This document shows, in pieces, positions 1 to 64,000 of a stretch of DNA of 64,000 nucleotides. The stretch lies in IMG/VR virus record IMGVR_UViG_3300006153_000012, positions 1-64,000 of that record; one strand, 5' to 3'. Numbering within the stretch: the first letter of the stretch is position 1; every line of letters starts with the position of its first letter. The notes under the pieces were generated by a model. It was not told the origin of the DNA and did no database searches. It saw only the letters and a list, made by a program, of their open reading frames with translations. This DNA is from a virus (lineage: Duplodnaviria > Caudoviricetes). The translations under genes were made by a program, and so were the position numbers.

Positions 1-108
1 TTTAAAAGATATGTTGATGATTTTTGTAGAATAAATAATTGCGAAGTTGAAGAGGCGTTAGAAAATGAGCAGGTAAAAAGAATGTTTTGGAGATATACAG
101 AGGTATAG
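1..108 (+). CDS. Partial hypothetical protein (C-terminus only)
   Basis: Frame 1 open from base 1 to TAG at 106-108 (FKRYVDDFCR...YTEV*). Confidence 0.6.
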   Translation, partial: FKRYVDDFCRINNCEVEEALENEQVKRMFWRYTEV

Positions 109-113
109 ATTAA

Positions 114-356
114 ATGAAAATTAGTATTAACACAATAGAAAAAGCCAAAGAATTTGTGTCTACATGTAGTAAATATCATGATGGAAACGTTCTTGTTAAG
201 CAGAATCAATATGTGGTAGACGGGAAAAGTATACTTGGAATTTTTAGTTTGAATTTAGTAGAACCTGTGAAAGTTATTATGGATTCTGAAAATGACAACT
301 CTAAAATCGGTTTCTACAATAATATTCAAAAATGGAAATCTAAAAATAATGATTAA
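114..356 (+). CDS. HPr-like phosphocarrier family protein
   Basis: VDGKSILGIFSL matches the HPr Ser46 motif; 80 aa. Confidence 0.75.
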   Translation: MKISINTIEKAKEFVSTCSKYHDGNVLVKQNQYVVDGKSILGIFSLNLVEPVKVIMDSENDNSKIGFYNNIQKWKSKNND

Positions 357-382
357 ATGCCTGTTTCATTGGGTAAAGAGAG

Positions 383-571
383 GTGATAAAAATTCAATTT
401 TTGATTAATGTTATTGGAATGGTCATTATAGATGTCGGAGCATTTGCATACATGGAAATTTATGATGAAAGTAAAATTTTTGCATTGATTATGTTGATGA
501 TTGGAAACGGCATTGGTGGATATTTATACAAATATAATAAAATCAGTGGAGGAAATAGTTATTGCAGATAA
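383..571 (+). CDS. Small membrane protein
   Basis: Two hydrophobic stretches, SD upstream, overlaps nrdD start. Confidence 0.55.
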   Translation: MIKIQFLINVIGMVIIDVGAFAYMEIYDESKIFALIMLMIGNGIGGYLYKYNKISGGNSYCR

Positions 572-2721
572 TTAAAAAAGATGGAACATTAGAACAGTAT
601 GATGAGCAAAAGATAATTAATGCCTGTAACAAAGCTGCAAGAAGAGCAATGGTTGAATTATCTGATTCCGACTATCAGATAATTTGTAATGCTGTATGGA
701 ATAAATTAGTAGAAAATGATTTAGAAGATACAGAAATTTACGAAATGCATAATATTGTTGAAGCAGTTTTAGAAGAATATTATCCTGTAGTTGCAAAGAT
801 GTATAAGGAATATAGAAATTATAAAAAAGACTTTGTACATATGATGGACAAGGTTTATGAGAGAAGTCAGGCAATTAGATATATAGGGGACAAAAATAAT
901 GCTAATACAGATTCTGCATTAGTTGCAACAAAGAGAAGCCTGATATTTGGAGAATTAAATGGAGAATTATACAAGAAATTCTTTTTAACTTTAAATGAGA
1001 AACAAGCAATGAAAGATGGATATATTTATATTCATGATAGGAGTTCTCGCTTGGATACTTTCAATTGCTGCCTTTTTAGGATTGGCAAAGTAATGAAAAA
1101 TGGCTTTGAGATGGCAAATGTATGGTATAACGAACCAAACTCACTTGATACGGCATTTGATGTTATGGGAGATATCATTCTTTCAACGGCAGCACAGCAG
1201 TATGGTGGATTTACAGTTCCAGAAGTAGATAAAATACTCTCACCATATGCAGAGAAATCATATTGGAAATATAGGAAAGAGTATGCAGAGGTATGCGGAT
1301 ATATTGAAAAAGATAATGAGACTAAGATTACTAATACTTCCAGTGCTGAAGAATGGGTTATGAAAAAGATACAGCGTGATTTTGAACAGGGATGGCAAGG
1401 AATTGAATATAAATTGAATACGGTTGGTTCAAGCCGAGGCGATTATCCTTTTGTTACGATGACTATTGGGTTAGCAACAGATAAATTTGGTAAGATGGCG
1501 GCTATTACATTGCTAAATGTACATAAAGAAGGTCAGGGAAAGAAAGGATTTAAGCGTCCTGTGCTGTTCCCTAAGATTGTGTTTTTGTATGATAAGAATC
1601 TGCATGGAGATGGTAGTGAAAAATATTCGAGTGCAGATGTATTTAATGCAGGAATAGCATGTAGCAGTAAAACAATGTATCCTGATTGGTTGTCATTGAC
1701 AGGAAATGGATATGTACCAGAAATGTATAAGAAATATGGTAGAGTAGTATCACCTATGGGCTGCCGGGCATTTTTATCGCCTTGGTATGAGAAGGGCAGT
1801 ATGTATCCAGCAGACGATAATGATAAGCCAATATTTGAAGGAAGATGTAATTTAGGGGTTATTTCACTTCATTTACCTATGATATTGGCAAAAGCAAGAC
1901 AGGAATCAAAAGATTTTTATGAAGTTTTAGAATATTATCTTGAACTTATCAGAGGGTTACACAAGCGTACTTATGATTATATTGGAGAACTTAGAGCAAG
2001 TGTAAATCCAGTGGCTTTTTGTGAAGGTGGTTTGTATGGTGGACATTTAAAGTCAGAAGATAAAATTAAATCAATACTTCCACCGATGACTATGAGTTAT
2101 GGAATCACAGCACTGAATGAATTACAGAGATTATATAATGGTAAATCTATCCGTGAAGATGGCGAGTTTGCATTAGAAGTAATGCGATTCATTCAACAAT
2201 ATATAGACAGAATTAAAGAAGAAGATAAGATTTTATATGCAATCTACGGCACACCAGCAGAAAGCCTTTGCGGATTACAGATTGAACAATTCCGTAAAAT
2301 ATATGGAATTATTGAAAATGTATCAGACAAGCCATATGTAAGCAATAGTTTTCACTGTCATGTATCTGAGCAAATGTCTCCCATTGAAAAACAGGATAAG
2401 GAAGAAAGATTTTGGGAGTATTTCAATGGAGGAAAGATTCAGTATTGCCGTTACAATCTAGGATATAACATAGAAGCGATTAAGACTTTGGTTCTTAGAG
2501 CGATGGAGAAAGGTTTCTATGAGGGGGTGAATCTTGCAATGTGTTATTGTGAAGATTGCGGTCATCAGCAAGTAGAAATGGATGTCTGTCCTAAATGTGG
2601 AAGTGAGAAAATAACTAAGATTGACAGGATGAATGGCTATTTAGGGTTCACAAGAGTACATGGAGAAACGAGATATAATCCTAGCAAAGTGGCAGAAATC
2701 ACAGATAGGGTGTCGATGTGA
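562..2721 (+). CDS. nrdD: Anaerobic (class III) ribonucleoside-triphosphate reductase
   Basis: N-terminal ATP cone, PMGCR and GRCNLG cysteine motifs, CxxC...CxxC zinc site, RMNGY glycyl-radical motif. Confidence 0.95.
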   Translation: MQIIKKDGTLEQYDEQKIINACNKAARRAMVELSDSDYQIICNAVWNKLVENDLEDTEIYEMHNIVEAVLEEYYPVVAKMYKEYRNYKKDFVHMMDKVYERSQAIRYIGDKNNANTDSALVATKRSLIFGELNGELYKKFFLTLNEKQAMKDGYIYIHDRSSRLDTFNCCLFRIGKVMKNGFEMANVWYNEPNSLDTAFDVMGDIILSTAAQQYGGFTVPEVDKILSPYAEKSYWKYRKEYAEVCGYIEKDNETKITNTSSAEEWVMKKIQRDFEQGWQGIEYKLNTVGSSRGDYPFVTMTIGLATDKFGKMAAITLLNVHKEGQGKKGFKRPVLFPKIVFLYDKNLHGDGSEKYSSADVFNAGIACSSKTMYPDWLSLTGNGYVPEMYKKYGRVVSPMGCRAFLSPWYEKGSMYPADDNDKPIFEGRCNLGVISLHLPMILAKARQESKDFYEVLEYYLELIRGLHKRTYDYIGELRASVNPVAFCEGGLYGGHLKSEDKIKSILPPMTMSYGITALNELQRLYNGKSIREDGEFALEVMRFIQQYIDRIKEEDKILYAIYGTPAESLCGLQIEQFRKIYGIIENVSDKPYVSNSFHCHVSEQMSPIEKQDKEERFWEYFNGGKIQYCRYNLGYNIEAIKTLVLRAMEKGFYEGVNLAMCYCEDCGHQQVEMDVCPKCGSEKITKIDRMNGYLGFTRVHGETRYNPSKVAEITDRVSM

Positions 2722-3809
2722 GATATTTAGTATATTGTTATACAAACAAAATTAACAATAAAAAGTATATTGGTACAACTTCTCGTTCGATTGATGAACG
2801 AGAAGCAAGCCATATATACGAATCAAGAAATAAATCAAATAAATGCTATAATGCTCCATTTAAAAGGGCAATAAGAAAATATGGTATTAATGGTTTTACA
2901 AGAGAAATTCTTAATGTTGTAGATTCATTAGAAGAAGCATGTGAATTAGAGAAGTTTTATATTAAAGAATATAAGACATACTATAAATATAAAAATTCAA
3001 ATGGGTATAATGCAACTTTAGGCGGAGAATTGTTACAAATGCCAAGAGATAGAGTAGTACAAATTGATTCAAATACATTAGAAATATTAAAGATTTGGGA
3101 TAGCGTTGCATTAGCAGAAAAAGAACTAAATATTAGCATATATGATGCTGTTAATAATTATTCAAGAATGTCGAATAACTCTCATTGGATATATGAAAAT
3201 AATTTTGATGTTAATACATATAAAGAAAATATTATGCTAAGTAGAAATTATGTTTGTCAAATTTCAATAGAGAGAAAATTAATACATATATGGAAAAATG
3301 CAAAACAAGCATCGGATAATTTAGGATTGTCTCAAGGAAATATTTCTATGTGTTGTATTGGATTAAGAGAGACTACAAATAACAATTATTGGTGTTATTA
3401 CAGAGATTATATAAGTGATAATTTCCCGATTAAAGAAAAAGACACAAATAAAAAGAGGGTTATTCAATTTAATGATGAAGGAGAAATACTTAAAATTTGG
3501 GATTCGATGACTGAAGCAAGTAATTCTCTTAAAATACAATTAGGAGATATATCTGAATCTTGTAATGATCATAAACACGCAGGTGGTTACCTATGGAGAC
3601 TATATGATGATTATAAAGGAGAAGAAGTTAGTTATACAAATAGAAAGCAAACAAGGGTTGAAAAACTTGATAACGATAAGAAGGGTATTTGTATATATGA
3701 AAGCATTGGAGATGCAGCCAGAGACGTTGGAGTAAAATATCCTGGTATATGTAGGGCAATCAAAAATAATTGTAAATCTGGTGGTTTTTACTGGAGAAAG
3801 GTGGTGTAA
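2718..3809 (+). CDS. Free-standing GIY-YIG homing endonuclease with NUMOD1-like repeats
   Basis: LVY...KKYIG motif and YNAT-GG at the N-terminus; repeated V-Q...IW-S...A..L modules; sits between nrdD and nrdG. Confidence 0.85.
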   Translation: MRYLVYCYTNKINNKKYIGTTSRSIDEREASHIYESRNKSNKCYNAPFKRAIRKYGINGFTREILNVVDSLEEACELEKFYIKEYKTYYKYKNSNGYNATLGGELLQMPRDRVVQIDSNTLEILKIWDSVALAEKELNISIYDAVNNYSRMSNNSHWIYENNFDVNTYKENIMLSRNYVCQISIERKLIHIWKNAKQASDNLGLSQGNISMCCIGLRETTNNNYWCYYRDYISDNFPIKEKDTNKKRVIQFNDEGEILKIWDSMTEASNSLKIQLGDISESCNDHKHAGGYLWRLYDDYKGEEVSYTNRKQTRVEKLDNDKKGICIYESIGDAARDVGVKYPGICRAIKNNCKSGGFYWRKVV

Positions 3810-3811
3810 AT

Positions 3812-4387
3812 ATCAATTATCATAATATTACTTATCCAGATATGAATAACGGAAGTGGTTTGAGAGTCGTGTTATGGCTCTCAGGCTGTTCTCACAGATG
3901 CAAGGGATGCCAAAATCCTCAAACGTGGGACGCTAATAGTGGTATCCTATTTGACGAATCAGCAAAAGAAGAATTGTTTAGGGAACTCGATAATGATTAT
4001 ATTTCGGGTCTGACACTGACGGGAGGTGATCCGCTTTTTGAGAGTAATCTTGATGGTGTTTTAGATTTAGTCACTGAAATAAATAAACGGTACAATATAT
4101 CACAGGACACCCACGAAATCCGTCTTTCAATTCCTCGGAAATCTATATGGTTATATACAGGATTTATATGGGAAGAAATAAGAAATGGTAATATGGAAGA
4201 TGGCTTAAAATATGGTGAATGGACTAAAAGAGCAAAAATTATTACAGAATGTGATGTTCTCGTAGATGGCAAATACATAGATTCCCAACGTGATCTGACC
4301 CTTCAATATAGAGGCAGTAAAAATCAAAGACTCATCGACATTCAGCAATCATTACAAAAAGGTAAAATAGTATTATGGCAAACATGA
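3812..4387 (+). CDS. nrdG: Anaerobic RNR activating protein (radical SAM); probable ATC start
   Basis: CSHRCKGC CxxxCxxC motif, LTGGDP; frame extends upstream of ATG 3842 as (I)NYHNITYPDMNNG after SD GGTGGTG. Confidence 0.9.
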   Translation: MNYHNITYPDMNNGSGLRVVLWLSGCSHRCKGCQNPQTWDANSGILFDESAKEELFRELDNDYISGLTLTGGDPLFESNLDGVLDLVTEINKRYNISQDTHEIRLSIPRKSIWLYTGFIWEEIRNGNMEDGLKYGEWTKRAKIITECDVLVDGKYIDSQRDLTLQYRGSKNQRLIDIQQSLQKGKIVLWQT

Positions 4388-4557
4388 TTTTAACGAGTGA
4401 ATGTGAAAAATGTTCTCAAGCAATAATTAACGATGAAGATAAGGCAAGAGTAAAGGTGTACTGTAGTGTGAAAGATAAAACATATTATTGGGGTCAATGC
4501 ATCCCATGTGATTACAAAAACTCAACCAGTAAGATTGCTAATAATGAACTGGTATGA
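4375..4557 (+). CDS. Small cysteine-containing hypothetical protein
   Basis: 60-aa ORF, CxxC, translationally coupled. Confidence 0.55.
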   Translation: MANMILTSECEKCSQAIINDEDKARVKVYCSVKDKTYYWGQCIPCDYKNSTSKIANNELV

Positions 4558-4572
4558 TTTGGGGGTGATTAA

Positions 4573-4914
4573 TTGCAAGGTAAATTTTATAAGAAAAATG
4601 TATCTAAAGAATGGCTTATAGCAAACGGATTTAGGTATAACAGAAATTTAAGTGATGATGAGACACATATTTATACATATAGATTTCCTGTATTCAAATA
4701 TGAAAGAATGACCGTCTTAGAATGTGAATTAAGTATTTCAATAGGAAATGATGAAGTGAAAATTAACGTATATACATATGGCACAAATGATAAATATGCT
4801 GCATTTTACTATTGCGAATATGGTAACTACGATAAAATGCTAAAAAATATATGGAACCAAATTGAACATATGTTAAATAAATTGCAGATTAAAAGGAAGA
4901 TAAATAATGAGTAA
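4573..4914 (+). CDS. Hypothetical protein
   Basis: SD GGGGGTG plus TTG start, 113 aa. Confidence 0.65.
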
Positions 4915-5344
4915 AACAATTAAAGTCAAATATTTTACGGATAAAATTGAAAAGCTGGCTTACATAGACGGCAAGTCAGACTGGATTGATCTTCGCGCAG
5001 CGGAAGATGTGGATCTGAAAAAAGGTGAATTCAGACTGATTCCGCTGGGGGTCGCCATGGAACTGCCTGCAGGTTATGAAGCGCATGTGGTTCCCAGAAG
5101 TTCTACTTTTAAGAATTTTGGCACTATTCAGACCAACCATCAGGGCGTTATTGACTGTTCCTACTGCGGGGACAATGATCAATGGTTTATGCCAGTATAT
5201 GCCGTGCGAGATACACAGATCCGGGTGAATGACAGGATCTGCCAGTTCCGCATTATGGAGAACCAGCCGAAGCTTGTTTTTGAAGAGGTAATTAAGTTAA
5301 AAAGCAATGATAGAGGCGGTTTTGGAAGTACAGGGAAACAATAA
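4907..5344 (+). CDS. dut: Trimeric dUTPase
   Basis: IDLRA, PRSS, GVIDxxY and RGGFGSTG motifs. Confidence 0.95.
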
Positions 5345-5363
5345 AAAAACAAAGGGTGATTAC

Positions 5364-5549
5364 TTGGAACAATTATTGACAGTAAAGGAAGTTGCCGATA
5401 TACTCAGATTAGGGAAAACAAATACATATAAACTATTAAAAAGAAAAGACTTTCCCACAATTACAATCGGCAAAAAAATTTTGGTACGTGAAAATGATTT
5501 AAATGAATATATTAAAAAATATGTTGGTAATAAAATAAATATATTCTAG
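5364..5549 (+). CDS. xis: Excisionase (MerR-like HTH)
   Basis: LLTVKEVADILRLGKTNTYKL...FPTITIGKKILV; TTG start after GGGTGA; next to attP and integrase. Confidence 0.8.
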   Translation: MEQLLTVKEVADILRLGKTNTYKLLKRKDFPTITIGKKILVRENDLNEYIKKYVGNKINIF

Positions 5550-5631
5550 TTGTGGTAGTAATTGTGGTAGTAAATGCTTATTAAGCATGAGGAATGCACT
5601 ATCTACAAGGGATTGACAGGGAATGATAATT

Positions 5632-5676
5632 ACTTTAGGGAAGTAGAGGCCGCAAGTTCAAGTCTTGTCACTCCGA
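5632..5676 (+). other. 3' half of a tRNA-Pro (att core)
   Basis: TACT-TTAGGGA-AGTA anticodon arm, GCAAG-TTCAAGT-CTTGT T-arm, acceptor strand CACTCCG-A; no 5' half. Confidence 0.8.
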
Positions 5677-5680
5677 TATC

Positions 5681-5733
5681 AGAAAGTCTTCAAAAACACT
5701 GTAAATACGGTGCTTTGGAGACTTTCTTTTTTT
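5681..5733 (+). terminator. Intrinsic terminator following the tRNA fragment
   Basis: AGAAAGTCT...AGACTTTCT inverted repeat followed by a T-run. Confidence 0.7.
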
Positions 5734-5858
5734 ACTAAATAACTTGCTATTTATCATCCTGTGCTAAAATATATTATCTTTTATCATCCTAATTGTGGTA
5801 GTAATTGTGGTAGTAACCAAGAGTATTAAAATAGAAATACATATCTTGGAAGTGTACA

Positions 5859-5870
5859 AAACATCTGTTC
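5859..5870. promoter_or_regulatory. LexA (SOS)-like box upstream of integrase
   Basis: AAACATCTGTTC, one mismatch to Firmicute GAAC-N4-GTTC, beside a TATAAT -10. Confidence 0.5.
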
Positions 5871-5899
5871 TGTGATATAATTTAAAAAGGAGGTTATCT

Positions 5900-7051
5900 A
5901 TGGCAAAAAAAAGAAAAAATGGAGAGGGAACATGGGGTACAAAGATAATCAAAGGTGAGACTTTTAAATTCTATCGAGATACAGATGGCAAATACACATA
6001 TGGTAAAACAGATGCAGCCATTAAAAAGAAATTGTTAGAAAAATCTCATGTTCAGGAAATAGCAAAGCAGGAAATAACATTTGGAGAGTATATTTTAGAA
6101 TGGTTAAAAAAACTTAAAACAAGTGTAGAACAGACAACATATAATTCTTATGAAGATGCAATTACCACCAGATTAATTAATTATAAGAAATATGATTTAT
6201 CAAATGTTTTATTATGTGAACTTACAGATACGATGTTTCAAAACTATTTGGATGCATTAGCGCAGGACTACTCTCTAAACAGTATTAAGAAAACATGGTC
6301 TTTAATAAAAAAATGTGTTTTATATGGAGAAATCAGAAAAGACATACCTGCGCTTCATTTAAAGGAACTAATAAAAGTACCTTCAGAATCAAATGTTGCC
6401 CATAAAAGAAAAGAGATAAGTGTACCAACAGTTGAAGAAGTTGAATTTATATACAAAGAGTGTAAACACTTGGATAGTAATGATAATATGTGGTATGGTA
6501 ATGCGGCATATGTTATTATACTTATAATGTATACAGGAATGAGAATATCTGAAGCCCTTGCTTTAAAATGGTCTAATATAAATATAAAAGACAATATATA
6601 TACTATTGATATAAATTCTTCTCTTGCTAAAATACGTTCTATAGATAAAAATGGTAATAACATATATACTCATTCTATCAAGGCGACAAAATCATCAAAA
6701 AGTAAACGCAGCATTCCGCTTCCGGACAGGGCGATAGAAGCTATTTGCTTTTTCGAGAAATTTAAGAAAAATAATGATGATTTCGTCTGCGTAACAAGTA
6801 ATCATACACATTATCAAAGAAGAAATGTAGAAAGAACATTAGAGAGAATCATAAAAAATTCTGATTGTCGAGACAAAAATTATACTTTACATTCTCTAAG
6901 ACATGGATATGGATCAATTTTATTGTCAAAAGGTGTTGATATAAAAATTGTATCAGAATTACTCGGACACGAAGATATTTCATTCACATATAATGTTTAT
7001 ATTAAAGCATTCGAGCAAGATAAAAATAATGCTGTAATGAAATTGAACTAA
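5900..7051 (+). CDS. int: Tyrosine integrase
   Basis: YTGMRISE, HSLRH, LLGH and TYNVY catalytic motifs; SD AGGAGG. Confidence 0.95.
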   Translation: MAKKRKNGEGTWGTKIIKGETFKFYRDTDGKYTYGKTDAAIKKKLLEKSHVQEIAKQEITFGEYILEWLKKLKTSVEQTTYNSYEDAITTRLINYKKYDLSNVLLCELTDTMFQNYLDALAQDYSLNSIKKTWSLIKKCVLYGEIRKDIPALHLKELIKVPSESNVAHKRKEISVPTVEEVEFIYKECKHLDSNDNMWYGNAAYVIILIMYTGMRISEALALKWSNINIKDNIYTIDINSSLAKIRSIDKNGNNIYTHSIKATKSSKSKRSIPLPDRAIEAICFFEKFKKNNDDFVCVTSNHTHYQRRNVERTLERIIKNSDCRDKNYTLHSLRHGYGSILLSKGVDIKIVSELLGHEDISFTYNVYIKAFEQDKNNAVMKLN

Positions 7052-7280
7052 TAAATTGTGCAGGAAACTTATAAAATGAAACCTACAATTCTACGCATTG
7101 AAAACAAAATAGTAAATTGTCAGCTTTTATGGTACAATTATTGACATTGCTCAGAGAGGGTTTACAGATGACATTCAGGATAGTGATACAATAGAATTCG
7201 ATATGTTGAATCATAAATATGAATAAAATGACCAACTTGTCCGTATACTCTAATAGATTACATGATTTTGTGGGCAAAAT

Positions 7281-7520
7281 ATGGCAAGAGGGCAGAGACG
7301 GTCTATTGAAGAAAAGATTCAGCAGAAGCAGGATGTCATAGATGCATTAGAAACACGTATTGATCATGAAAGGAAAGCACTGGAAGCTTTAATAAGCGAA
7401 CAAAAGCAAAAAGAGGTAGAAATACTCAATGAGTTCATTAAAGCGTCTAATTTGGGCGTATACAAAGCGACAGAGGTATTGAAACAGTATGTGGTGGATC
7501 ATGAAGAGGTTTTAGCGTAA
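7281..7520 (+). CDS. Small coiled-coil protein
   Basis: 79 aa, heptad-rich, own upstream region and downstream terminator. Confidence 0.65.
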   Translation: MARGQRRSIEEKIQQKQDVIDALETRIDHERKALEALISEQKQKEVEILNEFIKASNLGVYKATEVLKQYVVDHEEVLA

Positions 7521-7523
7521 AAA

Positions 7524-7562
7524 ATAGGGACAGAAGAGGTTCATTTCCTCAACTGTCCCTAT
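7524..7562. terminator. Bidirectional terminator between convergent genes
   Basis: ATAGGGACAG...CTGTCCCTAT stem. Confidence 0.7.
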
Positions 7563-7567
7563 AAATA

Positions 7568-8464
7568 TTATACTTTGTACAATGATATTAAGACTGAGTT
7601 ACCGGTGCCGCTTGTTACGACATGAAGCTTGCCAGTGCTTGGAACATATAATGCACAGTTTGTATGCCGCAGATAGTCCGATGCGTCTAAGTTAACCTTC
7701 TCAAGAGTATTGTTGTTTTTGACATAAATATAGTCATAAGCGTCAAAAGAGGGGGCATATTTGCCGCTGCCCTTAAAAGAATTTATGTTCACGTTATTGT
7801 CCATGGAATCAATATTCCTCTGTATTTTCTTGTTCAATAATAGACCCACCCGATATCCAAGGGTCTGTCCGGCTTGATATGTGTCAATGGTGCATATGAT
7901 GTTTTCGCCAAAGACAAAATTCCTATAATCGGGAAGGAAGCTCAGATCATATATTGACATATTGCCATAGACTGCCCCTTCTTCATGCCAATCTCCGGTT
8001 GATGGATCCTGAACTAGTTGCCCGCTGATTGTGATTTCCTTTTTTGTCTGATATAGTAAGTCAGAGACAATCAGTTCTTCACTTCCTAGCCCGCTACCCA
8101 ATTTTTTTGGCACTGAATCAGCACCTACCACCCATTTTCCGTTAGAATCCTCATAAAAGCTAAGTCCGCCTAATCTGCTGTTGATTGATGCAATGGCTGC
8201 TGACAGGTTGTCAATAAGCCCCTTCAGGCTGTCCCTTATGGACTTGACTAAAGTGACATCAGCTGCGTATCCGGCTCCGCTGTCAATGTTTGTGGTAGTC
8301 CCTCTCAGGCCGGATATTTTGCTTTCAAGGGTAGTCCCGTCATCGAACCAGACATCGCTGGAGTGCGTCCAGAAGGAATACTTGTTCCAAATCTTCTGGG
8401 TTCCGTTTTTTCCGATGCACACCCTGTGGTTCCTATGTAAATATACTGTTTCATTGATTGGCAT
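7568..8464 (-). CDS. Tail fibre / receptor-binding-like protein
   Basis: Last gene of the tail module; coiled-coil neck then GADSVPKKLG linker and beta-rich C-terminus; start MPINET after AAGGAG. Confidence 0.55.
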   Translation of the reverse strand: MPINETVYLHRNHRVCIGKNGTQKIWNKYSFWTHSSDVWFDDGTTLESKISGLRGTTTNIDSGAGYAADVTLVKSIRDSLKGLIDNLSAAIASINSRLGGLSFYEDSNGKWVVGADSVPKKLGSGLGSEELIVSDLLYQTKKEITISGQLVQDPSTGDWHEEGAVYGNMSIYDLSFLPDYRNFVFGENIICTIDTYQAGQTLGYRVGLLLNKKIQRNIDSMDNNVNINSFKGSGKYAPSFDAYDYIYVKNNNTLEKVNLDASDYLRHTNCALYVPSTGKLHVVTSGTGNSVLISLYKV

Positions 8465-8484
8465 TTTTATGTCTCCTTCCTTTT

Positions 8485-8790
8485 TTAAAACCAAATTTCG
8501 CCTATATCTATGTCAGGCTCTGTGTCAGAAACGTGATATGGGTTATATTTTTCCTTCGCAAGAACATAGTCCTGCAAGTGCTTTGTCTTCACCTCAATAT
8601 AGTTCAGAATCCCTGCCGTGTATGAATGGATAGGTCTATGCGCTAACAGGGTAGCGGCATCGGAGTATTTCCCCTGTTTCAATAACTCGTTATACTTGTC
8701 TTGATATGATTTTGTGTTTAAGTCCACATCACAGAAGAATGTTCGTTTGTCTATCCCGTTAGGGAAAATGGAAGTATATGGGTAAACCAA
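8485..8790 (-). CDS. Small tail-associated protein (paralog of 8792-9151)
   Basis: TTG start after GGGGGG; shares FP...D...G....A..L and C-terminal EP...G..W pattern with its neighbour. Confidence 0.6.
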   Translation of the reverse strand: MVYPYTSIFPNGIDKRTFFCDVDLNTKSYQDKYNELLKQGKYSDAATLLAHRPIHSYTAGILNYIEVKTKHLQDYVLAKEKYNPYHVSDTEPDIDIGEIWF

Positions 8791-8791
8791 T

Positions 8792-9151
8792 TCATAGCCC
8801 CCCTTCCCACAAGTCGCCCACTGCGCAGTATTCCGGCTCAGTCTCGTCATAATAGACACACTGATGTTTCTGTAACACCATCACTTGGGCATTCCTTATT
8901 TCTTCCTCAATCGTGTTGATTATTGACGCGTCTATTGTATAATGTGCCAATAGATTAGCATTCTCTGCTATCAGCTTGCTTGCTATATCAAAGTTCCCTT
9001 GGATCTTATGGTTATTTATTGCGTTGATGAGGGACGCAACGGAATTGTCTGCGTCCCTGAAATGATGCTGCGTGATTACCTGATGAGGAAACCTGCTGTA
9101 TTCCTGCGTGTATGACGAGGAATTCTGTGCTATGAAATCACTGTTCTTCAT
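8792..9151 (-). CDS. Small tail-associated protein
   Basis: 119-aa ORF within the tail operon. Confidence 0.65.
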   Translation of the reverse strand: MKNSDFIAQNSSSYTQEYSRFPHQVITQHHFRDADNSVASLINAINNHKIQGNFDIASKLIAENANLLAHYTIDASIINTIEEEIRNAQVMVLQKHQCVYYDETEPEYCAVGDLWEGGL

Positions 9152-9200
9152 TTAGTTCCTTTCTTTGATTGTAAGTATTTTCTGTTATCTAAAAACTTCA

Positions 9201-10532
9201 TTAAACATATGTCACGGTGGATGTCCCACAATTTTCAAACATCCTATATGTCGAACATGATGGGTTGATAACCCATTTTGCATTTGTTACATAAATTGTT
9301 TTTAAGGTAGAGCATTCATAGAACATATAACTCATATTTGTTGCTTTACTGGTATCAAAAGAACTTAAGTCCAAATCGGTTAATGCGGTACATCTTTGGA
9401 ACATACTCTGCATATATGCTACATTACTGGTATCAAAAGAACTTAAGTCCAAATTAGTCAATGAGACACACACACCAAACATATTATTCATATCATTTAC
9501 ATTTGATGTATTAAACATGCTCAAATCTAAATGAGTTAATGCTTCACAATCAAAAAACATACGACTCATATTTGTCACATTATTGGTATCAAAACCATGT
9601 CCAAATTCTAAATCAGTTATGTTTTTACAACATTCAAACATCCTATACATATTTGTTGCTTTACTGGTATTAAAATTACTGATGTCTAAGCTTGTTGCTT
9701 TACAATTATAGAACATATCCATCATATTCACTACATTACTGGTATCAAAAGAACTTACATTGATTGTTTTACATAATGAACTTTCAAACATTCCTGTCAT
9801 GTTGTTTACTTTGCTGGTATTAAAACTGCTTAAATCCAAACTTGTCCCGCCATAACCGCAAAACATATGTTCCATATCTGTCACTTCATTGGTAATGAGA
9901 CTGTTGAAATCAAAATCTATTGTAAAGCTTTGAAACATATAACTCATATTTGTCACATTGCTGGTATCAAAATTGTGTCCAAGTTCTAATTTTTTTGCCT
10001 TGCATCCATCAAACATGTGGCTCATATCTGTCACATTTTTTGTATCCAAACCGTTAAGGTTTATATTGGGCACCCTACAATTATAGAACATGTATGCCAT
10101 ACTTGTTATATTAGAAGTATTTATATTGGGACTAAAAATGATTGAACTAGGATATGACACACCAGCAAACATCCATTGAGCATTTGAGTTTGAACTATTA
10201 TTCGCCAACCTTGTTTTATATTTTTTCCCATTTATTATGTAACTGCCATACACAATGGCATTTATGCCTCTCTGTGGGCTGCTATAGTAATTTAATGTAA
10301 TAATACCGTTTTCATCATCCAATGTATAATTCCAAGCAAGGTATCCGTTCTCTGGGGCAATCGCGTAAGGATCATCCGGAGCGTCATGGCGTTCCCACAG
10401 CTTCACAGGGCTTGAGCCTTTTATCCCCCAGACGGATTTCACCCTTTTCACGCTGTTCCCATCAAAAGAACATACGCAGTCTTTTATGTCTGTTTGATTG
10501 CTCGCGTCATTTATGTTGAAGTATATGCTCAT
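9201..10532 (-). CDS. BspA/DUF285-type leucine-rich repeat protein
   Basis: About 11 tandem ~25-aa repeats LDLSSFDTSNVTNMSYMF. Confidence 0.85.
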   Translation of the reverse strand: MSIYFNINDASNQTDIKDCVCSFDGNSVKRVKSVWGIKGSSPVKLWERHDAPDDPYAIAPENGYLAWNYTLDDENGIITLNYYSSPQRGINAIVYGSYIINGKKYKTRLANNSSNSNAQWMFAGVSYPSSIIFSPNINTSNITSMAYMFYNCRVPNINLNGLDTKNVTDMSHMFDGCKAKKLELGHNFDTSNVTNMSYMFQSFTIDFDFNSLITNEVTDMEHMFCGYGGTSLDLSSFNTSKVNNMTGMFESSLCKTINVSSFDTSNVVNMMDMFYNCKATSLDISNFNTSKATNMYRMFECCKNITDLEFGHGFDTNNVTNMSRMFFDCEALTHLDLSMFNTSNVNDMNNMFGVCVSLTNLDLSSFDTSNVAYMQSMFQRCTALTDLDLSSFDTSKATNMSYMFYECSTLKTIYVTNAKWVINPSCSTYRMFENCGTSTVTYV

Positions 10533-10544
10533 TTATCAGTCCCC

Positions 10545-11129
10545 CTATTCTTCATATACGAAACATATACTGTTTTCTGCTAACGATGTTGGCACTTCTG
10601 TAGAAAAAGTAAACTGTGGGACACCATCAAGCTTCAGTTTGTTTTCATCGGTAAAATCATTTGAGGAAAGCCCCTTCCCATCAACTTTATCAACTTTTTC
10701 TTCCAGAGATGCTTCTGTTATGAAACCCGTGTCGTTTTCCAATTGGCTTAGTTTGGTTGGTATGTCGCAAGTTTCTCCTCCTGTGTTAGCGGGGTTGTCA
10801 ATCCATCCAATAGAGCCATTCTTTTTTCCGATTACTTGTCCGTCTGTCCCTCCTGGTGGGAGATGTTTGTCTGTGTCTGAGATGTGTCCATACGATGTGT
10901 TTATTTTCTCTAGCGTACTGCCTGTAATGGAATTCAATGCATCGATGTTATTATGGGTATGTGTGCCGCCTGTTCCTTGCATCACATTGATTCTTTCGTC
11001 TATCTCATTTAATGCTTCTGTTAGGTTTTTGGGAATTGTATCGTCCACGTACACAACATCTGCGTGCGTATAAGGGTATAATTTTTCCCCTAAGTAATTC
11101 TTTATCCATGTGAAGATGAAGTTAGCCAT
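10545..11129 (-). CDS. Tail fibre-related protein
   Basis: PYTHADVV, GGTDGQV, IPTKLSQLEND and DKVDGKGLSSNDFT segments typical of phage fibre shafts. Confidence 0.65.
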   Translation of the reverse strand: MANFIFTWIKNYLGEKLYPYTHADVVYVDDTIPKNLTEALNEIDERINVMQGTGGTHTHNNIDALNSITGSTLEKINTSYGHISDTDKHLPPGGTDGQVIGKKNGSIGWIDNPANTGGETCDIPTKLSQLENDTGFITEASLEEKVDKVDGKGLSSNDFTDENKLKLDGVPQFTFSTEVPTSLAENSICFVYEE

Positions 11130-11130
11130 T

Positions 11131-11766
11131 TTATTCCTCCGTTGCAATTCTGCCAATTTCTAAGTATGCAATGTTATTCCGCAATGATTCTGTGTAATGT
11201 TTCAGTTCATTTACCTGTGTTCGCAATGATTCAATCTCTTCATCAGAATTTGTTATCTGTGCTATCTGCTGTATGATATCTGCGACCCTGCGGTCAGTTG
11301 CCTGTATGGAGAGCAGGAGAGAGCGGTACAATGAAATGTCGCTTTCATTTATTGTTATATTATCATCAAGTCCAGCTAGGACATTCAGTTCTGCTGGCAA
11401 TGTTGACCATGAATATTGCATTCCGCGCTCATCAATGTCTTTCTTAAACTCAACCACAAAATATACCTTCCCCGATTTTTTGGTAAGCTGATTTGATATG
11501 TACCAAGACAGCAGCAATGAATTCTCATCGACATCCATCTCCATTACCTTATAAACGCCACGTTCTTTCAGTGCATTGTTATATGATATGGTGCATGTCC
11601 TTGTGCTGAAGTCACACCCATCAAAATAGCGCGGAATTCTTATCTTTACTACTTCCGCATTGTTGTCTGACACAACGCCAATGTTATACAGTTCCTGCGG
11701 TATGTTTATTATCCTAGTGTCAGGATTAATGATTATCTCCGGTTCATAAATTCTTGAAGTGTTCAG
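11131..11766 (-). CDS. BppU-like baseplate upper protein (start uncertain; frame open to CTG at 11766)
   Basis: IPRYFDGCD...LSWYIS..LT.K.GKV.F.VEF pattern. Confidence 0.65.
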   Translation of the reverse strand: MNTSRIYEPEIIINPDTRIINIPQELYNIGVVSDNNAEVVKIRIPRYFDGCDFSTRTCTISYNNALKERGVYKVMEMDVDENSLLLSWYISNQLTKKSGKVYFVVEFKKDIDERGMQYSWSTLPAELNVLAGLDDNITINESDISLYRSLLLSIQATDRRVADIIQQIAQITNSDEEIESLRTQVNELKHYTESLRNNIAYLEIGRIATEE

Positions 11767-11794
11767 TCAAAATCACAGCCTTTCTTTTATATAT

Positions 11795-13459
11795 TTATAT
11801 ATTGTTGTACAGTGGATAAAATTTCATGAGGGACAGGGTGGAAGTCCCGGAACTGAAGTCGTGGGAGACTGATTTGATTATGTACTGCTCCGGTCTGTCG
11901 GAATTGGAATTCTGATAGAGCAGTTTGATGTTCACGTCATAAAATGGAATAAGATTTGTGGTCAGCGTTATGCTGTCTGTAAGCCTTGAGTTTTTCCAGT
12001 TCTCCCATTTGGCACGGGAGAGGGCAAGGGAGTCGGAAGTGATATGGTCATATTCCCCTCCTGTTTTGACATCCAATATTTCCCCAAGTTTCTGTACTGT
12101 GAATGGTGAGTCCGGGATGATTTCAAACTCTATGGACTCACAGTTGTATTTTGCCTGAAAATATTTTTTGGAATATTTCTTACACACCGTGCCGTCCGGA
12201 AGAGGGCAGTCATCCCCAGCAGTCCCATCAGTTAGGACATTCATCCCGTGTGCCTGCCAATGCCCTAGGAGGTAGGCATGGAATACAGTCTGCCCATCCA
12301 CCCTTTTGCTTTTTATCTTAAAAACAAAAACAGCATCTTTTTCCAAGACGCTGCCTGATATGGGAGAGTCCGTGTTTTCGTCCAAAATATCTATTGCCCC
12401 TAAGCCATTGACGTTCAGCTTTGGGTCTGCGGCATTTGGGCATGGGATCCTGACTGCTATGGTGTCTCCGCTGTAATATTTTTCGTCATATCCATTGACA
12501 GGGCAGTGGTAAATATTATCTTGGTACTCGCATTCTTCTGTGTAGAAATCAGCATCTATGACCTTCCCCCATACTTCACAGATATTCCTTACTTTTGTCA
12601 TATCTATATTTGTGCTTTCTGATATGTAAATACTCTGCATAAATTCGTTGCTGAAGATGATGTCATCCGAATAACAGCTTGGGGTCATCCGGCATATGAA
12701 CACATTATGTTCGTCAAAGAACATCTCGTAATTAGGGTATAGGTCACGGAGTTTCTCCAGTATGGACAGGACGGTGCATCCGCTGGGGAATTCCAGGTCA
12801 TATGGTATGGCGTTCCATAGGGGGTTTTGATTCCTGTACTCCTGCCAGTTGCCGTTGTTCTGCGGCAGTGCTTTATGCTCGCCCACATCGTCAACCATGT
12901 AATGGTTTATGCCGCCTAACTGTTTTAAAATCGTTATGATGGCTTCTCGTATAATGTTATGCTTAATGACTTCCCCTGTCTCTTCATTTTCCTCATATGC
13001 AGGTATTTTCGTTGTCAGTGCGCCGATCTGTCCGTTTTTTGTCCCGTCAAGTTTTGACATATAATCGCTGCATGTGATGGACACTTGGTTAGTGGCGGCA
13101 TCATAGGAGGCGGATGTGCTTGTGTATACATAATGCCCAAGGGGGTAGTATATGTATTCCTTGGTTCTTATGTCCATGATGCCAACAGATAATCTTATTT
13201 CCTTATTTAACCAGATAAGCCCGTCTTCTGCAATCCTTGCATCATTCCTGTCATATAAAGTAGGAATGACGGAAGCGGAAAATGTTCTGCGGACAGAAGA
13301 TGAACTGTCGATGGAAGCGGTTCCGCCAACGACAGTTCCTTTTAAAGTATCAAGTATTGTCTTTCCGTCATCTTTCAACACCTCAATTTGTAATAAAAAG
13401 TGCTGTGGCTTTTGGAGCATTAGTTTTAAATCTTTTGCTGTAATCATTTGTTCCACCAT
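11795..13459 (-). CDS. Tail tip / baseplate hub-like protein
   Basis: 554 aa; SIDSSSSVRRT, CSDYMSKLDGT; position downstream of TMP. Confidence 0.6.
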   Translation of the reverse strand: MVEQMITAKDLKLMLQKPQHFLLQIEVLKDDGKTILDTLKGTVVGGTASIDSSSSVRRTFSASVIPTLYDRNDARIAEDGLIWLNKEIRLSVGIMDIRTKEYIYYPLGHYVYTSTSASYDAATNQVSITCSDYMSKLDGTKNGQIGALTTKIPAYEENEETGEVIKHNIIREAIITILKQLGGINHYMVDDVGEHKALPQNNGNWQEYRNQNPLWNAIPYDLEFPSGCTVLSILEKLRDLYPNYEMFFDEHNVFICRMTPSCYSDDIIFSNEFMQSIYISESTNIDMTKVRNICEVWGKVIDADFYTEECEYQDNIYHCPVNGYDEKYYSGDTIAVRIPCPNAADPKLNVNGLGAIDILDENTDSPISGSVLEKDAVFVFKIKSKRVDGQTVFHAYLLGHWQAHGMNVLTDGTAGDDCPLPDGTVCKKYSKKYFQAKYNCESIEFEIIPDSPFTVQKLGEILDVKTGGEYDHITSDSLALSRAKWENWKNSRLTDSITLTTNLIPFYDVNIKLLYQNSNSDRPEQYIIKSVSHDFSSGTSTLSLMKFYPLYNNI

Positions 13460-14373
13460 TTTTCTTCAATATCAGACAGATTTGTATAATACAAATCCCT
13501 CTCAGAGTCATAGTCCCCAATTTCTGCCCATTCAAAAGAGATGTTTCTGTTCTTATATGTGGTGTCCGCAGTGTCTGTCGGGTCGCCCGTCACTGTCATG
13601 AGCCAAATCCTCCCATCGAAATGCTTTAGTATCTTAGGCATCCCATCGGCAAGGAAGTCCATGATTTTCCTCTGGTATGGTATCCGTAATGCATCTTCTA
13701 CTACTAAATCACAGTTTTCCTCGTCCAGTTCCACAAACATGCCCTTGCAGCTTCCCTTGTCATAATTGGAAACCGTGTTCCTGATATATGTCGGGTATCT
13801 GTTGTTGATTGTTTCATTGATAGAAGAGGGGATTCTTCTGGTAGTGTCACAGTATCCATCCGTGGCTGGTGTACCAAATATGCAGTTCTTTTCAACTATG
13901 AATATATCGTTAAATTCAGAATCAACAAATGTGGTATAATATGTTCCTTCTTCTAGCCCGTGGAATACTGGAACTACGGCATATTCGTATTCCACATGGC
14001 ATGCGTTTGTGTAGTCATTCCCCCTAAGTCCCTCCGTGAAGTCATCAAGTGTATGCACTTCCCTTACGGCAATTGTGTTCCACTTAAATCTTTCCGTGTT
14101 TCTACGTTTTATGAGAAGATGGGATACAGTCCTTAAGTTCCAGTCCACGTTGCCCGCATTTGTTGAGTTGCTGAAATCCGCGTGCAGTATTGTGTCAAAG
14201 TCCCATTCATCCGGGCAGTCCATGGAAGGCTCGGAAGAAGTCTCCCTTGTTATGTACAGGCAGTCATAAAGCCCGTTGGCAATCCGGACATATGTAATGT
14301 TGTTCACATGAGTGGGCGTGAGGGCGGCAGTGTTGCTGTCAGCCCCCAATATGGCCTTTGATAGAAAAAACAA
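13444..14373 (-). CDS. Tail/baseplate protein
   Basis: 309-aa coupled ORF in the tail module. Confidence 0.6.
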   Translation of the reverse strand: MFFLSKAILGADSNTAALTPTHVNNITYVRIANGLYDCLYITRETSSEPSMDCPDEWDFDTILHADFSNSTNAGNVDWNLRTVSHLLIKRRNTERFKWNTIAVREVHTLDDFTEGLRGNDYTNACHVEYEYAVVPVFHGLEEGTYYTTFVDSEFNDIFIVEKNCIFGTPATDGYCDTTRRIPSSINETINNRYPTYIRNTVSNYDKGSCKGMFVELDEENCDLVVEDALRIPYQRKIMDFLADGMPKILKHFDGRIWLMTVTGDPTDTADTTYKNRNISFEWAEIGDYDSERDLYYTNLSDIEEKWWNK

Positions 14374-14386
14374 TTATCTCACCTCC

Positions 14387-15598
14387 TTAATTCCATACAT
14401 CATTTACATCTGCATTAGCTGGCTCACTGTCAGAATAATGAGTTTTCATGTCATCCTTGCTGACGACATAAGTGAACGGGTTCGGTGCATCCACCCATAC
14501 GTCATATGTGCTTGGGTTTGGAGGCATCTGCTGACCATACCAGATATTGTCTGTATCTATGTAATCTGGATCTACAATCACTTCTAATTGGTAAATATCT
14601 TTTACCTTCCGTATCCATATACAAACCATATCAGTAGAGTTAAATGCAATTGCATTAGAATATAAGATATAATGTCCAAGCCCATTCGGCACATCCAATT
14701 TAAAGCGGGTCGTTCCATCTTCATATAGGTATGAGGTTACGATAATTGAATGCCTTGTGTTCCTTAGTTCCAGTATGGTAGCTGTCTGGTTCAGATACAT
14801 GCCACGTAACTTCAATGTGAAGTCTCCGTCTATTACAAATCCAGTGTCATAATATATTCCTTCATTGTCACCCCGTAAATCTATCATCCCATTCTCAAAA
14901 CTAAATGATTTGTCACCATTATATTGTATTACCACTATATTGGTATGGTATTTGATATATCCATGTAAAGGGTCATTCTCTGCATAGATGATGCTGTATT
15001 TTCCGGGTCGCCTGTAATCCGTATATATCTGGATGTATCCTGTGTCAATCTCCATGCCGCTCACGGTCATCCCATGACAGCGGAAATAGTATAGGGTATG
15101 GTTGTCAAGTCCCTTGTATTGGTATCTTATTTTTGTGCTGTCATACATGGTTTCGCTTTCGGACAGAAGTGTCCTTGTCCCGTCATAAAGAAAAAACTTG
15201 AAGGACTGAATGTCCTCATAGTTCTCCTGCAGATAATATATCTGGGCATCATAAGATGCAGAGTATATTGTCTGCCCGTCTGCCAGTCCATAAAAATAGA
15301 AGAGTGGTGTCTTCAGGGTCTGGAAATATGTTTTATCAGACAATTCACTTGCTGCATCATTTATGTCAAAGGTCTGGAACTGTGCCAGCCATTTCTTTCC
15401 GTTTGCAAGAGTCCCGGCAGGGATGATATGGGTATGGGGGAATGTGCTTATTTTCCTGTCATATACAATGTCCATGGTGTCTGCATGATATATGATGAAA
15501 CGGTTTGCGTATGACTGGCTGCCATTCCAGGAGAAGCTGACGGTTTTTTCCGTTGCGGCATCAAAAGGAGTTATTTTATTTACGATTGGTTTCGCCAT
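14387..15598 (-). CDS. Tail protein with Fn3/Ig-like beta domains
   Basis: 403 aa, beta-rich, SD GGAGGTG. Confidence 0.55.
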   Translation of the reverse strand: MAKPIVNKITPFDAATEKTVSFSWNGSQSYANRFIIYHADTMDIVYDRKISTFPHTHIIPAGTLANGKKWLAQFQTFDINDAASELSDKTYFQTLKTPLFYFYGLADGQTIYSASYDAQIYYLQENYEDIQSFKFFLYDGTRTLLSESETMYDSTKIRYQYKGLDNHTLYYFRCHGMTVSGMEIDTGYIQIYTDYRRPGKYSIIYAENDPLHGYIKYHTNIVVIQYNGDKSFSFENGMIDLRGDNEGIYYDTGFVIDGDFTLKLRGMYLNQTATILELRNTRHSIIVTSYLYEDGTTRFKLDVPNGLGHYILYSNAIAFNSTDMVCIWIRKVKDIYQLEVIVDPDYIDTDNIWYGQQMPPNPSTYDVWVDAPNPFTYVVSKDDMKTHYSDSEPANADVNDVWN

Positions 15599-15631
15599 TT
15601 CTGTTCACACCTCCTTTATTTTATTTAATCT

Positions 15632-15916
15632 TTACCTCTGCTTAACTCCGCAGATGTGTATGTCCTCCAGTCTCCCGGACGGAACCTTCACCCAAACGTA
15701 CTGCCCGACTCTTAGTGTAGTATTTGGTATTGCACATCTGACATTCCTGCTTACACCGCCGTCATCCATGATGGCATAGGTGGAATCCCTGTTTATGCTT
15801 TTCACTGCCGATGAGAATGTCCTGTCATATTTATGCTCATGGGATTTGATTAATCCGACAAATTCCTTGACCAATATATCCAGTGCCCGTATATGCTTGT
15901 TTGAGACTTGTTCCAT
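15632..15916 (-). CDS. Small tail-module protein
   Basis: 94 aa, SD AAGG. Confidence 0.55.
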   Translation of the reverse strand: MEQVSNKHIRALDILVKEFVGLIKSHEHKYDRTFSSAVKSINRDSTYAIMDDGGVSRNVRCAIPNTTLRVGQYVWVKVPSGRLEDIHICGVKQR

Positions 15917-15949
15917 ATGGTTGTATCCTTTCCTTTTCGTGTATTATAA

Positions 15950-15978
15950 AAAGGACAGCTTATTTTAGCTGTCCTTTT
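15950..15978. terminator. Intrinsic terminator
   Basis: AAAAGGACAGCTA...TAGCTGTCCTTTT. Confidence 0.7.
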
Positions 15979-16014
15979 ATAGATTTATATGGATTAAAAA
16001 ATAGTCACAGGCAA

Positions 16015-16260
16015 TTATTTTACAAAATTATTTTTCAGTATGCATTGGCCTCCCGAAAAACTAACTTCGTCCCATCCCGCTTGTTCGGCTTTATCTTTAA
16101 ACCATTCTTGCACTTTTTGTGTTACTTTTTGCATGTCTTCTTCGTCATTATGTTCCTGATTGTAAATTCCTAATACTTTCTTGCTGCCCACAATGATATT
16201 AGGGTCATTTTTGGATCTGTCATCTGGATCAGGAAAAACATATTTTCTTGGCATTTTCAT
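16015..16260 (-). CDS. Hypothetical moron-like protein
   Basis: 81 aa, SD AAAGGGG, flanked by hairpins on both sides. Confidence 0.6.
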   Translation of the reverse strand: MKMPRKYVFPDPDDRSKNDPNIIVGSKKVLGIYNQEHNDEEDMQKVTQKVQEWFKDKAEQAGWDEVSFSGGQCILKNNFVK

Positions 16261-16378
16261 ATATCCCCTTTCTATTTTTCCATTATTATATTTTGTAAAT
16301 AGAAAAATTTTAACAGTAATTGATAAATTTTAGCAATAATGATTCGTCCACACCCATGTTTCAGGGTGTGGGATGTCC

Positions 16379-18757
16379 TTAATATTTTTTCATTTCCTGT
16401 AAAATCCTGTTATGTGCACGCATGCTTACTATATCCGAGAAATCTTCTGGGTTCTGTACGCCATGTACATGGATTCCGCCGACATCGACATTCATGTTTC
16501 GGTTCATGGTGCTGTTATTGTTGATTACCTCGACAGCCTTCTCCATGGCTTCTGCCGCATTATTCATGGCATATGCTGGCCTCATAAATGCGTCCCTGTT
16601 CGCACTGAAATATTCCTCGAATTTCTTTATCATTTGATATTCCCTGTCATCTGGTGTGAGTGGGTACAACGTTCTTCCATCCTTAGTGATGATGGTTCCA
16701 TCCACCAGTTTGACATTTCCATTCTCATAAGTCTTGAGCACTTCACCCTTATTTTCCATGATCTGTTCGGTCTGCTCTTCATTGAAAATAACGGTGCCTT
16801 TTGGAAGATCCCCCATGGTTGGCTCAGTGGTAAGTTCCGCCCTGCCGTCAGGGTACACGGTAAGTTCCGGCTGCCCGTACTCAGAACGCAGGGCATTCCT
16901 CTCGTCATTTGGAAGTCCTTTATACCCTCCCGTCCCTCTTGCGAACGCCTTTCCGACCGTGCCATCTGCATGCGCCGGGACTGTGCTGCCGGACACGGCG
17001 ACACTGACGGACGGCATCCCGGATGACTCCAGCGTCTCTGAGAGGGCACGCAGGGAGTTTGCCGCGGCCGCACACTGATCCTGTATGGAGTCCGCCATCT
17101 TCCTGACCATCTCGACAATCTTCTCACATATGGACTGGATGGATCTGTCGCCGTCAGTCGCGAAGTCACTGAAGGCTTTCAGCCACGGGTCTTCCAGCTT
17201 GGATGCCACCTCATCCCCGCCTGTCTGCATGATGTCTATGATGCTCCCGCCGTTGCCGCCCGGCTCGGAGCCGCCGCTGTTCCTGATGGGCTTGCTGCTC
17301 CCGGCTTTCTTCCCGGGGTCACTGCCGTCACCGCCGCCCACACCGATGATCTCCGCAATGCGCGCCTGCATTTCCTCCCATGCGGGAAGGTACTCCTCCG
17401 TTATCTTCCTGATCTGGTCATCGAAGGACGTGTTGCCGATGTCCAGTGCCTGGCTCAGGCTGTCCATCTGCCCCTGTATCGTTGTGACCGCATCGGATAT
17501 GGCTGACGCAAGGCCAATGAACCCTGTCCCTGCCGGTGCCGCGTCACCATCTGTCATGGCGTTCCCATCCCCCATGGACGCGGCAGTGCCTATGACGGCG
17601 GAGAAGTCTATCTGTCTGAATTCAGCACATTTCAGCGCAATGTCGCCGAAGGCGGATGCAGTGTCCCTCAGCTTCTGCACATACCCCTCATCCCCGATTT
17701 CCGGGAACTTTATGCTGCCAAGCTGGGTGACAACCTCATCAACCAGCTTCTTCAGCTTCTCCAGTTCCGTGCCCAGCGGCGCGATGCTCTCGGACATGCC
17801 AGACACGCCCTCCTGTATACCGCCCACTGCGGCGGATGCCTCCCCTGCGCTTGTGGCAAGTCCTGCCGCAGAGTCCTTCACGTCACTGACGCTGTTGCTA
17901 AGACCGTCCAGTGTGACTGCCCCAAGGTTCTCAAACGCACCCTTGGTTGACTCAAGGTAGCTGATGGAGTCCGCGCTGACCCCGGAAAGCCTTGACAGCT
18001 GCTCCAGGATGCCGTCATTGCCACGGCTCATGTCCGCAAGGATGCCCACATAGGCGGCCTTCAGCTTCTCAAATTCCTCCTGTGAGCCGCTTAAAAGCGC
18101 GTCCATGTTGATGCCGAGTTCAGAAAGTGCCGCTTCCATCTGTGCATTCTCAAGCAGGTCTGTCAGTTCCTCGAACTGTGACTTGTAGTCCTCCATGCCC
18201 TTTATCATGGCATCGTAGCGTTGCTCCTCTTTGGCGATGATGTCGTCATAATGTTTATTGACTTTCTCGGCTTCCTTATCCAGTAAGTCAATTTTGTCCT
18301 GACGCAGTTCCTTCTCCAGTTCCAGATAGTCTATTTCCTTCTCAATTTTGGAAATGTCAATTTCGAGTTTTATATCCTCCACTTCCTGCTTCGCGTCACG
18401 GATGCCTGACGTGTCAGCCTGGTATGACATCTGGCCGTCCTTGTAGACGAGATCCGTCCTCTGGTTCTGCATACGCTGCAGGTCGTATTCCGCTTTCTGC
18501 AGGTCAAGGGAACGTTTCCGTTCTTCGTTTGCGTCCTGCATCGCCTTGATCTCTTTTTCCTTGGCCTCTATCTGTTCCTCGATGCCCTCAATCTCGGTTT
18601 CATACTGCTCCTTCTTGGCTTCTATTTCCTCAAGCCTTGCGTCACGTTCCGCTTCAATGGCAGATATCGCGGCATCCTTTTCATCATTGATTGCGTCTAT
18701 GCGCTTGTCAATCTGCCTCGTGATGTAGCTGAAGGCGGACTCATAGAGGGATTTCAT
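16379..18757 (-). CDS. Tape measure protein, exon 3 (792 aa)
   Basis: Coiled-coil and Gly/Ala-rich TMP C-terminus; starts ATGAAATCC directly after the intron terminal G. Confidence 0.85.
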   Translation of the reverse strand: MKSLYESAFSYITRQIDKRIDAINDEKDAAISAIEAERDARLEEIEAKKEQYETEIEGIEEQIEAKEKEIKAMQDANEERKRSLDLQKAEYDLQRMQNQRTDLVYKDGQMSYQADTSGIRDAKQEVEDIKLEIDISKIEKEIDYLELEKELRQDKIDLLDKEAEKVNKHYDDIIAKEEQRYDAMIKGMEDYKSQFEELTDLLENAQMEAALSELGINMDALLSGSQEEFEKLKAAYVGILADMSRGNDGILEQLSRLSGVSADSISYLESTKGAFENLGAVTLDGLSNSVSDVKDSAAGLATSAGEASAAVGGIQEGVSGMSESIAPLGTELEKLKKLVDEVVTQLGSIKFPEIGDEGYVQKLRDTASAFGDIALKCAEFRQIDFSAVIGTAASMGDGNAMTDGDAAPAGTGFIGLASAISDAVTTIQGQMDSLSQALDIGNTSFDDQIRKITEEYLPAWEEMQARIAEIIGVGGGDGSDPGKKAGSSKPIRNSGGSEPGGNGGSIIDIMQTGGDEVASKLEDPWLKAFSDFATDGDRSIQSICEKIVEMVRKMADSIQDQCAAAANSLRALSETLESSGMPSVSVAVSGSTVPAHADGTVGKAFARGTGGYKGLPNDERNALRSEYGQPELTVYPDGRAELTTEPTMGDLPKGTVIFNEEQTEQIMENKGEVLKTYENGNVKLVDGTIITKDGRTLYPLTPDDREYQMIKKFEEYFSANRDAFMRPAYAMNNAAEAMEKAVEVINNNSTMNRNMNVDVGGIHVHGVQNPEDFSDIVSMRAHNRILQEMKKY

Positions 18758-18999
18758 CAAATCTGTTACTTTCACCATGACTGGCTACTGACTATGTGCA
18801 TACATAGCGGATAGTCATTTCTGGCTATCTTTCACATTTCATTTATTTGGGATTATTGTGTGAGTTCGGACTGGATCTTCACCCTCCCTGATAGGGTAGG
18901 GGAGTAACGGAACCTTATATGCTTTGTATCACAATATAAGGTATTACAGTCTCTACGGATTCTGGTTTTAGATAATACTAATTTAAAAATAAATATACC

Positions 19000-19161
19000 C
19001 AAAAAACACCTACCGAAGTAGATGTTTTTGGAACCATAACCTTGTTATGGTTTTCTACATTTGATTTGCCATTAATCTATGCCTCGCATAGACATGCTTT
19101 TGGTAAACTCTTTCGTTCACCTTAGTAATATTATACTACTACATCTCTGATAATATGTCAA
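19000..19161 (-). ncRNA. Putative small RNA downstream of the PemK-like gene
   Basis: TTGACA-N17-TAGTAT promoter, two hairpins, then a UUCG-loop hairpin with U-run. Confidence 0.45.
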
Positions 19162-19162
19162 T

Positions 19163-19903
19163 TCAAAATTTAAAACTCAGATTTTTATTTATAGCCTTTA
19201 TTATGTTATCAAAACATTTATCAGTAGCAATGCCCAAACATTTGCTGTCGATTCGCTTCCTGTCTATCGCCCGTATATGCATTACATTTACGAATCCATA
19301 TATCCCGTTGCTGTTTCCCTCTAACCTTAAAGGAATTTCATAAAAATCTAAATATTTATTCTTTATCGCGCCATCTTTTACTATCTCAATATAGTATTTT
19401 CGTTTTACATCATCCCATTTGACTTTTTTTTGGTGTGTTGTCACTGGGGCAATAATTGTGATATTGCCTTTAATGTTCCCTGTATTGTTTTGTAATATGA
19501 TTACTGGCCTACGTCCATTTTGCTCACTGCCAATATTGTCTCCTAAATGGGCATAAAAAATTTCTTTTTGAGCGACCGTATATTTTCTTGTGCTTAAGTT
19601 TATATTTCTTGTTCTATTTACCCAAGCCAAATAATCTATATTCTTCTGCATTTTTTCTAAATAGATTGCCTTATTAGTTGTTTTTACAAACATTTCTCTT
19701 GATAATTTTCTGAATTCCTTTATTAATCTATTCTCAAGATTTTTACACTCCCGGTCATCTTTCATAATAAAAAGAATTCTATTTATTATGTCTGATAATG
19801 TTGACTCGACCATTTCCTTTTCAGCAGAATTGTTCCTGTCAATAGAATTTGTAAATTTACGTAATATGCGGATTAAATCATCATATAATTTTTCAATATC
19901 CAT
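19163..19903 (-). CDS. PemK/MazF-family toxin with N-terminal helical extension
   Basis: IFYAHLGDNIGSEQNGRRPVIILQN...IAPVT; likely start MDIEK. Confidence 0.85.
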   Translation of the reverse strand: MDIEKLYDDLIRILRKFTNSIDRNNSAEKEMVESTLSDIINRILFIMKDDRECKNLENRLIKEFRKLSREMFVKTTNKAIYLEKMQKNIDYLAWVNRTRNINLSTRKYTVAQKEIFYAHLGDNIGSEQNGRRPVIILQNNTGNIKGNITIIAPVTTHQKKVKWDDVKRKYYIEIVKDGAIKNKYLDFYEIPLRLEGNSNGIYGFVNVMHIRAIDRKRIDSKCLGIATDKCFDNIIKAINKNLSFKF

Positions 19904-20108
19904 TAGTATTCCCCAATCATCAGCATTATAATATCCCATTATATACCAATAATTGACATAATACTACAAGAACATACATTCTAAAACCTTTATTATTATT
20001 ATTATATCTAAAACCAGTCTTTCCTCGGTCTTAACGTTCCCATACGCCTTTAACCGATATAGTTACTTTTCATTATGCTGCATTACTGCAGCAGATGGCA
20101 TGTAATCC

Positions 20109-23084
20109 ACCATCAAGGTACTGATGCTCATACTTCTCATATTCCTTCAGGTATTTCTCTTTGTCGCGGAAATACTTGAGATAGAGCCTGCGGAGTGCAT
20201 CCAGATATTGTTTTTCCGTGATTTTCCCACGGTCTTTCAGATCATCAAGGTCTTTTAGTTCCTTCTCGAATGACTCTAAATATGCATCTGCTGCTTCCTT
20301 GCCGGCTTTCCCTGCTGACTTTTTACCACCTCCGGCATTGGAGAAATCAACTTTAGGCTCATAATTGATCTTGCCTGCTGATTCTTTGATAAGCGCCTGT
20401 AACATTGCCGCCCGTGCAATCTTGAATCCTATGTCCAAAGGATCAATTGTGCCGCTTGCGACCTCCTGATAAATCTGCTCCAATTCAGTCAGATATTTAA
20501 TCACTTCACCCGTATAACCTGCATTCTCCGCAAGGGTTCTCAGGTTCGCAACCTCGCCATCTGTGTTCATAATCTGCATGTTGTACAGTTCCTTCTGGAA
20601 CGTGAGCATCGCAATCGCCTGTGACGCATTTTCAGTAGACACCATCTCATTTGCAAATGCGGCAATCTGTTCTTCTGTGGCTCTTGCAAGGTCAATCCCG
20701 GCTTCCTTCAATGCTTCCTTCAATGCCTCCGTGTTGCTTATCAAGGCTTCAAACGCCACCAATTCCTCATTGACAACACCCAAGTCTTCCAGTGCGGCTT
20801 TCAGTGTTTCAAAGTCCTCCGCGCCTGATAACGCCGCCTGTGTGATGGAAGCAGCAAGGGAGTCAAATGCAGTCTCTACATCCTGCTCCGTTGACTCAGA
20901 ATTGCGCAATACCCTGACAAAATCCTCATAGGAAGAGTAGTCTACATCAAGATTTAATCCTTCTGGGTCAGACATCTCGTCTAGTTTAGACTTAATTGCG
21001 TCACATGTTGATAGGATGTCTATGCTGTTTAGTGCGAACTCATCATCCGTGAAGATGGACTGGTATGCGGATTTCAGGGAATCGAATGCGGGTTTCAGCT
21101 GGGTGTTTAGCTGATCGATGGTGGAAGAGATGGATGAAATGGGGTTTTCAATGTTCGATGTTGAATCTTGAACTTCTTTAATCTTAGCAACAAGTTCATC
21201 CCAAGATAGAAGAGTACCCTCTGGAACTTCTACCTGTTCTGCCGCAATGTGCAGTTCTTCAAGTGTTAATTCTCCAACTTTGTCATCAAAATCATCTTGG
21301 AGTTTTTCTTTTACGTTGTTGATTAGTGGTTGGGTATCGTCTACTTTTGCTTGTAAATTAACAGAAATTGGGTGTTCTGAACCAAAATACTCTTGAACTT
21401 TAGCAATAGCTTCTAATAATTCACCAGAATTTAAACTCCCAGAATATATATTAGCTAAAGCTTCTGATACTTCTGAATCATTAATATTATTGATTGAGAA
21501 TAAGATATTACGTCTTAAATATTCACTAACAGCTTCCCAATCATTTTTATCAATGCCTTCTGGTAAACTTGACCAATCAAAATTGAAAAGTGTGTCTTGT
21601 ATTGCTTTTTGTAATCCACTATCTTCAATCTGATTGTAAGTAAACTCAGTCTGTAACCATGTATTTAAATATTGATTAATAGACGATGTTTCAGCTTCAA
21701 ACTGTTGCTCTGCATATTTTACATCGTCAGATGCCTTGTTAAATGCAGATACATAAGCATCTTTTATACCAGAAAGATTTGGTATATCACCACCATCTTC
21801 TAATTCCAGTTTATAACCAATGATTTGACCCATGCCATCTTTTAAATTTACTTGTTTTGCTGTTATACCTAATTTTTCAAGTAACTCTATATATTGACCA
21901 AGTTTTAATGCAACTGGATCTCCATTTGCATCTTTAGCATTTCCATTAATATCAAAAGCAGTATAAATCCCATATTTATTTATTTCTTCATATGCTCTTT
22001 GGATTTCATCTCTTGTCTTTTTAGCATCTTCTTTTTGTTTCTCTAAATCAGAAACATTATTAGAATAACCAGCAAATAAGTCTGGCATCTGTTTCATGAT
22101 TTCTTGATTTGCCAATACACGTTGTCTTTCAATTAAATCATCTAATGAACCAACGATAGTATCTACATCACCAGATAGATCAAGTATAGCAACACCATTT
22201 TCATCAAAATTCTTTGTTAATGAAGGATAAAGTGTTGATAACTGATTGCTTAACTCTAAAAATCTCTCATATTTTTCAGTAGAAAGATTTTTATTTTCAT
22301 TAGTTAGTAAATTAACTCCTTGGGCAAGTTCAGCATATTCTTTGGCAATTTCTTTAGTTTTTGATGAATTTTCACTAAATGTATAGTTTATTTCATCAAT
22401 TGCATTTTTGGCTTCTTCATAAGCTTCTTTTATTGCCTTAGCCGCTTTTTCTTGTTTAACCTTGTTTACTAACGCCGCACCACCACATAATGTTAATGCT
22501 GCTGTAATACTAGCAATAACAGGATGAGCCTGTGCAATAGTTAAAATACCAGTACCCAGTCCTTTTAGTGCAGTACCAGCACCTTTAATTTTAGCACCTA
22601 TACCTGCAAGTAAAGAAGCAGACTCTTTTTGGTTTGCTAGAGTAACACCAGCTTTTGCAGCAATTAAATTAGCTTCTGCCTGTGTTAATTTACCAGTAGC
22701 AACAAGTTCCTTTAATTTTGCGGCTGTCACAACATTGGTAGCCGTAGCCTCTGCCGTTTCAGAAGTGATAAGTCCAGTATTAATCAACAACGCTTCTGAT
22801 TGATCTTTATTTCTCTTTTTTGTTACGAGTATAGCATTAAGTTCAGCAGTAGTTAATTTGCCAGTAGAACCTAATAATTCTGCCTGTGATAAAATTGCCT
22901 GTTTCTGTGCAAGATTAAGTCCTTGTGTTGATAATACCAATTCTGCTTGCTTTGCGTTTAATCCTTTTAAAGCTGTTGCATATGCAGTTATATTTGTAGC
23001 ATTTAATTTCAAATTGCTGAGTTCGTTTATTTTTCTTCCAGCAATATAAACATCTTCCAAACTTTGTCTAATTGTTTTGAATAT
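20109..23084 (-). CDS. Tape measure protein, exon 2 (992 aa)
   Basis: Long helical Ala/Leu-rich ORF; no SD before its ATG at 23087; joins both neighbours in frame. Confidence 0.85.
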
Positions 23085-23165
23085 CATACTAATATATGTT
23101 ATACTTGTGGAGAGTATAACGTCCTCTTGTGGAGAGAGGATATTGATTCCCTTGTGGAGAGGGAA
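23071..23165 (-). repeat. 3' splice-site module copy 1 (restores TMP frame) with three CUCCACA-loop hairpins
   Basis: AGTATG|ATATTCAAAACAAT; loops at 23106, 23128 and 23153. Confidence 0.85.
23077..23105 (+). promoter_or_regulatory. Sigma-A-type promoter overlapping the splice-site module
   Basis: TTGAAT-N17-TATACT with extended TG. Confidence 0.65.
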
Positions 23166-23189
23166 ATTTATAATAGGAGATGTTTATTT

Positions 23190-23861
23190 ATGAAAAGAAA
23201 AATAATAAAAGTAACAATTTTGATTTTAATGTCTATTTCTATAACTGGATGCTCCAAGGCTAATTATCAAAAGGATGAATCATATGAAACAGATATTATT
23301 GGAACATATGAAATAAATGCCGAAGCTGATTCTGATAATAAAACTACTTATTACAAACAATATGTGTTAAATGACGATAATACATATAATTATGAAAGCA
23401 ATGTATTTGGCACAGATTCAAAGTCAAGCGGTAATTACACTATAAATAATGAAACAGAAAATATTCTCATAATTGATTTTGATATTATAAATAGTACATC
23501 TACCGATGAAGAATCAGTAAATATTAATTCTGCTAAACAATACAAAAAGGTTTATAAATATAAAAATATGCTTGGTGATATAATAGAAACGAAAGAGTTG
23601 CCAACATCCGAAATGTTTAATTACATAATACCGAATAAAACAGGAGGTGGCATGATATTTACTAAGGATGGTTATTATCATGCGTGTATTGATATTGATA
23701 ATTGCCAATGTGACTATGCAAAGGACACAAAATATATAAGAAAAGATAATATTATATATTTCAATATTAAAGGTTCTGGTACTGATAACTATTGGCAAAT
23801 TGCAGATTATGTAATCGATGATTATTTATTTACTCCAGAACTATATAAAGTGGAAGAGTAG
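23190..23861 (+). CDS. Lipoprotein (intron cargo)
   Basis: MKRKIIKVTILILMSISITGC signal peptide and lipobox; SD AGGAG. Confidence 0.8.
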   Translation: MKRKIIKVTILILMSISITGCSKANYQKDESYETDIIGTYEINAEADSDNKTTYYKQYVLNDDNTYNYESNVFGTDSKSSGNYTINNETENILIIDFDIINSTSTDEESVNINSAKQYKKVYKYKNMLGDIIETKELPTSEMFNYIIPNKTGGGMIFTKDGYYHACIDIDNCQCDYAKDTKYIRKDNIIYFNIKGSGTDNYWQIADYVIDDYLFTPELYKVEE

Positions 23862-24057
23862 TAGTATCATTTCATTCAATCATATAAATCACGTCCTTTC
23901 TAAATATTTTTATGAGTAAGATTACTCAATAGATATCACAATATCAATTATAATATCTATTCAATGATCTTGGCTTTGATGAAAATATGTTCTGGGTATC
24001 AAAAATATATAACTAATGATACAATAAATGTATCAATGTTTAGGAGGATATCATGCT

Positions 24058-25506
24058 ATGGCACGAAAGAAGAAAATTCTTAGTCCTACATATACAGAGT
24101 TAATTGTACCAACATATGATGCATTAAAGCAATTAGGAAATTCAGCTACTAATGAAGAGATTTATAATAAAATTATTGAAAATTTAAATTTGCCAGATGA
24201 TGTAATTCACGAACCGCATGGGAAAAATTTAGGCAGAGGTGAATTAGAATATCAACTTGCATGGGCAAGAACTTATTTAAAAAATTATGGTGTTATAAAA
24301 AGTATTAAAAGAGGTACATGGGAGATAGAACCATCTTTTATTGGAAATGTCCAATTAAATTATAGAGAAGTGATTGACTATACAGCGAATAAAAAGCAAC
24401 AATTAGATAATAATGTAGAAAATAATAGTGAAAATTTTCAAAATGAGGACGTTGATGATCTAACAGAGGATAACAAATATATTTCTGATGTTGAACAACC
24501 CGAAAATGCAAATTTATATATAAAAAGCCTGATTGACTCGTGGGAAACTAAAGATTTAAAAATACCTTTCTTTCAAAGAAAGTTTGTTTGGACTTTACGT
24601 CAAGCAAGTTTGTTTATTGAATCATTATTGTCTAATTTACCAATTCCAGCCCTTATGTTTTATAAAGATGCTGATGACTTTCAATATATAATAGATGGAC
24701 AACAACGAACAAAAAGTATTCTTTATTTTACAGGTGCAATAAAACTAGATGAAGTTGATGATGATAATAAAAAGTTTCTAAATTTTAGATTAATCGGATT
24801 ATCAGATGATAGTCCATATAAAAATAAAACATTTGCTGGACTTGATCCTTCTATAAGAAGAAAATTATTAAACCGCACATTGCCAATAACAACAGTCAAG
24901 GTAAATGATGATAGTGATTTGCCTAAAATCTTTGAAATTTTTCGTAGACTTAATACAGGAGGTACTCCTTTAACTAAGCAAGAAATACGAAATTGTATTT
25001 GTGCAGGTAATTTTAATGAATTTCTTATTGATTTAAATAAAAACAAAGAATGGCAATCATTTATTACCAGCGAGAACGATAGAAAAAGACAACGTGATGT
25101 TGAACTAATATTACGATTCTTTGCTTTATATGAAACATACAAACAATATAAAAGACCAATGGATGAATTTTTAACTTTGTATTTTGATGCACACAGAGAG
25201 ATTGGTGATATTGAAAAAGAAGAAAAGACTGCTCTTTTTAATGCTGTTGTTTCAGCTATATACAATAATTTAGGGAGAAGGCCCTTTCATATAAAAAATG
25301 GTTTAAATTCTGGTGTATGCGATTCTGTCATGGTTGCTTTTGCAAATAATATAAATAATATTCCGCTGGATATAAAAGATCGATTCTTTGCATTGACACA
25401 TAACGATGAATTTTATAAATATTGTGGCAAAAATATTAACGACAATGAATCTGTACAATGTAGGATACAAATTGCAACAGATTATCTTTTTGGTGATTCA
25501 GAATAA
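24058..25506 (+). CDS. Mrr N-terminal wHTH fused to DUF262 (GmrS/ParB-like) domain
   Basis: PTYTELIVP...LEYQLAWARTYLK...RGTWEI; IPFFQRKFVW, IIDGQQR, IFRRLNTGGTPL. Confidence 0.8.
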   Translation: MARKKKILSPTYTELIVPTYDALKQLGNSATNEEIYNKIIENLNLPDDVIHEPHGKNLGRGELEYQLAWARTYLKNYGVIKSIKRGTWEIEPSFIGNVQLNYREVIDYTANKKQQLDNNVENNSENFQNEDVDDLTEDNKYISDVEQPENANLYIKSLIDSWETKDLKIPFFQRKFVWTLRQASLFIESLLSNLPIPALMFYKDADDFQYIIDGQQRTKSILYFTGAIKLDEVDDDNKKFLNFRLIGLSDDSPYKNKTFAGLDPSIRRKLLNRTLPITTVKVNDDSDLPKIFEIFRRLNTGGTPLTKQEIRNCICAGNFNEFLIDLNKNKEWQSFITSENDRKRQRDVELILRFFALYETYKQYKRPMDEFLTLYFDAHREIGDIEKEEKTALFNAVVSAIYNNLGRRPFHIKNGLNSGVCDSVMVAFANNINNIPLDIKDRFFALTHNDEFYKYCGKNINDNESVQCRIQIATDYLFGDSE

Positions 25507-25576
25507 ATTATTAAAGGCTCATCTATTCAGATGGGTCTTTTTTTAATACTCAAAACATTTAGTTAAATCATTTGTT

Positions 25577-25693
25577 ATTGTTTTGAATATCATACTAATT
25601 TGTGCTATACTTGTGGAGAGCATAACGTCCTCTTGTGGAGAGTAGTGTTTTGCGTCATGTGGAGTGACGCTGTATCTAATTGTGGAGATTAGA
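25577..25693 (-). repeat. 3' splice-site module copy 2 with four CUCCACA-loop hairpins
   Basis: AGTATG|ATATTCAAAACAAT at 25591/25590; loops at 25612, 25634, 25658 and 25681. Confidence 0.85.
25583..25611 (+). promoter_or_regulatory. Sigma-A-type promoter overlapping module copy 2
   Basis: TTGAAT-N17-TATACT. Confidence 0.6.
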
Positions 25694-25756
25694 CATTGTG
25701 TTTTGTGGATATATTTGGTATAATTTTACTAAAAATATATAATCAAGGGGATACAT

Positions 25757-26419
25757 ATGATTTTCAAAAAGACATTACAAATTGTTTTGGTGTTCTTATT
25801 AAGTATATTATTATGCTCATGTTCTTCTAATAATAATTTAAATGATGATTTTATCAGTTTTCATGAACAACAATTAGACCAAAAAGTTTATAAAACATCT
25901 CAGGATCAAAATTTTGTAATTAGCAATTTAGACAAGGAAAAAGTTCCTGAACATTCAAAAGTTGTTTTAATGGTATTTCTTGGGAATGAAACCAAATACC
26001 AGGACGAAGTATATAAATGGTTACAATTATCAATAGATGAAAGAAAAGCTGATTTAAGGGAATGTGCAGAGTTAGTGATTAAATATGCTCAAGATAATAA
26101 CTGGAAAAATGATTATTATCTTTATGTCAATTTGACAGATATTTATGGTGTTTGTAGTATAATATATGATTATGAAAAAGATGAAATTTGGATACCAAAT
26201 TGCGAAAATACTTTTATTGAAATGTATGAAAAATTTAATACATTCTACGAAAAAGATTTAGAAGAAACACAAGATGGAATTGATTTTCTTGTAGATAATA
26301 ATTTAGCATACATCAAACATAATCAAGTGGAATATAGAAATATTTTTAGCTATACAGTATATATAGATAACGAAGGAAATTTTAAAAGTTATGGCGAAGA
26401 TAATTCAATAAAATATTAA
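25757..26419 (+). CDS. Lipoprotein (intron cargo)
   Basis: Signal peptide ending LLCSC; SD AGGGG. Confidence 0.8.
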   Translation: MIFKKTLQIVLVFLLSILLCSCSSNNNLNDDFISFHEQQLDQKVYKTSQDQNFVISNLDKEKVPEHSKVVLMVFLGNETKYQDEVYKWLQLSIDERKADLRECAELVIKYAQDNNWKNDYYLYVNLTDIYGVCSIIYDYEKDEIWIPNCENTFIEMYEKFNTFYEKDLEETQDGIDFLVDNNLAYIKHNQVEYRNIFSYTVYIDNEGNFKSYGEDNSIKY

Positions 26420-26752
26420 ACAATCATAAAAATCACATCCTTTCAATTTTTTAGAGCGATAAGACTACTCTATGAATTGCACTAGAGATTAATTCAGTTT
26501 ATACGGTAGTCTTATTTGGTTATTAAATTGACTAAGTGGTAAGATGTTATATATTGCTTTATAATATATGGTAGAAAATAGAATGAATCAAAACTTGATT
26601 GAATATTTATTGATTATTAAGGAGTGGCATTGTAATAAGTGCAGTTCGGATTTTTAGGTAATTAATATTACATCCTTTCTATGAATAGAAGGGTAGAGAA
26701 TATGAAAAACAGGATACTTGATACAATATCCTGTTTAATAGAAGTTATTTAA

Positions 26753-27394
26753 TTAATTATTTTTACTATTTAAAGAATTTATAATCTGTTTCATCATTAA
26801 ATATTGCTTATTTTTTTCACATAAATTCCAAATGAATTGATATTTTTCTCTGCCAAATTGAAATCTTAGATCCAAGTCATATATAGCTGTATCTAAATCA
26901 TTAAAATCAATTATCATACATTGTAAAAATGTATTTATTGTTTTTTCTACGATTTTAATTTTTTCTCTATCCCATTCCTTATATTCTTTAATAATATTAT
27001 TATACAATATATGACGATTAAACGTATATTCTATTAAGTCATAAAATTTATCAATATTCATTTCTCGTAAAAAAACAGTTTGCACTTCAATAATTTTTAT
27101 ATTATTAAAACTTTTTAATATATTTTTCCAAAAAGTGATTTCGTTATCAGAAGTTATTTCATCTAATTCATCAATAAAATTTTCTAAATTTACTGATGTA
27201 TATATTTTTTTAAATGCGTATAAAAAATCATAAAATAAATCTAATGTTTTATAATCTAACATAATTTTCTCATTCTCAATTATATCATTGAAATTGTGAG
27301 ACACATTCTTTAAGAGAAATAACTTATCAATAACATCGTCAACTTTATCCTTTTGGGCATCTGATGTTATATATTTTAATAATTTGTTTTCCAT
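26753..27394 (-). CDS. Hypothetical helical protein (gene 3 of nitrilase operon)
   Basis: 213 aa, overlaps the upstream gene, very AT-rich. Confidence 0.7.
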   Translation of the reverse strand: MENKLLKYITSDAQKDKVDDVIDKLFLLKNVSHNFNDIIENEKIMLDYKTLDLFYDFLYAFKKIYTSVNLENFIDELDEITSDNEITFWKNILKSFNNIKIIEVQTVFLREMNIDKFYDLIEYTFNRHILYNNIIKEYKEWDREKIKIVEKTINTFLQCMIIDFNDLDTAIYDLDLRFQFGREKYQFIWNLCEKNKQYLMMKQIINSLNSKNN

Positions 27395-28230
27395 GGTTTA
27401 CCTCCAATCCAATTACTGTCATCTGAGAAATGTGCAATATTTTGATAGTAACTTTTTTCTTTATCTAGCAAATATGTCAATTTATTCAAATTATAATTTG
27501 CACTCGCAGAATTTAAATGAGGCTTTTTAAGTTTATGATTATCTTGATTGGATTTACTTAATATATATTCAATTAAATATTCTAAAACTTCATTTACTTT
27601 TCCTTCATTGTAATTTAAAGTCAGGTCATCAAAGTCAATATTCTTAATCATGAAAAATGCATAAAGGTTTTTACCTTTAGGAGATAAAGAATATAATACA
27701 GTGTCATTTACTTGACGTGTCATAACTAAATCATAAATATGTGACGATGGAGCAAAGAAATCTACATTAGAATCAAAAAGTTCCTTTAATTCTGAATTTG
27801 AAGCTTCAGTATGGTCATAAAGGTATTTATAAAAATTTAGTTTAGACGGATTGCTAAAGTATTTTTTACATTCATTTACTTTGATAATATAATTTTCATT
27901 AATATCCAATACTCTAATAACTAATTTAAAAAAGTGTAATATATTGTATTGCTTTAATGCAGACATCAAATTTGGTATTTCTGATTCTCTACAAAAGGAT
28001 ATAATTATGTTATATTGTCTTCTGGATTCATTTGAAATATCCTTTTTTAATTGTTTAATTTTCTCAAGTTCTTCATAATTTCCAGCATCATTCTTTATGT
28101 TATTTATAAGAGAAGATAAAATATTTTCATAAGTAGATTCTATATGCATATCGAAATTAGAATCATTAAAATTAGAAATATTATTCTCACTGTTTTTTAT
28201 ATAGCCTAATAATTCATCAATTTGATTCAT
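27376..28230 (-). CDS. Hypothetical protein with possible winged-helix (gene 2 of nitrilase operon)
   Basis: LYDHTEASNSELKELF...VLYSLSPKGKNLY resembles a wHTH. Confidence 0.65.
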   Translation of the reverse strand: MNQIDELLGYIKNSENNISNFNDSNFDMHIESTYENILSSLINNIKNDAGNYEELEKIKQLKKDISNESRRQYNIIISFCRESEIPNLMSALKQYNILHFFKLVIRVLDINENYIIKVNECKKYFSNPSKLNFYKYLYDHTEASNSELKELFDSNVDFFAPSSHIYDLVMTRQVNDTVLYSLSPKGKNLYAFFMIKNIDFDDLTLNYNEGKVNEVLEYLIEYILSKSNQDNHKLKKPHLNSASANYNLNKLTYLLDKEKSYYQNIAHFSDDSNWIGGKPWKTNY

Positions 28231-28231
28231 A

Positions 28232-29779
28232 TCAACACCTCTTCATTTCATAAACATTTAAACTAACAATATTATTTTCAAAAAACAATTCTTCTAAATC
28301 AATATTAAAAATTCTGCCATTGCAAAAAGAATCACAATTTCTACATTCTTCATTAAATGTATAAAAAATTTTCCTATGGGAACGAGTTGTATTATCTTTT
28401 GAGGGTGTAATAATAAAACCAATTTTATTTTTATTTTCTATCTTTTCATTTAATGAATCTATATTTTCTTCTAAATGTTTTAAAGAAGAACATGTATTGC
28501 ACATAATAGTAGTGCAATGATATCGTTCTGAAAGGGTAGCAGCATTATTAGTAAGATCGTTTGAAGGGTTACATGCTGGCAATATTATAAAGTCACCTTG
28601 TAATATTCTTGTAAGATTCATATAGCAATCATCATCAATATCTTTGCATATATAAGTTAATATTCTTCCAAAATTATTAATATCTATTACATGTATATTG
28701 CAATCATGAATTAAGTGTTCACTAAAAATTATTTTTTCCTTAAAATCATGCGAAAAAAGAAAACTATCTAGCAAACATTTCTGTTCGACATTTGAACAGT
28801 TTTTTATAATTGTTTTAAAGTCATCTTCGGAATATTTTAAATCAAAAGGTATTTTCTTATAATATTGAAAAATTTCCATGCTTTCATAAAATACATGGCA
28901 TATATTATTTCTATTCTCCCAAACACTTCCACAAAAAACAAATTTAATGTCTTGTTCATGTAATTTAGAAATAATCGAATTAATTATCTTTTCTGTCATA
29001 AGCATTTCTGGAAATATAAGGAAGTCTATATTATCCGATAAATTTTCAATAAACTGATTACATCTTTCAATAATTTTCCCTTCAATATTATCTTTCATAT
29101 TGTTTATATTAAATTTCATATTTTCAGTATATGTAATGTTAAAAATGTCATGCAAATTAGTATTCAAAATCGGGCATATAGCAATTCTTAGTTCTTTCTT
29201 ATTGTAAATGCGATTTATAAAATCTTCATATTCAATTAACTCATGAATTGTTATATTATAATCATCATCAAAAATTATATAACTTTTCAATTTACTATTA
29301 ACCGATAAACTATCATATTTTTTTCTTTCTCTTAAATAATTATTTTTATATTCTTCTTTATATATACTGTTGAAATCTTCTCGATAATTAGATAATAAAA
29401 CGGGATAAATTTTTATCTTTTTATTATATATTTCGTTAAGGCTTTTATATGTTTTAAATTGATCATCTAAATAAGTTGAATTTCTATAATTATAAATTTC
29501 ACATGAATCAATTGATATCAATAAACAATAATATTCTGTAGTGGATAAAGGTTTATAATTTAATGATATTAATATTGCCTGTTTTAAATATTTAAACGCA
29601 TAACAAGGACTGAATTGTTTATCTTCTAAATATTTATTTAAAATTTTATTGAAAATGTCCATGGTAGATTTGTCGTATACATTATTTATATCAAAATTTT
29701 TATCCTCAATTATATGTGCATAGCATATTGCCATGATATCATATATGTTTCTTGCAGACTCAAGTTCTTTGGTAAACAT
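28232..29779 (-). CDS. Protein with C-terminal carbon-nitrogen hydrolase (nitrilase) domain
   Basis: FLIFPEML (E), YYKKIP (K), TYICKD (C) triad; likely start MFTKE after GGGGG. Confidence 0.7.
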   Translation of the reverse strand: MFTKELESARNIYDIMAICYAHIIEDKNFDINNVYDKSTMDIFNKILNKYLEDKQFSPCYAFKYLKQAILISLNYKPLSTTEYYCLLISIDSCEIYNYRNSTYLDDQFKTYKSLNEIYNKKIKIYPVLLSNYREDFNSIYKEEYKNNYLRERKKYDSLSVNSKLKSYIIFDDDYNITIHELIEYEDFINRIYNKKELRIAICPILNTNLHDIFNITYTENMKFNINNMKDNIEGKIIERCNQFIENLSDNIDFLIFPEMLMTEKIINSIISKLHEQDIKFVFCGSVWENRNNICHVFYESMEIFQYYKKIPFDLKYSEDDFKTIIKNCSNVEQKCLLDSFLFSHDFKEKIIFSEHLIHDCNIHVIDINNFGRILTYICKDIDDDCYMNLTRILQGDFIILPACNPSNDLTNNAATLSERYHCTTIMCNTCSSLKHLEENIDSLNEKIENKNKIGFIITPSKDNTTRSHRKIFYTFNEECRNCDSFCNGRIFNIDLEELFFENNIVSLNVYEMKRC

Positions 29780-29903
29780 AATATCCCCCTTCATTCTATA
29801 TTTATCTATTAAAATTATAATATACAAATTCAATTATTGGAAGAAACATATGTTTGAATATGGTAAAATTTGGAATTTAATTGCAACTATGCACACTTTG
29901 ATA

Positions 29904-29915
29904 GAACTTATGTTC
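29904..29915. promoter_or_regulatory. LexA (SOS) box
   Basis: Perfect GAAC-TTAT-GTTC between divergent genes; second variant AAACATATGTTT at 29844. Confidence 0.65.
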
Positions 29916-30000
29916 TGCTTTGAGATATAGTTTATATCAATAATTGAGATATGTCAATACTGTATAGGCAGTATTGTAACAATAAGGGCGGTATTTAAAC

Positions 30001-30294
30001 ATGATTGATTGGAGTAACTTTGAAAATAAATTACAGGAACGTGGCAGGAGAGCAGAACTATCACGTCAAACAGGCATATCTACCGGCAACATACGAGACT
30101 GGTTCAATCCTGATAAACCAGCACAGCCAAGTGCGGATGCTCTTGTTAAGATATCAAAAGCCCTTGATTGCTCCGTAGACTACCTGCTTGGGCTTACTGA
30201 TGTTGAAAAGAGAGCAACAAATAAATCAAACATCATCCCAATTCCAATAGTGAAGCAAAAGGCTGCCGCTGGACTTGGGATACAAACCAACTGA
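30001..30294 (+). CDS. XRE/CI-type HTH repressor, truncated before the S24 peptidase domain
   Basis: HTH (ELSRQTGISTGNIRDW...SVDYLLG) followed by IPIV..KAAAG then stop. Confidence 0.7.
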   Translation: MIDWSNFENKLQERGRRAELSRQTGISTGNIRDWFNPDKPAQPSADALVKISKALDCSVDYLLGLTDVEKRATNKSNIIPIPIVKQKAAAGLGIQTN

Positions 30295-30300
30295 ACTGTT

Positions 30301-30349
30301 AATTGTTTTGAATATCATACTTATAAATTTTGCAACTTGTGGAGAATTG
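30301..30349 (-). repeat. 3' splice-site module copy 3 with one CUCCACA hairpin
   Basis: AGTATG|ATATTCAAAACAAT at 30316/30315; loop at 30338. Confidence 0.8.
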
Positions 30350-30549
30350 AATGTAGATTTTTATTTGAATCAGTAAATATTATTAACTCACTTATCAACC
30401 TTACAAAAACAATATTATTTTCGATGGATTTTCCCGTAGAAATATGGTATACTAATTCTTGCATATTGTTGGAGTGTACCGCACTTCATTATAACCACTC
30501 ATTACTCACCAAAGTTTGGGTGGTTATTTTAAAAGAAGGGAACAGTGCT

Positions 30550-30759
30550 ATGGATAGCAAAATGATTGTTGACTCAATAAATATTTTGTGTAAAATAAAT
30601 AATATTTCAATATCTCAATTAGAAAAAGATTTAAACTTTAAGCCGTCATTAATTGACAGTTGGAACAATTCATTACCTACTCTTGATGAAATTGTGGATA
30701 TAGCTAATTATTTTGAAGTATCATTGGATGATTTAATAAAAAATAAAATTAAAAAATGA
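30550..30759 (+). CDS. Small XRE-family HTH protein
   Basis: ISISQLEKDLNF...IVDIANYFEVSLDDL; SD AAGGG. Confidence 0.75.
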   Translation: MDSKMIVDSINILCKINNISISQLEKDLNFKPSLIDSWNNSLPTLDEIVDIANYFEVSLDDLIKNKIKK

Positions 30760-30810
30760 AAGAGAGGGTTGCCCCTCTCTGTTCTATCCATATTTGCATT
30801 ATGAAATTAT

Positions 30811-31803
30811 TTATGCTGTCCTAATCATATTTCTCCAGTAATCAAGCCTACCGCGCACATTCTCAGGACTGCTTGTTCCTGACTGTACATATTGCTTATA
30901 ATCGTTATTTGTTTCGTATTCATTAAGAAACTTATTGACCAATTCAACCAACTTTGAGAATGATTTCTTGTCCTTAATAATCCGGTATCCGCTATATAAT
31001 ACCATTGGAATTGATGTGACAGGTATTTTAATCTCATCAAATGCTTCGTCAAATTTATCCATTGATTCTTTTAACACGTCAACTTTTGATAGACTTTCAT
31101 CAGCGTAATCTTGCACGAAAACATCAATGTCTTTTGCTCTGAATGATGTAAAATCTCTCTCCTGATTGCTGCAAATAAGCATTAATGTTTGAATTATTAG
31201 ATCTCTATCTGTACCGTTTTTCCTTTGTGTAGGTGTAACTAACTTATCCATAAAGGGATGGTTTGCCAAAGAATATACAGCATCGCTGAATGCATCGGAC
31301 TCATGTACAATACGAAGCAATTTCCCGTTGAGGGGCTTGGAAGTGTTCTGCCGCCTGAACATTTCCTTTACCTCATTATCGGTATAATCAGACAATGTAC
31401 AGAACTCTAAGCTGCAGGCAAGGAGGGTTGATTGCACTTCTTCATCAAGTTTTTTGAATTTTTTGCCTGCTAATTCATATTTGTTTTCTACAATCTCACC
31501 TTCTTCTTTGCTCCGGATGATAATATTGGGCGTGTCCTTGCTAAGGGCAAACTCATTATTTATATAACTGATACATGTTGAAGTCCTTTGGGAACCATCA
31601 AGTGTGTATGAAGTGCCATCTTCATCAACAACATAAATAGGATTCACAGGAAAGCCTGAAAGCAGACTGTGTATCAGCAAAGACTTCATTTTGGGACTCC
31701 ATTGTCCAATAGGACGCTGAAGTTTATGTGAAAAAGAAATATTCCCCTTTTTGTGTTGATTGGTAATCCACTGTAAAGTACGTTCTTTACTGGATGTCTT
31801 CAT
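30811..31803 (-). CDS. DUF262 (ParB/Srx-like) domain protein
   Basis: LQRPIGQW, SLL.GFP, LDGSQR, MFRRQN. Confidence 0.75.
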   Translation of the reverse strand: MKTSSKERTLQWITNQHKKGNISFSHKLQRPIGQWSPKMKSLLIHSLLSGFPVNPIYVVDEDGTSYTLDGSQRTSTCISYINNEFALSKDTPNIIIRSKEEGEIVENKYELAGKKFKKLDEEVQSTLLACSLEFCTLSDYTDNEVKEMFRRQNTSKPLNGKLLRIVHESDAFSDAVYSLANHPFMDKLVTPTQRKNGTDRDLIIQTLMLICSNQERDFTSFRAKDIDVFVQDYADESLSKVDVLKESMDKFDEAFDEIKIPVTSIPMVLYSGYRIIKDKKSFSKLVELVNKFLNEYETNNDYKQYVQSGTSSPENVRGRLDYWRNMIRTA

Positions 31804-32006
31804 TCTGCTACCTCCGAAAATATTTTGAATTTTGATATTTTCAGAGTAGCACATTTATAAATTATTGTAAATAATTTTTTGTGAAAAATTGTGTGAAATA
31901 AGATTATTTTAATTAATATATCTTTATATTTGACAATATATGTCAGTATGTTACAATATCAATTACAGCACTCAGACTTGATTCTGTAACCACCTCCAAA
32001 AAATAA

Positions 32007-32071
32007 CTCGCCTCCACGCGAGATAGGCTTGCTCCACACAAGCCACCGACATAGTATGATGTTCAAAACAA
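32007..32071 (+). repeat. Inverted copy of the 3' splice-site module with two CUCCAC(A) hairpins
   Basis: AGTATG|ATGTTCAAAACAA at 32058/32059; loops at 32012 and 32032; promoter-like TTGACA...TACAAT at 31930-31957. Confidence 0.75.
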
Positions 32072-32093
32072 CAATGATTATCGGAGGTGGCTC

Positions 32094-32312
32094 ATGGGAA
32101 ATATAATTAAAAGTGCTGTTGAGTGTGAATTTGCGTATGGGATGGTATGCGTATTAGCCAGTTTTATATTCTTTTACGCCGCCATTCGATTTGTAGTACC
32201 TTACATATATAAGATTGTATGTAAATTATGCAATACATTGGTGAAGTACAAAGATATTCACACAAAAGCCAATGTTAAGGATGTCTCGTTTGAGACAGAA
32301 TTACATCGGTAA
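32094..32312 (+). CDS. Small membrane protein
   Basis: SD GGAGGTGG, one hydrophobic helix. Confidence 0.6.
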   Translation: MGNIIKSAVECEFAYGMVCVLASFIFFYAAIRFVVPYIYKIVCKLCNTLVKYKDIHTKANVKDVSFETELHR

Positions 32313-33043
32313 TTTTGGACTACTGGATTCCACTCTGGTAGTCCTTTGGCTTGTCTTGTTTATATGATTCTCCGTTTCTTCCCTACGGCTAGGAGAAATC
32401 CTTACATTATTCTATTCCTTCTATAATAAGTATAGTTGCTATTAAGAAATAGAAGAGTAGCATCACTCTTTTGGTTCATGCTTATATTATTAGGCTCCAC
32501 CCTAATAATATACAATCTATTTCGGTTCTATCTTCTTATCAACTCCGATAGTGAGAGTTCCAACAAATGTGTAAGACGTAGGAGATAAGATTCCTAACAG
32601 CAATTACTAACCGCTACACTCGGCAAAGTCTGGATCACTCCTTGCAGCATTAGGAATTTCACCTAATGCCACCTGCCCTGATGCTCTCTGAGATTAGCAC
32701 TCATCTAGTGAGATTTCCATCCTTAAAAGGATTTCTGTACATTCTGTACGCTGTCATCTGCTCGTTATTGTCAAATATCACATTGTAACTATAGCCGTTT
32801 GTGTTGCCACTTAGGAGAGTAGTGATATTTGTATACCAACTTTCAAGACCATTAATTGCTAAATGGTGTATCCATAATGCAGAGGGATACCATATCTGCT
32901 ATACTTATAAAAAGTATACGGTGGTTAATTCCACACGAGATTCAATTGTGTATTTCACAAAGGATAATATTTAAAACTTATTCTTTGAATAAGAACCAAT
33001 ATTACAACAGGCATATTCGATATGAGGGATTACGTTTTACCCT
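32310..33043 (-). ncRNA. Large structured RNA, putative ribozyme core of the giant intron
   Basis: ~730 nt with no credible ORF and many stems (e.g. GCAUUAGG/CCUAAUGC, 12-bp stem with GUGGAG loop), starting at the 5' splice site. Confidence 0.7.
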
Positions 33044-34978
33044 ACCTGTGTTTTTAAACCCAGCAAATAATCCTGCTCCGAGTCCGATAGATCCAAACAA
33101 CCCAAGTTTGGAGGTTAGTGTGTCGATGATGTTCATAACTGATGTTAATCCGTCAACGACTGTTTTCATGTCACTTCTTTTAAAGAGGTTTTGGGCTACT
33201 GATGTGGATGTTTCGGATAGGCGGTTGAGTTTGAAATCGAGACTATCCATAATTACTGACATTTCTCTATCTGCTGATCCAGCACTATTTTCCATCACTT
33301 CAATAGCAGAGCGGATTTGATCAAAATTTTTGATCATTGCCGCGCCTACTTGAGCACGATTTTTCCCAAATAATTTGTTAAGTAATTCATTTTGTGACTT
33401 TGCATCAATTTCGTCCCAAATGTCAGAAATATCACCAAGGTAATCAACTAAATCTCTGTATTCTGTTTGGGAAGAATCAGTAAATAAAGAAATTCCTTGA
33501 CCATTATTACTTGCAACTTTTGTCAAATCAATGACCTCGCCCTTAATATTAGCAAGATCTTCACTAAATTCTTCAGTTTCCTCGTCATAAGACCTAACAC
33601 GCAAAGCGATTGAACGGATAGCATTACCTACCTGTGATGCATCTTGAACAATTTCTTGTGCTCCAGTAAAAAGTGCAATATTCGACTCGATTGTTCCTCC
33701 AACGGCGGCCATTGCAGCAGAAGATTTTCTTAAACCTTCGGCTATTTCTGCGTTAGAAGTTCCAAATTTGTTACCTACGTCATTGATTTTACTAAGTATT
33801 CCATCTAATACATCATCAACTTCTACATCATAAGCACGCATCATAGATACTAAAGAAGTAGTGGCTTCGTCAACATCCATGCCTGGTGAGATGCTTGCAA
33901 ATTGGGAACTGAATTTTGCCATTTTTGTAGCTGCCTCACCGCTAGAAAATCCGAGCCTTGACCAGGCGGAACTTTGATTAATTATCTCCTCAGTAGTAAC
34001 CCCCATCTGTTTTGCTACTTTATTAGAAGAATAATAAAAATCTTCCAGCTCACTATTTGTCATAGTAGTAGTCTTTTTCAGATCCACCAAAGCAGTATCC
34101 AGTGCCTTAACAGTTCCTAATCCACCCTTAACAGACTGGATCGCTTTCATTACCAAGAAAGTTGAACTCGTCCAATAGCTAAATGAACTCATTCCTTCTC
34201 TCAAAGTCTGAAAGAATGTTTTTCCTAGTTTTCCAGCATTACGGGCTTGTACAACTGCATTATTAAACTCCTGATTTAACTTTGCAATTTCTTCTCTTGT
34301 AAGCTTTGCACCTTGTGTAGTTTCATTAAATATTCTCATAAATTCTCCGGAATATTTAACAGCTTTGCCATTTTTACTCATAAAATCATTAACTTGATTG
34401 TGTAAAGAAGAAATAGCAGAGTCCTTAGCCATTTCAGCATTCATTTTACGAACATCATTAGTAATTTTCTGATATTCAGTATCAAGCTTTTTGCTGGACT
34501 CGATTAATCTTTTTTGTGTTGCTTCTGACTTGTTATTTGCATAAGCTTCTGATGCTTGTGTTAATTTTGTCAATGCATCACTCAATGCAGCGGTGTTAAT
34601 CCTTGCCTGACCTTCACTGTCAGTCCATTGTCTCGTCCTTGCAATCAGAGTTTCAACTTTGGATTCATATCCGCCTGTCTCCATTGAAAGTTGAATTTTA
34701 TCGGCTCTTGATGTTGCGTTATTTACATCTCTGATCACTTGGTTTATCGAAGATAAAATCTTGCTTGTATCAATATTTAATTTTCCTGAGCTTGCTTGAT
34801 TTAAAGCAGTTTGTATCTGTTTGGCAAAATTTTGTAATTCCTGCTTACTTGCTGATGTGTCTAATACAGTTTTTAGATTTATATTTTTACTTTCAAGCTG
34901 TCCTTTTAGCTTATTTAGATCTGTTATTGCATTTGATGTATCTAATCGTGTAATTAATTGGACAATAAATTCATCCAT
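33044..34978 (-). CDS. Tape measure protein, exon 1 (645 aa)
   Basis: TP901-type TMP domain (LDTALVDLKKTT...WSRLG...AKFSS); SD AAAGGAG; ends KNTG. Confidence 0.9.
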
Positions 34979-35040
34979 ATATTTCAGGACTCCTTTCAAA
35001 TAAAAAACTCCCATGCTCTATCATGAGAGTTTATGATTCT

Positions 35041-35481
35041 TTATTTAACCGTTACTGTTAATCCTTTTGTTTTGAAAAAATATGTAAATTGGTCAAGAAA
35101 TTGTTTAGAATGAATTTCTTTCAAAGCATCATCCCAAAATCTCATATCACCAACTTTTACAGGATGATAATATCCATGAAATCCCTGATTTGCCTGTTTA
35201 GCGGTTCCTTCCATAGTCCACCCGTTATAATATGTTATAGATGTGTCTATATAAATTTCTGCACAACAAGAATTTCCAATTCGCTTTACATCCGTTCTTA
35301 CAACAGAATTTAAAAAATTCCAAACCCTAGAATAAAATTCTGGCGTATATTCTTTATAATAATATTTGATAAATTCTTCAATTGTTATTTTAATTTTATC
35401 CGCTATTTTATCAGTGATATAGGTAGCATATCTATCAAAGCTATTTTGTAGTTGAGCAATGTTTTTTATTACTTGTGACAT
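35041..35481 (-). CDS. Tail-module hypothetical protein
   Basis: 146 aa, directly upstream of TMP, SD GGATGTG. Confidence 0.65.
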   Translation of the reverse strand: MSQVIKNIAQLQNSFDRYATYITDKIADKIKITIEEFIKYYYKEYTPEFYSRVWNFLNSVVRTDVKRIGNSCCAEIYIDTSITYYNGWTMEGTAKQANQGFHGYYHPVKVGDMRFWDDALKEIHSKQFLDQFTYFFKTKGLTVTVK

Positions 35482-35577
35482 AAATCACATCCATTCTTAT
35501 AATTTCTGTATACAAATATTTTATTTTGTTATATAATATTTTCATCTGTGGCAGCATAGGTAAAGAAAGGAACTGCT

Positions 35578-35667
35578 GTGATAGAGACTGCTTGCTCAAT
35601 CATCTCTGTGTGCATAGCAACTTTAGGATTGTTATACACGATTTACAGAGACAATAAAAAGAAATAA
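35578..35667 (+). CDS. Small hydrophobic peptide, putative type I toxin
   Basis: MIETACSIISVCIATLGLLYTIYRDNKKK; SD AAAGG; GTG start. Confidence 0.5.
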   Translation: MIETACSIISVCIATLGLLYTIYRDNKKK

Positions 35668-36014
35668 TATAACATAAAGTACAAAAGATATGAGTATTTG
35701 CTTATTTTGTAAATTTGATGAAACGATAAAAGACTAGTCACCTTTTATTACACAAAAAAATATATAAATCCTATGTTTGCGCAAGTTTCTGAGGTATAGC
35801 AAGATGAGCAAAGAAAGTATCTGCTTGACAATGATAACGATAATGGTATAATAAAATGTAGAGCAAGCAAAAATATCATGGGAGTTTCTATTTTAGAATT
35901 GCAATCTGACTAATTGCAATATCTAAGTCCTTTAAGAAGGGTAATTGATACTTCCCCCAGAGGTAGCATCGTTGAAATACGGTGCTATTTCTCTATGTCA
36001 ATGAAAGAGACATT

Positions 36015-36197
36015 CTATGCCTCCGCTTTATTATTTGATTCGTGAATCAATTTCGCAAGAGAATCCACGAATTTCTTTTCAAGTTCCTCTGGATTTTTAA
36101 TAAGTTCCATAACCTGTTTGTCAATAAACTGCCAAATAGCTAATCTCCATTTACTCCTCAATTGCCAACATCTAAACATTCTAAATAGAGTAATCAT
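36015..36197 (-). CDS. Small hypothetical protein
   Basis: 60-aa ORF after AAGG; start uncertain. Confidence 0.4.
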   Translation of the reverse strand: MITLFRMFRCWQLRSKWRLAIWQFIDKQVMELIKNPEELEKKFVDSLAKLIHESNNKAEA

Positions 36198-36202
36198 AAT
36201 TT

Positions 36203-36391
36203 TTATTCCTTTCTATAAATATTAAATTTCCAATAATAAGAATCATCAGTCCAAATTTTATATTGATTATCAAATGGATCATATTTAACTCGTAATATTT
36301 GCGGACTGGTGTTGCAAATTTGAAAGTATGTTTCTGGATTGATGTGATAATTTTTAGATTTTATAATTTGATCTATTTCGTAAGAGTACAT
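36203..36391 (-). CDS. Small hypothetical protein
   Basis: 62 aa, overlaps the resolvase stop. Confidence 0.6.
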   Translation of the reverse strand: MYSYEIDQIIKSKNYHINPETYFQICNTSPQILRVKYDPFDNQYKIWTDDSYYWKFNIYRKE

Positions 36392-36894
36392 GCTGTATCA
36401 TGAAGAAATTTTTCTACATCATATCTATAATTAACTTTTAGTTTTCTTTTTTTTATTTTTATGGGATTGCAATATTCAATCATATCTTTTTCATTAAAGC
36501 TTTTCTTAGTTATCATTTCTGATAATCTGCAAAAATCATCTATAAACAAAAAATAAGTGGTATCTGTTTTTCTGAAATCTAAAACAAATCCACTTATGAT
36601 ATTTTCATATGTATTTAGTTTTTTCAATGATTCAATTTGATGATAATGAATAATTCCATTATCTTCTTTGCACCTTTCAAAAGAGCATGAATTTTCAAAT
36701 GTTTTTAACTCAAGGGAATACAATATTCCTGTTTTCCCATTATACATTATATAATCGCAAGGACTACGCTGACTAAACCTTAAATTATTTGCCATATTAA
36801 AAGATTGGGCAGCATCTGGTGGCTTGTATGTAAATAACCAAGCGGGACAACTTGCTTTCCAATTTTGCTCAAAAACTTTACCGGTATTTTTCAT
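36373..36894 (-). CDS. RecU-like Holliday junction resolvase
   Basis: GKVFE...SPCDY...LELK PD-(D/E)xK nuclease pattern. Confidence 0.7.
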   Translation of the reverse strand: MKNTGKVFEQNWKASCPAWLFTYKPPDAAQSFNMANNLRFSQRSPCDYIMYNGKTGILYSLELKTFENSCSFERCKEDNGIIHYHQIESLKKLNTYENIISGFVLDFRKTDTTYFLFIDDFCRLSEMITKKSFNEKDMIEYCNPIKIKKRKLKVNYRYDVEKFLHDTACTLTK

Positions 36895-36927
36895 TTAAAT
36901 TCACTTCCCAGTTTAAAATTTGATTAT

Positions 36928-37364
36928 TTGACATTTTATGACATTTCTCTTATAATAATGACTATAAGCAATTATCCAACATTTTATTTTGGCTAGATAG
37001 GATGGTTGGCGGTTTTGAGTCACGTCAGAACAGCAATGTTCTGTTTATCGGATAGATACCCTTGCTAAGAAAGGAGGGTTATAGAAGAAGTGACAATTTG
37101 TGAACTAATTGTAATACCATTAGTTATTGGCATTGTAAGCGGAGTAGTATCAGCTTACATAGTCAAATTCCTTGATAAAAGGCACAAAAATAACCGCCAT
37201 GAGATGAAGTGAAGCGGTTACTTTTGTGTTAATGATTCATTTTTGATTTATTAGCCATAAACCTACCCAAATTACGGCTCAAACCGTCAACGGATAATTG
37301 CTTATTTTAATGTAAAAACTCTTTCTATATTCATTATCATAATTCAAATTGATTACATTGTCAA
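36928..37364. other. Type I toxin-antitoxin locus (Fst/par-like)
   Basis: Convergent promoters (TTGACA-N17-TATAAT at 36928; TTGACA-N17-TATGAT at 37364) and 5'/3' fold-back AAGCAATTATCC/GGATAATTGCTT. Confidence 0.75.
37090..37212 (+). CDS. Fst-like type I toxin peptide (40 aa)
   Basis: MTICELIVIPLVIGIVSGVVSAYIVKFLDKRHKNNRHEMK; SD AAGGAGG. Confidence 0.75.
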   Translation: MTICELIVIPLVIGIVSGVVSAYIVKFLDKRHKNNRHEMK

Positions 37365-37454
37365 TAAAAAATGTCTAAATTTGTCGCTCAGTGTCTTATA
37401 ATATAACATAATACGACAAGTCGATATCACTTTGCCTTATTCTTTTATGGCTAT

Positions 37455-38027
37455 TTATATCTGTGGAATTTTTTCCCATGTATACATTTCTTTTTGTACG
37501 ACACTGTGAACAAAGCTGTTCTTTCCTTCAGCAGATTCGTACTCATCAATTAAATCTTCCAATGCTTCCAGTTCCATATCATTGATCTTACCAAATGAAT
37601 GATAGTATCTATATGACTGGCTTATTTTATCTTTTAATTCAGCCCTGATACGTTTATTGTTTTTCCGTTCACTTTCTAAAAAACGTTCATCAGTATCACG
37701 TTTCATGTTATCTATTTTTTTTGAGATTTCAGATAATGACTCGGAAAGTTTATTTTGAGCATCGGTCAGATCTTTCTGAATAGAAAAAGATTGTTCACGA
37801 TCATGAATCCTATTTTCCATTAATGTTCTAATGTTAGATTGATTATCCCTGATAGTCTGCAATAATTCTTCTTTTTTCTTCTTTCTGTTGTATAAATCAT
37901 TAAAAAATTCAGAAATAACTTTTCTGTTTTTGATAACAATCCAACATATAAGAATAATAAGCATAAATGCAGCAATCATAATCATAGGGTTGATATTTTC
38001 TAAATAATTAAGTAATAATTTTTCCAT
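37455..38027 (-). CDS. Membrane-anchored coiled-coil protein (lysis module)
   Basis: N-terminal TM helix, downstream of the endolysin. Confidence 0.65.
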   Translation of the reverse strand: MEKLLLNYLENINPMIMIAAFMLIILICWIVIKNRKVISEFFNDLYNRKKKKEELLQTIRDNQSNIRTLMENRIHDREQSFSIQKDLTDAQNKLSESLSEISKKIDNMKRDTDERFLESERKNNKRIRAELKDKISQSYRYYHSFGKINDMELEALEDLIDEYESAEGKNSFVHSVVQKEMYTWEKIPQI

Positions 38028-38048
38028 TATATCATAATTAAGCCTTTC

Positions 38049-39284
38049 TTATAAAATTGTAACATATTTGCCGGATACATATCCAACAATATTATCTTTA
38101 GTCTTAATCTGATACCAGCCGTTTTCCTCTGATAACACATATACTTCATCATTCCTGTTTAAAACTTTTACGACATTGTTACCCTGTACCTGCGGAGTTT
38201 TCCGCATGTTTAAATTTGTGCAGTTAGTTATTTTTCCCATAATATTATGAATAGAATTGACTGGCGTTTTTATTTTAAGACTGTCAGGGACAGTAATGAC
38301 CCACATATATTTCACTTGCCTTGAAAAGAGTGTCCATGTATTCTTTGTCCTAGCTGCATTGACGGAAGCCGGGTCATTTATATATACATACCCATTTTCA
38401 TATTTATATAAAAGAATGAAATGTCCGGAACTTGTCCAGTTTCCTTTCCCCATGCAGGCAATGACCCAGTTCCCCTTTTTTAATGCATTCAGTGCTTCCG
38501 TGTGGGCCGCAGAGGAAGACTTGCCATATAGGTTTGTCTGGTTCAGCATCCTGCAGTCAATCCCATAGACAGAAAACTGGGGGACAAAATAGGAATAGTA
38601 AGTGCCCTGATTGAGTGCTTTGTATCCATGCCCCATAGACCATTCGGCAGTAGTGACAGGCGTTACGCTTTTATCTTTTAATGTAGCGATGACCATGGCA
38701 GAGGCAGTCACTCCGCACCCGGAACTTCCGATTGTTTTCTTTTCGCCTTTGGCAGAATAATTATGATTTTTCCATTTTGGGTCTGTCTGCAAATAGCTGA
38801 TTGGCTTAGTGATATTGACTTGGGGGGCGGGAGGCGCGGCAGGGGATACGGCTCTGTCAAATAATTCCTTTTCTGCTGCACGTCTTGTTACAAGCCCTTT
38901 TAAAACTTTGCCCCCAGCTTTATTGTATGCGGTAATTTTTGCGCTGATTTCTGAAATGGTACGGTTCCCGTTATTTAAAAGCAGATTCAAATTGCCAACG
39001 CCGCAGTTAAAGGTGAAGCTGACAAGGGCATCAAACTGGTTTTGATTCCAGTGATATTTATCATTATAACGATTTACTGCTTTTTCGGCAGATGCGCAAT
39101 CTGTTCGTAGCAAAGCGTCAGCCTGTGCCTGGGTAATTGTCTGACCTTGCCTTACATCGGAGCCATAATGGCCATAACCTATCGTCCAATATTTTTCTGT
39201 GCTGACGGCTTTATATGCATAAAGTTTACATCCCTCAAATTTTTTGATTAAGGAAAGCCCGTTTTCGCTGATTGATAAACTCAT
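38049..39284 (-). CDS. Endolysin: GH24 lysozyme + C39-like peptidase + SH3b
   Basis: LIKKFEG...WTIGYGH; GCGVT...SGHF...DP; LNMR...GWYQI..GYVS. Confidence 0.85.
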   Translation of the reverse strand: MSLSISENGLSLIKKFEGCKLYAYKAVSTEKYWTIGYGHYGSDVRQGQTITQAQADALLRTDCASAEKAVNRYNDKYHWNQNQFDALVSFTFNCGVGNLNLLLNNGNRTISEISAKITAYNKAGGKVLKGLVTRRAAEKELFDRAVSPAAPPAPQVNITKPISYLQTDPKWKNHNYSAKGEKKTIGSSGCGVTASAMVIATLKDKSVTPVTTAEWSMGHGYKALNQGTYYSYFVPQFSVYGIDCRMLNQTNLYGKSSSAAHTEALNALKKGNWVIACMGKGNWTSSGHFILLYKYENGYVYINDPASVNAARTKNTWTLFSRQVKYMWVITVPDSLKIKTPVNSIHNIMGKITNCTNLNMRKTPQVQGNNVVKVLNRNDEVYVLSEENGWYQIKTKDNIVGYVSGKYVTIL

Positions 39285-39297
39285 TTAACCACATCCT

Positions 39298-39702
39298 TTA
39301 CTGTTTCTTTGCCATATTTACGGAGGATTCAATTTTAAGTTTTAACCACTTATCGAAAGAACCATATAATCCTTCTATTACCTTCTTTGCCTCATCTGAA
39401 ATCATATTCATGGCTTCTGCATAAGCCCTGTTAAATGCTTCTTCCTGTGCTTCTTTATCAAATTTTCCACTTGACTTCAGTGAATCAACATATATCTGAT
39501 TTATGTATAAAACGGCATCCATTACATCGGACAGTGCTCCCTCAACAATTTTGCTCAGGTCTTCATTGTGGGTAGCATCCATGATGATATTGCTTTCGCT
39601 GATCTTGGTTTTTATAAGGTCAACGGCATATTTAGCAACCACCGGCAGAATAATTGTTAAAATAACATATAAAACATAATTGAGCATTTCTGAAAATTCC
39701 AT
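39298..39702 (-). CDS. Holin (LL-H-like)
   Basis: Single N-terminal TM helix, WLKLKIESSV C-terminus, upstream of the endolysin. Confidence 0.7.
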   Translation of the reverse strand: MEFSEMLNYVLYVILTIILPVVAKYAVDLIKTKISESNIIMDATHNEDLSKIVEGALSDVMDAVLYINQIYVDSLKSSGKFDKEAQEEAFNRAYAEAMNMISDEAKKVIEGLYGSFDKWLKLKIESSVNMAKKQ

Positions 39703-39710
39703 ATTTCCTC

Positions 39711-40109
39711 CTAACCAACAGTTTCGTCATTAAATTGTGACGAATCAATGTCATTGTAATCTGCATTATTTCCTTGGCTTACAAATCGGGTGTCACACAT
39801 CTTTATTCCTGCAAGCCCTAGTAATTCAGTCCCGAAAAAGGCATATACGCATGTGGTAAGCGTAGGACTTAATTCTATTAGCGTATATTTTTGCAATAAA
39901 ATAGCCGCAACTGTGTAGGATATAATTGCGACAATTGAAAGTAATACTATTAATTTGTTGAACTTCAATGTTATTCGAAATGGCAGAGACGTTTTAATAA
40001 TTTCATATTTTAGTCTTCGCTCATTTCGTTTCTGTTTAGCAATCTTATATTTGACTGCTAATTCTCGCATTTTTTGTTCATGCGTTTTTTGTTTTTGTTT
40101 TGATTTCAT
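39711..40109 (-). CDS. Membrane protein (lysis module)
   Basis: Two TM helices, YAFFGTELLGLAGIK. Confidence 0.6.
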   Translation of the reverse strand: MKSKQKQKTHEQKMRELAVKYKIAKQKRNERRLKYEIIKTSLPFRITLKFNKLIVLLSIVAIISYTVAAILLQKYTLIELSPTLTTCVYAFFGTELLGLAGIKMCDTRFVSQGNNADYNDIDSSQFNDETVG

Positions 40110-40378
40110 TCAGAATCACCACTTGAAATTGCTGTTCTATTTGATTGAGTATCATATCGTTTCCAACGTTCCCAACATTTTTTTGTACGTTCCTTGCCGT
40201 AATAAGCAATTAGTTTTCCATCATAAACAGATTTTCCGATCCAATCAGGCTGAATGCCACATATATCAGAATAGAAGAGTAATTGCTTAATATTTACTAG
40301 TTTTAAAACATCATTATTATAATGTTCATAAACTTCATCTAAGGAATCAAAAATTATTCCCTGTTTAATTTCTATCAC
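40106..40378 (-). CDS. Small hypothetical protein (DUF5659-like)
   Basis: Loose similarity to the ORFs at 44998 and 62762. Confidence 0.5.
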   Translation of the reverse strand: MIEIKQGIIFDSLDEVYEHYNNDVLKLVNIKQLLFYSDICGIQPDWIGKSVYDGKLIAYYGKERTKKCWERWKRYDTQSNRTAISSGDSE

Positions 40379-40464
40379 CTCAAATCGTAAAAAATAGGGT
40401 TATAACTATTGCAAAAATATTGTGTATTAGTTATAACCCTACAAAAATACAATACACAATATCC

Positions 40465-40782
40465 TTATTCGGTTTCATTATTTTTTGGTTCGTTTTTAAT
40501 AATTTCTTCCATAGCTTTTTTATTAGTTTTTCGCTTTGTCATGGTACTCTTTGCAGTAGAAGGTTTTGAATTAAACTCATTTGCTTCTATCGTTTTACTT
40601 TCTGCTATTTGTCGTTTTTGTGCTTCACGATATGCAATAGTATCATTAATATATTTTGCGGCACATTCCCTTGAACATGCAAAATTGCGCCACCTAAAAA
40701 TATCTGAGTGTGACTGGCAGTACGAGCAAGGTTCAAAAAGTTTTCCGCAAACACGGCAAGGAATCATTTTTTTATTTGCCAT
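40465..40782 (-). CDS. Zinc-binding hypothetical protein
   Basis: CRVCG, CSYC and CSREC motifs. Confidence 0.65.
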   Translation of the reverse strand: MANKKMIPCRVCGKLFEPCSYCQSHSDIFRWRNFACSRECAAKYINDTIAYREAQKRQIAESKTIEANEFNSKPSTAKSTMTKRKTNKKAMEEIIKNEPKNNETE

Positions 40783-40946
40783 TATGCACTCTCCTTGATT
40801 TTATTGTCAATTAACATTTTATATGATTCGTCATTTTCAGACCAATAAGGTATTTCTAAATATGAATATTCAGACTCTGGCACATAAGACCTTATTGAAA
40901 GAAGGCTGCATTGGTTATGAATGCAGTCTCCTTTATAGTTGCTTAA

Positions 40947-41732
40947 TTAATCAAATAAAATGAATGACCACAAATCGCTCTTTCCAGTACATAAGTTAGG
41001 CATAGAAGTAAATTCAAACGCCTGTGTAGCAGGATCGGAACCGCCTTGAATGTCAAACGTACCACTAAAATCTGCTCTATCAATAATGAATTGACCATGG
41101 AAGAGATTGTCACAACCATCCTGGCAGGTTACATCTATAAATATCTGAAGAGTCTTACTATAACGGTCAGAATCATTATCAATTTTCTTTCCTTCTACTT
41201 CTGCATCATAGAATGTAATTACTTCCGTTCCGTCTGCCACATCACCAGCGAAGAATGTAACTTCTTTGGTGGCTGGATCATAAGAAAATTCCCCGGTAGC
41301 AGGTGCAGCACTTGTCTGTGTTAGTTTTTTACCACCGGAAATGTATGCATTATTTGTATCCCTAACATAAATAGTGCCGATCTCATTGCCAACCGTGCCA
41401 GTAGCGGTTTCTGTAGTAATTCCCTTATTAGAAGATACTGTGATTGTATCCGTGTATCTGATAATATGTTTGCCATCTTCAATTTCTGCACCAAGCATTG
41501 CTGCTAATGCACCACCAGATAACATACCGTTAGTGCCTTTACCAGTAACCTTCTTGTTCTTTTTCAAAGAACTAATAACTCTGCCACCTTTACCAGTAAT
41601 ATCAGTTTTCTCTTCCTCATGTGATAAAGTAAAATCACTAAGTTCATCAAGAATCATTTCCAGACTACCATTAGTTCTATCAAAACCCGTAATCTGGTCA
41701 TAGGATGTAATTGTAAACTTATCAATATTCAT
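40947..41732 (-). CDS. Major tail (tube) protein
   Basis: 261 aa, beta-rich, TGKGGR...; typical position after connector genes. Confidence 0.7.
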   Translation of the reverse strand: MNIDKFTITSYDQITGFDRTNGSLEMILDELSDFTLSHEEEKTDITGKGGRVISSLKKNKKVTGKGTNGMLSGGALAAMLGAEIEDGKHIIRYTDTITVSSNKGITTETATGTVGNEIGTIYVRDTNNAYISGGKKLTQTSAAPATGEFSYDPATKEVTFFAGDVADGTEVITFYDAEVEGKKIDNDSDRYSKTLQIFIDVTCQDGCDNLFHGQFIIDRADFSGTFDIQGGSDPATQAFEFTSMPNLCTGKSDLWSFILFD

Positions 41733-41804
41733 TGATTATCCTCCTGTTTTGTTTTATTTGCAAAATAAAAAAGACCAATTACGGTCTTATTTTCAAAATT
41801 AAAT

Positions 41805-42527
41805 TTATTTATTTGGAATCCATGAGAGAATATCTTTATTGCCTAATTTGGAGGTATCTACAGTGCCGGCATATACACCAACCATTGCGTTATCAAATGC
41901 AATTTTATGTTGTATCTGCTTAAAACTTTGATTAAATCTATATATAGATAAATCCATACACGAGTCATAATCATATGGAAATTCACTTGTATTTACCAAA
42001 GCAATAACAAGTTTCTCTAAATATGGTTCCTGTTTCTTTTTAGTGTTTCTTTTTTGCTTTTTTCGTTCTTTTTCTAATAAATACTTCCGTGCCGATTCAT
42101 TGCCCGGCTTATATTTTACCTTTTCAAGTAGATTTATTTTTCTTATAGTGTCAACTAAATCGTTATATACTTTTTCATTGATTTTAATATTGTTATTTGT
42201 ACTATATATGTATGTATCATTATTCTTTTCCTTACAGACATCAAAATCAGACATATCTAAATCGCCAAATAATATTGAGATATCATATTTAGCATAAACA
42301 GGAAATAACATCTTAAATAATTCATAATCTGATATTGTTGTAAAATCAATTCCCATATTGTCAAGTTGCACCATATATTGGAAAGGGCTGGCGGTAAGAG
42401 AAGAAACAATGCCATAATATGCGAATTCATCTTCCAGTATTTCTCCGACAGTAGGAATCCGAACCGAAAGTTTAGTGTCAGGAACATTTACAGACGATAG
42501 GTTTAAAAGACTTTTTTTATTTTCCAT
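41805..42527 (-). CDS. Tail assembly / completion protein
   Basis: 240 aa, coupled, between neck genes and tail tube. Confidence 0.55.
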   Translation of the reverse strand: MENKKSLLNLSSVNVPDTKLSVRIPTVGEILEDEFAYYGIVSSLTASPFQYMVQLDNMGIDFTTISDYELFKMLFPVYAKYDISILFGDLDMSDFDVCKEKNNDTYIYSTNNNIKINEKVYNDLVDTIRKINLLEKVKYKPGNESARKYLLEKERKKQKRNTKKKQEPYLEKLVIALVNTSEFPYDYDSCMDLSIYRFNQSFKQIQHKIAFDNAMVGVYAGTVDTSKLGNKDILSWIPNK

Positions 42528-43008
42528 ACTTCAACCCATTATTAAAATCCTTTACTATGAATTTTAATAGCCTTCCCTTATATTTTTGCTGTGGGCAATA
42601 TGGATCGTTACTTATTAGAGTTGTTTCCCCTACCCCTAAAACATTTTTTTCGCAAAATATATTATCAAGTTCACATACGGCTTTGTCATACCAAAGATAT
42701 TTTCTGCCTTTTTCTTCATATTGAATAATATCCTCATGACACATAACAAAGAAATAAATTGTCAAATCTTTAAATACGTTATTCCTTGGGTCGATTTTGG
42801 CACTGATTTCATAATTTATAAATCGTTTTGTTTTGCTTTGGGTTTCGGGTATAAATTCATGTGGATATGAATACTTGTATGGAATTATGTCTTCAGGATA
42901 TTCTTCGTTTTCACAACCAAGTAATTTGATAATTTCTGTAGAAGTACATATTTGTCTCTCTATCAGTTTTCGATATTCAATAATTTCATAACTTCTTGAT
43001 TTACCGAT
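42517..43008 (-). CDS. Tail completion/terminator-like protein; probable ATC start
   Basis: Frame open from ATC at 43008 (GKSRSYEII...) after SD GGTGGTG, with in-frame TGA just upstream. Confidence 0.65.
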   Translation of the reverse strand: MGKSRSYEIIEYRKLIERQICTSTEIIKLLGCENEEYPEDIIPYKYSYPHEFIPETQSKTKRFINYEISAKIDPRNNVFKDLTIYFFVMCHEDIIQYEEKGRKYLWYDKAVCELDNIFCEKNVLGVGETTLISNDPYCPQQKYKGRLLKFIVKDFNNGLKYGK

Positions 43009-43024
43009 AAATATTCACCACCCA

Positions 43025-44053
43025 TCATTCAATAATATTTATTTTTATCTCAGACAATACAGTTTCACCAAGGACAATCTGTACAAAAAAAGAACCTCCA
43101 ATAAGATTCTCATCATTAATAGAAACCGTTATTTGGTTATCGCTAATAGACTGCTGAACATCGAAATCTGATTTAACATTCCACTGATAATTTACTTTCT
43201 GCCAGTCAACAGAATTTCCATCTTTATCTATAAAAGTTACAGTATATGAACGTTGATACCCATTCTTCAGATTTGTATTCCCAGAAATTAAACACCTTAA
43301 ATCTGTCGTTTCATCGGGTTCTGATGGAGTGGGTGGGAGAGGAGAGGACGGATCAATGTAATCACAGATTCGTAATTCTTGATTGTCTTTATTTGGATTG
43401 AATTCTGTTTTATCAGCAATCAGGCTCAAAGTTCCTCCGTGATTTCCATGTAAAAACAGAACATCATCATTCCTTGTAATTTTAAATACCTTCTTTGGTA
43501 TTTCAGATGTATCAACAAAAATCCTTTTTCCATCAATTGTTAAGCCATCAGCGTCATGTGGAATAAGAATTGTAAAGTTGTTAGAGGATAAGATTATTGT
43601 ACTATTTCCAGATTCCCCAATATCATATTTAGACGCAGAAGTGAAGTTAGCCCAACGTTCTATAATTGTGCCATCATCTTTTTGCCATTTTATTTTATAC
43701 TGACATTCTTTTAAAACTGCTTTTTCATATTCTCCGTTGTTTCCAGGTCTTCCATCAACAAGCCAATATTCATCTTCAAAAAATATATAATTCCCACTAT
43801 GTAAAGTACCAATAGGTACTAAAATACATCTTTCCATAGACCTTAAGGATGAATCTGCCACATTACCTTGTATAATTCCACGCAATTCTATTGATTTGCT
43901 TAAATCGTGATTGAACAACAAAACAGTAGAAGCAATATCTGTCTCTAAAGATTCTGCGAAAGCATCTTCTCTATAATCCAGAAAACTTTGATTTTCATAT
44001 CCGCCTAACATATTTGGTTTTGTTTTATTACCAATAAGATACCATTCTTTCAT
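43025..44053 (-). CDS. Head closure/neck protein with C-terminal Ig-like domain
   Basis: 342 aa, follows the head-tail connector. Confidence 0.55.
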   Translation of the reverse strand: MKEWYLIGNKTKPNMLGGYENQSFLDYREDAFAESLETDIASTVLLFNHDLSKSIELRGIIQGNVADSSLRSMERCILVPIGTLHSGNYIFFEDEYWLVDGRPGNNGEYEKAVLKECQYKIKWQKDDGTIIERWANFTSASKYDIGESGNSTIILSSNNFTILIPHDADGLTIDGKRIFVDTSEIPKKVFKITRNDDVLFLHGNHGGTLSLIADKTEFNPNKDNQELRICDYIDPSSPLPPTPSEPDETTDLRCLISGNTNLKNGYQRSYTVTFIDKDGNSVDWQKVNYQWNVKSDFDVQQSISDNQITVSINDENLIGGSFFVQIVLGETVLSEIKINIIE

Positions 44054-44064
44054 CTGATACCCCC

Positions 44065-44457
44065 CTATGTATAAGCGGTAGGCTTTTGATTTTCTACCAT
44101 TTCACTTGCGTTCCATGCAATATAATCAAGATGTGATTTCTCCGCTGTTTTAGTGCCATTACTACCGTCAATGCTTAAATCTTTACCTACAATTGAAACA
44201 CGCTTATTAACAAGTGATACTTGACGTTCCTGATACATCTGTAACATAAATTGTGCCAATGTATCAATTACATATTGGTCAAGTTTAGAATCGAATTGCA
44301 ATAATTCATCATCAAAATTTATTTTGTCTAATTCAACAGAATATCTACCAACAGCTTTCTTTAACCACATTATTTCAAGTGATTCTGGCAATACCTGTTT
44401 ATCGGCAAAACTTGACTCAAAGCTATCTATTATATCTTTTGCTTCTGTATTTGCCAT
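44065..44457 (-). CDS. Head-tail connector-like protein
   Basis: 130 aa, downstream of the capsid genes. Confidence 0.55.
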   Translation of the reverse strand: MANTEAKDIIDSFESSFADKQVLPESLEIMWLKKAVGRYSVELDKINFDDELLQFDSKLDQYVIDTLAQFMLQMYQERQVSLVNKRVSIVGKDLSIDGSNGTKTAEKSHLDYIAWNASEMVENQKPTAYT

Positions 44458-44475
44458 AATTCACCTCACAATTGA

Positions 44476-44961
44476 TTAAATATCTGCAATTCTGCGACCG
44501 CAATAATCTTCACAAAATGCGTTCTTAGTATAATCATTCAGTTTTAAGTTTTTGATTGTATGTAACAGGTAAAATTTTTCTGCCCTAGTTACAACACTCT
44601 TTTTGACATTATCCTCAAAAGATTTTTGTGTTTTTAAATCAAAAATTTTCTTGATAGCATCCTGAGTAAGAAAATCCTGTTTCTTATTATCAACATCAAA
44701 ACTTAATTCGCTTCTTGTATAATCATCTTCAATATACCATGTAGCATGGCTGCCAACACCGTCTACGCCAGTAATAAGGGTATTGCCATTTTGTCCCTGT
44801 GCAATAATTTCCTCACGAGAAAGTAAAACAGTTCCCAATGCAGGAATAGTAATATCTCCAACACTTGTTTTCCTTGCTGAACCAGTAGTCCAAGGAGCAA
44901 TACTTCTTACAGTTACCTTTTTATCTAATCTGATTTCTTCAGTATTCTTTTCTTCAGCCAT
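44476..44961 (-). CDS. Head-module hypothetical protein
   Basis: Start MAEEKN after GGAGG. Confidence 0.6.
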   Translation of the reverse strand: MAEEKNTEEIRLDKKVTVRSIAPWTTGSARKTSVGDITIPALGTVLLSREEIIAQGQNGNTLITGVDGVGSHATWYIEDDYTRSELSFDVDNKKQDFLTQDAIKKIFDLKTQKSFEDNVKKSVVTRAEKFYLLHTIKNLKLNDYTKNAFCEDYCGRRIADI

Positions 44962-44997
44962 TTTTATCCTCCATAACAACTAATTTGTTTTTCGCAA

Positions 44998-45186
44998 CTA
45001 TTTATTTTTAATTGAATTCCACAATTCTATGAGCATATCTAATCGTTCCGACTTTTGAAAAGTCCAATATCTTACATGTGTTCTCTGATTTGTGTCAGTA
45101 TCAACATATTCTTCTTTCATCGAACGTAGAAATAAACTCATTCTTTTAGAATAACAATAAAAAATATTATTCATTATAATCACCAT
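44998..45186 (-). CDS. DUF5659-like small protein
   Basis: FYCYSKR...W.F...L...W pattern shared with 62762-62944. Confidence 0.55.
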   Translation of the reverse strand: MVIIMNNIFYCYSKRMSLFLRSMKEEYVDTDTNQRTHVRYWTFQKSERLDMLIELWNSIKNK

Positions 45187-45241
45187 TCAACTAAGATAGG
45201 GGATAGAATACATCCTATCCCCACAATAAAAAGAATCCTAA

Positions 45242-46342
45242 TTACTCAGCAAGAGAATCAAGATTCTTATCATGTAGCATACCAATCATATACTCCCTGT
45301 TTGGAGCAACCAGTGCGCCAACTTCGAGATCATACCTTGTAAATAACTGACCAGTAGTAACATCATTTCCACTAAAGGAAGTAAGACCGCCACGAGTAAC
45401 TGTAAATACAGGAGATTGACCACCCGTAGGCATTACAAAACCAAGTCCAGCATGTAACATAGTATCAAAGTTTGTGCCATCCTTATCAAGAGAAGTCAAA
45501 TCATAAGGATTAGGAATCTCGGAAAGAGTAGCACCGTTGTAAACACCCATAAGCCCCGTATTATGAATTTCATCCATAATAGTTCTTGAAATACCGTTTA
45601 CTGTAGGTGTAACACCTGCATATCCAGCAAAACCATTAAACTGAGAAATCAACGCATAATCGCCAGACACAGTAGGCTTACCAAAACGCCTTACGTTTGT
45701 GATAACACCATCAACACCAGTCTTTGTAAGACCTGACCCCTCAAAGAAGTATTTTACGCCTTTTGCGTTCTTGATTGCATTATAAATAGTTTCAACAACG
45801 TATTTTGCTGCCTTATTTCTAATCTGCACACGAACCTGTTCTTGTAACTCATTCTCGTCACTCATATCGCCAAGAGCCGCTTTTCTATAATCTACGGCAT
45901 AACCGCCAGAAATAGTAGTGGTAGCAATAGGCATACGTTTCTTTCTGATAACAGGGAACTTCACGTCCTGACCAAGTGCCTGTTCATTTGCAGGAAGATT
46001 AGCAAACTCAGGAACTTCAACTTCGCAAGACTCATTATATCCGATTGGTTTATAGTTACCATAAATTCCAAGCAGCTTGATTTCCTTTAAAAGCACCGGC
46101 TGCATTGCAAAACGTCTGATTTCGTTCAACTCAGAAATAGCATTTAAATCACCAGAAGATGCTTTGGAGTTCAGTTCCTTGATATATTTAGCAGCGACGT
46201 CTGCCTTCTTACCATAAGGTGCCAAGTCCTTTCCTGCTGTCATAGAAGAGAAAATTTCTACAACAGCAGACTTGCCGTTTACTTTACCACTAGCAAAACT
46301 AGCGTCTTTTCTTTCATTATTCAATTCAATAACATAAGACAT
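45242..46342 (-). CDS. Major capsid protein
   Basis: 366 aa, after the scaffold and decoration genes, SD AGGAGG. Confidence 0.75.
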   Translation of the reverse strand: MSYVIELNNERKDASFASGKVNGKSAVVEIFSSMTAGKDLAPYGKKADVAAKYIKELNSKASSGDLNAISELNEIRRFAMQPVLLKEIKLLGIYGNYKPIGYNESCEVEVPEFANLPANEQALGQDVKFPVIRKKRMPIATTTISGGYAVDYRKAALGDMSDENELQEQVRVQIRNKAAKYVVETIYNAIKNAKGVKYFFEGSGLTKTGVDGVITNVRRFGKPTVSGDYALISQFNGFAGYAGVTPTVNGISRTIMDEIHNTGLMGVYNGATLSEIPNPYDLTSLDKDGTNFDTMLHAGLGFVMPTGGQSPVFTVTRGGLTSFSGNDVTTGQLFTRYDLEVGALVAPNREYMIGMLHDKNLDSLAE

Positions 46343-46362
46343 AAATTATGTACCTCCTTTTG

Positions 46363-46728
46363 TTATGCAGTTACCTTAACAACTGCGCCAAGTTTATTTC
46401 CAATGATTTCAGTAATTGTAAAGCAACCTACTGTATCCCCAACTTTAAAATCAGCAGACAGTGGATAGCCATATACTTCAAGTTCACCTACGACTTTTGC
46501 AGGGTCAAGAACACGCACATGAGTACCGGCAGGAATCTTGTATTCTGGCATTGCTTCGTCATCACCAGTTTCAAGCTGCATAATAACCTTTTTACCAGAG
46601 TCACTAGCAGTAAATTTACCATTTGCTACATCACCGAAAGCTCCGTTCATAACTTCCTTATCTACAACAGCATCCTCGAATGGATAAGCACCTCTTTCGA
46701 TTTGACCAATCGTATGAAATTTGACCAT
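46363..46728 (-). CDS. Head decoration protein
   Basis: 121 aa between protease/scaffold and capsid. Confidence 0.55.
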   Translation of the reverse strand: MVKFHTIGQIERGAYPFEDAVVDKEVMNGAFGDVANGKFTASDSGKKVIMQLETGDDEAMPEYKIPAGTHVRVLDPAKVVGELEVYGYPLSADFKVGDTVGCFTITEIIGNKLGAVVKVTA

Positions 46729-46750
46729 TTATTTTTCCTCCTAAATTTGA

Positions 46751-47944
46751 TTAAAAAATATTGACATCCTCTTCCTCATTGTCCTGTGTTTCAGAACACA
46801 TTTCAGAAAAAATGTCAATTACTTCATTGTCCTTATTTTCTTTTGCAGAATTCTGTTCTGCCACCTTTGCTTCAGCATCAGCTTTCTTAGAAGCCTGTCC
46901 AATGCCGGCATAAATCTTATTAACAATAGCATCAATATTTCCTTCTAGTGGCTTCTCATTAAAGGAATTAATTTCTGACTCGGCATATTTCTTTTCCTCA
47001 TCACTAAAACCTTCAATAGCAGTATTAAGTTCTCCAATTCTTGCCTTAGCCTTTAATGCACCAAGTTCCTTTTCTAATGCTTCTCGTTCGCTCCAATAAG
47101 TTTCATGTTCTTTTTTGAGATCATCAAGAGCTTTCTGTACCTGCTCAATAGTTGCGTTCAATTCAACAATCTTTTCTTCCTTTTCAGCAATAACAGAATC
47201 CTTCTCACTGATTGTAGAATTTAACTCCGTAATTTTTGCAAGCAGTTCTTCGTTTTTACTATTTATTTCAGAAATAGTAGATTGGATTAATTCTTTCAAT
47301 TCTTTTTCATCCAAAGTTTTGTCCTCCTTATTTTCTTGTTTTTGTGCGACTTCAAGTACAATGGCGTTATCATCTGCGGGAGAAACTGATAAAATAGAAG
47401 TGCCAGAGAAAACAAATTCTTTTGGTGTACGGAATTCGTCTTTTGGTTCTGCTTCTTCATATACAATTTTGTTATCGTTAGTTTCCAATCCCATGATTTC
47501 TATTGAACTATCCACGTTTCCTAATGCTTTATTTTGTCTTACCCATTTAACAAAATTAGGATATCGTTGATTATATAAAAATCCGTTTGCAACTAAAGCT
47601 CTAATATCATTTCCATTCACATTGACATCTTCAATGCTGGCACCCTCAAAGCATCCAACAGTTTCAGAATTTTCAAATAAAGGTTCACGAACTCCATCAT
47701 TATCAATTTCTTCACCTGTTAAACCGTGATCAAGAGGAGTTGACTTCGTTTCGTCACAAAAAGAAGCACAGATAGGCATGAGTTTTACACTATCCATTGC
47801 ATTAAGCACATATTCTTCCTTCCAATGAAGACCGTTCTTATTTGTTTCTTTATCATCTTCGTGAATTTTTAATAGGGCAATCTTTATAGGAACACGTCCG
47901 CCTTTAGAAGTCTGTTTAGAAATTTCGAGGATTTTTCCTAACAT
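46751..47944 (-). CDS. Prohead protease / scaffold
   Basis: N-terminal domain with DHG and SSIE...FSG, long acidic coiled-coil C-terminus. Confidence 0.7.
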   Translation of the reverse strand: MLGKILEISKQTSKGGRVPIKIALLKIHEDDKETNKNGLHWKEEYVLNAMDSVKLMPICASFCDETKSTPLDHGLTGEEIDNDGVREPLFENSETVGCFEGASIEDVNVNGNDIRALVANGFLYNQRYPNFVKWVRQNKALGNVDSSIEIMGLETNDNKIVYEEAEPKDEFRTPKEFVFSGTSILSVSPADDNAIVLEVAQKQENKEDKTLDEKELKELIQSTISEINSKNEELLAKITELNSTISEKDSVIAEKEEKIVELNATIEQVQKALDDLKKEHETYWSEREALEKELGALKAKARIGELNTAIEGFSDEEKKYAESEINSFNEKPLEGNIDAIVNKIYAGIGQASKKADAEAKVAEQNSAKENKDNEVIDIFSEMCSETQDNEEEDVNIF

Positions 47945-48019
47945 AAACCATCCTCCTTAAAAATTTGTATAATAAAAGAAGCTTATAAAATGTAAGCCTC
48001 TGATTATTATTGTATTGTT

Positions 48020-49657
48020 TTATTTGTCGCTCGGACTTGGTATTGCATTACCGTTATTGGTTTGAGACTTTAATGTGTTTTCAGATGGGTTATCTGTTTT
48101 AGGTCTACCACCTTCATCTCCAGTATCATTATTAGATGTCCATGCGGTTTGATGTGGTAAATATTTTTCATATATACCGTCTTCAATTTCAGAATCCATT
48201 ACACTCATATAAACATCAGGATCAACCCCTGTACTGGCGATTAGAAATGTCATAGAACCAGATGCAGAAATATATAAATCTTTCATCATTCCAAAAAATT
48301 CTTTCCTATTTACAAAAGAAGTAGGGAAGTAGTATATATCTATTTTATTTTTGGATTCCTTAATTAGATTTTTATTTATTACATGAACCAATTCATTTTT
48401 CCATTCACAAGCCCATGTATAAAGCTGTGCGGTTATCATTTCTAAGTTAGAAGTAGAACCAGCAAACGTGCCAGTAGACATTGCGCCAATCAGCGAAGCG
48501 CAGATACCTAAATCAACAGCAATATCGTTATTCATATCAGATTCATTCTTGTTATCAAAAATATCTGTAGAAACATCTATTGAATCCAATTTTGTACCAG
48601 CAGCCAATGACATAAAACTCACGCCACCACGACTGTTTTTATGTAACACAGCACCCTTTACTGCATTATGTTGATCCTCTTGCTGTTTCTTTGTTAATGT
48701 AGAACCAGTACCTTGCTTATTCTCTGGAAACACCTCATAAATAACACGGTTGTTTAATTCATCAAGAACATTCCTTTTAGTATCAATAAAGTAATCCTTA
48801 TATAATACATCTGACAATGCAGCTATAATAAGACTTCTTCCCCAAGCCTCAACATTTTTACACTTGATTTTTCTGCACATTGTTCTATCAGGATTAAGAA
48901 CTAACCAATCACCAGATGTATTTGTATTCTTTTTCTGATTGTATCCATCAACAATTTCTTTAGGATATTTTCTTAATTTTCTATCTAACTCTTCACCAGT
49001 AAAATCATCAAAATATCTCAGATTAAATGCTAATACAAAACGTCCATTTTTCTTACCAACAATTTTTGTATATTGCCAAGGAAGAGTTATAATAGAAGCA
49101 TTAAGACCAAAATCATTGATTTCTACAATATTTTCCACGTCATAATCAGTCATAAACTTTCTGCGGTCTACAGACTTTTCCGTAGTTTCAAAATAGTAGA
49201 AAGCTATTCCATCCAACATTTCTGTGAATAAAGCGTCACGAATGAAAGCTTTATCATCAATTGTATCTAATGTAGACTTCATCAAATTTTTATTTACTTT
49301 TGCTTTTTGGGTTTTACTTTTACAAGTAATGATTCTATCAAGAGTCAGAAGTGCAGTCATATAATCTATAGAATTACTTACAATACCATTTTTACCATAC
49401 ACAAACTCAGATAATCGAATTGCTGTCTCGTGATTTCCGATAGGATTTCTCAAAACAGAATCAATTTCTTCTTTTGTAAAGTAATCATACACTCCGCAAT
49501 TAAAAATTGATTCAAATAGATGATGATAAGAATATGAGTTAAACTCATAATCAATAGAATTGTCTTGCAGAGTGGTATTATTTGTTTCTACTACGGGTGG
49601 AGTAGTAGTTCTATTTTTAGGAGGGCGACCCCTCTTGCGTTTTACTTCTTCAGGCAT
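48020..49657 (-). CDS. Portal protein
   Basis: 545 aa directly after the terminase; GGRP C-terminal motif. Confidence 0.75.
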   Translation of the reverse strand: MPEEVKRKRGRPPKNRTTTPPVVETNNTTLQDNSIDYEFNSYSYHHLFESIFNCGVYDYFTKEEIDSVLRNPIGNHETAIRLSEFVYGKNGIVSNSIDYMTALLTLDRIITCKSKTQKAKVNKNLMKSTLDTIDDKAFIRDALFTEMLDGIAFYYFETTEKSVDRRKFMTDYDVENIVEINDFGLNASIITLPWQYTKIVGKKNGRFVLAFNLRYFDDFTGEELDRKLRKYPKEIVDGYNQKKNTNTSGDWLVLNPDRTMCRKIKCKNVEAWGRSLIIAALSDVLYKDYFIDTKRNVLDELNNRVIYEVFPENKQGTGSTLTKKQQEDQHNAVKGAVLHKNSRGGVSFMSLAAGTKLDSIDVSTDIFDNKNESDMNNDIAVDLGICASLIGAMSTGTFAGSTSNLEMITAQLYTWACEWKNELVHVINKNLIKESKNKIDIYYFPTSFVNRKEFFGMMKDLYISASGSMTFLIASTGVDPDVYMSVMDSEIEDGIYEKYLPHQTAWTSNNDTGDEGGRPKTDNPSENTLKSQTNNGNAIPSPSDK

Positions 49658-49673
49658 GTGTCGCCTCCTTTCG

Positions 49674-51491
49674 TTAATTTATCAGTGGTTCAAAATCATA
49701 GTCACTGTTATCTGAAATCAAGTCTTGTTCTAGCAAACTTATAAAATAGTTCCCATATGCAAGACTTACATATCTATCTTTAGTATTACTTCCAGTTTCA
49801 TATAAAGTAATTACACCAGTTTGCTCATTTCTTGTATATTCCAAAGACATCATTTCATTAACCAATGCCTGTGTTTCTAAATATGGGCGTTCGTAAAATG
49901 ACATTACATCACTATCTGGTGAAGCTAAATATTCAGGAATGTTTGATTCCAATATGTCTTTTGCTTCATCAAAGTTTACAAGCAAATCTATCATTTGAGA
50001 ATCAAGAATATTTCGTAAAGATATAGCAATATCATTATTCAATTTCTGACTTGCATTTATTGCAAATACATTTTCTACAGCACCAGAAACATTTACTCTT
50101 TTTGCAATATCATCATCATTCATACAACGCCAAGCAGGATATTCACAATCTCTATCTTCGTCATAGAGAACTTTTGCAAGTCTATCATATGTCAAAATAC
50201 CACCATTACGAGTATCTAACACCACATAGTCTGCTTCAAAATCATAATATAGCTGTTTGATTCTAATAGCTTGTTTGTCAACATCGCTACCTGGATTAGC
50301 TTCTATATAAGATGGGATTCTTCTATATCCGCTTTTGATTTCGATAGTTTTGCCATCAATATTACTCGACTCGTAAGTAATGCTTTCAGGTAATGCACGA
50401 ATACATGTAAAACATGAATTATCATTTTTGTTAGAGCGTTCAATAAATGCCATATCACAAGCAACAATGCGAATTTCTCCATTTTGCTTTGGAATACTAT
50501 ATGGATTTTTCTTTTTGTTTCTTACATCTTCATACCTTCTTGGATAAAATGCCTTTTTATTAGTTTGATTTTTAGTCAATAACCCATATGTAAAATATGC
50601 ATTTGCACCTTCACGGAGCATTTCATTTTCATATTCCTCTCGCCATGTAATAGGATCAGTTGTTCTCTTAGCTTCAATTAGTTGCGCCCGTGTTTTTATT
50701 GCATGTTTTAAGGCAATTGAGTAATCAGTGGCGAGCATACAAGAGGTATTATCTTTATATTTACTACTGATAGTGTCTTTTAATAATTTACCCATCCAAT
50801 GAGAAGTAGGAGCCGCAGAACTGATATAAATATTTACAGCTTCTTCTAGGAATTCATCATTTTCACGATATTTAACGCCATATTGTTCACACTTTTCATT
50901 AGTTCTGAATTGTGCAGGTCTTGCCATTTGGAACGGTTTTAAGACTTTATCAACAATATACTTGTCAATTCGCTTAAATTCTTCAAAAATTAAAACTGTA
51001 CTACGATATCCTAAAGCCCCTTCGCCAGCAACAACAACTACAATAGAACTGCCATTATGGAAAGTCACCTCAATATCATTTGCGTTTGTTGTTATTTTTT
51101 TTATTTCACGTCTTAGATTTTCCGATTTTGGCATCAATTCTTTTTGTATTTTTTCTTTTACAATAAGTGATGCCTGTTTTTTGGAGCCGCTGGCAACCAC
51201 GACTTTAGTATTTGGATATAAAATTGCTTTTGCACAAGAAAATATAGCAATAACAAATGACTTTGCGCTTGCACGACCTGCAATAATTACAACACTTATA
51301 TAAATATTCAAAAGATAGAGCCATATTATTTGATACCAATGTAAGGGGATTCCGAGATAGTGTTCTACGAAAACTGGAATGTTTCTACGATAGAATGTTA
51401 TCCAATCAATTATTCTTTCATAATTTGTTTTGCTAGATAACCATGAATGAGGTGGGAAATTTTTGAATACATTTTTCTGGTAATTGTCCAA
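49674..51491 (-). CDS. terL: Terminase large subunit
   Basis: AGRASAKS Walker A, LIFEE Walker B, VACDMA and KDRYVS nuclease motifs. Confidence 0.9.
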   Translation of the reverse strand: MDNYQKNVFKNFPPHSWLSSKTNYERIIDWITFYRRNIPVFVEHYLGIPLHWYQIIWLYLLNIYISVVIIAGRASAKSFVIAIFSCAKAILYPNTKVVVASGSKKQASLIVKEKIQKELMPKSENLRREIKKITTNANDIEVTFHNGSSIVVVVAGEGALGYRSTVLIFEEFKRIDKYIVDKVLKPFQMARPAQFRTNEKCEQYGVKYRENDEFLEEAVNIYISSAAPTSHWMGKLLKDTISSKYKDNTSCMLATDYSIALKHAIKTRAQLIEAKRTTDPITWREEYENEMLREGANAYFTYGLLTKNQTNKKAFYPRRYEDVRNKKKNPYSIPKQNGEIRIVACDMAFIERSNKNDNSCFTCIRALPESITYESSNIDGKTIEIKSGYRRIPSYIEANPGSDVDKQAIRIKQLYYDFEADYVVLDTRNGGILTYDRLAKVLYDEDRDCEYPAWRCMNDDDIAKRVNVSGAVENVFAINASQKLNNDIAISLRNILDSQMIDLLVNFDEAKDILESNIPEYLASPDSDVMSFYERPYLETQALVNEMMSLEYTRNEQTGVITLYETGSNTKDRYVSLAYGNYFISLLEQDLISDNSDYDFEPLIN

Positions 51492-51493
51492 TG

Positions 51494-52456
51494 TTAATCA
51501 CCATCCTCATTAATCCAGTATTCTTTTTCTTTTTCCTTTTCTCCGAATATAAGATTTCTAAGAGGTCTGAACATAAACCTTTCAATATATTCAACAATCC
51601 CAAAGAAATCATGATACTTCTTTTTATCTTGATAAAATTCCGCTGGACAATATTTTTCAATATCCATTATCCATTTTCCAAAAGAGTCATTGCTTGTATC
51701 AGCATTTTCTACTTTTAATTCAGCAGCCTCAAACATTGCTTTATAAGAATTGGAGAGCGTACCTATATCTTTTCCTGCCTGAATATTGACTTGCATCTGA
51801 TATTCAAGCAGACAAAGATTTTTCATCATTTTTTGCTTCTTAACATCTGGCTTTTCAGTACATAGTTTTAACAGTTCATCATAATATCCTTGTAAAGTGG
51901 GATAAACTTTTGGTTCATATCCAGATCCCCAAAATTTAATCATTTTAGGAGTTAATTTATATTGATCAATATCTTCAATATCATCTGGATATTCTATTGG
52001 TTTATCTGTTTCCTCAAACCTCTCTTTGAGAGTATCTAACCAAGATAATCCGATCCATGGCTTAATCTGTACTTTGCTTGAATATGTATGAATCCGGCTC
52101 CTATGTTCACTGATTTTTCTGCTTGCTGCCAAAGGAGATTCATTAAAATACAATCCATACATCATGCAAATAAATTCAATTGCCTTTTCCTCAGAACCTT
52201 CAAAGAATGAAATCATTTCAGGATAGAATTTATCGGTACATTTTCTGCAAACAGGGTAGTAGCCATAATGTTTAAATAGTGGAAAATTAGTTGGTGTAAA
52301 ATTGGATTGCAGCTTAGTATATTCGTTACCGCAACACCAACATTTATAGGATTCTTTTTTAGAAGTAGTATCAACAGATACATTTTTCTTGGTATTTATT
52401 TTAGTGGACGCACTTACAGCTTTCTGCGTCTGTTCTAATTTGGTTCTTGCCATAAG
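51494..52456 (-). CDS. Putative terminase small subunit / packaging protein
   Basis: CWCCG and CRKC zinc motifs; immediately upstream of terL. Confidence 0.5.
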   Translation of the reverse strand, partial: LMARTKLEQTQKAVSASTKINTKKNVSVDTTSKKESYKCWCCGNEYTKLQSNFTPTNFPLFKHYGYYPVCRKCTDKFYPEMISFFEGSEEKAIEFICMMYGLYFNESPLAASRKISEHRSRIHTYSSKVQIKPWIGLSWLDTLKERFEETDKPIEYPDDIEDIDQYKLTPKMIKFWGSGYEPKVYPTLQGYYDELLKLCTEKPDVKKQKMMKNLCLLEYQMQVNIQAGKDIGTLSNSYKAMFEAAELKVENADTSNDSFGKWIMDIEKYCPAEFYQDKKKYHDFFGIVEYIERFMFRPLRNLIFGEKEKEKEYWINEDGD

Positions 52457-52518
52457 CACTATCCTTTCGTTTTCAATTTTGTTCAATTAAAAAAGACAGC
52501 CATGATGACTGTCTGAAA

Positions 52519-52593
52519 ACACATAGAAAGAGTCGGACTCTCATTTTCAATTTTTGTGCGGAATCGAATGCCTTACCGTTAGGCGATATGTGT
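52519..52593 (-). pseudogene. Degenerate tRNA-like sequence
   Basis: D-arm GCCTAACGGTAAGGC and T-arm GAGAG-TCCGACT-CTTTC retained; anticodon arm broken. Confidence 0.45.
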
Positions 52594-52632
52594 GAATTGT
52601 GCTTTAAATTATAGTGAAAAATCAAATCTAAT

Positions 52633-53124
52633 ATGGTATACTTAAAAGAAAATACAAAGGTGATACCAATGAATAAATTAGAAAATTACCTAAGTGGTGA
52701 GAACCTTGATACATATAAAAGAAAATGGGAGACATGGATATTTAGTTCAATTGTATCAATATTCTTTCCATTTATAATTTCCATAATAATAAATGCTGTG
52801 TCTGGAAGTTTTAATTTTTTAGAACTTTTTGCACATGGAGATATTATTATTTTATTTTATTCCTTAACAATTGCAGTTCTATTTGACTTATGGAATACAC
52901 CCAAGGACAATAGAAAAAATGATAGAGGGTTACAAAGAAGTTTTTATATAATTCTTATGGTGTTATTTTCACAAATGGCTATATATGGAGTCATAAAAGC
53001 CAACATTATAACTAATTTATGGATGCTATTTTTTATGACGATCGGGACAATAATAGCATCATATTATATATGTAACTCTACACTGCTACAAATTTTTTTG
53101 TATAATATTGAAGAGGTAGAATAA
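52633..53124 (+). CDS. Multi-pass membrane protein (moron)
   Basis: Four hydrophobic helices, AT-rich, opposite strand to the late genes. Confidence 0.7.
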   Translation: MVYLKENTKVIPMNKLENYLSGENLDTYKRKWETWIFSSIVSIFFPFIISIIINAVSGSFNFLELFAHGDIIILFYSLTIAVLFDLWNTPKDNRKNDRGLQRSFYIILMVLFSQMAIYGVIKANIITNLWMLFFMTIGTIIASYYICNSTLLQIFLYNIEEVE

Positions 53125-53757
53125 ATGGATTTTTCAATTATAGCAAGCATAATTTCAATTATTGCTGGTGTATCATCTGTTATATTAAGTATTACTAATT
53201 TTATTTCCACTAAAAAGGAGATGCAAATTAAAATAAAATTAGCTAATTCTGAAATAAAATTAAACAAAAAAGATATAGATAATTTAAACAAATTAATAAA
53301 CACATCATTAACAGAAGAATGTACGAGTATTGCAAACTATTTTAAAAAAATTTCTCCCAATAATGAAATTAGAGTATATATCTATAAGATTGTAGATAAT
53401 GAATGCATAAAAGTTGTTTCTTCTTCATCTCAATTAAAAGATGACAAGAAATACATTATAGAAGAAAATATCGAATTTTCTCAAGCAAAAAGGACAAAAG
53501 AACCTTTTATTATAAATAATATATCTTATTTTTTAAAACGTGGAAATAAATTTTTTAACTCTAATACAAATTGGAATAAATATTATCAATCGCTTATCTG
53601 TTGTCCAATTAAAGACAAAAATGATATAATTGTTGGCTTTTTATCTGTAGAGATAATGAAGCCTTTAAATGATTTAATAGACATAAAAAATATAACTGAT
53701 TTTTTAGAACAACAATGCAAGATAATTTATAAAAATACAGAATTTGAGGAAATGTGA
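53125..53757 (+). CDS. Membrane-anchored protein with GAF-like domain (moron)
   Basis: N-terminal TM; YQSLICCPI...IVGFLSVE resembles a GAF fold. Confidence 0.6.
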   Translation: MDFSIIASIISIIAGVSSVILSITNFISTKKEMQIKIKLANSEIKLNKKDIDNLNKLINTSLTEECTSIANYFKKISPNNEIRVYIYKIVDNECIKVVSSSSQLKDDKKYIIEENIEFSQAKRTKEPFIINNISYFLKRGNKFFNSNTNWNKYYQSLICCPIKDKNDIIVGFLSVEIMKPLNDLIDIKNITDFLEQQCKIIYKNTEFEEM

Positions 53758-53853
53758 TTTTTAACCCAATGAAACAATTCTTTCACCATATACAATTATG
53801 ATTTATTTTAAACGGAATCAGGGAGAGGGTAAAGTTCACTCCCTGATTATTGT

Positions 53854-56499
53854 TTATATTTCATTAATTTCAAGGCGAAAGTAATTTAAATAATGGCCAT
53901 CAAGTTCAGAAGAGAAAGTCAAGAGAATGCTGGCGGTTTGTTCTGATTCTGCATTATAGTAGATCAGTCCTTTGCCTTTATGTTGATGCATATCATAATA
54001 ATCGCCATTACTCATTGCTAGTTGTATCATTATATTATTATGGGTATCCTCTTCACCATTTGGTGTAATAAGTCCTATTTCTGTTTCTATTCTATATGTT
54101 TTGCCTGTTTCTAACTTAATTTGTCCATTGGTGGTTGTCAGAATATTGCCAATAAATTCGCCTCTATTTTTTGTTATCAAAAGCTGCTGCGCTGTGCCAC
54201 TTATTTCAATAGGACTGGAAAGTGTATACAGGCAATATTTCGGTTTAATTGGTTCTGGAATTTGTGCTAATGCTTGACCGGTTATTGATTCTTGATTCAC
54301 TGCTAGATTTTGTTCCATTATTCTTGTAATAATGTCATCTTTTAGTGCAGATATTTGTTCATCAGACATATACACATTATTAATTACCGGCTGAGCAATC
54401 TCGAATACAGATAAACGAACTGCTGAAAATGTAACTGGTTCTGAACAAGCCATAATTTTAATGCTAATCCTTGTGTCAACATCAAATTTAAAGAACTGAA
54501 TATTTGAGCATAAATCAGAAGTTGTTTTTGTGTTGTTTACCGTCTGAAGGGAATACCCGATTTGCTTCTGTGCATCTACATTGTATAACATTAGATTACA
54601 CATTGTTTCATCAGTGACATTATCAAGCCTGAATGATGCATAGATGGCAAGCAATTTGCCTGCCGGTGCTATCATATATCCATCTGCATCTACAGCTAAT
54701 CCATACAAGTCTTCTCCAACATCGGCGAGTTGGAAGTGGTCAAATACTTTATTTACAGAAACTGGGTTTCCCATGTTTTCTGGGAATATCATGAGGTTCC
54801 CACGGATTACCTTATCGTTTAAAACAGATTGATATCCGTTGGCAATTAAATCAGTACAATTATCAATTGCCAATTCAGAAGCTATTGCAGAGACTTCAGA
54901 TTTAAATATATCATCTTTTTTCACGTCTGCAATTGTCTCTTGCTTTAATGTGGTCATCAATTCTTCTTTTTCCGTGTCGGTTAGTCCTGATACGGTACAG
55001 GGAGGGACAAATAAACCATCAGCTTTCTTTTCCAGTTGGTTGCCATTTTGCGCAGAGACTGCAATTTCTGCCTCTGGAATAATTTCAGATAGTTCTGTCC
55101 TGATGTCTTCTTTCATTTTATCAAATTTTTCATCTGATATATTTGTTTGTTCCTGTATCTTAACATAGTAAGTATGCTCACATTTGATGCAGTAACTTAC
55201 AGCAGTATTAGTTGGTCTTGAGGTATATTTATTGACACCTTCATCATCGGTTATGACTTTGCCGGTATGCTGGTCGTGAGTTGAGCAATAAGGGGTTGTC
55301 TGGTCGATAGCGTCATAATATAAACTTGGGGTTAATCCCCATGCATCATCATGACTCAAACCAGAGAATATGGCTAATTTATTCATATTATTGGCTTCAT
55401 CATACCATTTCCCTATATGTTGGTGGGCAGTTGGTTCTTGATGTACCCCTACATCAGCACCACTCCCAGTATTTCTGGTGGCAGTTCCGGAGCCGCGTAA
55501 AAATTCTCCTCTTAAATCTGGAACCGCGAAAGTTCCCGCAGCCCTATCTCCACCAAAATAATTGACATCTCCGAATTCTGCTTCGATATGTTGCGAGAGA
55601 TGGGGGTAATCTGTGATGGCATAAATTGAACCGTCACATTTCAGATAATGGGCAGGGCAATTATTTCCCATATAAGCCATAATGTGCCCAACTGGTATAT
55701 CTTCTGGGTGTTCTTTTGCATCGTGGATAAAATCAACAATATCTATGTTCTTTACTATTGGCTGTGCAATTTCGATGATTGTAAGCGATCTTTTTTGATA
55801 TGTTGAGTTTGCGGTAGGTGGTGGATTATCAATAGTCCTTAATGTCACACTTACATCTGTAGGTGGAACATATATAAAACTTGCGTGGTCGTTACATGAG
55901 TGTATATCTTTCACGCTGCAACTGTATTGTATGTCATATACTCCGCTGTGTTGTATGTTATTTGTTACATCATAAAAGAAGTGCGCAAACCAGTTTGGTG
56001 TAGTGTTGTAATCACCACATCTTGAATGAAAAGTTATGTAATATGTTTTACCCTTATGAAGTTTGATATAGCCGTTCTCGTCCAACTCAATTCCTTTTGC
56101 GTATTTATAAAATGAAGAAAAATTCATAAGACCGCCAGATATAATTGGATCTTTATTGCAACTGATTAAATTGATGAACTCTACTTGCCCACCTAATATA
56201 GATGCGGAGAGATTAGGATCTGTTTTGATGATGTCCATGATTTTCTTTATGATTTCGTCTTCTGGAAGAATTAAATCATCATCTGTTAATTTCTGTATAA
56301 TCTGCTGTATGATTGTTTCCTCTTCCAATACACTGTTGCAAGGTGGAACATAAAGACCATCTGATTTTCTGCTTATTGCATTGCCGGCTTCAGCGGAAAT
56401 AGATACATTGGAATACTTTTTGCTCAATATTTCTTCATCAAAATCTTTCAAAGAATTAATGAGATATTCTTTATCGATAGGTTTTTTTGTGTTTGGCAT
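53854..56499 (-). CDS. Fibre protein with phage tail-collar domain
   Basis: IPVGHIMAYMG...YLKCDGS...PDLRGEFLRG; internal repeat S...GN...K.DGL.VPPC. Confidence 0.75.
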   Translation of the reverse strand: MPNTKKPIDKEYLINSLKDFDEEILSKKYSNVSISAEAGNAISRKSDGLYVPPCNSVLEEETIIQQIIQKLTDDDLILPEDEIIKKIMDIIKTDPNLSASILGGQVEFINLISCNKDPIISGGLMNFSSFYKYAKGIELDENGYIKLHKGKTYYITFHSRCGDYNTTPNWFAHFFYDVTNNIQHSGVYDIQYSCSVKDIHSCNDHASFIYVPPTDVSVTLRTIDNPPPTANSTYQKRSLTIIEIAQPIVKNIDIVDFIHDAKEHPEDIPVGHIMAYMGNNCPAHYLKCDGSIYAITDYPHLSQHIEAEFGDVNYFGGDRAAGTFAVPDLRGEFLRGSGTATRNTGSGADVGVHQEPTAHQHIGKWYDEANNMNKLAIFSGLSHDDAWGLTPSLYYDAIDQTTPYCSTHDQHTGKVITDDEGVNKYTSRPTNTAVSYCIKCEHTYYVKIQEQTNISDEKFDKMKEDIRTELSEIIPEAEIAVSAQNGNQLEKKADGLFVPPCTVSGLTDTEKEELMTTLKQETIADVKKDDIFKSEVSAIASELAIDNCTDLIANGYQSVLNDKVIRGNLMIFPENMGNPVSVNKVFDHFQLADVGEDLYGLAVDADGYMIAPAGKLLAIYASFRLDNVTDETMCNLMLYNVDAQKQIGYSLQTVNNTKTTSDLCSNIQFFKFDVDTRISIKIMACSEPVTFSAVRLSVFEIAQPVINNVYMSDEQISALKDDIITRIMEQNLAVNQESITGQALAQIPEPIKPKYCLYTLSSPIEISGTAQQLLITKNRGEFIGNILTTTNGQIKLETGKTYRIETEIGLITPNGEEDTHNNIMIQLAMSNGDYYDMHQHKGKGLIYYNAESEQTASILLTFSSELDGHYLNYFRLEINEI

Positions 56500-56533
56500 T
56501 TTTCATTTTCCTATACATTCATTTTTTATTTGT

Positions 56534-57097
56534 TTACCATGTTGAATAATCTATTGGGTCTGTTTCAAAACCATCAATACTTATTCCTCCAGAAGTATTT
56601 TCAAGATTCAATAGACGGGATTCTATATCCACAAACCAATTTTTTTGTGGCGGAGCAATATTCAAAAAGTCTAATGAGTTTTCAATTTTTATAGTGAATG
56701 GGACTGTTTTTAGTGCATAATTTTGTCCTGCCTCTGTACCTATAAAAATAATTGCAGCAGTAATTGTTCCGCTTTTATAAGTCACGGAATCAGACAAGAT
56801 CCATGAAAACCTTAATAAGTCATTATTGTATTGAAGGTTATATGTGTCTTCTGTAAATATGCCCAGTTCATTCTTTACAATAATTTTTATATTTTTCGTA
56901 TATAAATCAACGCCATCATAATATCTGTTTATCTCAAAGGTCAGGATATTTGAATTTATGTCGCCCATTACGATTTTTCCAATATTCTGTAATGCAGGGG
57001 TTTTTTCGGTTATCTTAATTAGCTGGTGTTCGTCTACCATAGTGGAAGTTTTGATGACACGTCCATCGGAATTTATAAAGTTTGTGTTATTCATCAT
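56534..57097 (-). CDS. BppU-like protein
   Basis: FEINRYYDGVDL...FSWIL...T...G pattern; start MMNN after AAAGG. Confidence 0.65.
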   Translation of the reverse strand: MMNNTNFINSDGRVIKTSTMVDEHQLIKITEKTPALQNIGKIVMGDINSNILTFEINRYYDGVDLYTKNIKIIVKNELGIFTEDTYNLQYNNDLLRFSWILSDSVTYKSGTITAAIIFIGTEAGQNYALKTVPFTIKIENSLDFLNIAPPQKNWFVDIESRLLNLENTSGGISIDGFETDPIDYSTW

Positions 57098-57158
57098 TTT
57101 TCCTTTTCGTTGTGTTCTTTTTTTAGAATTTTGTCCTTTATGTTGACTGATATTAAAA

Positions 57159-57245
57159 TGGGAAGAGTAGGATTTGAACCTACGGTACATTTCTGCACAT
57201 CTGTCTTCAGAACAGACACAATAAACCAGACTCTGACATCTTCCC
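57159..57245 (-). tRNA. tRNA-Ser(TGA)-like, atypical
   Basis: GGGAAGA/TCTTCCC acceptor, TCTGT/ACAGA anticodon stem with TCTGAAG loop, long variable arm, GTAGG-TTCAAAT-CCTAC T-arm. Confidence 0.65.
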
Positions 57246-57289
57246 ATGGATATGGGAGAACAGCGGTTGTTGCCCTCCCAAATGTTTGC

Positions 57290-57598
57290 TTATTCGTTGG
57301 TATCAGAATCAAAAATCATATCTAAAGCGTAATCCTCAATTGCAACAGGTATAATTTGTCTCCTATTATAGGAATCTAAGAGACTAATGTATTTATTTTC
57401 AAATTCCTGTTTATCGGAAACTGAATAGTTTACAGTTTTTGTTTCTCCGGTTGGCTCATATGTAATTACTTCCTTAACTTCATTAGTTTCTGTATCTGTA
57501 ACCTCTGTTTTTATTTCCTCCATTACGGGTTCCTTAACGGTGAGGAATTTGTATAATTTTGGATCTTTTTCATTTTGCACCAGAATGGTATATCTCAT
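57290..57598 (-). CDS. Hypothetical protein
   Basis: 102 aa, SD AGGAGG. Confidence 0.65.
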   Translation of the reverse strand: MRYTILVQNEKDPKLYKFLTVKEPVMEEIKTEVTDTETNEVKEVITYEPTGETKTVNYSVSDKQEFENKYISLLDSYNRRQIIPVAIEDYALDMIFDSDTNE

Positions 57599-57613
57599 AA
57601 GTATCCTCCTTTA

Positions 57614-58063
57614 TTAAATTACTTTTTCGACAGTGCCCTCAATGTTGGCAGCATTCTGTTCTCTTGCTTCATCTACGAGTTCTTGTATTTTTGCTTCAAT
57701 TTTGTCTACCCAGATAATAGCCTTTGCTTTGCTGAGGATCTCAACATTTGAGATAGCGGTAGTCAACTCTTTTGCTGACATTTTATTGCTATCCAGTTCC
57801 ATAATAAGACTGAGGTTTTCGTCAACAATAAAGGATTTATCAACAAGTTTGAGCGTCACCTTTTCTCCGTCAGGATCATCGTCAGATACAATTTCCGGCA
57901 TACTGTTGGTGACTTTGATATTTGCAGAAAAATCAATATCCCCATATTTAAGTAATTTTGTGTAATCATGTAGTGCTTCTTTTGTCTCATCAGAAATTTC
58001 TATACATACAATACTTGCTGTCACCACATCATGTTCAGTGTTAATGCTTCTTGCTAATTTCAT
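57614..58063 (-). CDS. Hypothetical protein
   Basis: 149 aa, SD AAGGAG. Confidence 0.65.
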   Translation of the reverse strand: MKLARSINTEHDVVTASIVCIEISDETKEALHDYTKLLKYGDIDFSANIKVTNSMPEIVSDDDPDGEKVTLKLVDKSFIVDENLSLIMELDSNKMSAKELTTAISNVEILSKAKAIIWVDKIEAKIQELVDEAREQNAANIEGTVEKVI

Positions 58064-58076
58064 ATTTTTCTCCTTT

Positions 58077-58349
58077 TTATTTTAGTGAATTATGCAATTT
58101 GTTAAGCCCGATAATAAAGTTCCTTAGAGTTTCTTTATTAATTGCACATTGTAATTGTGGGATGTCTGCTATCACAGTATCACGAACTACTAAGTTCATT
58201 ACGTTTAATTTTTCATCTACCATCATTTCAGCCTTTGTTTGGTCGCCAAGTAAGATTTCTATAGATTGTACAGTTTGTCCAGAATCTTTAGTTATCATAC
58301 GGACTTGACCTAACTGTAGCTGAAAATTATCTAAATTTAATTGAGGCAT
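58077..58349 (-). CDS. Hypothetical protein
   Basis: 90 aa, SD AGGTG. Confidence 0.6.
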   Translation of the reverse strand: MPQLNLDNFQLQLGQVRMITKDSGQTVQSIEILLGDQTKAEMMVDEKLNVMNLVVRDTVIADIPQLQCAINKETLRNFIIGLNKLHNSLK

Positions 58350-58388
58350 TTGTTCACCTGCTTTCCTTTTGTTTTCGCTTTGCTGAAC

Positions 58389-58472
58389 TGAGGCAGGAGA
58401 GGACTCGAACCTCTGATGTTTCTAATGTGTCTGATTTGCAGTCAGGTGCAGTCGCCTCTGTGCCACCAGTAT
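58389..58472 (-). pseudogene. tRNA-like sequence, GCA anticodon, long variable arm, unpaired acceptor stem
   Basis: CTGA-CTGCAAA-TCAG arm, AGAGG-TTCGAGT-CCTCT T-arm; 5' acceptor strand does not match. Confidence 0.55.
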
Positions 58473-58734
58473 TTTAAATCCGTTCTTTCCCTATTTTTCT
58501 TCTCATATTTATACTCTCCGAAGCGGAGAGTTGGCCTCTCAGCACATTTGCGTGTAGCCGTCAACACATTACGAATTCAGTCATTTTCGTTGATAATATT
58601 ATCATTGCTGCCTATAACAGTCAGTCCTCCGAAAAGGATAAGAGGTGAGTTCCACATTGTTTGAATACTAAAAAATGACCGGCACTCGTCGAAGTTTCGG
58701 TCATTAATTGATTTATACATATCAGGTAGTTGTA

Positions 58735-59208
58735 TCACAAATGCTTAAATATGTAGTCTAGGTCTGTTATAACAATTTTAGTTCCCTGATAATATTTATT
58801 CATTATCTTCTTGGCTTTTGCATCAATTTTTCTCATTAAATCATTTGGAATGGACACATCTTTTCCAGTATGTTCATCTATATACTTTTCGACAATATAT
58901 TTTTCTGTAACGGGACAAATATTTTGTAAAAGAAATGCTGCTTCTCTGCCTTGAACATACCCAAACTCTAAACCATCATACGCTTTATAGCGTTTTAATT
59001 TCTCTTCTAAAAGCTTTCGGTACTTTTCAATCTGTGAAGAAATAGGAATCATCCAATAGATATTTTCATTCTTGATATCTTGAATTGCATAAAAACATGG
59101 TCTTCTATGCAAACTGTTAGAAGTGGTTTCCTTGTTTGCCATTACACCATGTTGTGAGAATTTATTACAATATTCATCTGATAAAAAGTAGAACTTACCC
59201 TTAGTCAT
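58735..59208 (-). CDS. cptN: Type III toxin-antitoxin endoribonuclease (CptN-like)
   Basis: RPCFYAIQD...IYWMIPISSQIEKY...FLLQNICPV; preceded by a repeat array and hairpin. Confidence 0.75.
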   Translation of the reverse strand: MTKGKFYFLSDEYCNKFSQHGVMANKETTSNSLHRRPCFYAIQDIKNENIYWMIPISSQIEKYRKLLEEKLKRYKAYDGLEFGYVQGREAAFLLQNICPVTEKYIVEKYIDEHTGKDVSIPNDLMRKIDAKAKKIMNKYYQGTKIVITDLDYIFKHL

Positions 59209-59226
59209 TTGTACCTCACAATAGAA

Positions 59227-59246
59227 GAGGACTCCGAAGAGTCCTC
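59227..59246 (-). terminator. Hairpin between the antitoxin repeats and the toxin gene
   Basis: GAGGACTC-TTCG-GAGTCCTC. Confidence 0.75.
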
Positions 59247-59350
59247 AATATTTTGCCCCTGTGCTTTTATTACTCGCCTTACAGGTGGCGAGAAATATTT
59301 TGTCTCCGTGCTTTTATATGCCGCCTTACGGATGGCGGAAAAATATTTTG
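59247..59350 (-). ncRNA. Type III antitoxin RNA (CptI-like), ~2.2 repeats of 47-48 nt
   Basis: AAAATATT-anchored repeats, each with an H-type pseudoknot (CCGCC/GGCGG + UCCGU/ACGGA; CUCGCC/GGCGAG + CCUGU/ACAGG); promoter TTGACA-N17-TAATAT at 59398-59426. Confidence 0.8.
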
Positions 59351-59466
59351 AGTCAAAAGACTATAAGAAGAATGTGTTTATTCCTCTTGTAATTATTATA
59401 TTACACTAGATGGGTTTTGATGTCAAGAAAATATTGGGTTCTGCGATAAAATTGGAGATTTATTGG

Positions 59467-60498
59467 CTAGATGAATGCTTCATCGGACTCATCAATTTCA
59501 TCATTGCGAATAATATAGTGATTCTTGGTGGTGCTTACATCGTTATGTCCTAATAATTTTTGTGCAACTTCAGCGGATTTATGTTCATAAACTACTATGT
59601 TAGTTGCTCTTGATTCTCGGAACTGGTGGGGATGACAACGTCTTCCAATGATTTTTTCAAATTTTTTGCACCAACCATTAAAGGTATCTTCGCCAACCTG
59701 TCTAGTTTTACCGTTTTTATATTTTACAACAAACATATATGGGCAATCGTCTTCACCACGCACTTCTAACCATTTTTTCATCCAATACATAGCATCTTCG
59801 CCAAATTTCAATTTTCTTGGTTTGCCAACAACAGATGCTCCTTTGCAACGAATAATATGTGTTTGATACGATTTTGAGATTGCTTCTTTTTCATTTCCAT
59901 CTTCATCAACAATTTTAATTTTTCTTTCTTTTGCTGGATAATCAACGACTTCTTTTAAAAGTTGTCTTGATTCTGCACGTCTGCAGCCGGTTGAATATGT
60001 AAAAACTAGATATGCTAACTTTTGCCACTCCTCACGTTTCTCTAATTCTTCGCAAAGCATTATATATTCATCTGGAGTAAGAGGTTCTTTAGGATATACA
60101 TTTCCTGTTTTTACTACTTTCAGTCCAACAGTGAAATTCCTAAACGTAGGATACTCCTCTTCGTACATCATCATTACATAATTGCAAAATGAGCTGACAC
60201 TTGATTTTTTGAATTTGATAGCTGAATCAGATAATCCTCTATTGGTGACCCAGTTTAAATATCTGACATATTCTTTCTTCTTTATATCCAAAAAACTTTT
60301 ATTATTTAGATTCTGTTTTACCCAGTAAAAGAATATCCGCAATCCTGACTTATAGGCAATTTTTGATTTTACTGCAAGATCAGTTTGATTGTCTAAATAT
60401 TCTTGAACCATATTTCTATTAAATTCAAGAACTTCCGTCCACATTTCATCTGTTATATCATCACTACGTTTAGCATTTTTACCGTCCACATTTCTCAC
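59467..60498 (-). CDS. Second tyrosine recombinase
   Basis: YSTGCRRAE, HQFR, LLGH, TTKNHY. Confidence 0.85.
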   Translation of the reverse strand: MRNVDGKNAKRSDDITDEMWTEVLEFNRNMVQEYLDNQTDLAVKSKIAYKSGLRIFFYWVKQNLNNKSFLDIKKKEYVRYLNWVTNRGLSDSAIKFKKSSVSSFCNYVMMMYEEEYPTFRNFTVGLKVVKTGNVYPKEPLTPDEYIMLCEELEKREEWQKLAYLVFTYSTGCRRAESRQLLKEVVDYPAKERKIKIVDEDGNEKEAISKSYQTHIIRCKGASVVGKPRKLKFGEDAMYWMKKWLEVRGEDDCPYMFVVKYKNGKTRQVGEDTFNGWCKKFEKIIGRRCHPHQFRESRATNIVVYEHKSAEVAQKLLGHNDVSTTKNHYIIRNDEIDESDEAFI

Positions 60499-60575
60499 TT
60501 CCTTCCGTCCAATAAGTAACCAGCCTCATCACTGGTAGACACACTACTTGCACCGTGTATATAATCTCTATAAAA

Positions 60576-61343
60576 TTATTTGAAATATTCAAGCAGTTTT
60601 TTCGTCAACCAAATTTGTCCTTTCCCAGTAAGTAAAGGGGTATATGTAATATATGTTTTCCCATTTCTTTCATTTGTTCTTTCTTTATATTTCATGTATC
60701 CGCTATCTAACATTTGTTGCGATGGTTTGTTTTTTAAATTATGGCTTGAACATAAATACTCTCTTTTCCTACACCAATCCAATATCTTATTTCTGCCAAA
60801 TGAAACTTTGTTATTATTTTGAAATGAAGCAGCAAATTTTCCAAAGTTAATGCAGTTTTCAGCAACACTTACTGCATCATGAAATTCTGCTTTTGGAATA
60901 AGTGGCGCAGTAGCTTTATTTACTTCGAGTTCAACAAGTCTGTTATGTGCAGATGCAACTTCTAAAGGATCTTTGCTGAAAAGTTTAAGTTTGAGTTTTT
61001 CTTCTTCTGAAAGATAATCACCAGACTTAAGAGTTTCTTCCATTTTATTGAAAGCTTCTATGTATTTTAATTTCCACTGTAAAGCTTCTTTCCCAGTAAA
61101 TCCCATTGCAAGAAGTGAAAATCCATCTCGATTCATAAGATAGCATTTATAAGTTTTACCTCGTGAATTTTGATATGTACTTTCCACAAACATTTCACTG
61201 TCCAAATTTGGACAGTCAGATTTAGAAATAATATCTTCAATATCTCTAATAACATGATTATGAGATTTACCGAATTTCTCTGCAACATCTAAACTGCTTG
61301 CTAAAATTTTTCCATCTTGATTAAATAATGTAATATCACTCAT
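60576..61343 (-). CDS. Rha-family regulator with antirepressor (ANT/KilAC) domain
   Basis: SSLDVAEKFGK.H..V.RDI...MNRDGFSLLAMGFTG; LIPKAEF...GRNK...LTGKGQ. Confidence 0.85.
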   Translation of the reverse strand: MSDITLFNQDGKILASSLDVAEKFGKSHNHVIRDIEDIISKSDCPNLDSEMFVESTYQNSRGKTYKCYLMNRDGFSLLAMGFTGKEALQWKLKYIEAFNKMEETLKSGDYLSEEEKLKLKLFSKDPLEVASAHNRLVELEVNKATAPLIPKAEFHDAVSVAENCINFGKFAASFQNNNKVSFGRNKILDWCRKREYLCSSHNLKNKPSQQMLDSGYMKYKERTNERNGKTYITYTPLLTGKGQIWLTKKLLEYFK

Positions 61344-61607
61344 TTTTATTTTCTCCTTTTATTCAAAAATATTATTTTCAGTAAAAGGAGAGTGGGAGGT
61401 AATTATCCTCCAAGGCTCTCCATTGTTGGTGTGGTAGGAACATACCCTACACATGCGTACCACCAATGGTTTATCCGTCTAAAGGTAATCAGTCGCTTCA
61501 CTGATCGGCAGTTACTTTCACTCACTACAAATCTCTAATTTATATTTCTCCAAACAAAAAAGACTTACGCTCATTTTCTGATCATAAGTCTTCAGGTACT
61601 ATTCAAT

Positions 61608-61754
61608 TCAATTTTCTAATTTCTCAAGCAACTCCTTCACAGTGATTTCCTCTCCAATAGATATACATTCATTTATACGATAGGAGAGTAGTTCTTTGAG
61701 AATAGTCAATTCATCATCTGTTAATTCTACAGATTTTACAGTTTTATCATACAA
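61608..61754 (-). CDS. Small hypothetical protein (48 aa, below the ORF-track cutoff)
   Basis: SD GAGGTG plus TTG; MYDKTVKSVELTDDEL... Confidence 0.5.
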   Translation of the reverse strand: MYDKTVKSVELTDDELTILKELLSYRINECISIGEEITVKELLEKLEN

Positions 61755-61783
61755 TGCTGTTCACCTCGTGGATAATAAAAAAA

Positions 61784-62758
61784 TTAGGCAGTCAAACCTA
61801 ATTCCTTTTCTAAAATACTTTCTATTTTATCAAAATCCCAATACCAAATTTCTATAAGTTTAATGTTGTGATCCTTTGCGTATTGCCTTTTTCGTTTATC
61901 ATGTTCTTGTTGCATAATTAGCTTTTCTATTGTTTGGCACTTGTTCAATAAACTTCCATCATGATATTGTCCTTGGTATTCTAAAAGAATATTATTTTTA
62001 GGAAAATAAAAGTCATAAAATAAAATACCATTATTAACACCAATTAGGTCGTCATATGATTTTTGCCATACATAATCAATACTTTTGTTTATGCAAAAAT
62101 TTCTTATTTTTAGTTCTGCCTTAGAAATATTACAAAATGGACATCCCTGCCCTTGTATGAAATTATTTGCTTTCATTTCAAATTTATTTCCACAAACTAA
62201 ATGTTTTATCAAAATCTTTTCACAAGAAAGATTATATTTTGAAAGTAGTACATATTCTCCTTGACTTCTATTATCAAATTTTTCTTTAAAAGATTTTTGA
62301 TTGTCTCTCAATTTATTTGATATTCTATTATGTAAGCAATCTTTGTTTGTACACCTACATCCATTATTAATAAATTTAGTTGGTTTCATAAGAAAATCAG
62401 TATTACAAACATTGTGATGAAATATAACATTTTTATATCTACCTTTATATTTTGATTTTACTGTATATTCTTTACCTACTAAATTATAAATTTCTGCTTT
62501 AAAATCATCATCAGTCATTAGCTGATTTTTTGATAATCGTAAACTTTTACAAAATGGACATTGTTGTCCGCTTAATATATTTGATGGTGTCATATCAAAA
62601 TTTTTATTACAAGTATTATGCCTAATTTTTATTTTTGTTTTCGCATTAACATATTTCCCAATTACTGAATATTCTTTGTCATACTTTTCTTTAATTTCTT
62701 TTACAAATTCCTCTTGAGTTTTCCTTTTTGACATTTTGTAACAACTCCTTCGTAACAA
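61784..62758 (-). CDS. Putative homing endonuclease: zinc-ribbon repeats plus Vsr/DUF559-like nuclease
   Basis: Three H..C...F.M.P.....G..CP.C repeats; YDFYFP...LLEYQG.YH. Confidence 0.75.
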   Translation of the reverse strand: MLRRSCYKMSKRKTQEEFVKEIKEKYDKEYSVIGKYVNAKTKIKIRHNTCNKNFDMTPSNILSGQQCPFCKSLRLSKNQLMTDDDFKAEIYNLVGKEYTVKSKYKGRYKNVIFHHNVCNTDFLMKPTKFINNGCRCTNKDCLHNRISNKLRDNQKSFKEKFDNRSQGEYVLLSKYNLSCEKILIKHLVCGNKFEMKANNFIQGQGCPFCNISKAELKIRNFCINKSIDYVWQKSYDDLIGVNNGILFYDFYFPKNNILLEYQGQYHDGSLLNKCQTIEKLIMQQEHDKRKRQYAKDHNIKLIEIWYWDFDKIESILEKELGLTA

Positions 62759-62761
62759 TTT

Positions 62762-62944
62762 TTATGAAATAAGATATATATTCTTGTCTATATTCCATTT
62801 CTCTAAATTTTTGTTTAATAGTTCTGTTTTCGCAAACAAAAAGACCAAAAATCCTTTTGATTTCTGGTCTGTATCAATCTTTATAACTGGATTTCCATTT
62901 TCAATTAAATAATTTGCTAATCGCTTACTCTTGCAGACAAACAA
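62762..62944 (-). CDS. DUF5659-like small protein
   Basis: CKSKRLANYLIENG...LVFLF. Confidence 0.6.
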   Translation of the reverse strand: MFVCKSKRLANYLIENGNPVIKIDTDQKSKGFLVFLFAKTELLNKNLEKWNIDKNIYLIS

Positions 62945-62962
62945 AATGATTCACCTCATGCC

Positions 62963-63238
62963 CTATACATTTACGATACTTTTTAAAGTTTTTGACGCTT
63001 TAAACTTTGGAGATTTAGAAGCTGGGATAGTAATTGTATCTCCAGTAGCCGGATTCCGACCCTGACGTTCTGCACGTTCTACAACTTCAAAAGTTCCGAA
63101 ACCAACCAACTGTACCTTATCACCATCTACAAGCGCATCTGCAACAACATTAGTAAACGCATTGATTACCTTCTCGACATCTTTCTTGGAAATTTCACTC
63201 TTTGAAGCAACTGCTCCGATTAATTCAACTTTATTCAT
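62963..63238 (-). CDS. hup: HU family DNA-binding protein
   Basis: MNKVELI...GDKVQLVGFGTFEV.ERAERQGRNPATG. Confidence 0.95.
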   Translation of the reverse strand: MNKVELIGAVASKSEISKKDVEKVINAFTNVVADALVDGDKVQLVGFGTFEVVERAERQGRNPATGDTITIPASKSPKFKASKTLKSIVNV

Positions 63239-63427
63239 AATTTTTAAATCCTTTCATTTTTAAATTAAAATAGGAGAGCAGTAGTCCACTCTCCAACGCA
63301 TGTGTTTGTGGCTTTTTCAATCAAAAATAATCGCCCACTCGTGACGATTTTGTTTGTTAAATAATATTTCATAACTTTCCACTCTGTAGTACAATAATAT
63401 CATCACACAAGAGAGGAGATGAGCAAT

Positions 63428-63559
63428 ATGGCGACTACAGGAGAAAAGCCAGGATCAGGTACATATACCTGTGATAATTGCGGACAGGTGGTTGTATTGG
63501 ATGATAACACAGATACGTTACCTCCTTGCCCGAAATGTAATGGTACAGAGTATCATTAA
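63428..63559 (+). CDS. Small zinc-ribbon protein (43 aa)
   Basis: MATTGEKPGSGTYTCDNCG...LPPCPKC; SD AGGAG. Confidence 0.75.
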   Translation: MATTGEKPGSGTYTCDNCGQVVVLDDNTDTLPPCPKCNGTEYH

Positions 63560-63736
63560 TCCGCAAGTTTAAAATGTTTAATATTGAAAGGTTTGCAAAA
63601 CCATTGAGTCCAAATATCGAGATATCGTTCTCCTGTTTGGACTCGATATTTTGTATAATAGGTTAGAGGTAATAACTGTTTTATATAAAATAAAAATTTA
63701 TTCATAAATCCTCCGCTTGAAATTAGTAATTCGTGG

Positions 63737-64000
63737 CTAATCTAATACAATAACTTTTGTTTTATCTTTTATAATATTTCCGTTCTTGTCCTGGCACACA
63801 ATAGCAAATCCCATTTTCTGAGGTTTTTGCAATCTACCGTCAGAATATCTCATTTTGTTTACATCACAAAAAGCACCTTGTTCAAGTAATCTAATATATC
63901 CTTTTTCAGAATCGCCAACAGAGTGAGTATGAGCCATTACAACTGTATCGAAAGACTCTTTATCTGTATCCTGTAAGTAATCTTTTGCCTTATCCGCTGT
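63737..64000 (-). CDS. Partial metallophosphoesterase-like protein (C-terminus; runs off the window)
   Basis: Frame open to the window edge; VVMAHTH motif. Confidence 0.55.
   Translation of the reverse strand, partial: TADKAKDYLQDTDKESFDTVVMAHTHSVGDSEKGYIRLLEQGAFCDVNKMRYSDGRLQKPQKMGFAIVCQDKNGNIIKDKTKVIVLD

Follow-up and report, generated by a model that had tools for sequence, protein, structure and literature searches.

Phage group I introns are usually regarded as selfish elements that are kept by homing endonucleases. The ORF of the td intron of phage T4 sits in P6, and IStrons carry an insertion sequence fused at the 3′ side of the ribozyme and use alternative 3′ splice sites. Group I introns in tape-measure (TMP) genes are already known: prophages of the Bacillus cereus group harbor the introns TMP-IVS1/2/3, which belong to subclass IA (Tourasse and Kolsto 2008, PMC2504315). 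These introns occupy several sites, with P1 and P10 adapted to each of them, and many are devoid of a homing endonuclease; they are either ORF-less or equipped with GIY-YIG or H-N-H nucleases, and no toxin or small RNA gene was reported in them (PMC2504315).

The intron that we describe here lies in the window, i.e., the 64-kb stretch of DNA that was analyzed, which covers the start of an IMG/VR record of 78 kb (estimated completeness, 48%). The gene content of the phage, which includes a tyrosine integrase gene (5900-7051), marks it as temperate. Its very long TMP gene, of which the present intron is the second interruption, is carried by the minus strand, as are all of the intron features described below. 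Like its B. cereus-group counterparts, the intron is of group I, interrupts the TMP gene of a temperate Firmicute phage, and has relatives at several insertion sites; unlike them, it carries a toxin gene and a small RNA gene. It also resembles the group IA td intron of T4 with I-TevI (NC_000866), another phage intron whose ribozyme loops out an ORF that has expression signals of its own, but the T4 cargo is a GIY-YIG homing endonuclease driving mobility, whereas the cargo in the window is a MazF-like RNase with a small RNA. As in IStrons and other cargo-bearing group I introns, the ribozyme would let foreign DNA sit in a gene without destroying it, albeit, unlike in IStrons, with a toxin-RNA cassette placed inside P6 and a single 3′ splice site. 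A full-text literature search found neither a cassette of a MazF and a small RNA in the endonuclease slot nor the toxin-RNA pairing itself. The reading that we favor, with a probability of roughly 0.6, is that of a group I intron holding an autonomous toxin-RNA cassette in P6, in which the small RNA is most likely the antitoxin of a module of the toxin-antitoxin or abortive-infection type.

The intron boundaries are defined by comparison with a related phage, L161. PHROG tape-measure families match the ORFs at 20073-23087 and 16379-18778, and Pfam PhageMin_Tail matches at 33002-35014. Exon 2 (20109..23087, 993 codons) ends at a codon boundary at 20109, and exon 3 (16379..18757) resumes in the same frame at 18757. 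In L161, the insert is absent, and a single continuous TMP ORF of 1,679 aa reads ...YLDG MKSL...; the final 60 residues of exon 2 show 100% identity between the two phages and exon 3 is 64-72% identical (64% when compared with the contiguous L161 protein), with no gap between them. Since the 1,351 nt of the intron (18758..20108) are absent to the base in L161, excision at 20109|18757 would be exact and would keep the frame. The in-frame join YLDG|MKSL, proposed in an earlier, sequence-only reading of this DNA, is independently borne out by the contiguous L161 ORF.

The L161 junction is GGC|ATG; where L161 has C as the last base of exon 2, the window has T, and this T yields the U·G wobble that group I introns are expected to show at the 5′ splice site. 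A continuous internal guide is formed by the first 15 bases of the intron (20094..20108), in which the P10 strand (20108-20100) is followed by the P1 strand (20099-20094). In P1, GAUGGU (20114-20109) pairs with GCCAUC (20099-20094), with U20109·G20099 at the 5′ splice site, while in P10, GGAUUACAU (20108-20100) pairs with AUGAAAUCC (18757-18749), at the start of exon 3, at 8 of 9 positions. Altogether, 14 of the 15 guide positions pair in a fixed register, for which our own arithmetic gives a chance of ~1e-5. The 3′ terminal base of the intron is G18758.

Covariation was assessed in an alignment of 18 non-redundant members of the intron family, with P6 loops trimmed and helices P2 to P9.3 counted. 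Standard pairs are formed by 92.5% of the helix cells, versus 31-39% when the 3′ partner is shifted by 1-3 columns, and compensatory changes are found in P2, P3, P5, P6, P7, P7.1, P8, P9, and P9.1-P9.3. P2 is a hairpin with a GUAA loop (20076..20093) in which 6/6 pairs are compensatory among the 18 relatives. It is followed by a segment (20025..20066) comprising the 5′ strand of P3, P4, P5, and an A-rich J4/5. P4 (20057-20052 with 20030-20025) is invariant, with 100% of the cells paired, and P5 (20047-20044 with 20037-20034) is paired in 94% of the cells, with covariation in 4/4 pairs. P3, formed by GUAAC (20066-20062) and GUUAC (18908-18904), is 99% paired and covaries in four of its five pairs; its strands meet across the 1-kb cargo, and it forms a pseudoknot with P7. 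The 5′ strand of P6 (20005..20017) pairs with 18974-18962, the outer pairs covary, and the helix closes a cargo loop of 1,030 nt. A long stem looping out ~1 kb had been noticed before; it is present as P6, with 13 bp (20017-20005 with 18974-18962) and not 12.

The 3′ half of the ribozyme (18758..18974) runs from P6′ (18974-18962) through P7 (18953 and 18951-18947 with 18873-18868), P7.1 (18942-18912), P3′ (18908-18904), P8 (18901-18882), P9 (18864-18831), P9.1 (18829-18810), and P9.2 (18807-18792) to P9.3 (18785-18774). P7 consists of five pairs, four invariant and one with a single compensatory change, and one bulged base, with 100% of the cells paired; its closing pair changes from G-C to A-U in 4 of the 18 sequences. 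P7.1 (96% of the cells paired), P9, and P9.1 covary at nearly every position of the same alignment, and the minimum-energy fold of the 3′ half alone gives back P7, P7.1, P8, and P9-P9.3. The presence of an additional hairpin, P7.1, between P7 and P3′, together with P9.1-P9.3, leads us to call the putative subclass IA-like. Guide pairing and helix covariation across relatives exclude a chance origin of the predicted intron features, and we are confident that the intron would adopt a group I ribozyme fold in which splice-site recognition is intact. P1, P10, P3, P4, and P7, as identified in the sequence-only reading, were all recovered at the same positions or 1 nt away, and its assignment of a group I intron to the tape-measure gene is backed by the L161 allele, the guide pairing, and the covarying core.

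The P4-P5-P4′ motif is present in at least 117 viral contigs, 79 of which (of 117) also contain a related 3′ core half. Rfam RF00028 gives no match in the region at the gathering score or at E≤10, a weak negative because the model also misses the T4 td and nrdB introns as well as compact members of the intron family; its gathering score is reached by 2 of 20 loci sharing the P4-P6 motif. Neither the region nor the 3′ core yielded a blastn match in GenBank phages, and the intron-family profiles showed no significant similarity to the T4 td and nrdB introns. The P6 loops of related introns carry ORFs for nucleases of the Vsr/DUF2726/DUF5889 type or of the NUMOD/I-HmuI type and, in one related intron, a PBECR3 RNase-like ORF. 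Family members are also found at other sites in the TMP genes of other phages (L269, L230, L180, L212, and L272), in agreement with the pattern of the B. cereus group (PMC2504315).

In the window, the P6 loop is occupied by a gene for a long MazF/PemK-like toxin of 246 aa (19163..19903). Pfam identifies PemK_toxin (PF02452, 59.1 bits versus a cut-off of 23.1) over residues 124-252 of the 258-aa frame, of which homologues place the start at 19903 (MDIEKL...), 7 nt past GGGG, rather than at 19939. A profile match to B. subtilis EndoA in the PDB (5.5e-23) points to the same family, MazF/ChpB matches in NCBIfam are sub-threshold only, and PADLOC gives no match. The MazF domain comprises the C-terminal 135 residues and is preceded by four predicted helices (~110 aa). 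The helical character of this extension had been anticipated, and structure prediction, put forward at the same time as a check, agrees with it: the AlphaFold2 model (pLDDT 86) gives a four-helix N-terminal region (pLDDT about 85-94) followed by a MazF fold. Foldseek matches the MazF/Kid/CcdB barrel (E 6e-9, TM 0.8 on the target), and VIA aligns the model with MazF-mt1 (Z 16.1, rmsd 2.9 over 112 residues). R144 and T167 are invariant in 34 family sequences and align with the catalytic Arg and Thr of EndoA, which we take to be Arg25 and Thr48 of B. subtilis MazF. Relative to the MazEF/PemIK toxins, the barrel contains an insertion of ~25 aa. We are confident that the MazF domain is intact.

The toxin family comprises 99 clusters at 90% identity, mostly of 243-aa proteins from Lachnospiraceae, Blautia, and Eubacterium. 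The closest homologues are 77-99% identical, and a short form of ~198 aa keeps only the last two N-terminal helices. A single-protein scan found no relatives in viral contigs, where alignment-based scans detected them. No homing-endonuclease domain (LAGLIDADG, GIY-YIG, HNH, His-Cys, PD-(D/E)XK, or Vsr-like) was found in the cargo, for which Pfam and PHROGs return only PemK/MazF, so that an intron of the homing-endonuclease kind was rejected; the earlier identification of a PemK-family ORF taking the place of a homing endonuclease holds, at 59.1 bits for PF02452. Besides the toxin, the P6 loop contains no ORF, hence no protein antitoxin gene, for which there is no room since only ~100 nt separate P6 from the start codon. 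The observation that no protein antitoxin is adjacent therefore stands, but the toxin is not an orphan: the ~190 nt 3′ of its stop codon hold a conserved, structured small RNA gene.

This small RNA gene (19001..19161) would produce an RNA of ~125 nt. Its promoter, with a −35 TTGACA (19161-19156) and a −10 element (19138-19130), reads TTGACA-17-TAGTAT(AAT) and is the best-scoring promoter-like site of the region. Three hairpins are predicted, SL1 (19121-19102), SL2 (19093-19075), and SL3 (19052-19032), upstream of an intrinsic terminator with a UUCG loop (19025-19001). Matches to the small RNA profile occur only immediately 3′ of toxin-family genes, at 12 places including the window; the 11 other loci represent nine different sequences (the places are the window, L001, L002, L003/L084, L004, L081, L082/L280, L083, L087, L279, and L281). 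Across an 11-sequence alignment, the TTGAC of the −35 element is invariant, 17 of the 23 predicted pairs show compensatory changes, and two hairpins are 97-99% paired. The covariation score is 0.431, compared with 0.217 in shuffles, none of which (0/500) reaches 0.431, and with at most 0.218 for slid partners. The RNA belongs to no Rfam family. A promoter, a hairpin-rich RNA, and a terminator also follow right after the stop codon in five more distant toxin relatives (33-41% identity); the covariance model does not detect these RNAs because their sequences are too diverged. Taken together, this strict linkage and the conserved folding make the small RNA the likely antitoxin of the toxin and a better candidate for this role than the N-terminal extension.

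The cargo also brings its own upstream signals. When a candidate promoter/leader cassette (19904..20004) is aligned with the sequences that precede cargo genes in L212, L279, and L001, the mean column identity is 76%; the cassette includes an AGAAT-N4-GTTCT box (19982-19969), the element TTGGTATATAAT (19949-19938), and the GGGG ribosome-binding site (19914-19911). The near-LexA box GAACATACATTC pointed out in the sequence-only reading is indeed found at 19970-19981, and an AGAA(T/A)-N4-GTTCT box is kept in four phages inside the ~85-nt candidate promoter/leader; however, the number of near-LexA-type boxes in the window is not above chance. We are confident that the cargo is an autonomous transcription unit or a pair of units.

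The toxin-RNA pair is not bound to introns. In two bacterial genomes, it stands alone between housekeeping genes, flanked in one by genes for an ABC solute-binding protein and an aminoacyl-tRNA synthetase and in the other by a TPP enzyme gene on one side and DHFR and thymidylate synthase genes on the other. Such a lone position between housekeeping genes is the typical look of chromosomal toxin-antitoxin modules. In phages L002 and L004, the cassette follows the tail-fibre genes and lies just before the endolysin gene, a moron position, and in L003, L279, and L001, it is found in the region following the end of the homologue of TMP exon 1, a place that intron 1 takes in the phage of the window; the core of TMP intron 1 shows no nucleotide similarity to these last three cargo loci. 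Among the loci compared, only the window has the MazF cassette inside P6. The presence of the cassette in bacterial chromosomes and in phage moron positions makes the intron one of several parking places, and it contradicts the earlier suggestion that the toxin is hidden specifically in a splicing-protected loop.

Type III toxin-antitoxin systems, known from Firmicutes and from mobile elements, serve in abortive infection; their antitoxins are made of tandem direct repeats located upstream of the toxin, within one operon and with a terminator in between, and are processed by the toxin. The pair in the window is reminiscent of ToxIN, CptIN, and AbiQ in combining an endoribonuclease fold related to MazF/Kid with a noncoding RNA and no protein antitoxin. 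Unlike in these systems, the RNA is non-repetitive and is encoded 3′ of the toxin under a promoter of its own, and the toxin falls into Pfam PemK, not ToxN. The region 18700-20200 holds no tandem repeats of the ToxI kind, the only run being (TTA)5; among the ToxN, AbiQ, CptN, TenpN, and PemK families, Pfam gives PemK only. The fold Z scores are 14-16 to MazF/Kid, 9.1 to the type III toxin CptN, and 6.2-6.6 to ToxN, the resemblance to the latter two being distant. A canonical type III system was rejected, the RNA having no repeats and lying on the wrong side of a toxin of the wrong Pfam family. With the type II MazEF/PemIK systems (B. subtilis EndoA/YdcE, S. aureus MazF), the toxin shares the MazF domain, by sequence and fold, and the catalytic Arg/Thr positions. 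Unlike them, the window has no MazE/PemI gene and shows the extra ~110-aa helical region, the barrel insertion, and the downstream small RNA gene; a type II MazEF operon was rejected as no protein antitoxin gene is present.

A possible scenario would be as follows. Removal of the intron at the RNA level would rejoin TMP exons 2 and 3, while the P6 loop, the endonuclease slot in relatives, would have been taken over by a three-part cassette consisting of a promoter/leader with an operator-like palindrome, the gene of the long MazF RNase, and a separately transcribed RNA of ~125 nt. In a lysogen, the cassette would be expressed from its own promoters, possibly under the control of the operator and independently of the late tail operon. 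The small RNA would keep the RNase in check, probably by binding the protein in a type III-like fashion (CptN shares its fold); an action on the protein is proposed because no conserved antisense match to the toxin mRNA is found. Infection by a phage, stress, loss of the element, or some other trigger might then free the RNase, which would be toxic to the cell and may serve in defence. During the lytic cycle, late transcription would have to read through the terminator at 19025-19001, since it lies inside the intron in the sense of the tail genes, before splicing occurs, and this step may be regulated. The intron would act as a safe parking place, in which splicing keeps an essential tail gene intact and the cargo can be exchanged.

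Part of this scenario depends on which element restrains the toxin. The sequence-only reading proposed that the N-terminal extension is a fused inhibitor or sensor, in which case the toxin would carry an intramolecular antitoxin and the small RNA would be a regulator with another job, e.g., controlling other transcripts or how far transcription continues into exon 3. Conservation of the N-domain extends across the toxin family but not beyond it (phmmer against 1.84 billion proteins returned 12 matches, every one a family member or a short fragment), short forms retain just the last two of its helices, and no mechanism linking the small RNA to the protein was found. However, the RNA is linked to the toxin gene in every close relative, including the stand-alone chromosomal copies, and it accompanies even the short-form toxin of L003. 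In L087, the toxin is reduced to its last ~60 residues, whereas the small RNA gene and its promoter are intact, an order of decay that is expected if the small RNA is the antidote. The helical region has no informative fold match, to an antitoxin or otherwise: VIA retrieved only generic helical proteins (Z<6), scores in the protein atlas search were below 0.8, and the phmmer search gave no evidence of a free-standing antitoxin domain resembling it. For the N-domain as a fused inhibitor or sensor, these searches provide no support either way, and we consider it unlikely that it, rather than the RNA, is the antitoxin. We give still less credit to the possibility that the small RNA acts as a type I-like antisense on the toxin mRNA, whose translation it would block, instead of binding the protein. 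Type I systems typically use RNA antitoxins of similar size that have a promoter and a terminator of their own, but the small RNA lies on the same strand as the toxin and does not overlap the mRNA leader, its duplex energies with the toxin leader are no better than those with shuffled leaders (8 loci), and exact complementarity to the toxin mRNA extends over 7-9 nt at most, at positions that are not conserved. With no antisense match to the toxin mRNA, a type I assignment was rejected.

The insert could be unspliced, leaving a TMP gene that is split, dead, or expressed as two polypeptides and group I features that are a relic, and both the terminator inside the intron and the fragmentary record (48% complete) would fit such a state; yet the core helices, the guide, the U·G pair, and the terminal G are all intact and covary with the relatives, and the exons are in frame and conserved, which renders this explanation very improbable. 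It is hardly more credible, and to our mind even less so, that the MazF-like protein works for the intron, as its homing nuclease or its maturase. It does fill the slot in which relatives have nucleases, but it lacks a homing-endonuclease domain, it comes with a promoter, an RNA partner, and a terminator of its own, and the same cassette is found far from introns, in bacterial chromosomes and beside tail-fibre and lysis genes. A toxin restrained by its small RNA partner and housed in a splicing-competent intron remains our preferred reading.

An endonuclease slot occupied by a conflict module, together with a sister intron that carries another RNase module under the same promoter, suggests that the intron offers accessory genes a neutral docking site within an essential gene, where they can be exchanged. 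For the toxins, the strict association of a MazF with a small RNA that covaries leads to the prediction that the best-studied family of type II toxins has an RNA antitoxin; a dozen loci show this association, and ~100 clusters make up the protein family in Lachnospiraceae and their phages. Going further, we tentatively propose, at somewhat less than even odds, that the long MazF with its 3′ RNA represents a new toxin-antitoxin class, which, along with an NYN-RNase and its RNA, would form exchangeable P6 cargo replacing homing endonucleases in TMP introns of gut phages. If so, a MazF RNase would be neutralized by a non-repetitive structured RNA transcribed from its own downstream promoter, and the cassette could also stabilize the intron by addiction.

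The sister intron, found in L212/L362, also lies in a TMP-like gene and shows 80-81% core identity with the intron of the window. Its cargo is an ORF with an NYN/PIN-like RNase domain (3e-19), followed by another promoter, small RNA, and terminator. Upstream of the NYN ORF stands the ~85-nt promoter/leader cassette that also precedes the toxin of the window (76% mean column identity, four loci). Outside any intron, a 49%-identical NYN homologue is likewise followed, after its stop codon, by a promoter-driven small RNA.

Two loci (L212:7543-8585 and L362:200-1720, IMGVR_UViG_2600255157_000002) have, in a TMP-like gene, a sister intron that belongs to the family of the window intron. In this intron, P6 holds an ORF with an NYN/PIN-like RNase domain. 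The promoter/leader cassette that stands ahead of the window toxin also stands ahead of this ORF, and on the 3' side of the ORF come a TTGACA-17-TATTAT promoter, a hairpin RNA of ~90 nt, and a terminator. A homologue of the NYN protein, 49% identical, is encoded outside any intron (L365:347-1400). There, the stop codon is immediately followed by a consensus promoter, a hairpin RNA of ~110 nt, and a terminator, and the RNA contains AAUCAGAAAGUAG, similar to the conserved linker AAAUCnAAnGUAG of the MazF-associated RNA. In a related TMP intron, P6 carries an ORF with a PBECR3 (barnase/EndoU/colicin-E5/RelE-like) RNase domain (L269:7182-7610), which is another RNase-type, non-homing cargo. The 1.34-kb P6 insert of a close intron relative (L275:3381-4724, and likewise L262) contains no ORF longer than 64 aa.

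The toxin-RNA cassette also lies 0.5 to 2.5 kb past the end of the TMP exon 1 homologue in three other phages (L003:2730-5751, L279:411-4434, and L001:1818-5934). This site is the position occupied by the 10-kb cargo intron in the window phage; no nucleotide similarity was found between these three cassette loci and the core of that intron. At a further locus (L087:5001-5358), the toxin gene is truncated at its 5' end, with only the last ~60 codons left, while the adjacent small RNA gene and its promoter are intact. The RNAs located 3' of two distant long-MazF genes (L086:5012-5270 and L282:872-1130) hold repeated hairpins of the UCUAAAU-GCU-AUUUAGA type, and the gene that comes after them has one more copy in its leader.

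Regarding intron detection, the group I introns of T4 td and nrdB (L361, NC_000866 134000-148000) were both missed by Rfam RF00028 at the gathering threshold. Therefore, the absence of an RF00028 match is no evidence against ORF-bearing phage introns.

Elsewhere in the window, nrdD, the anaerobic ribonucleotide reductase gene (562-2721), is overlapped at its end by a GIY-YIG/NUMOD homing-endonuclease-like ORF (2718-3809), after which comes an activase-like radical SAM gene (3842-4387). LexA/Cheo-like boxes number 4 in the window versus 1.65 expected, an excess that is not significant, and three of the four are promoter proximal. One (5858-5871) precedes the ORF of the tyrosine integrase (5900-7051) by ~30 nt, and another, a perfect AGAACTTATGTTCT (29903-29916), stands ~70 nt upstream of a cargo ORF of intron 1 on the minus strand (28232-29833).

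Follow-up and report, generated by a model that had tools for sequence, protein, structure and literature searches.

The 64,000-nucleotide stretch of DNA analysed here (the window) comes from a mouse-gut phage whose tape-measure protein (TMP) gene is interrupted at 33044/23084 by 9,959 nt, and a 20-mer that spans the distal border of this insert recurs inside it. What are these repeats, and which of them might serve to restore the gene? The two parts of the gene and the putative upstream junction are as follows.

33045–35014, minus strand: TMP exon 1 (N-terminal part, ending ...GFKNTG), which matches phrog_4211 profile positions 322–949 and PF10145
33007–33044, minus strand: putative 5′ splice site (after T33044) and internal guide, with GAAUAU at 33018–33013 (P10) and GCCUGU at 33012–33007 (P1)
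20073–23084, minus strand: TMP exon 2 (starting IFKTIRQ...), which matches phrog_4211 profile positions 948–1552 and continues the exon 1 frame over 33044/23084

The exon-1-like and exon-2-like parts are contiguous in the uninterrupted TMPs P0025 and P0070. Interruption at the same codon is found in L001, L002, L006, L007, L009, G003, G004 and G005, and L004 is intact. The guide GAAUAU-GCCUGU is complementary to both exon ends, giving 6 bp of P1 (ACAGGU/GCCUGU, with U·G at the junction) and 6 bp of P10 (AUAUUC/GAAUAU) in the window. P1 occurs in three compensating versions: that of the window, GUCGGU/GCCGAC in eight loci, and AGCGGU/GCCGCU in L052. Potential P10 pairing amounts to 6–12 bp across the window, G003, G005, L012, L013 and L017 (the phages compared for this helix, L007 having been left out), with 9–12 of the first 12 exon positions pairable with the guide in the last five and one compensatory change in G005. 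AGUAUG ends 11 of 11 terminal acceptors. By sequence, then, the group I features of a P1 with U·G at the splice site, a terminal G and a P10 are all present. The region behind the guide contains two structured segments.

32480–33006, minus strand: ORF-poor structured region, the putative ribozyme core, with a hairpin whose loop is AUCUUAUC and a GUGGAG-loop hairpin near 32512
32362–32479, minus strand: conserved structured block of ~110 nt, with blastn matches to L016, L011, L001, L002 and L064

The window's ribozyme core is atypical. Rfam gave no intron match in the window, its relatives or a neighbouring 1.3-kb insert, and no RF00028 at any threshold; the core is without the P4/P6 motifs of most relatives, and no canonical P7 is assignable in it. 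A GAUAAGA further downstream is paired to the loop AUCUUAUC, and in 10 relatives both this pairing and the hairpin stem covary. Canonical group I R/S elements, with covarying P7 and P3, are seen in a sister core that occupies the same site and uses the same acceptor (L016/G004 versus L011), and the ~110-nt block stands behind differing core types in relatives.

The exact 20-mer AGTATGATATTCAAAACAAT occurs three times, always on the minus strand (23071–23090, 25577–25596 and 30302–30321, with the terminal G of AGUAUG at 23085, 25591 and 30316, respectively). Only ~0.05 chance matches are expected for a 20-mer, and four copies were reached in 0 of 100 shuffles. The fourth copy, inverted and with two mismatches, lies at 32053–32072 on the plus strand; it was absent from the initial annotation, whose three direct copies and their positions we confirm. 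The motif is restricted to 23–32 kb of the window and, in the 78-kb record, to this locus alone. As that annotation also had it, the most distal copy alone restores TMP: the frame past G23085 opens into the 1003-codon C-terminal TMP ORF (IFKTIRQSLEDVY...), and the frames past G25591 and G30316 read IFKTITNDLTKCFEY and IFKTINSSVGLYPKSSGSLLLHYWNWDDV, each followed by a stop. Copies 1 and 2 are near-identical across ~70 nt (23071–23140 versus 25577–25645), and the distal flanks of two lipoprotein genes have a common ~60-nt linker (~78% identity), so the homology reported at both ends of the lipoprotein blocks is real. Each copy also delimits a block of accessory genes, in agreement with the initial annotation.

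The 20-mers sit in longer acceptor units, made up of one to four hairpins (loop always CUCCACA, stems free to vary), an A/U linker, and AGUAUG/AUAUUCAAAACA. Among 42 distinct unit hairpins, 272 of 287 pairs are Watson-Crick; the loop is constant and the stems are unrelated. Past AGUAUG, conservation runs 12–14 nt further, and these nucleotides are complementary to the guide beside the 5′ junction. This anatomy supports the earlier proposal that the repeats are copies of a 3′-splice-site-like module.

23071–23165, minus strand: acceptor unit 1 (terminal, presumed functional), three CUCCACA-loop hairpins, linker, and AGUAUG with terminal G 23085
25543–25695, minus strand: acceptor unit 2 (internal), hairpin array 25602–25695, terminal G 25591 and a 15-codon stub
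30302–30350, minus strand: acceptor unit 3 (internal), one hairpin CAAUU-CUCCACA-AGUUG, terminal G 30316 and a 29-codon stub tail
31930–32347, plus strand: inverted acceptor module in a transcription unit of its own, with a promoter-like site (31930–31957), two CUCCAC-loop hairpins and the 20-mer copy at 32053–32072

In the inverted module the 20-mer copy is followed on the plus strand by a ribosome binding site (RBS), a 72-aa ORF (orf72, 32094–32312) and a terminator (32317–32344). The product of orf72 is 83% identical in L001, G002, G004 and G005, and the core is always its neighbour. The inverted copy could pair with each acceptor over 18 of its 20 positions and doubles as the orf72 leader; it is not present in L007 and G003. 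Between this module and exon 2 lie the cargo genes.

30811–31854, minus strand: DUF262/NsnA-like gene (PF03235, PADLOC NsnA), terminator 30780–30761, conserved in G002–G005
30001–30759, plus strand: two HTH (Cro/C1-type) genes (PF13443/PF01381), one either side of unit 3
26753–29833, minus strand: three co-oriented cargo genes (533, 284 and 213 aa), function not assigned, terminator 26736–26707
25757–26475, plus strand: lipoprotein 2 gene (25757–26419; signal peptide and Cys) and its distal conserved linker (26420–26475)
24028–25506, plus strand: Mrr_N plus GmrSD_N / NsnA / PD-T4-2_A-like gene (492 aa), from domain and PADLOC matches
23190–23930, plus strand: lipoprotein 1 gene (23190–23861) and its distal conserved linker (23875–23930), with homologues in L063 and L064

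The 533-, 284- and 213-aa proteins have no Pfam, PHROG or PADLOC match, and a protein-atlas search returned unnamed families only. Three terminator-like hairpins and several opposite-strand genes stand between the core and the acceptors, so cis-splicing would require read-through transcription.

Comparison with related phages of Lachnospiraceae is informative in understanding the array. Their inserts, at the same codon, run from 4.6 to 23.5 kb with one to four acceptor units and differing cargo (complete lengths are 4,624 nt in L007, 9,959 in the window, 14,356 in G004, 15,509 in G005 and 23,530 in G003); the short relatives L006 and L009 (0.85–1 kb) have a single ORF. Even the close relatives L063 and L064, whose exon 2 is 89–94% identical in nucleotide sequence and in which unit 1 of the window is also terminal, have different cargo and different unit numbers, and unit order is not alike in G003 and L017. 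Cassettes of the window are found in other positions elsewhere: lipoprotein 2 (88% aa identity, and 91% nt identity over 865 nt) belongs to the terminal cassette of G004/L018, and the GmrSD-like gene (85% aa identity) lies between other acceptor units in L017. Internal units homologous to unit 3 occur in L019/G005, L063 and G002. The stubs behind internal copies resemble the first 10–15 codons of the real exon 2 in other phages. What lies between the fixed codon and exon 2 is thus variable cargo with one to four modules; invariant content with a single acceptor was not seen.

The recombination joints fall within the constant loop CTCTCCACAAG and within the 20-mer, a position that favours homologous recombination or gene conversion. 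The array of unit 2, for example, is chimeric, resembling the G004 terminal array on the left and unit 1 of the window on the right, joined inside the loop. The joints are those of ordinary homologous crossovers, at varying places in the loop repeat, and include a deletion between neighbouring loops. Single reverse-strand genes have been replaced between the conserved linker and the hairpin array, genes have been inserted, arrays permuted, and units have decayed. A conserved motif thus borders variable genes and has the joints inside it, as with the PeSLs discussed below. The data therefore support modular exchange of cargo by gain, loss and shuffling, and to judge from the joints the exchange looks like homologous recombination at conserved modules rather than integron-type site-specific capture. 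The initial annotation had the intron growing by repeated capture of units of cargo plus 3′ end. Its modules and variable cargo hold up, but the units are smaller and messier, and modular gain was accompanied by loss and shuffling instead of one-way growth. Its term "integron-like" serves as an analogy only. Like integrons, the locus has tandem arrays of promiscuous cargo, each with structured repeat ends, whose number and order vary among relatives; unlike them, it has no integrase, attI/attC sites or common promoter that we could find, its orientation is mixed, and its joints look homologous.

We consider it on balance probable, from sequence comparison, that the 20-mers are the ends of portable 3′ modules of a putative intron, the last of which would be used while the internal ones are neutralised scars of exchange. 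Each module would comprise docking-type hairpins (CUCCACA loop), an A/U linker, AGUAUG with its terminal G, and the first 12–14 nt of exon 2, with which the guide of the intron could pair. The element would belong to a family of very large (4.6–23.5 kb), cargo-carrying, group-I-like introns, closest to IStrons, that split the TMP gene at one fixed codon in phages and prophages of Lachnospiraceae from the mouse gut. The G23085 module alone adjoins the real exon 2 and is the one expected to be used, 33044 to 23084 giving ...GFKNTG/IFKTIRQ.... The modules at G25591 and G30316 would be scars of DNA-level exchange among related phages, in which each incoming cargo segment arrived with a module of its own and a stub of donor exon 2, and the short homologies used in crossovers and gene conversion were the constant loop and the 20-mer. 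We infer that the RNA splices, in cis on a read-through late transcript, with the internal sites silent. Of the assembled contigs from public runs that align here, none spans a joined exon 1 and exon 2.

The internal modules appear to be neutralised rather than exploited. In unit 2 the first 12 nt (25590–25579) pair with 25557–25546, which would lock the exon-like bases into a local duplex of 12 bp. Masking helices of 7 bp or more occur in 9 of 13 internal and 0 of 11 terminal units (p = 0.0005; they span 7–13 bp across +1 to +12), and the AGUAUG hexamer, whose loss in relatives would also silence internal units, is changed in 5 of 13 and 0 of 11 (p = 0.03), including two losses of the terminal G; in both Fisher tests independence is overstated, as units across phages have common ancestry. 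Unit 3 of the window is neither locally masked nor mutated, which counts against this reading.

One reading would keep the internal units alive: an acceptor unit would be a portable "splice-me-out" tag, and the intron an open safe harbour for defence and moron genes, with the choice among tags made at the RNA level. Any segment ending in the tag could recombine into the tape-measure intron and the phage would survive. The selection system would then consist of the masking helices, the inverted tag carried by the orf72 mRNA, and GUGGAG/CUCCAC loop contacts; it would pick, in cis or in trans, the tag to be ligated to exon 1 and would couple cargo expression to splicing. We regard this as unlikely.

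It also seems improbable that the units are promoter plus stem-loop regulatory cassettes, like the PeSLs of T4-type phages, with TMP made as two polypeptides and the repeats mere recombination linkers. PeSL-mediated shuffling is documented (PMC2839356, PMC4122927), and TCCACA of the loop and TATGAT could be read as sigma-70-like −35 and −10 elements from which the gene behind each copy would be transcribed. The spacer between them is 15–19 nt in 21 of 22 units, unit 3 scores as promoter-like in a scan (9 of 12 positions), and the G to A changes in two decayed units create a perfect TATAAT. Many internal and inverted units moreover have, within 60–90 nt downstream, a small gene with an RBS (orf72 in five phages, a 70–90-aa family in L014, L017, G002 and G003). 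Terminal units, however, have no RBS and have their ATG inside the presumed −10, and the one remaining spacer is 24 nt. A promoter would not account for the 12–14 conserved, guide-complementary nucleotides past the "−10" or for the covariation of P1, the tails past the exon-1 junction are unconserved read-through, and the variable palindromic stems around the "−35" serve no promoter role. At orf72 a near-consensus promoter lies upstream of the hairpins, so that the unit is transcribed there as a leader, and promoter-like matches are not commoner in this A/T-rich region than in shuffles (88 versus 79).

The initial annotation further suggested that splice-site choice tunes the ratio of full-length to truncated TMP. 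Use of all three acceptors, whether to set this ratio or to switch tail assembly off, would fit the AGUAUG and six P10 bases retained by units 2 and 3, the unmasked state of unit 3, which would be transcribed first, and the internal unit of G004, which matches the guide better than its terminal unit does. We find it distinctly unlikely, since masking and hexamer changes fall preferentially on internal units and spare the terminal ones, the stub tails vary in length and sequence with no sign of coding constraint, and unit number and order vary in close relatives, which argues against a conserved regulatory circuit.

That the 20-mers and hairpins are sites at which a dedicated integron/attC-, shufflon- or IS200/IS605-like recombinase or transposase inserts, excises and inverts cassettes is highly unlikely: the constant asymmetric loops of the kind that single-strand-specific recombinases prefer, the one inverted copy among three direct ones, the conserved linker at the other end of the reverse-gene slot and the TnpB gene behind the core of one homologous insert (G003 only) are suggestive, but none of the cargo ORFs in the window gave a match to an integrase, invertase, TnpA or TnpB domain, the joints are of homologous type, and the inverted copy lies within a conserved transcription unit and is not a bare site.

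On the preferred reading of portable 3′ modules, the nearest known systems are the IStrons CdISt1 and BcISt1, in which IS200/IS605 or IS607 cargo is joined to a group I ribozyme (PMC4227781). In both, the ribozyme part is 5′, the distant 3′ splice site follows only after the cargo ORFs, and splicing (here presumed) preserves the function of the host gene; in the relative G003, TnpB comes directly behind the core. IStrons enclose their cargo in a long-range inverted-repeat stem and have a direct repeat of the 5′ arm near the 3′ end, and a possible counterpart in the window is its 20-nt inverted copy (18/20) beside the core, facing the acceptors. In contrast to a 1–2 kb transposase module, the inserts here hold unrelated genes amounting to 4–23 kb, which lie on both strands and have promoters and terminators of their own, and the cargo is NsnA/GmrSD-like, lipoprotein, HTH and unassigned genes, with neither TnpA nor TnpB in the window. 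Their 3′ end takes the form of a portable module, hairpins plus acceptor, that is repeated in one to four copies, and the element occupies a single conserved codon in a phage structural gene, not apparently scattered by transposition.

PeSLs (PMC2839356, PMC4122927) are likewise short conserved stem-loop motifs that flank variable accessory genes, provide homologies for shuffling between co-infecting relatives and have recombination joints inside them. They are, however, promoter-terminator motifs of intergenic hyperplastic regions, whereas the motif here has a 3′ splice-site signature complementary to a guide and its plastic region is inside an essential gene. The phage group I introns with homing-endonuclease ORFs (T4 td/nrdB, SPO1, Twort) resemble the element in their fixed site in a conserved phage gene, their P1/P10 guide pairing with U·G at the 5′ junction and terminal G, and the single ORF of the short relatives L006 and L009. 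The element differs in being 10–50 times larger, with multigene non-endonuclease cargo, in its repeated acceptor modules, and in a core that Rfam does not recognise.

If the inserts splice, they would to our knowledge be by far the largest group-I-type introns, and an intron in an essential late gene could act as a plastic site for accessory and defence-like phage genes. In the repeated acceptor modules the remodelling of this locus would be visibly recorded. They yield a rule, open to testing, on the features that a 3′ end needs in order to be recognised over 10–23 kb, and raise the question of how the ribozyme avoids the first acceptor it encounters. Relatives of the element are carried by cultured Lachnospiraceae lysogens, which opens these ideas to bench testing.

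The 20-nt repeats reported in the initial annotation are confirmed, and its interpretation is partly supported. They mark out a cargo array, modular and recombining, within a giant intron-like element in the tape-measure protein (TMP) gene. The exact sequence AGTATGATATTCAAAACAAT occurs three times, always on the minus strand, against a chance expectation of ~0.05, and neither the window nor the 78-kb virus record has the motif outside the TMP-insert locus.

Repeat copies, the G preceding each proposed junction and the frame that follows
23071-23090, minus strand: unit 1 (terminal); G at 23085; C-terminal TMP ORF, 1003 codons
25577-25596, minus strand: unit 2 (internal); G at 25591; IFKTITNDLTKCFEY, then a stop
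30302-30321, minus strand: unit 3 (internal); G at 30316; unrelated tail, 29 codons
32053-32072, inverted: fourth copy, 2 mismatches

The three direct copies and their terminal G positions reproduce exactly those of the initial annotation. It had also claimed that only the most distal acceptor restores TMP, and this holds, the frames after 25591 and 30316 being short stubs. The homologous flanks it reported for the two lipoprotein blocks are both present, with ~70 nt common to copies 1 and 2 at the proximal end and a linker of ~60 nt common to both lipoprotein genes at the distal end.

The ORFs at 33002-35014 and 20073-23087 (both minus strand) match positions 322-949 and 948-1552, respectively, of the TMP profile phrog_4211, and the two parts are contiguous in the distant uninterrupted TMPs P0025 and P0070. 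Joining 33044 to 23084 leaves the frame intact (...GFKNTG/IFKTIRQ..., the slash marking the joint). The same codon is interrupted in relatives L001, L002, L006, L007, L009 and G003-G005, and L004 is uninterrupted. A search of longer proteins found no uninterrupted close TMP homologs, intact TMPs all being distant; its best matches begin at the acceptor ATG, so those TMPs are likewise split. Thirty-odd nt past T33044 lies a putative guide, GAAUAU-GCCUGU, in which GCCUGU base-pairs with ACAGGU at the end of exon 1 (P1, with U.G at the junction) and GAAUAU is complementary to the first six bases past G23085 (P10). P1 takes three forms, all fully compensating (ACAGGU/GCCUGU for the window, GUCGGU/GCCGAC at eight loci and AGCGGU/GCCGCU in L052), and this compensation is the strongest evidence for an RNA guide that reads the junction. 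P10 covariation across genomes comes to a single compensating case, in G005. The terminal acceptor is not always the best guide match; in G004 an internal unit fits the guide better than the terminal one. Among Logan contigs from mouse-gut runs none joins 33044 to 23084, the sole RNA run consisting of fragments. Contig joints near the units (23095 to 23914, 25597 to 26618 and 25497 to 30296), with sides of 24-26 nt and unknown intervening letters, fit cassette variants among co-occurring relatives, and we weigh them neither way.

Two further interruptions lie in the N-terminal TMP part of L007 (10786-11943 and 12320-12862) and similarly in G003, and one of the two holds a 283-303-aa ORF. Directly past exon 2 of the window (region 18779-20072), between it and the long ORF 16379-18778, is a 258-aa ORF (19163-19939, minus strand) with a PemK/MazF-type toxin domain. 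P0001 gave no alignment with ORF 16379-18778 and so no confirmation that TMP continues there; the acceptor-starting ORF is unbroken for 1,819 aa in L063 and 1,770 aa in L064.

At least three types of core, the ORF-poor putative ribozyme region behind the 5′ junction, occupy the same TMP site. That of L016, G004 and L011 has canonical group I GUUCAGAGA-type R and GUAAUAGG-type S elements, a P3 of AAUCGU/ACGAUU, and a P7 of GAGUA/UACUC in one phage versus GAAUC/GGUUC in another. The second type has a covarying P4 (CGGG/UCCG versus CUGG/UCAG), GNRA-capped arms, and a hairpin with a stem that covaries in ten sequences and a loop, (A)UCUUAUC, that pairs with a downstream GAUAAGA. The window core has in common with this second type only the 3′ pseudoknot module, its P4-P6 and P7 being unassigned, and we regard the window element as a putative group-I-like intron. 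Rfam returned no intron family, whether at the gathering threshold or with E values of up to 10, when applied to the window, to five relatives, to two further loci and to the neighboring 1.3-kb insert; since it also misses the sister core with clear R and S elements, we read this as low sensitivity rather than absence. A TnpB gene immediately behind the core of G003 is a feature shared with IStrons and suggests a tie between them and this intron family. A long-range inverted-repeat stem surrounds the cargo of IStrons (PMC4227781).

The G003 TnpB (L046 3310-4413, plus strand, in a 23.5-kb insert) has OrfB_IS605 and a Cas12f-like TNB domain, and at 8541-8975 (minus strand) a group II intron maturase (GIIM) domain is present in a 144-aa protein encoded beside a decayed acceptor unit. 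A hairpin-rich block of ~110 nt (window 32362-32479, minus strand) is kept behind different core types (L016, L011, L001, L002 and L064), although L001 has it on the opposite side of the module that leads the 72-aa ORF orf72.

Read in the TMP sense, the insert contains three terminator-like hairpins (32022-32007, 30780-30761 and 26736-26707) along with several opposite-strand genes, so cis-splicing would require terminator-insensitive late transcription. Such transcription would be plausible for a temperate phage, given that G001 and G005 carry a provirus classification and that the hosts are Lachnospiraceae. At 32007-32022, again in the TMP sense, the inverted module's first hairpin, with its GUGGAG loop, leads into a U-run and scores as an intrinsic terminator, so that an exon-1 transcript could end just past a 20-nt antisense of the acceptor; the U-run is kept in G002, G004 and G005.

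An IMG/VR pattern scan yielded nine more loci, and full reading of these and further relatives gave about 25 acceptor units. Each has 1-5 hairpins with the constant loop CUCCACA (CCCAACA in L007) on stems unrelated in sequence (42 distinct hairpins, Watson-Crick at 272 of 287 stem positions), and its 3′ part runs from an A/U-rich linker of ~10 nt through AGUAUG to AUAUUCAAAACA. As a test of the folding strand, a symmetric count of G.U versus A.C among the 287 stem pairs gave 5 versus 1, numbers too small to decide. A reverse-strand gene for a Zn-ribbon or lipoprotein/membrane protein starts 95-185 nt upstream of nearly every unit. The candidate reverse-lipoprotein promoter TTGAAT-17-TATACT across the 20-mer was rejected; it is present in units 1 and 2 only and is not conserved in other phages. 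A reverse-strand Zn-ribbon gene lies immediately before the 3′ junction in L006 (~12400-12848) and L009 (~12280-12600) and is found among many acceptor-adjacent genes; it is present even in short 0.85-1 kb inserts without CUCCACA hairpins, and its partnership with the element may thus be ancestral. A conserved linker, GAAAGGAYGTGATTTWTATGATTG (window 23877-23900 and 26421-26444; also G004 and G005), sits at the distal end of the slot for reverse genes and includes an RBS and a 3-codon mini-ORF.

The main rival reading, or an adjunct one, is that relic units may have taken on a promoter role: the acceptor unit is sigma-70-like (TCCACA, 15-19 nt, TATGAT), an RBS and small gene stand behind several internal and inverted units, and TATAAT has arisen in two decayed units. 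Tuning of the ratio of full-length to truncated TMP by splice-site choice, as the initial annotation proposed, is not supported. In a comparison of 13 internal and 11 terminal units, whose shared ancestry makes the p-values optimistic, the AGUAUG hexamer is altered in 5/13 versus 0/11 (p=0.03), and the exon-like bases +1 to +12 are masked by a local 7-13 bp helix in 9/13 versus 0/11 (p=0.0005). The terminal G is missing in two internal units. Of the window's internal units, unit 2 has a 12-bp masking helix (25590-25579 with 25557-25546) and unit 3 has none. The direction of these differences argues that internal units are neutralized relics and not a tuned alternative-splicing device, and the repeats are probably not regulated alternative splice sites.

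Exchange of cassettes is the reading to which the relatives point. The expectation that cassette number would vary among related phages was borne out, and with insert length, units and cargo all differing, invariant content with a single acceptor is absent.

Complete TMP inserts and their acceptor units
L007: 4,624 nt; 1 unit
Window: 9,959 nt; 3 units and 1 inverted
G004: 14,356 nt; 2 units and 1 inverted
G005: 15,509 nt; 2 units and 1 inverted
G003: 23,530 nt; 4 units

Of the closest relatives by exon 2 (89-94% nucleotide identity), L063 has at least 2 units with cargo unlike the window's, and in L064 the insert is 4.8 kb long and a decayed unit is followed directly by lipoprotein 1. The terminal cassette of G004 matches the window's lipoprotein-2 segment (26444-25582) at 91% identity, and the window's GmrSD/NsnA-like gene recurs in L017 (85% amino acid identity) flanked by other units. 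One unit, terminal in L017 and L013, is internal in G003 and L014, and the converse is also seen. The stubs that follow internal units are similar to the opening 10-15 codons of real exon 2 in other phages (window unit 2 versus the L007 exon, 86% over 36 nt). Unit 2 matches the G004 terminal array as far as the loop CTCTCCACAAG and window unit 1 from that loop to base +14, a joint that leaves a third hairpin with unpairable arms. In L064 a deletion lies between two adjacent loops. The stretch from a conserved linker (GAAAGGAYGTGATTT..ATGATTG) to the hairpin array is also where single reverse genes are replaced and extra genes inserted. Overall, conserved modules look to be the places where homologous recombination and gene conversion occur, much as in the PeSLs of T4-type phages (PMC2839356), and the repeats are, as read from these comparisons, scars left where cassettes were exchanged at conserved acceptor modules. 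Growth by repeated capture of cargo plus 3′ end stands as to gain and unit exchange, but not as one-way growth, since loss, permutation and single-gene replacement are also seen. The proposed integron-like array is an analogy only, as the 20-mer repeats are not integron sites, the joints lie in loop repeats and the window's insert encodes no recombinase (an atlas search with its 533-aa cargo protein gave unnamed families and no recombinase).

Behind several internal units is a conserved 70-90-aa gene (MDIQNITNKE...; L014 5252-5400, L017 1356-1500, G002 24029-24180, G003 8998-9150). Near it the 12-mer ATATTCAAAACA occurs in 3 copies within ~85 nt, direct in the stub, inverted, and direct over the gene start, the later two flanking the RBS; the arrangement looks like an alternative-pairing switch. 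The phage genome also carries genes for tRNA-Ser(TGA) (57158-57246) and tRNA-Cys(GCA) (58390-58472), both on the minus strand.

Follow-up and report, generated by a model that had tools for sequence, protein, structure and literature searches.

A promoter-like motif at the 3' acceptor end of a putative cargo-carrying, group I-like intron in a phage tape-measure gene

The tape-measure locus and its intron-like element

The window analysed here comprised 64,000 nucleotides of the genome of an uncultured phage, which is known from a metagenome alone. Its tape-measure gene, located on the minus strand, is interrupted by a 9,959-nt intron-like element that contains about ten genes on both strands, including two genes coding for putative lipoproteins. 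The features concerned are listed below.

33045-35014, minus strand: tape-measure exon 1, with PhageMin_Tail domain; last exon base at 33044, intron from 33043
23085-33043, minus strand: intron-like element of 9,959 nt within the tape-measure gene
20073-23084, minus strand: tape-measure exon 2, followed by a second putative intron of 1.3 kb (18779-20072)
33007-33018, minus strand: putative internal guide GAAUAU-GCCUGU, complementary to AUAUUC of exon 2 (P10) and to ACAGGU of exon 1 (P1, with U.G at the splice site)
32483-32512, minus strand: core hairpin with a stem of 12 bp, the GUGGAG loop of which (32500-32495) is complementary to the CUCCAC loops
23074-23090, minus strand: conserved box, copy 1, consisting of AGUAUG (last six intron nucleotides, with G at 23085) and AUAUUCAAAAC (first 11 nt of exon 2, from 23084 downward)
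23077-23082, plus strand: '-35' TTGAAT, equal to positions +3 to +8 of exon 2 (codons Ile-Phe-Lys) and predicted target of the intron guide (P10)
23100-23105, plus strand: '-10' TATACT, with TG at 23097-23098, equal to one arm of putative docking hairpin 1 (23098-23120)
23098-23165, minus strand: three hairpins with 7-nt CUCCACA loops (plus-strand positions 23106-12, 23128-34 and 23153-59); fold z = -5.4 on the minus strand
23190-23861, plus strand: cargo gene 1, putative lipoprotein (lipobox ITGC), with its RBS 10 nt past hairpin 3
24028-25506, plus strand: cargo gene 2, nuclease-like protein with Mrr_N and GmrSD_N (DUF262) domains
25580-25611, plus strand: box copy 2 together with TTGAAT-N17-TGcTATACT, forming that half of a chimeric module which is of the copy-1 type
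25604-25694, minus strand: four CUCCACA-loop hairpins of copy 2; the arms of hairpin 2 are mismatched at the recombination joint, and the array folds cleanly on the minus strand only
25696-25724, plus strand: TTGTGT-N17-TGGTATAAT, likely native promoter of the next gene
25757-26419, plus strand: cargo gene, putative lipoprotein 2
30305-30350, minus strand: copy 3 of the box (30305-30321), accompanied by a single weak CUCCACA hairpin but lacking a -10, adjoining a truncated CI-like ORF (30001-30294)
32007-32069, read on the plus strand: copy 4 of the box, inverted (32053-32069), with acceptor-type hairpins

The box occurs in four copies in the record, and the identical 17-mer was retrieved at the tape-measure exon-2 boundary of about 50 IMG/VR loci. 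At the -10 position, copy 3 reads TGCAAC on the plus strand, in agreement with the loss of this element reported in the initial annotation, and inverted copy 4 reads GCTTGT on the minus strand. Copy 4 is flanked by a strong predicted plus-strand promoter (31930-31957) and by a 72-aa membrane ORF (32094-32312; terminator 32317-32344). A blastn search of the phage collection with positions 22900-23300 gave no match. Concerning gene annotation, the ATG at 23087, at which gene callers begin the second tape-measure ORF, would represent the last three bases of the intron.

Predicted guide pairing and putative docking hairpins

The tape-measure ORF is uninterrupted at the insertion point in three related loci (L078, L079 and L084), and in over 20 relatives it is broken after ...KN(V/I/T)G. 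By definition, group I introns contain a P1, in which the terminal bases of the 5' exon are bound by an internal guide and the splice site is occupied by U.G (PMC3984707, PMC4227781). Such a P1 was recovered unaided, with compensatory changes, by RNAalifold from a MAFFT alignment of 15 cores. Among these 15 sequences, P1 covaries between GC (11) and AU (3), and between CG (10), AU (1) and UA (1), and the splice-site pair is U.G in 12 cases, C.A in two, and U-A in one. Adjoining P1, the guides of the relatives are complementary to exon 2 (AUAUUCAAAAC); this P10 pairing consists of GAAUAU with AUAUUC in the window and extends up to 11 nt (GUUUUGAAUAU) in relatives, with a compensatory guide/exon change between L080 and L083. 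Furthermore, the terminal intron base is a G in every intron examined. By this sequence logic, the bases underlying the promoter-like motif form the acceptor end of the intron-like element, and the initial annotation of these bases as 3' splice-site DNA is upheld, splicing itself being the predicted event.

No ribozyme family, whether of group I, group II or another type, was returned by Rfam searches of positions 19000-37000, 32050-33100 and 18700-20130, of six related loci, of L083 by itself, and of eight further loci. Similarly, the Rfam group I model, applied with E-values up to 10, matched neither the 9,959-nt intron, nor about 14 relatives, nor the second tape-measure intron. The intron contains an R-like UCAGAGAG, and P7 and J8/7 were not assignable by eye; R/S-like strings are present in the second intron of the gene. 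The alignment of the 15 cores yielded P1 and P2 only with RNAalifold, P3-P9 not being assignable by eye. A co-varying pseudoknot-like helix was also noted.

Judging from their sequences, the hairpins are structures selected on the tape-measure strand. About 40 distinct stem sequences were found, all with the same loops, and the stems contain 10 A.C pairs (corresponding to G.U on the tape-measure strand) versus three G.T pairs. In addition, the fold of the copy-2 array has a z of -4.75 on the minus strand versus -0.88 on the plus strand. Homologues of the core hairpin with compensated stems are present in L075, L110 and L130. As to the loops, GUUUGA occurs in the core of all eight GUUUGA-class introns versus none of the five GUGGAG-class introns, and the CCCAACA loops of L081 are paired with a core UGUUGG; an exact GUGGAG within 1.45 kb is absent from two of the five GUGGAG-class cores. 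As a separate observation, the receptor site of L123 reads UGUGGG by eye.

The promoter-like motif and its distribution

A pattern search of the window located TTGAAT-N17-TATACT on the plus strand exactly where the initial annotation had placed it (23077-23105 and 25583-25611), and no further matches with at most one mismatch were found beyond these two sites. Both sites combine TTGAAT (4/6) and TATACT (5/6) with a 17-nt spacer and a TG two bases 5' of the -10 (at -15/-14), which makes an extended -10 and agrees with a sigma-70-type consensus at 16-18 nt spacing. Their position upstream of two putative lipoprotein genes was confirmed as well, as they lie 85 nt from ORF 23190-23861 and 146 nt from ORF 25757-26419, the N-termini of which consist of a signal peptide plus a cysteine. 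The occurrence of the motif is not above chance in this AT-rich DNA. Indeed, at least two matches to the motif pattern at one mismatch were found in 41 of 100 window shuffles, the 10.7-kb region contains 88 sigma-70-like sites versus 75.5 +/- 7.7 in shuffles, and both TTGAAT/TATACT sites score 9/12, which is middling among these sigma-70-like sites. The two sites are not independent either, since they are paralogous copies lying within one duplicated stretch of about 55 nt.

The motif of copy 1 is the best plus-strand promoter candidate between 22900 and 23190. A TATAAT at 23169-74 overlaps the RBS of gene 23190, and because this RBS lies just 10 nt past hairpin 3, there is no room for another promoter there. 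The motif, including its TG and 17-nt spacing, is kept in three orthologous loci (L168, L197 and L172b), of which L172b has its hairpin arms deleted, yet retains TTGAAT-17-TGtTATATT; as these loci are close relatives, this conservation is weak evidence. Given the lack of another promoter and the retention of the motif by the orthologues, copy 1 may act as the promoter of the lipoprotein-1 gene through lineage-specific co-option, an assignment that is made tentatively. Copy 2 is, from its sequence, a recombinant with its own conserved predicted promoter downstream. Its orthologues in L163 and L167, which are of the ancestral type, lack a box -10, and the promoter after the hairpins (25696-25724) is conserved between copy 2 and both of them.

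Among the related modules, a valid -10 at the box spacing was found in 14 of 78, representing six of about 40 stem families. Relatives have TTGAAT/TTGAAA-17-TATAAT located after the hairpins, and about half of the 64 modules without a box -10 carry such a downstream promoter. Counted per module with relatedness ignored, a downstream promoter is present in 2/14 modules with a box -10 versus 35/64 without (p = 0.007), and the gap between hairpins and start codon is shorter in modules with a box -10 (p = 0.005, again per module). When the former association was collapsed to first-arm families, the frequencies were 1/6 versus 18/34 (p = 0.19), and it was not relied upon as support because it is non-significant per stem family. 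A promoter at the box, as predicted from these modules, is not a general feature of the module family. The initial proposal that acceptor DNA doubles as a cargo promoter hence stands in part: it is tentatively retained for copy 1, the sole credible sigma-70-type promoter candidate of its gene, but not for copy 2 or for the majority of the modules.

Interpretation, rival readings and related systems

The 29-bp motif is probably what the 3' acceptor module of a cargo-carrying, group I-like tape-measure intron looks like when read on the plus strand; copy 1 may be a lineage-specific promoter, and copy 2 would be a by-product. The '-35' would be held by demands other than transcription, namely the Ile-Phe-Lys codons of exon 2 and the pairing with the intron guide, and the '-10' would belong to the stem of hairpin 1, as one of its arms; the CUCCACA loops of this and the further hairpins would dock the remote 3' splice site onto the GUGGAG loop of the core. 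In this phage lineage, the arm would by chance have the sequence TGnTATACT at a distance of exactly 17 nt from TTGAAT. With gene 23190 directly behind the hairpins and lacking another promoter, the copy 1 site may have been co-opted. For copy 2, the first 55 nt or so of a copy-1-type module would have recombined onto a module with its own downstream promoter. Control of splicing by an antisense leader is left out of this explanation.

An unlikely but more serious competitor than those below is pure coincidence, whereby neither site is active and cargo expression depends on different signals, for instance phage-specific promoters or weak -10-only sites. Promoter-like matches are indeed as frequent as in shuffled sequence, other constraints account for both hexamers, and the lineage-level test is non-significant. 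However, gene 23190 lacks any other plausible sigma-70 promoter, the motif of L172b outlived its hairpin arms, and the association at module level points the opposite way. The least probable reading, which hardly deserves credence, regards the box and hairpins as DNA-level recombination sites (att or integron attC-like) at cassette boundaries rather than as RNA elements. Four copies do lie at cassette boundaries, copy 3 truncates the CI-like gene, a few codons resembling exon 2 of other tape-measure lineages persist in the internal copies, and the number of hairpins changes through deletion between repeated loops. Yet, no integrase or resolvase domain is encoded within 23085-33043, the guide pairs and co-varies with both exons, the loops co-vary with the core motif on the same strand, the wobble polarity indicates an RNA of the tape-measure strand, and homologous recombination between acceptor modules accounts better for the boundaries. 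The missing recombinase and the guide covariation led to the rejection of an integron-like or att site. Likewise, the idea that the hairpins form a 5' leader of the cargo mRNA (N-boxB-like or CsrA sites) was dropped, as the promoter follows the hairpins in relatives, the wobble pairs favour the other strand, and the loops co-vary with the core.

It is very unlikely that the acceptor DNA has been selected as an element with two purposes, driving cargo genes in the lysogen and blocking tape-measure splicing until the lytic phase by means of an antisense transcript with GUGGAG loops. Such a role would fit the extended -10 and 17-nt spacing at both sites, and in two stem families (TATACT and TATAAT) a -10 falls at the correct distance. 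Transcription from about 23112 would give a leader containing hairpins 2 and 3, the loops of which are identical to the core receptor loop, and lysogeny is possible, since two tyrosine recombinases (6431-7015 and 59503-60081) are encoded in the record and two relatives are classed as proviruses. Against this, the box -10 is missing in 64/78 modules, about half of which have a promoter after the hairpins and would hence give transcripts not antisense to them; copy 2 stems from recombination and has a predicted promoter of its own; and in plus-strand folds the loops shrink to 5 nt, with no formation of the copy-2 array. Indeed, the transcripts antisense to the docking hairpins that the initial annotation foresaw are not conserved, because the cargo transcript of most relatives would start past the hairpins. 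The overlap of transcript and target expected of a cis-antisense regulator is not predicted for most relatives, and antisense control of splicing is unsupported. It is, if anything, even less probable that the acceptor DNA has in some lineages been tuned as the promoter of the first cargo gene, its leader, which would contain receptor-loop copies and be antisense to the entire acceptor, titrating the docking hairpins and so tying cargo expression to the repression of splicing. If true, this would amount to an RNA-level switch between carrying and building phage.

Concerning known systems, the sunY (nrdD) intron of phage T4 reportedly has a 3' terminal domain behind its ORF, far from the core, that is found via long-range pairings (P9.0 and P10). 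In the present case, the distance between core and 3' domain is ten times greater, and recruitment appears to proceed via repeated loop-loop contacts, the sequence class of which varies between phages. Phage morons are promoter-gene-terminator units inside late operons. The present cargo resembles them in consisting of accessory genes (lipoproteins and nuclease-like defence genes) among tail genes that appear to be independently promoted, but lies inside a putative intron of an essential gene, with a candidate promoter that overlaps the splice acceptor in one lineage. Prophages of the Bacillus cereus group also contain introns of the self-splicing type in tape-measure genes, with splice sites set by an internal guide (P1 and P10) (Tourasse and Kolsto 2008, PMC2504315). 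Those group I introns are small, fit standard group I folds, and at most encode a homing endonuclease (PMC2504315), whereas the present element is about 10 kb long, contains about ten genes on both strands and arrays of putative docking hairpins, and gives no match to the Rfam group I model. IStrons (CdISt1 and BcISt1; Tourasse et al. 2014, PMC4227781) similarly combine a ribozyme at the 5' end with a large foreign insert just before the 3' splice site. In IStrons, an IS200/IS605 transposon forms the insert and lies on the same strand (PMC4227781), whereas the present insert consists of swappable accessory and defence-like cassettes with their own predicted promoters, without a transposase. 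Literature searches yielded no paper on tape-measure introns with docking-hairpin arrays or defence cargo.

If the copy 1 promoter works, a single 29-bp stretch would at the same time encode protein, act as a ribozyme substrate (P10), form an arm of a docking hairpin and function as a promoter. This would represent a compact case of constraints that overlap, and a way for cargo within an intron to gain expression. The larger point is that a 10-kb intron would find its 3' splice site via co-evolving loop-loop contacts.

The interrupted tape-measure gene

Comparison with related IMG/VR or metagenome loci (L-numbers) supports the view that the tape-measure pieces of the window form a single interrupted gene. 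An uninterrupted tape-measure ORF runs across the insertion point in L078, L079 and L084, and in more than 20 other relatives this ORF stops directly after ...KN(V/I/T)G. The features are:

33045-35014, minus strand: tape-measure piece with the PhageMin_Tail domain
20073-23084, minus strand: tape-measure piece
16379-18778, minus strand: tape-measure piece
33043 to 23085: insert of 9,959 nt between tape-measure pieces, containing two GmrSD_N/DUF262 proteins, two putative lipoproteins, HTH regulators, three minus-strand genes of unknown function and a 72-aa membrane ORF

The ATG at 23085-23087, called by ORF finders as the start of a second tape-measure ORF (20073-23087), represents the final three bases of the intron (..AUG) and is no start codon. 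About 30 nt inside the insert lies a guide (GAAUAU-GCCUGU; 33018-33007) whose second half is complementary to the six bases that end exon 1 (ACAGGU), closing with a U.G pair, and whose first half is complementary to the six that open exon 2 (AUAUUC). Guide and exon covary in relatives (GUCGGU with GCCGAC; GUUGGU with GCCAAC), in which the exon-2 side of the pairing extends up to 11 bp (GUUUUGAAUAU versus AUAUUCAAAAC). RNAalifold recovered the P1 helix unaided, with compensatory changes, the splice-site pair being U.G in 12 of the 15 sequences aligned; a terminal G occurred in all introns examined. The same splice-site logic defines group I introns (PMC3984707; PMC4227781), which are known from prophage tape-measure genes (PMC2504315). 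The element, which appears to share this logic, is named group I-like because the Rfam group I model nevertheless matched neither the 9,959-nt intron, nor about 14 relatives, nor the second, 1.3-kb intron of the gene.

This second intron (18779-20072, minus strand) has a guide, GGAUUACAU-GCCAUC, that begins at intron base 1 and pairs with exon GAUGGU and the following exon AUGAAAUCC. Its strings GUAGAGACUG and AAGAUCCAGUCC resemble R and S, and the 258-aa ORF that it encodes includes a MazF-like segment (phrog_1936). Relatives carry very different cargo at the site of the first intron. That of L011 (7107-11400) encodes a zinc-ribbon protein, an NYN/LabA-like protein (the latter by eye from sequence) and a 345-aa protein resembling the DUF262 protein of the window; that of L080 (11966-12970) is a 1-kb intron with a single opposite-strand zinc-ribbon ORF only. 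L080 also has a skipping-rope RNA match (RF02924; 7765-7831; 39.2 bits, above the gathering score) upstream of its tail genes.

Hairpins of the acceptor end

A 17-nt box (GTTTTGAAYATCATACT), which in copy 1 spans the intron 3' end and the start of exon 2, occurs four times in the record, namely on the + strand at 23074, 25580 and 30305 (copies 1 to 3) and inverted at 32053-32069 (copy 4). Each box is followed by one to five hairpins, the array size over 75 modules (box plus hairpins) being 1 (35), 2 (18), 3 (13), 4 (8) or 5 (1). The loop reads (T)GTGGAG on the + strand, hence CUCCACA on the tape-measure strand; relatives have a second loop class, GTTTGAR. About 40 distinct stem sequences bear the same loops, so the hairpin structure is selected. 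Stem mispairs comprised 10 A.C (G.U on the minus strand) versus 3 G.T. Folding the minus strand of the copy-2 array gave four clean hairpins (z = -4.75), whereas folding the + strand did not (z = -0.88). This A.C excess and strand-specific fold point to hairpins acting as tape-measure-strand RNA.

A hairpin of the intron core (32512-32483) displays a GUGGAG loop on a 12-bp stem; homologous hairpins in L075, L110 and L130 show compensatory stem changes. The loop class of an intron tracks its core motif. Core GUUUGA was found in 8/8 GUUUGA-class versus 0/5 GUGGAG-class introns (counted per intron, kinship ignored). Similarly, L081 combines CCCAACA loops with UGUUGG at the corresponding core position. 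An exact GUGGAG match was absent from two GUGGAG-class cores; in one of them, L123, the receptor site reads UGUGGG (by eye). On the most economical reading of these sequences, the hairpins would bring the distant 3' splice site to the intron core through loop-loop contact with the core motif.

Both the variable receptor site and a small hairpin lie within a conserved helix, CUUAUC/GAUAAG, present on the minus strand at 32540-32600 of the window and in homologues; the loop of the small hairpin pairs with the bases immediately following the helix. This pairing covaries (CUAUC/GAUAG in the window, GUUCC/GGAAC in L132, GUUAUC/GAUAAC in L123 and UUGUUACC/GGUAACAA in L081) and is pseudoknot-like; no fit to a group I core was found there.

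Regarding the internal copies, the bases directly before two boxes (30284-30304 and 25560-25579) still encode exon-2-like peptides (IFKTINSSV and IFKTITNDL), matching the exon 2 in the flanks of L154, L155, L157 and L190, which represent other tape-measure lineages, so that the internal modules look like former terminal splice sites. ORF 30001-30294, a CI-like repressor (HTH plus first peptidase-domain residues), is cut off at copy 3. Copy 4 belongs to a complete + strand unit within the intron (31930-32344), which runs from a promoter (TTGACA-16-TGnTACAAT) through two CUCCAC-loop hairpins, the box, an RBS and the 72-aa membrane ORF to a terminator. This inverted module, small ORF included, also occurs in L075, L110/L125, L040/L124, L130, L153, L159, L166 and L195; that of L012/L128 has the other loop class, matching its own core motif. 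In the copy-1 orthologues of L197 and L172, hairpins are reduced from three to two to one via deletion between repeated TGTGGAG loops, leaving armless or chimeric hairpins.

The promoter-like motif

The initial annotation had reported TTGAAT-N17-TATACT on the + strand at 23077-23105 and 25583-25611, and both matches are exact; they are the sole ones in the window at one mismatch or fewer, each with TG two bases 5' of the -10. Its claim that the third copy has lost the -10 holds too, as neither copy 3 nor copy 4 has one at 17-nt spacing. The match to the promoter pattern is statistically unremarkable: at least two matches arose in 41 of 100 shuffles, and sigma-70-like sites in the region numbered 88 versus 75.5 +/- 7.7 expected. 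Moreover, the two sites count as one event, since they share about 55 near-identical nt. On the intron reading of the sequence, the '-35' would correspond to positions +3 to +8 of exon 2, the spacer to the splice site plus the final 15 nt of the intron, and the '-10' to one arm of the first hairpin.

The relatives argue against a general role of the box as cargo promoter. A valid -10 at the box (at least 5/6 with A2 and T6, 16-18 nt from TTGAAY) was present in only 14 of the 78 distinct IMG/VR and metagenome modules, and most relatives have a separate, better promoter downstream of the hairpins. L022 and L031, for example, have TTGAAT- or TTGAAA-17-TATAAT there, and L006 has TTGTCG-17-TGATACAAT. 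A downstream promoter was present in 2/14 modules with a -10 at the box versus 35/64 others (p = 0.007, per module), and the start codon lay closer to the hairpins in the former (p = 0.005, per module); per stem family, the association with a missing downstream promoter was non-significant (p = 0.19).

Of the two sites proposed to drive the lipoprotein genes, copy 1 makes the better case. It is the best + strand candidate upstream of gene 23190, whose RBS lies 10 nt after hairpin 3, the sole TATAAT in between overlapping that RBS. TTGAAT-17-TGnTATA(C/T)T precedes the same gene in L168, L197 and L172b, the motif being still present in L172b, where the hairpin arms are deleted. In a second stem family, TATAAT/ATTATA (L157, L158, L161, L188 and L196), the arm supplies a perfect -10 with equal spacing. 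Copy 1 could thus quite possibly be a working promoter, albeit at slightly less than an even chance. Copy 2, from its parts, is a chimeric module: the copy-1 type extends from the box through hairpin 1 and ends with the first arm of hairpin 2, while the remainder matches L163 and L167, which have ACCAAT at the -10 position adjoining the box and a conserved promoter, TTGTRT-17-TGGTATAAT, with its window equivalent at 25696-25724. The second 'promoter' would therefore be a by-product of module recombination.

The wider proposal was that acceptor DNA drives cargo expression in the lysogen while antisense RNA blocks tape-measure splicing until the lytic phase. This idea is coherent: RNA predicted to start near 23112 would run antisense to hairpins 2 and 3 while bearing the loop sequence of the receptor, and lysogeny is plausible given two tyrosine recombinases in the record and two relatives classed as proviruses. 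However, the arrangement is missing in most relatives and the loops shrink to 5 nt on the + strand; the full model is very improbable. What the finding adds is the overlap of an acceptor end with a promoter-like site, a candidate arrangement that appears to be lineage-specific.

Follow-up and report, generated by a model that had tools for sequence, protein, structure and literature searches.

Hairpins sharing one loop as a putative 3'-terminal docking domain of a cargo-laden, group I-type intron in a phage tape-measure gene

How might a ribozyme find a 3' splice site that lies some 10 kb away from it, beyond a series of foreign genes? The question is raised by the tape-measure gene in a 64-kb stretch of phage DNA (hereafter the window), taken from a record described as a 48%-complete linear fragment. 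On the minus strand, exon 1 (33044..35014; Pfam PhageMin_Tail) comprises 657 codons, ends with ..FAGFKNTG and has its final base, a T, at 33044, while exon 2 (20073..23084; 1003 codons, beginning IFKTIRQSLED...) is colinear with P0085, P0025 and P0073. An element of 9,959 nt (23085..33043, minus strand) intervenes; its 5' part resembles a group I intron, and cargo genes and a putative 3' docking module follow. Uninterrupted, colinear homologues of the gene (P0085, P0025, P0101) run on as ..FKNIG|IFKT.., and in 73 of 120 long homologues the alignment ends exactly at the last residue of exon 1; most of these 73 ORFs stop 2-32 residues past it. Judged from these alignments, the gene is split at a precise in-frame point (..KNTG|IFKT..). 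Homologous elements of 1.0-23.5 kb were found at the same codon, and 38 distinct introns assembled there (1.0 to 23.5 kb) served as our comparison set.

The intervening DNA has a group I layout, with a guide complementary to both exon ends and a terminal G. [quoted passage not shown] The P1 wobble at the cleavage site of group I introns is U.G, rarely C.A. In relatives, the P1 guide covaries with the exon ends (GUCGGU with GCCGAC), and GGC| is also found with ACCGAC, a swap from a U.G to a C.A wobble at the cleavage site; P10 retains five to six pairs in relatives whose guide reads GAAUGU or GAACGU. The terminal G is present in all 38 distinct introns, which end in ..UAUG or ..UACG.

A core structure proposed from 19 related cores is 87.6% paired, as compared with 37-46% when the partners are slid against each other, and 53 of its 81 pairs change on both sides. 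Within it, the P7 candidate of the relatives is 100% paired with two covarying pairs, all seven P8 pairs covary, and a long-range, P3-like helix covaries as well (permutation p about 0.001). The 3' peripheral (P9-extension) domain contains a conserved hairpin, Px (32578..32598, minus strand; GUUAGGA AUCUUAUC UCCUAC), which is 100% paired in relatives with four of five pairs covarying (alignment A3); its loop CUUAUC forms a pseudoknot with GAUAAG at 32535-32540, which is 94.7% paired. P3 and P7 could not be placed in the window's own, partly chimeric core, and searches of the window and six related cores with Rfam models (RF00028 and relatives) gave no group I or group II match at E-values up to 10. 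A first-pass annotation had proposed that a GGAGUG motif may form a long-range, P7-like helix, a suggestion that we could not confirm. On the strength of these structural comparisons, we regard the element as a candidate IA2-like, IStron-like group I-type intron.

The chimeric core, with its missing P3 and P7 assignments, raises the alternative that the element no longer splices, that the prophage is defective and that any matching loops are relics. The incompleteness of the record fits this explanation, as does the fact that the 33044->23084 exon joint was absent from four runs labelled or guessed to be RNA, two of which are probably DNA and all of which were available as Logan contigs. However, guide, terminal G, the conserved box at the 3' splice site and the hairpins next to it (both described below) are all intact in the window, the exon frames are open over 657 + 1003 codons, and the architecture persists with compensatory changes across dozens of diverged phages. 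We therefore consider decay of the element improbable.

Ten ORFs were scanned with Pfam; for the cargo, the families found were GmrSD_N (twice), Mrr_N and HTH alone, and three ORFs fell into no family. Across the elements, the cargo amounts to 0.5-23 kb and is made up of accessory or defence-type genes that have promoters of their own and mostly run antisense. In relatives, it is directly preceded by a GAACAA-type motif (GGAACAAAAC, GAUAAGAUGGAACAAAAC or GGAACGAAAC), which reads GAACCG in the window. IStrons (CdISt1, BcISt1 and relatives) combine an IA2 group I ribozyme with IS200/IS605 or IS607 cargo (PMC4227781). They resemble the phage element in starting, at the 5' end, with a ribozyme of group I type, and in having a 3' splice site past the cargo, cargo downstream of the last P9 sub-domain (P9.2) after a GAACAA/GAACGA-type motif, complementary sequences flanking the cargo, and an occurrence in Clostridia and their phages (PMC4227781). 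In contrast to IStrons, the phage element carries accessory and defence genes instead of a transposase or TnpB pair (no TnpA- or TnpB-type IS200/IS605 or IS607 cargo was seen, and a transposase was absent by Pfam), all its copies sit at one fixed gene site and not at many transposon targets, and its cargo would be bridged by short loop-receptor pairing on one to four hairpins rather than by an AU-rich stem.

What, then, marks the remote 3' splice site? The first-pass annotation had listed ten hairpins that present the same loop on different stems, and a heptamer search of the window recovered all of them, the one at 25634 with a weak stem. Exact TGTGGAG occurs on the plus strand at 23106, 23128, 23153, 25612, 25634, 25658, 25681 and 30338 and on the minus strand at 32032, with a CGTGGAG variant at 32012; exact TGTGGAG/CTCCACA heptamers are confined to four clusters in the 64-kb window. 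The hexamer is not enriched by itself (15 observed versus 11.8 expected in the window); what stands out is that the copies cluster, that they sit in hairpins and that they go together with a 19-nt box, TTGTTTTGAATATCATACT. This box holds the 3' splice site and is present at 23072, 25578 and 30303 (plus strand) and at 32053 (minus strand), four copies where 0.11 are expected, a number reached in none of 100 shuffles. Every hairpin cluster adjoins one box copy, in agreement with the earlier proposal that the hairpins neighbour copies of the splice site; they belong to the 3' end of the intron-like element.

At the working splice site, the box (23072..23090, minus strand) comprises the last six intron bases AGUAUG, with the terminal G at 23085, and the 13 bases with which exon 2 begins, AUAUUCAAAACAA. 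It is joined by the putative working docking module (23098..23165, minus strand), three hairpins at 23098-23120, 23122-23140 and 23147-23165, each with the loop CUCCACA. The minus-strand RNA 23180->23078 is predicted to fold into these three hairpins with 7-nt loops at -21.9 kcal/mol (z = -4.7), and none of 200 shuffles folds as well.

Gene-bearing DNA on the other strand suggests a different use, namely in promoters or 5' leaders of the adjacent antisense accessory genes. Read in the GUGGAG sense, every module has a gene behind it: those at 23192 and 25757 encode lipoproteins, a small HTH ORF lies past 30349, and the fourth is the GmrSD gene 31854->30811. Box and first stem together give TTGAAT-17-TATACT twice in the window and TTGAAT-17-TATAAT in the Lachnospiraceae prophage A4, and in most relatives an antisense Shine-Dalgarno (SD) sequence with a start codon lies at a distance of 40-110 nt from the 3' splice site. 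Against this stand the stems 25604-25626 and 30333-30349, whose G.U pairs exist on the minus strand alone and are A/C mismatches on the plus strand; the earlier view that function resides on the minus, gene-sense strand is thus borne out. Moreover, the -10-like hexamer is missing in G004 and G005, the antisense loops share no Shine-Dalgarno-like or other motif across loop classes, and the loop/receptor covariation described below is left unaccounted for. An exclusively antisense role is consequently unlikely, whereas a dual use, antisense and docking, is possible and compatible with docking.

Seven of the ten hairpins lie away from the working splice site, in two internal acceptor copies and in an opposite-strand leader. 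Copy 2 (25578..25695, minus strand) consists of the box and four CUCCACA hairpins (loops at 25612, 25634, 25658 and 25681), and the reading frame past it stops after 15 codons. Copy 3 (30303..30349, minus strand) consists of the box and one CUCCACA hairpin (30333-30349), precedes 28 nt of exon-2-like sequence of foreign origin and adjoins a truncated CI-type repressor gene (30001-30294, plus strand). The five gene-sense hairpins at 25604-25695 and 30333-30349 are part of what remains of the 3' ends of foreign introns that arrived with cargo blocks, and they may still be able to act as competing acceptors.

Such an arrangement, in which modules bound cassette arrays, is also what would be seen if box and hairpins were DNA recombination sites (attC- or transposon-end-like) serving cassette gain and loss, with the loop and its complement in the core as terminal inverted repeats. 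In metagenome contigs of relatives, joints fall at the edges of boxes (25597->25677, 25602->30282, 30321->25677), and inverted repeats bracket IStron cargo (PMC4227781). Yet neither a recombinase nor a transposase was found in the ten ORFs scanned, three of which lack a family, and the cassette joints lie at variable positions, 15-72 codons into foreign exon-2 remnants, with no fixed site. The combination of variable stems with fixed loops also disagrees with this reading, and the strand-specific G.U pairs point to RNA; we hold it to be very improbable. An integron-like attC array was considered separately and rejected, there being no recombinase family among the ORFs scanned and no fixed crossover point.

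Under the docking idea, the loops would pair with a partner in the ribozyme. The first-pass annotation had pointed to three candidate loops. The first, a perfect 12-bp hairpin at 32483..32512 (minus strand) with the loop GUGGAG, the exact complement of CUCCAC, is present in both the minimum-energy and the centroid folds; it is the likely docking partner in the window, perhaps assisted by two GUGGAG loops on the inverted module. The second, a GUGGAA loop (32328-32333), exists but finds no support as a partner: it lies on a terminator-like hairpin (32318..32345, following a 72-aa ORF, with GUGGAA in the minus-strand loop) and is not conserved (GUAGAA in A4). The third, GGAGUU (32541-32546), likewise exists but is not complementary in the window; its hairpin is the conserved UAUC..GAUA, whose loop reads GUGGAU in A4 and G006. 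GUGGAG-type loops sit on different stems in the same part of the core in A4, G006, G005 and G004.

The site homologous to the receptor of relatives (X; 32557..32567, minus strand) reads UUUGUUGGAAC, is class-3-like and matches the window's CUCCACA loops poorly; the GUGGAG hairpin lies about 60 nt beyond it. On the plus strand, the loop at 32495 reads CTCCAC, the same orientation as the hairpins at 32012 and 32032, so that orientation within the window alone leaves the kissing partner unproven, and comparative data serve instead.

To obtain 3' modules unselected for their loops, IMG/VR was searched with the box only, which yielded 39 distinct modules. Loops recur among them on entirely different stems, CTCCACA in 18 and N2-TCAAACA in about 15; the A4 prophage alone carries four such hairpins with unrelated stems. 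The 3' hairpin loops of the 38 introns fall into three classes, each with its complement in the 3' peripheral domain of the ribozyme: NUCCACA with receptor GUGGAG (class 1), NYUCAAACA with UGUUUGA (class 2) and CCCAACAA with UUGUUGG (class 3). In cores with Px, the segment directly 3' of this hairpin is GUGGAG, GUGGAU or UGUGGG when the loops are NUCCACA, and (U)GUUUGA(A) or UGUUUGG when they are NYUCAAACA; in L148 it is UUGUUGG, and the loops read (C)CCCAACAA, a 7-bp match. A second core type presents the complement in a hairpin loop, GGUGGA or AGUGGAA with UCCACA loops (G002, L178) and AGUUUGA(A) with UCAAACA loops (L043, L048). Complementarity of 5-8 bp is thereby kept through two-sided changes in three classes and two receptor contexts.

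The complement of its own loop is present in eight of nine class-1 and 23 of 24 class-2 representatives, and when the 3' modules are shuffled across cores, p is about 4e-4, a value not corrected for phylogeny; the classes follow intron lineages, so that the independent switches are few, about four. Exceptions are L074 (receptor GUUUGA but loop AUCCACA), L144 (only 5 bp), G009 (receptor site only UGGA), and L043 and L048, which also have a GUGGAG-containing loop. This covariation supports the docking idea at the level of compared sequences. The claim that loop pairing tethers a distant splice site gains from the 38 introns and loses from the window itself, where the homologous receptor site is mismatched.

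Loops can be read by proteins as well, as lambda N does on boxB and the MS2 coat protein on its operator. A protein recognizing the loop in its hairpin context, be it an RNA-binding factor of the phage or host or a maturase-like helper, would account for conserved loops on variable stems in tandem arrays of one to four, which are typical of protein-recognised hairpins. It would leave unexplained why three loop classes each have a complement at homologous ribozyme sites, and no protein gene is common to the cargo of all elements; we judge it distinctly unlikely.

Building on the observed anatomy, conservation and covariation, we think it probable that the hairpins are the 3'-terminal docking domain of an IA2-like, IStron-like group I-type intron and pair with the ribozyme to allow splicing. 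The ribozyme part would occupy the first ~700 nt past the 5' splice site; downstream of the P9-extension domain, accessory genes would have accumulated over about 9 kb, leaving the 3' splice site AGUAUG|AUAUUC 10 kb off. In the gene-sense RNA, the 7-nt CUCCACA loops of the three hairpins would pair with GUGGAG in the peripheral domain, a contact that would place the terminal G, together with the 3' exon, at the guide (P10) for exon ligation. We infer that the loops do pair in this way, that splicing takes place and that having several hairpins raises avidity. To all appearances, the internal acceptor copy at 25596 is fully competent, and transcription would reach it before the real acceptor. 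Truncated products are therefore to be expected unless something prevents them, which counts against the docking model.

Multivalent docking had been put forward as without described precedent. The design elaborates known principles (P13/P14, sunY, IStron inverted repeats); the arrays and swappable classes do set it apart. In the T4 sunY (nrdD) intron, as Michel et al. reportedly found in 1992, an ORF lies between the core and a domain at the 3' terminus that is required for activity. Both there and in the phage element, a structured 3' domain must find an upstream core across a long insert before ligation; the sunY insert measures about 1 kb compared with 6-23 kb, and sunY has neither an identical-loop array nor interchangeable classes. 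The P13/P14 kissing loops of Tetrahymena-type ribozymes, Watson-Crick pairings of 5-7 nt between peripheral domains, similarly stabilise a fold through hairpin-loop pairing (10.1101/2021.08.11.455951, PMC9477386). P13/P14 clamp a compact ribozyme, whereas the phage pairing would recruit a splice site kilobases distant and is multicopy, with at least three swappable versions. Introns of Bacillus cereus group prophages (TMP-IVS1/2, IA2; TMP-IVS3, IA1) likewise interrupt the tape-measure gene in frame, with early stops and a guide adapted to the site (PMC2504315). They are small and contain at most a homing endonuclease gene; multi-kb cargo, tandem acceptors and docking arrays are undescribed there (PMC2504315).

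Should the pairing prove real, 6-23 kb of foreign genes between core and 3' splice site would be tolerable to a group I ribozyme by means of a short, exchangeable RNA address. This would account for an essential phage gene having turned into a refuge for genes of defence and superinfection exclusion in phages of gut Lachnospiraceae. The pairing would further provide a natural modular tether in three orthogonal versions, of possible use in engineered cis- or trans-splicing ribozymes, and one system in which to test remote 3' splice-site selection and how cargo-laden introns avoid premature or wrong ligation.

A more far-reaching view, which we find doubtful, holds the loop/receptor pair to be a true addressing code by which the ribozyme chooses among several acceptors, including other RNAs. 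Candidates would be the tandem internal copies and the leader of a 72-aa membrane-type ORF (32094-32312, plus strand). Docking or trans-splicing at this leader late in infection would free the ribosome-binding site and switch the small protein on, and transcription of the 10-kb intron in one piece would be unnecessary. The opposite-strand unit (31990..32312, plus strand) comprises, in this order, an anti-SD CCACCUCC (31990-31997), two CUCCAC(A)-loop hairpins (32007-32022 and 32026-32044), the inverted box copy (32053-32071), an SD GGAGGUGG (32083-32090) and the ORF. In the predicted fold (-36.4 kcal/mol, z = -3.3), the SD is locked in an 8-bp stem with the anti-SD, with hairpins and box inside. 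The same layout recurs in A4, G006 and G009.

On its minus strand the 78-kb IMG/VR fragment from mouse gut carries the tail genes of an SPbeta-like phage, among them a tape-measure gene in three pieces: a first piece (35014->33002, minus strand) matching the Pfam family PhageMin_Tail, a 1004-codon ORF (23087->20073, minus strand) and a 799-codon ORF (18778->16379, minus strand), the latter two assigned to the same protein by long homologues. The homologous protein P0085 is colinear from residue 655 of the first piece straight into residue 2 of the second, and another homologue, P0073, runs from the end of the second piece into the third. Where uninterrupted proteins read ..FKNIG|IFKT.., the window has ..FKNTG, 9,959 nt of intervening sequence (23085..33043, minus strand) and then IFKT... 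The alignment reaches exactly this split residue in 73 of 120 homologues, and most such ORFs stop 2-32 residues later; many phages are hence interrupted at the identical codon. Elements found there range from 1,023 nt (locus L074) to 23.5 kb (locus G004); that of Lachnospiraceae bacterium A4 (GCA_000403215.2) spans L012 217-10594. Searches of the INPHARED phages by tblastn with the exon-2 N-terminus or by blastn with the L074 core gave no match.

Thirty nucleotides into the element lies GAAUAU-GCCUGU. This sequence is complementary to both exon ends (ACAGGU|AUAUUC), with U.G where exon 1 meets the intron, and so has the layout of a group I guide, P10 + P1. Relatives with the exon end GUCGGU carry the guide GCCGAC, and in one class of relatives the exon ends in C with an A opposite in the guide, a swap of the U.G for a C.A wobble. 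All 38 distinct assembled introns have a terminal G. A group II reading was rejected, since the element does not start with GUGYG and its guide is complementary to 6 nt of the 3' exon and sits at a distance of 25-50 nt from the 5' end. We scored the core structure on 19 diverse cores (alignment A3) for P2, P2.1, a GNRA hairpin, P6, a P7 candidate, P8, P9 and a conserved peripheral hairpin termed Px. The proposed structure was 87.6% paired, versus 37-46% when the partners were slid, and 53 of its 81 pairs showed changes on both sides; the P7 candidate was 100% paired (AGCG/CGCU, AAUG/CAUU or AGUG/CAUU). A helix GGUGAUA/UAUCACC seen in some cores was discarded, as it is not conserved and is absent from the Lachnospiraceae bacterium A4 prophage and from the related loci G005 and G006. 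The segment directly 3' of the 5' strand of the P7 candidate pairs with a site some 190 nt upstream, the two sides covarying among cores (UGGAA/UUCCA, GAGA/UCUC, UAGGG/UCCUA, CAGG/CCUG, AUGCUCG/UGGGCAU), and this long-range helix, together with the P7 candidate, would reproduce the P3/P7 pseudoknot topology of group I introns. Alignment gaps caused a column-exact helix search to miss P3, which was then examined sequence by sequence. On the minus strand, the Px loop CUUAUC (32584-32589) is complementary to a conserved GAUAAG (32535-32540), with CUAUC/GAUAG in G004 and G005; this pseudoknot (A3 columns 446-451 with 501-506) frames the receptor site, the core segment complementary to the 3' hairpin loops. 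That the element is dead is unlikely, given its intact reading frames and the presence of compensatory changes.

The cargo starts after GAUAAGAUGGAACAAAAC. In IStrons the transposon occupies the equivalent place, downstream of P9.2 and after the equivalent type of motif (GAACAA/GAACGA; PMC4227781). At gathering and permissive thresholds alike, Rfam returned no intron family in the window, and none in the second intervening sequence of the gene (1.35 kb), five related loci, the minimal 1-kb intron of L074 or the core of locus G002; weak matches to rsmX, SIB and snoRNAs were attributed to chance. P3 and P7 were not placed in the window's own, partly chimeric core. Because of these negative results we name the element group I-like, of an apparent IA2/IStron-like type, rather than a proven member. 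No exon 1-exon 2 joint was present in the Logan contigs of two metatranscriptomic runs (X18, X20) and two further runs guessed to be RNA but probably DNA (X11, X16), a result that is neutral with respect to splicing.

The 3' splice site is held by a 19-nt repeat, the box, present four times in the window (23072, 25578 and 30303 on the plus strand, 32053 on the minus strand) where 0.11 copies are expected; in the A4 genome a further match to the box (L013) is devoid of hairpins and was dismissed as spurious. The first-pass annotation had described hairpins with a common loop on different stems next to these copies, and they are indeed there. Exact copies of the heptamer TGTGGAG (minus-strand CUCCACA) number nine and, together with one CGTGGAG variant, fall into four clusters (23106/23128/23153, 25612/25634/25658/25681, 30338, and the inverted pair 32012/32032), with no exact copy elsewhere in the 64 kb; every copy lies in the loop of a small stem-loop, no two stems are alike, and a box adjoins each cluster. 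With 15 occurrences against 11.8 expected, the hexamer count is unremarkable, so that the signal lies in the clustering, in the hairpin context with its differing stems and in the adjoining box. As minus-strand RNA, the first cluster is predicted to fold into three hairpins with 7-nt loops (z = -4.7). The G.U pairs reported as restricted to the minus strand in two stems are present as described, as is the 12-bp hairpin (32483-32512) whose minus-strand loop reads GUGGAG. Taken together, these features confirm the hairpin observation. Read on the plus strand, the loop of the 12-bp hairpin is CTCCAC, in the same orientation as its neighbours at 32012 and 32032, and its functional strand and partner are therefore not decidable from the window alone.

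We therefore turn to comparison. A search with the box only, in which loops were not a criterion, yielded 39 distinct 3' modules. Two loops recur on unrelated stems: CTCCACA in 18 hairpins, with one to four per module, and a loop of 9 nt with UCAAACA at its end in about 15, usually one per module. Where a core has Px, the stretch from Px to GAUAAG varies with the class of the 3' loop. NUCCACA loops (class 1) go with a GUGGAG, GUGGAU or UGUGGG receptor on a small hairpin (A4, G005, G006, G004), and NYUCAAACA loops (class 2) with (U)GUUUGA(A) or UGUUUGG, a combination found in over 20 representatives that span four sub-lineages. Locus L148, with the receptor UUGUUGG at this position and two 3' loops, ACCCCAACAA and UCCCAACAA, that match it over 7 bp, constitutes a third class. 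In a second type of core a hairpin, CCGUA[..]AAGAAAC, presents the receptor as its loop, which reads GGUGGA (G002) or AGUGGAA (L178) with UCCACA loops, and AGUUUGA(A) (L043, L048) with UCAAACA loops. Overall, the matching complement is present in eight of nine class-1 and 23 of 24 class-2 representatives; when the 3' modules were shuffled among cores, p was about 4e-4, uncorrected for relatedness, and we estimate about four independent loop/receptor switches. There are exceptions: L144 offers 5 bp only, G009 only UGGA, and L043 and L048 have an additional GUGGAG-containing loop. The smallest member, L074 (2864-3886), combines the receptor UGUUUGA with AUCCACA as the loop of its sole 3' signature hairpin; it may be a recombinant, or docking may be dispensable there.

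Linkage could explain an association of loops and receptors as such; the argument for docking is that complementarity was re-established three times at homologous sites. On this comparative footing the docking reading appears well supported. Binding of the hairpins by a protein would account for conserved loops on variable stems and leaves the covarying receptors unexplained. CsrA-type GGA loops, ANTAR dual hexaloops, N4-type hairpin promoters, REP/RAYT elements and integron attC sites were dropped in view of the 7-nt loops, the gene-sense strand and the covariation with the ribozyme.

The loop-loop tether proposed for the window finds three complementary loop/receptor classes among relatives, but the homologous site of the window itself is mismatched: it reads UUUGUUGGAAC, is class-3-like, and forms only five pairs, with one internal mismatch, with CUCCACA, the loop of all three working 3' hairpins. 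Sixty nucleotides beyond it sits the 12-bp GUGGAG hairpin, and the window core looks as if it had acquired a class-1 3' module along with a matching new receptor. Of two further loops put forward as partners, GGAGUU does belong to the right hairpin (the conserved UAUC..GAUA hairpin, with GUGGAU in A4 and G006) but lacks complementarity in the window, and GUGGAA is the unconserved loop of a terminator-like hairpin of an opposite-strand ORF.

An opposite-strand role of the modules, as promoter or leader, is suggested by the gene that follows every module in the GUGGAG sense, and by the box and first stem, which make up a sigma-70-like TTGAAT-17-TATACT in the window (23078-23106 and 25584-25612, plus strand) and TTGAAT-17-TATAAT in A4 (L012, about 10560-10600, opposite strand). 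The sites in the window read into antisense signal-peptide or lipoprotein genes (23192-23861, 25757-26419), and in most relatives the last cargo gene is likewise antisense, starting 40-110 nt from the 3' splice site. Yet G004 and G005 lack the -10-like hexamer, the G.U pairs lie on the other strand, and the loop/receptor covariation is left unexplained; dual use is possible. The leader of a plus-strand 72-codon membrane-type ORF contains the inverted module, with its box and the hairpins at 32012 and 32032; a promoter-like TTGACA-n17-TACAAT lies upstream of them. In the predicted fold of this leader (31990-32105, plus strand; z = -3.3), the anti-SD sequence CCACCUCC (31990-31997) pairs with the ribosome-binding site GGAGGUGG (32083-32090), enclosing the two CUCCAC hairpins and the box. 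The layout is kept in A4, G006 and G009 with G.U-tolerant changes, and a 16-codon upstream ORF starts in the box and ends over the start codon of the 72-codon ORF. As gene-sense RNA, the same module provides a 19-nt stretch complementary to the splice-site box, along with two further GUGGAG loops; it may be used in either sense.

Several elements contain box and hairpins in two to five copies. Behind the internal copies the frame is closed within 8-72 codons, and over its first 28-45 nt the sequence is similar to the start of exon 2 in other phages (such as IFKTFNNDLDK and IFKTINSSVD); for both reasons we regard the internal arrays as leftovers of foreign intron 3' ends brought in by cargo blocks. 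Metagenome contigs of related phages are joined at box edges (25597-25677, 25602-30282, 30321-25677) and have fewer hairpins or lack whole cassettes, which shows cassette shuffling among relatives at the DNA level. A role of the modules as DNA recombination sites lacks a recombinase among the ten ORFs scanned, and a fixed joint. One cassette joint is marked by a CI-type repressor gene (30001-30294, plus strand; HTH_3/HTH_26) that stops within a few bases of the internal box at 30303 and is devoid of the peptidase half; the relative L005 has a complete HTH + Peptidase_S24 gene. A terminal G and an identical box with four hairpins are also present at the internal acceptor at 25596, which transcription would reach ahead of the real site. 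Three options present themselves: it is used and gives a truncated tape-measure product, it is blocked by folding or by antisense transcripts of the adjoining lipoprotein gene, or the intron halves meet in trans and bypass it.

The intron works as a defence-gene island. Across the family the cargo includes GmrSD-type nucleases, DUF3800 proteins, AAA_15/21 ATPases, CI-type repressors and lipoproteins. The window has two GmrSD_N (DUF262) nuclease-type genes, at 24028-25506 (plus strand) and 30811-31854 (minus strand), one of them also with Mrr_N, and DUF3800, AAA_15/AAA_21 ATPase and Bro/ANT genes occupy the equivalent place in relatives. Three consecutive gene-sense ORFs of 213, 284 and 533 codons (26753-29833, minus strand) matched no Pfam family.

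Remote 3' domains occur in T4 sunY, and peripheral kissing loops (P13/P14) are a feature of group I introns. These two traits, tape-measure group I introns and IStron cargo downstream of P9.2 are each already known separately. Group I introns in the tape-measure genes of Bacillus cereus group prophages share the host gene with the present element, but are small (PMC2504315). In the literature we found no description of a cargo-laden intron in a tape-measure gene or of this loop code, nor of 6-23 kb introns combining defence-type cargo with exchangeable loop/receptor recruitment of the 3' splice site on hairpin arrays.

The second intervening sequence of the window's tape-measure gene (18779-20072, minus strand), about 1.3 kb long, separates the second from the third piece, is spanned colinearly by P0073 and carries a 258-codon ORF (19163-19939). 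In related tape-measure genes, different intervening sequences sit at other points close by (..IKSIA|, ..IKNFD|, ..GKGKST|); the loci concerned are L107, L120, L127, L141, L145-L147, L150, L156, L166-L168 and L173-L174. The tape-measure gene appears to be a general insertion hotspot.
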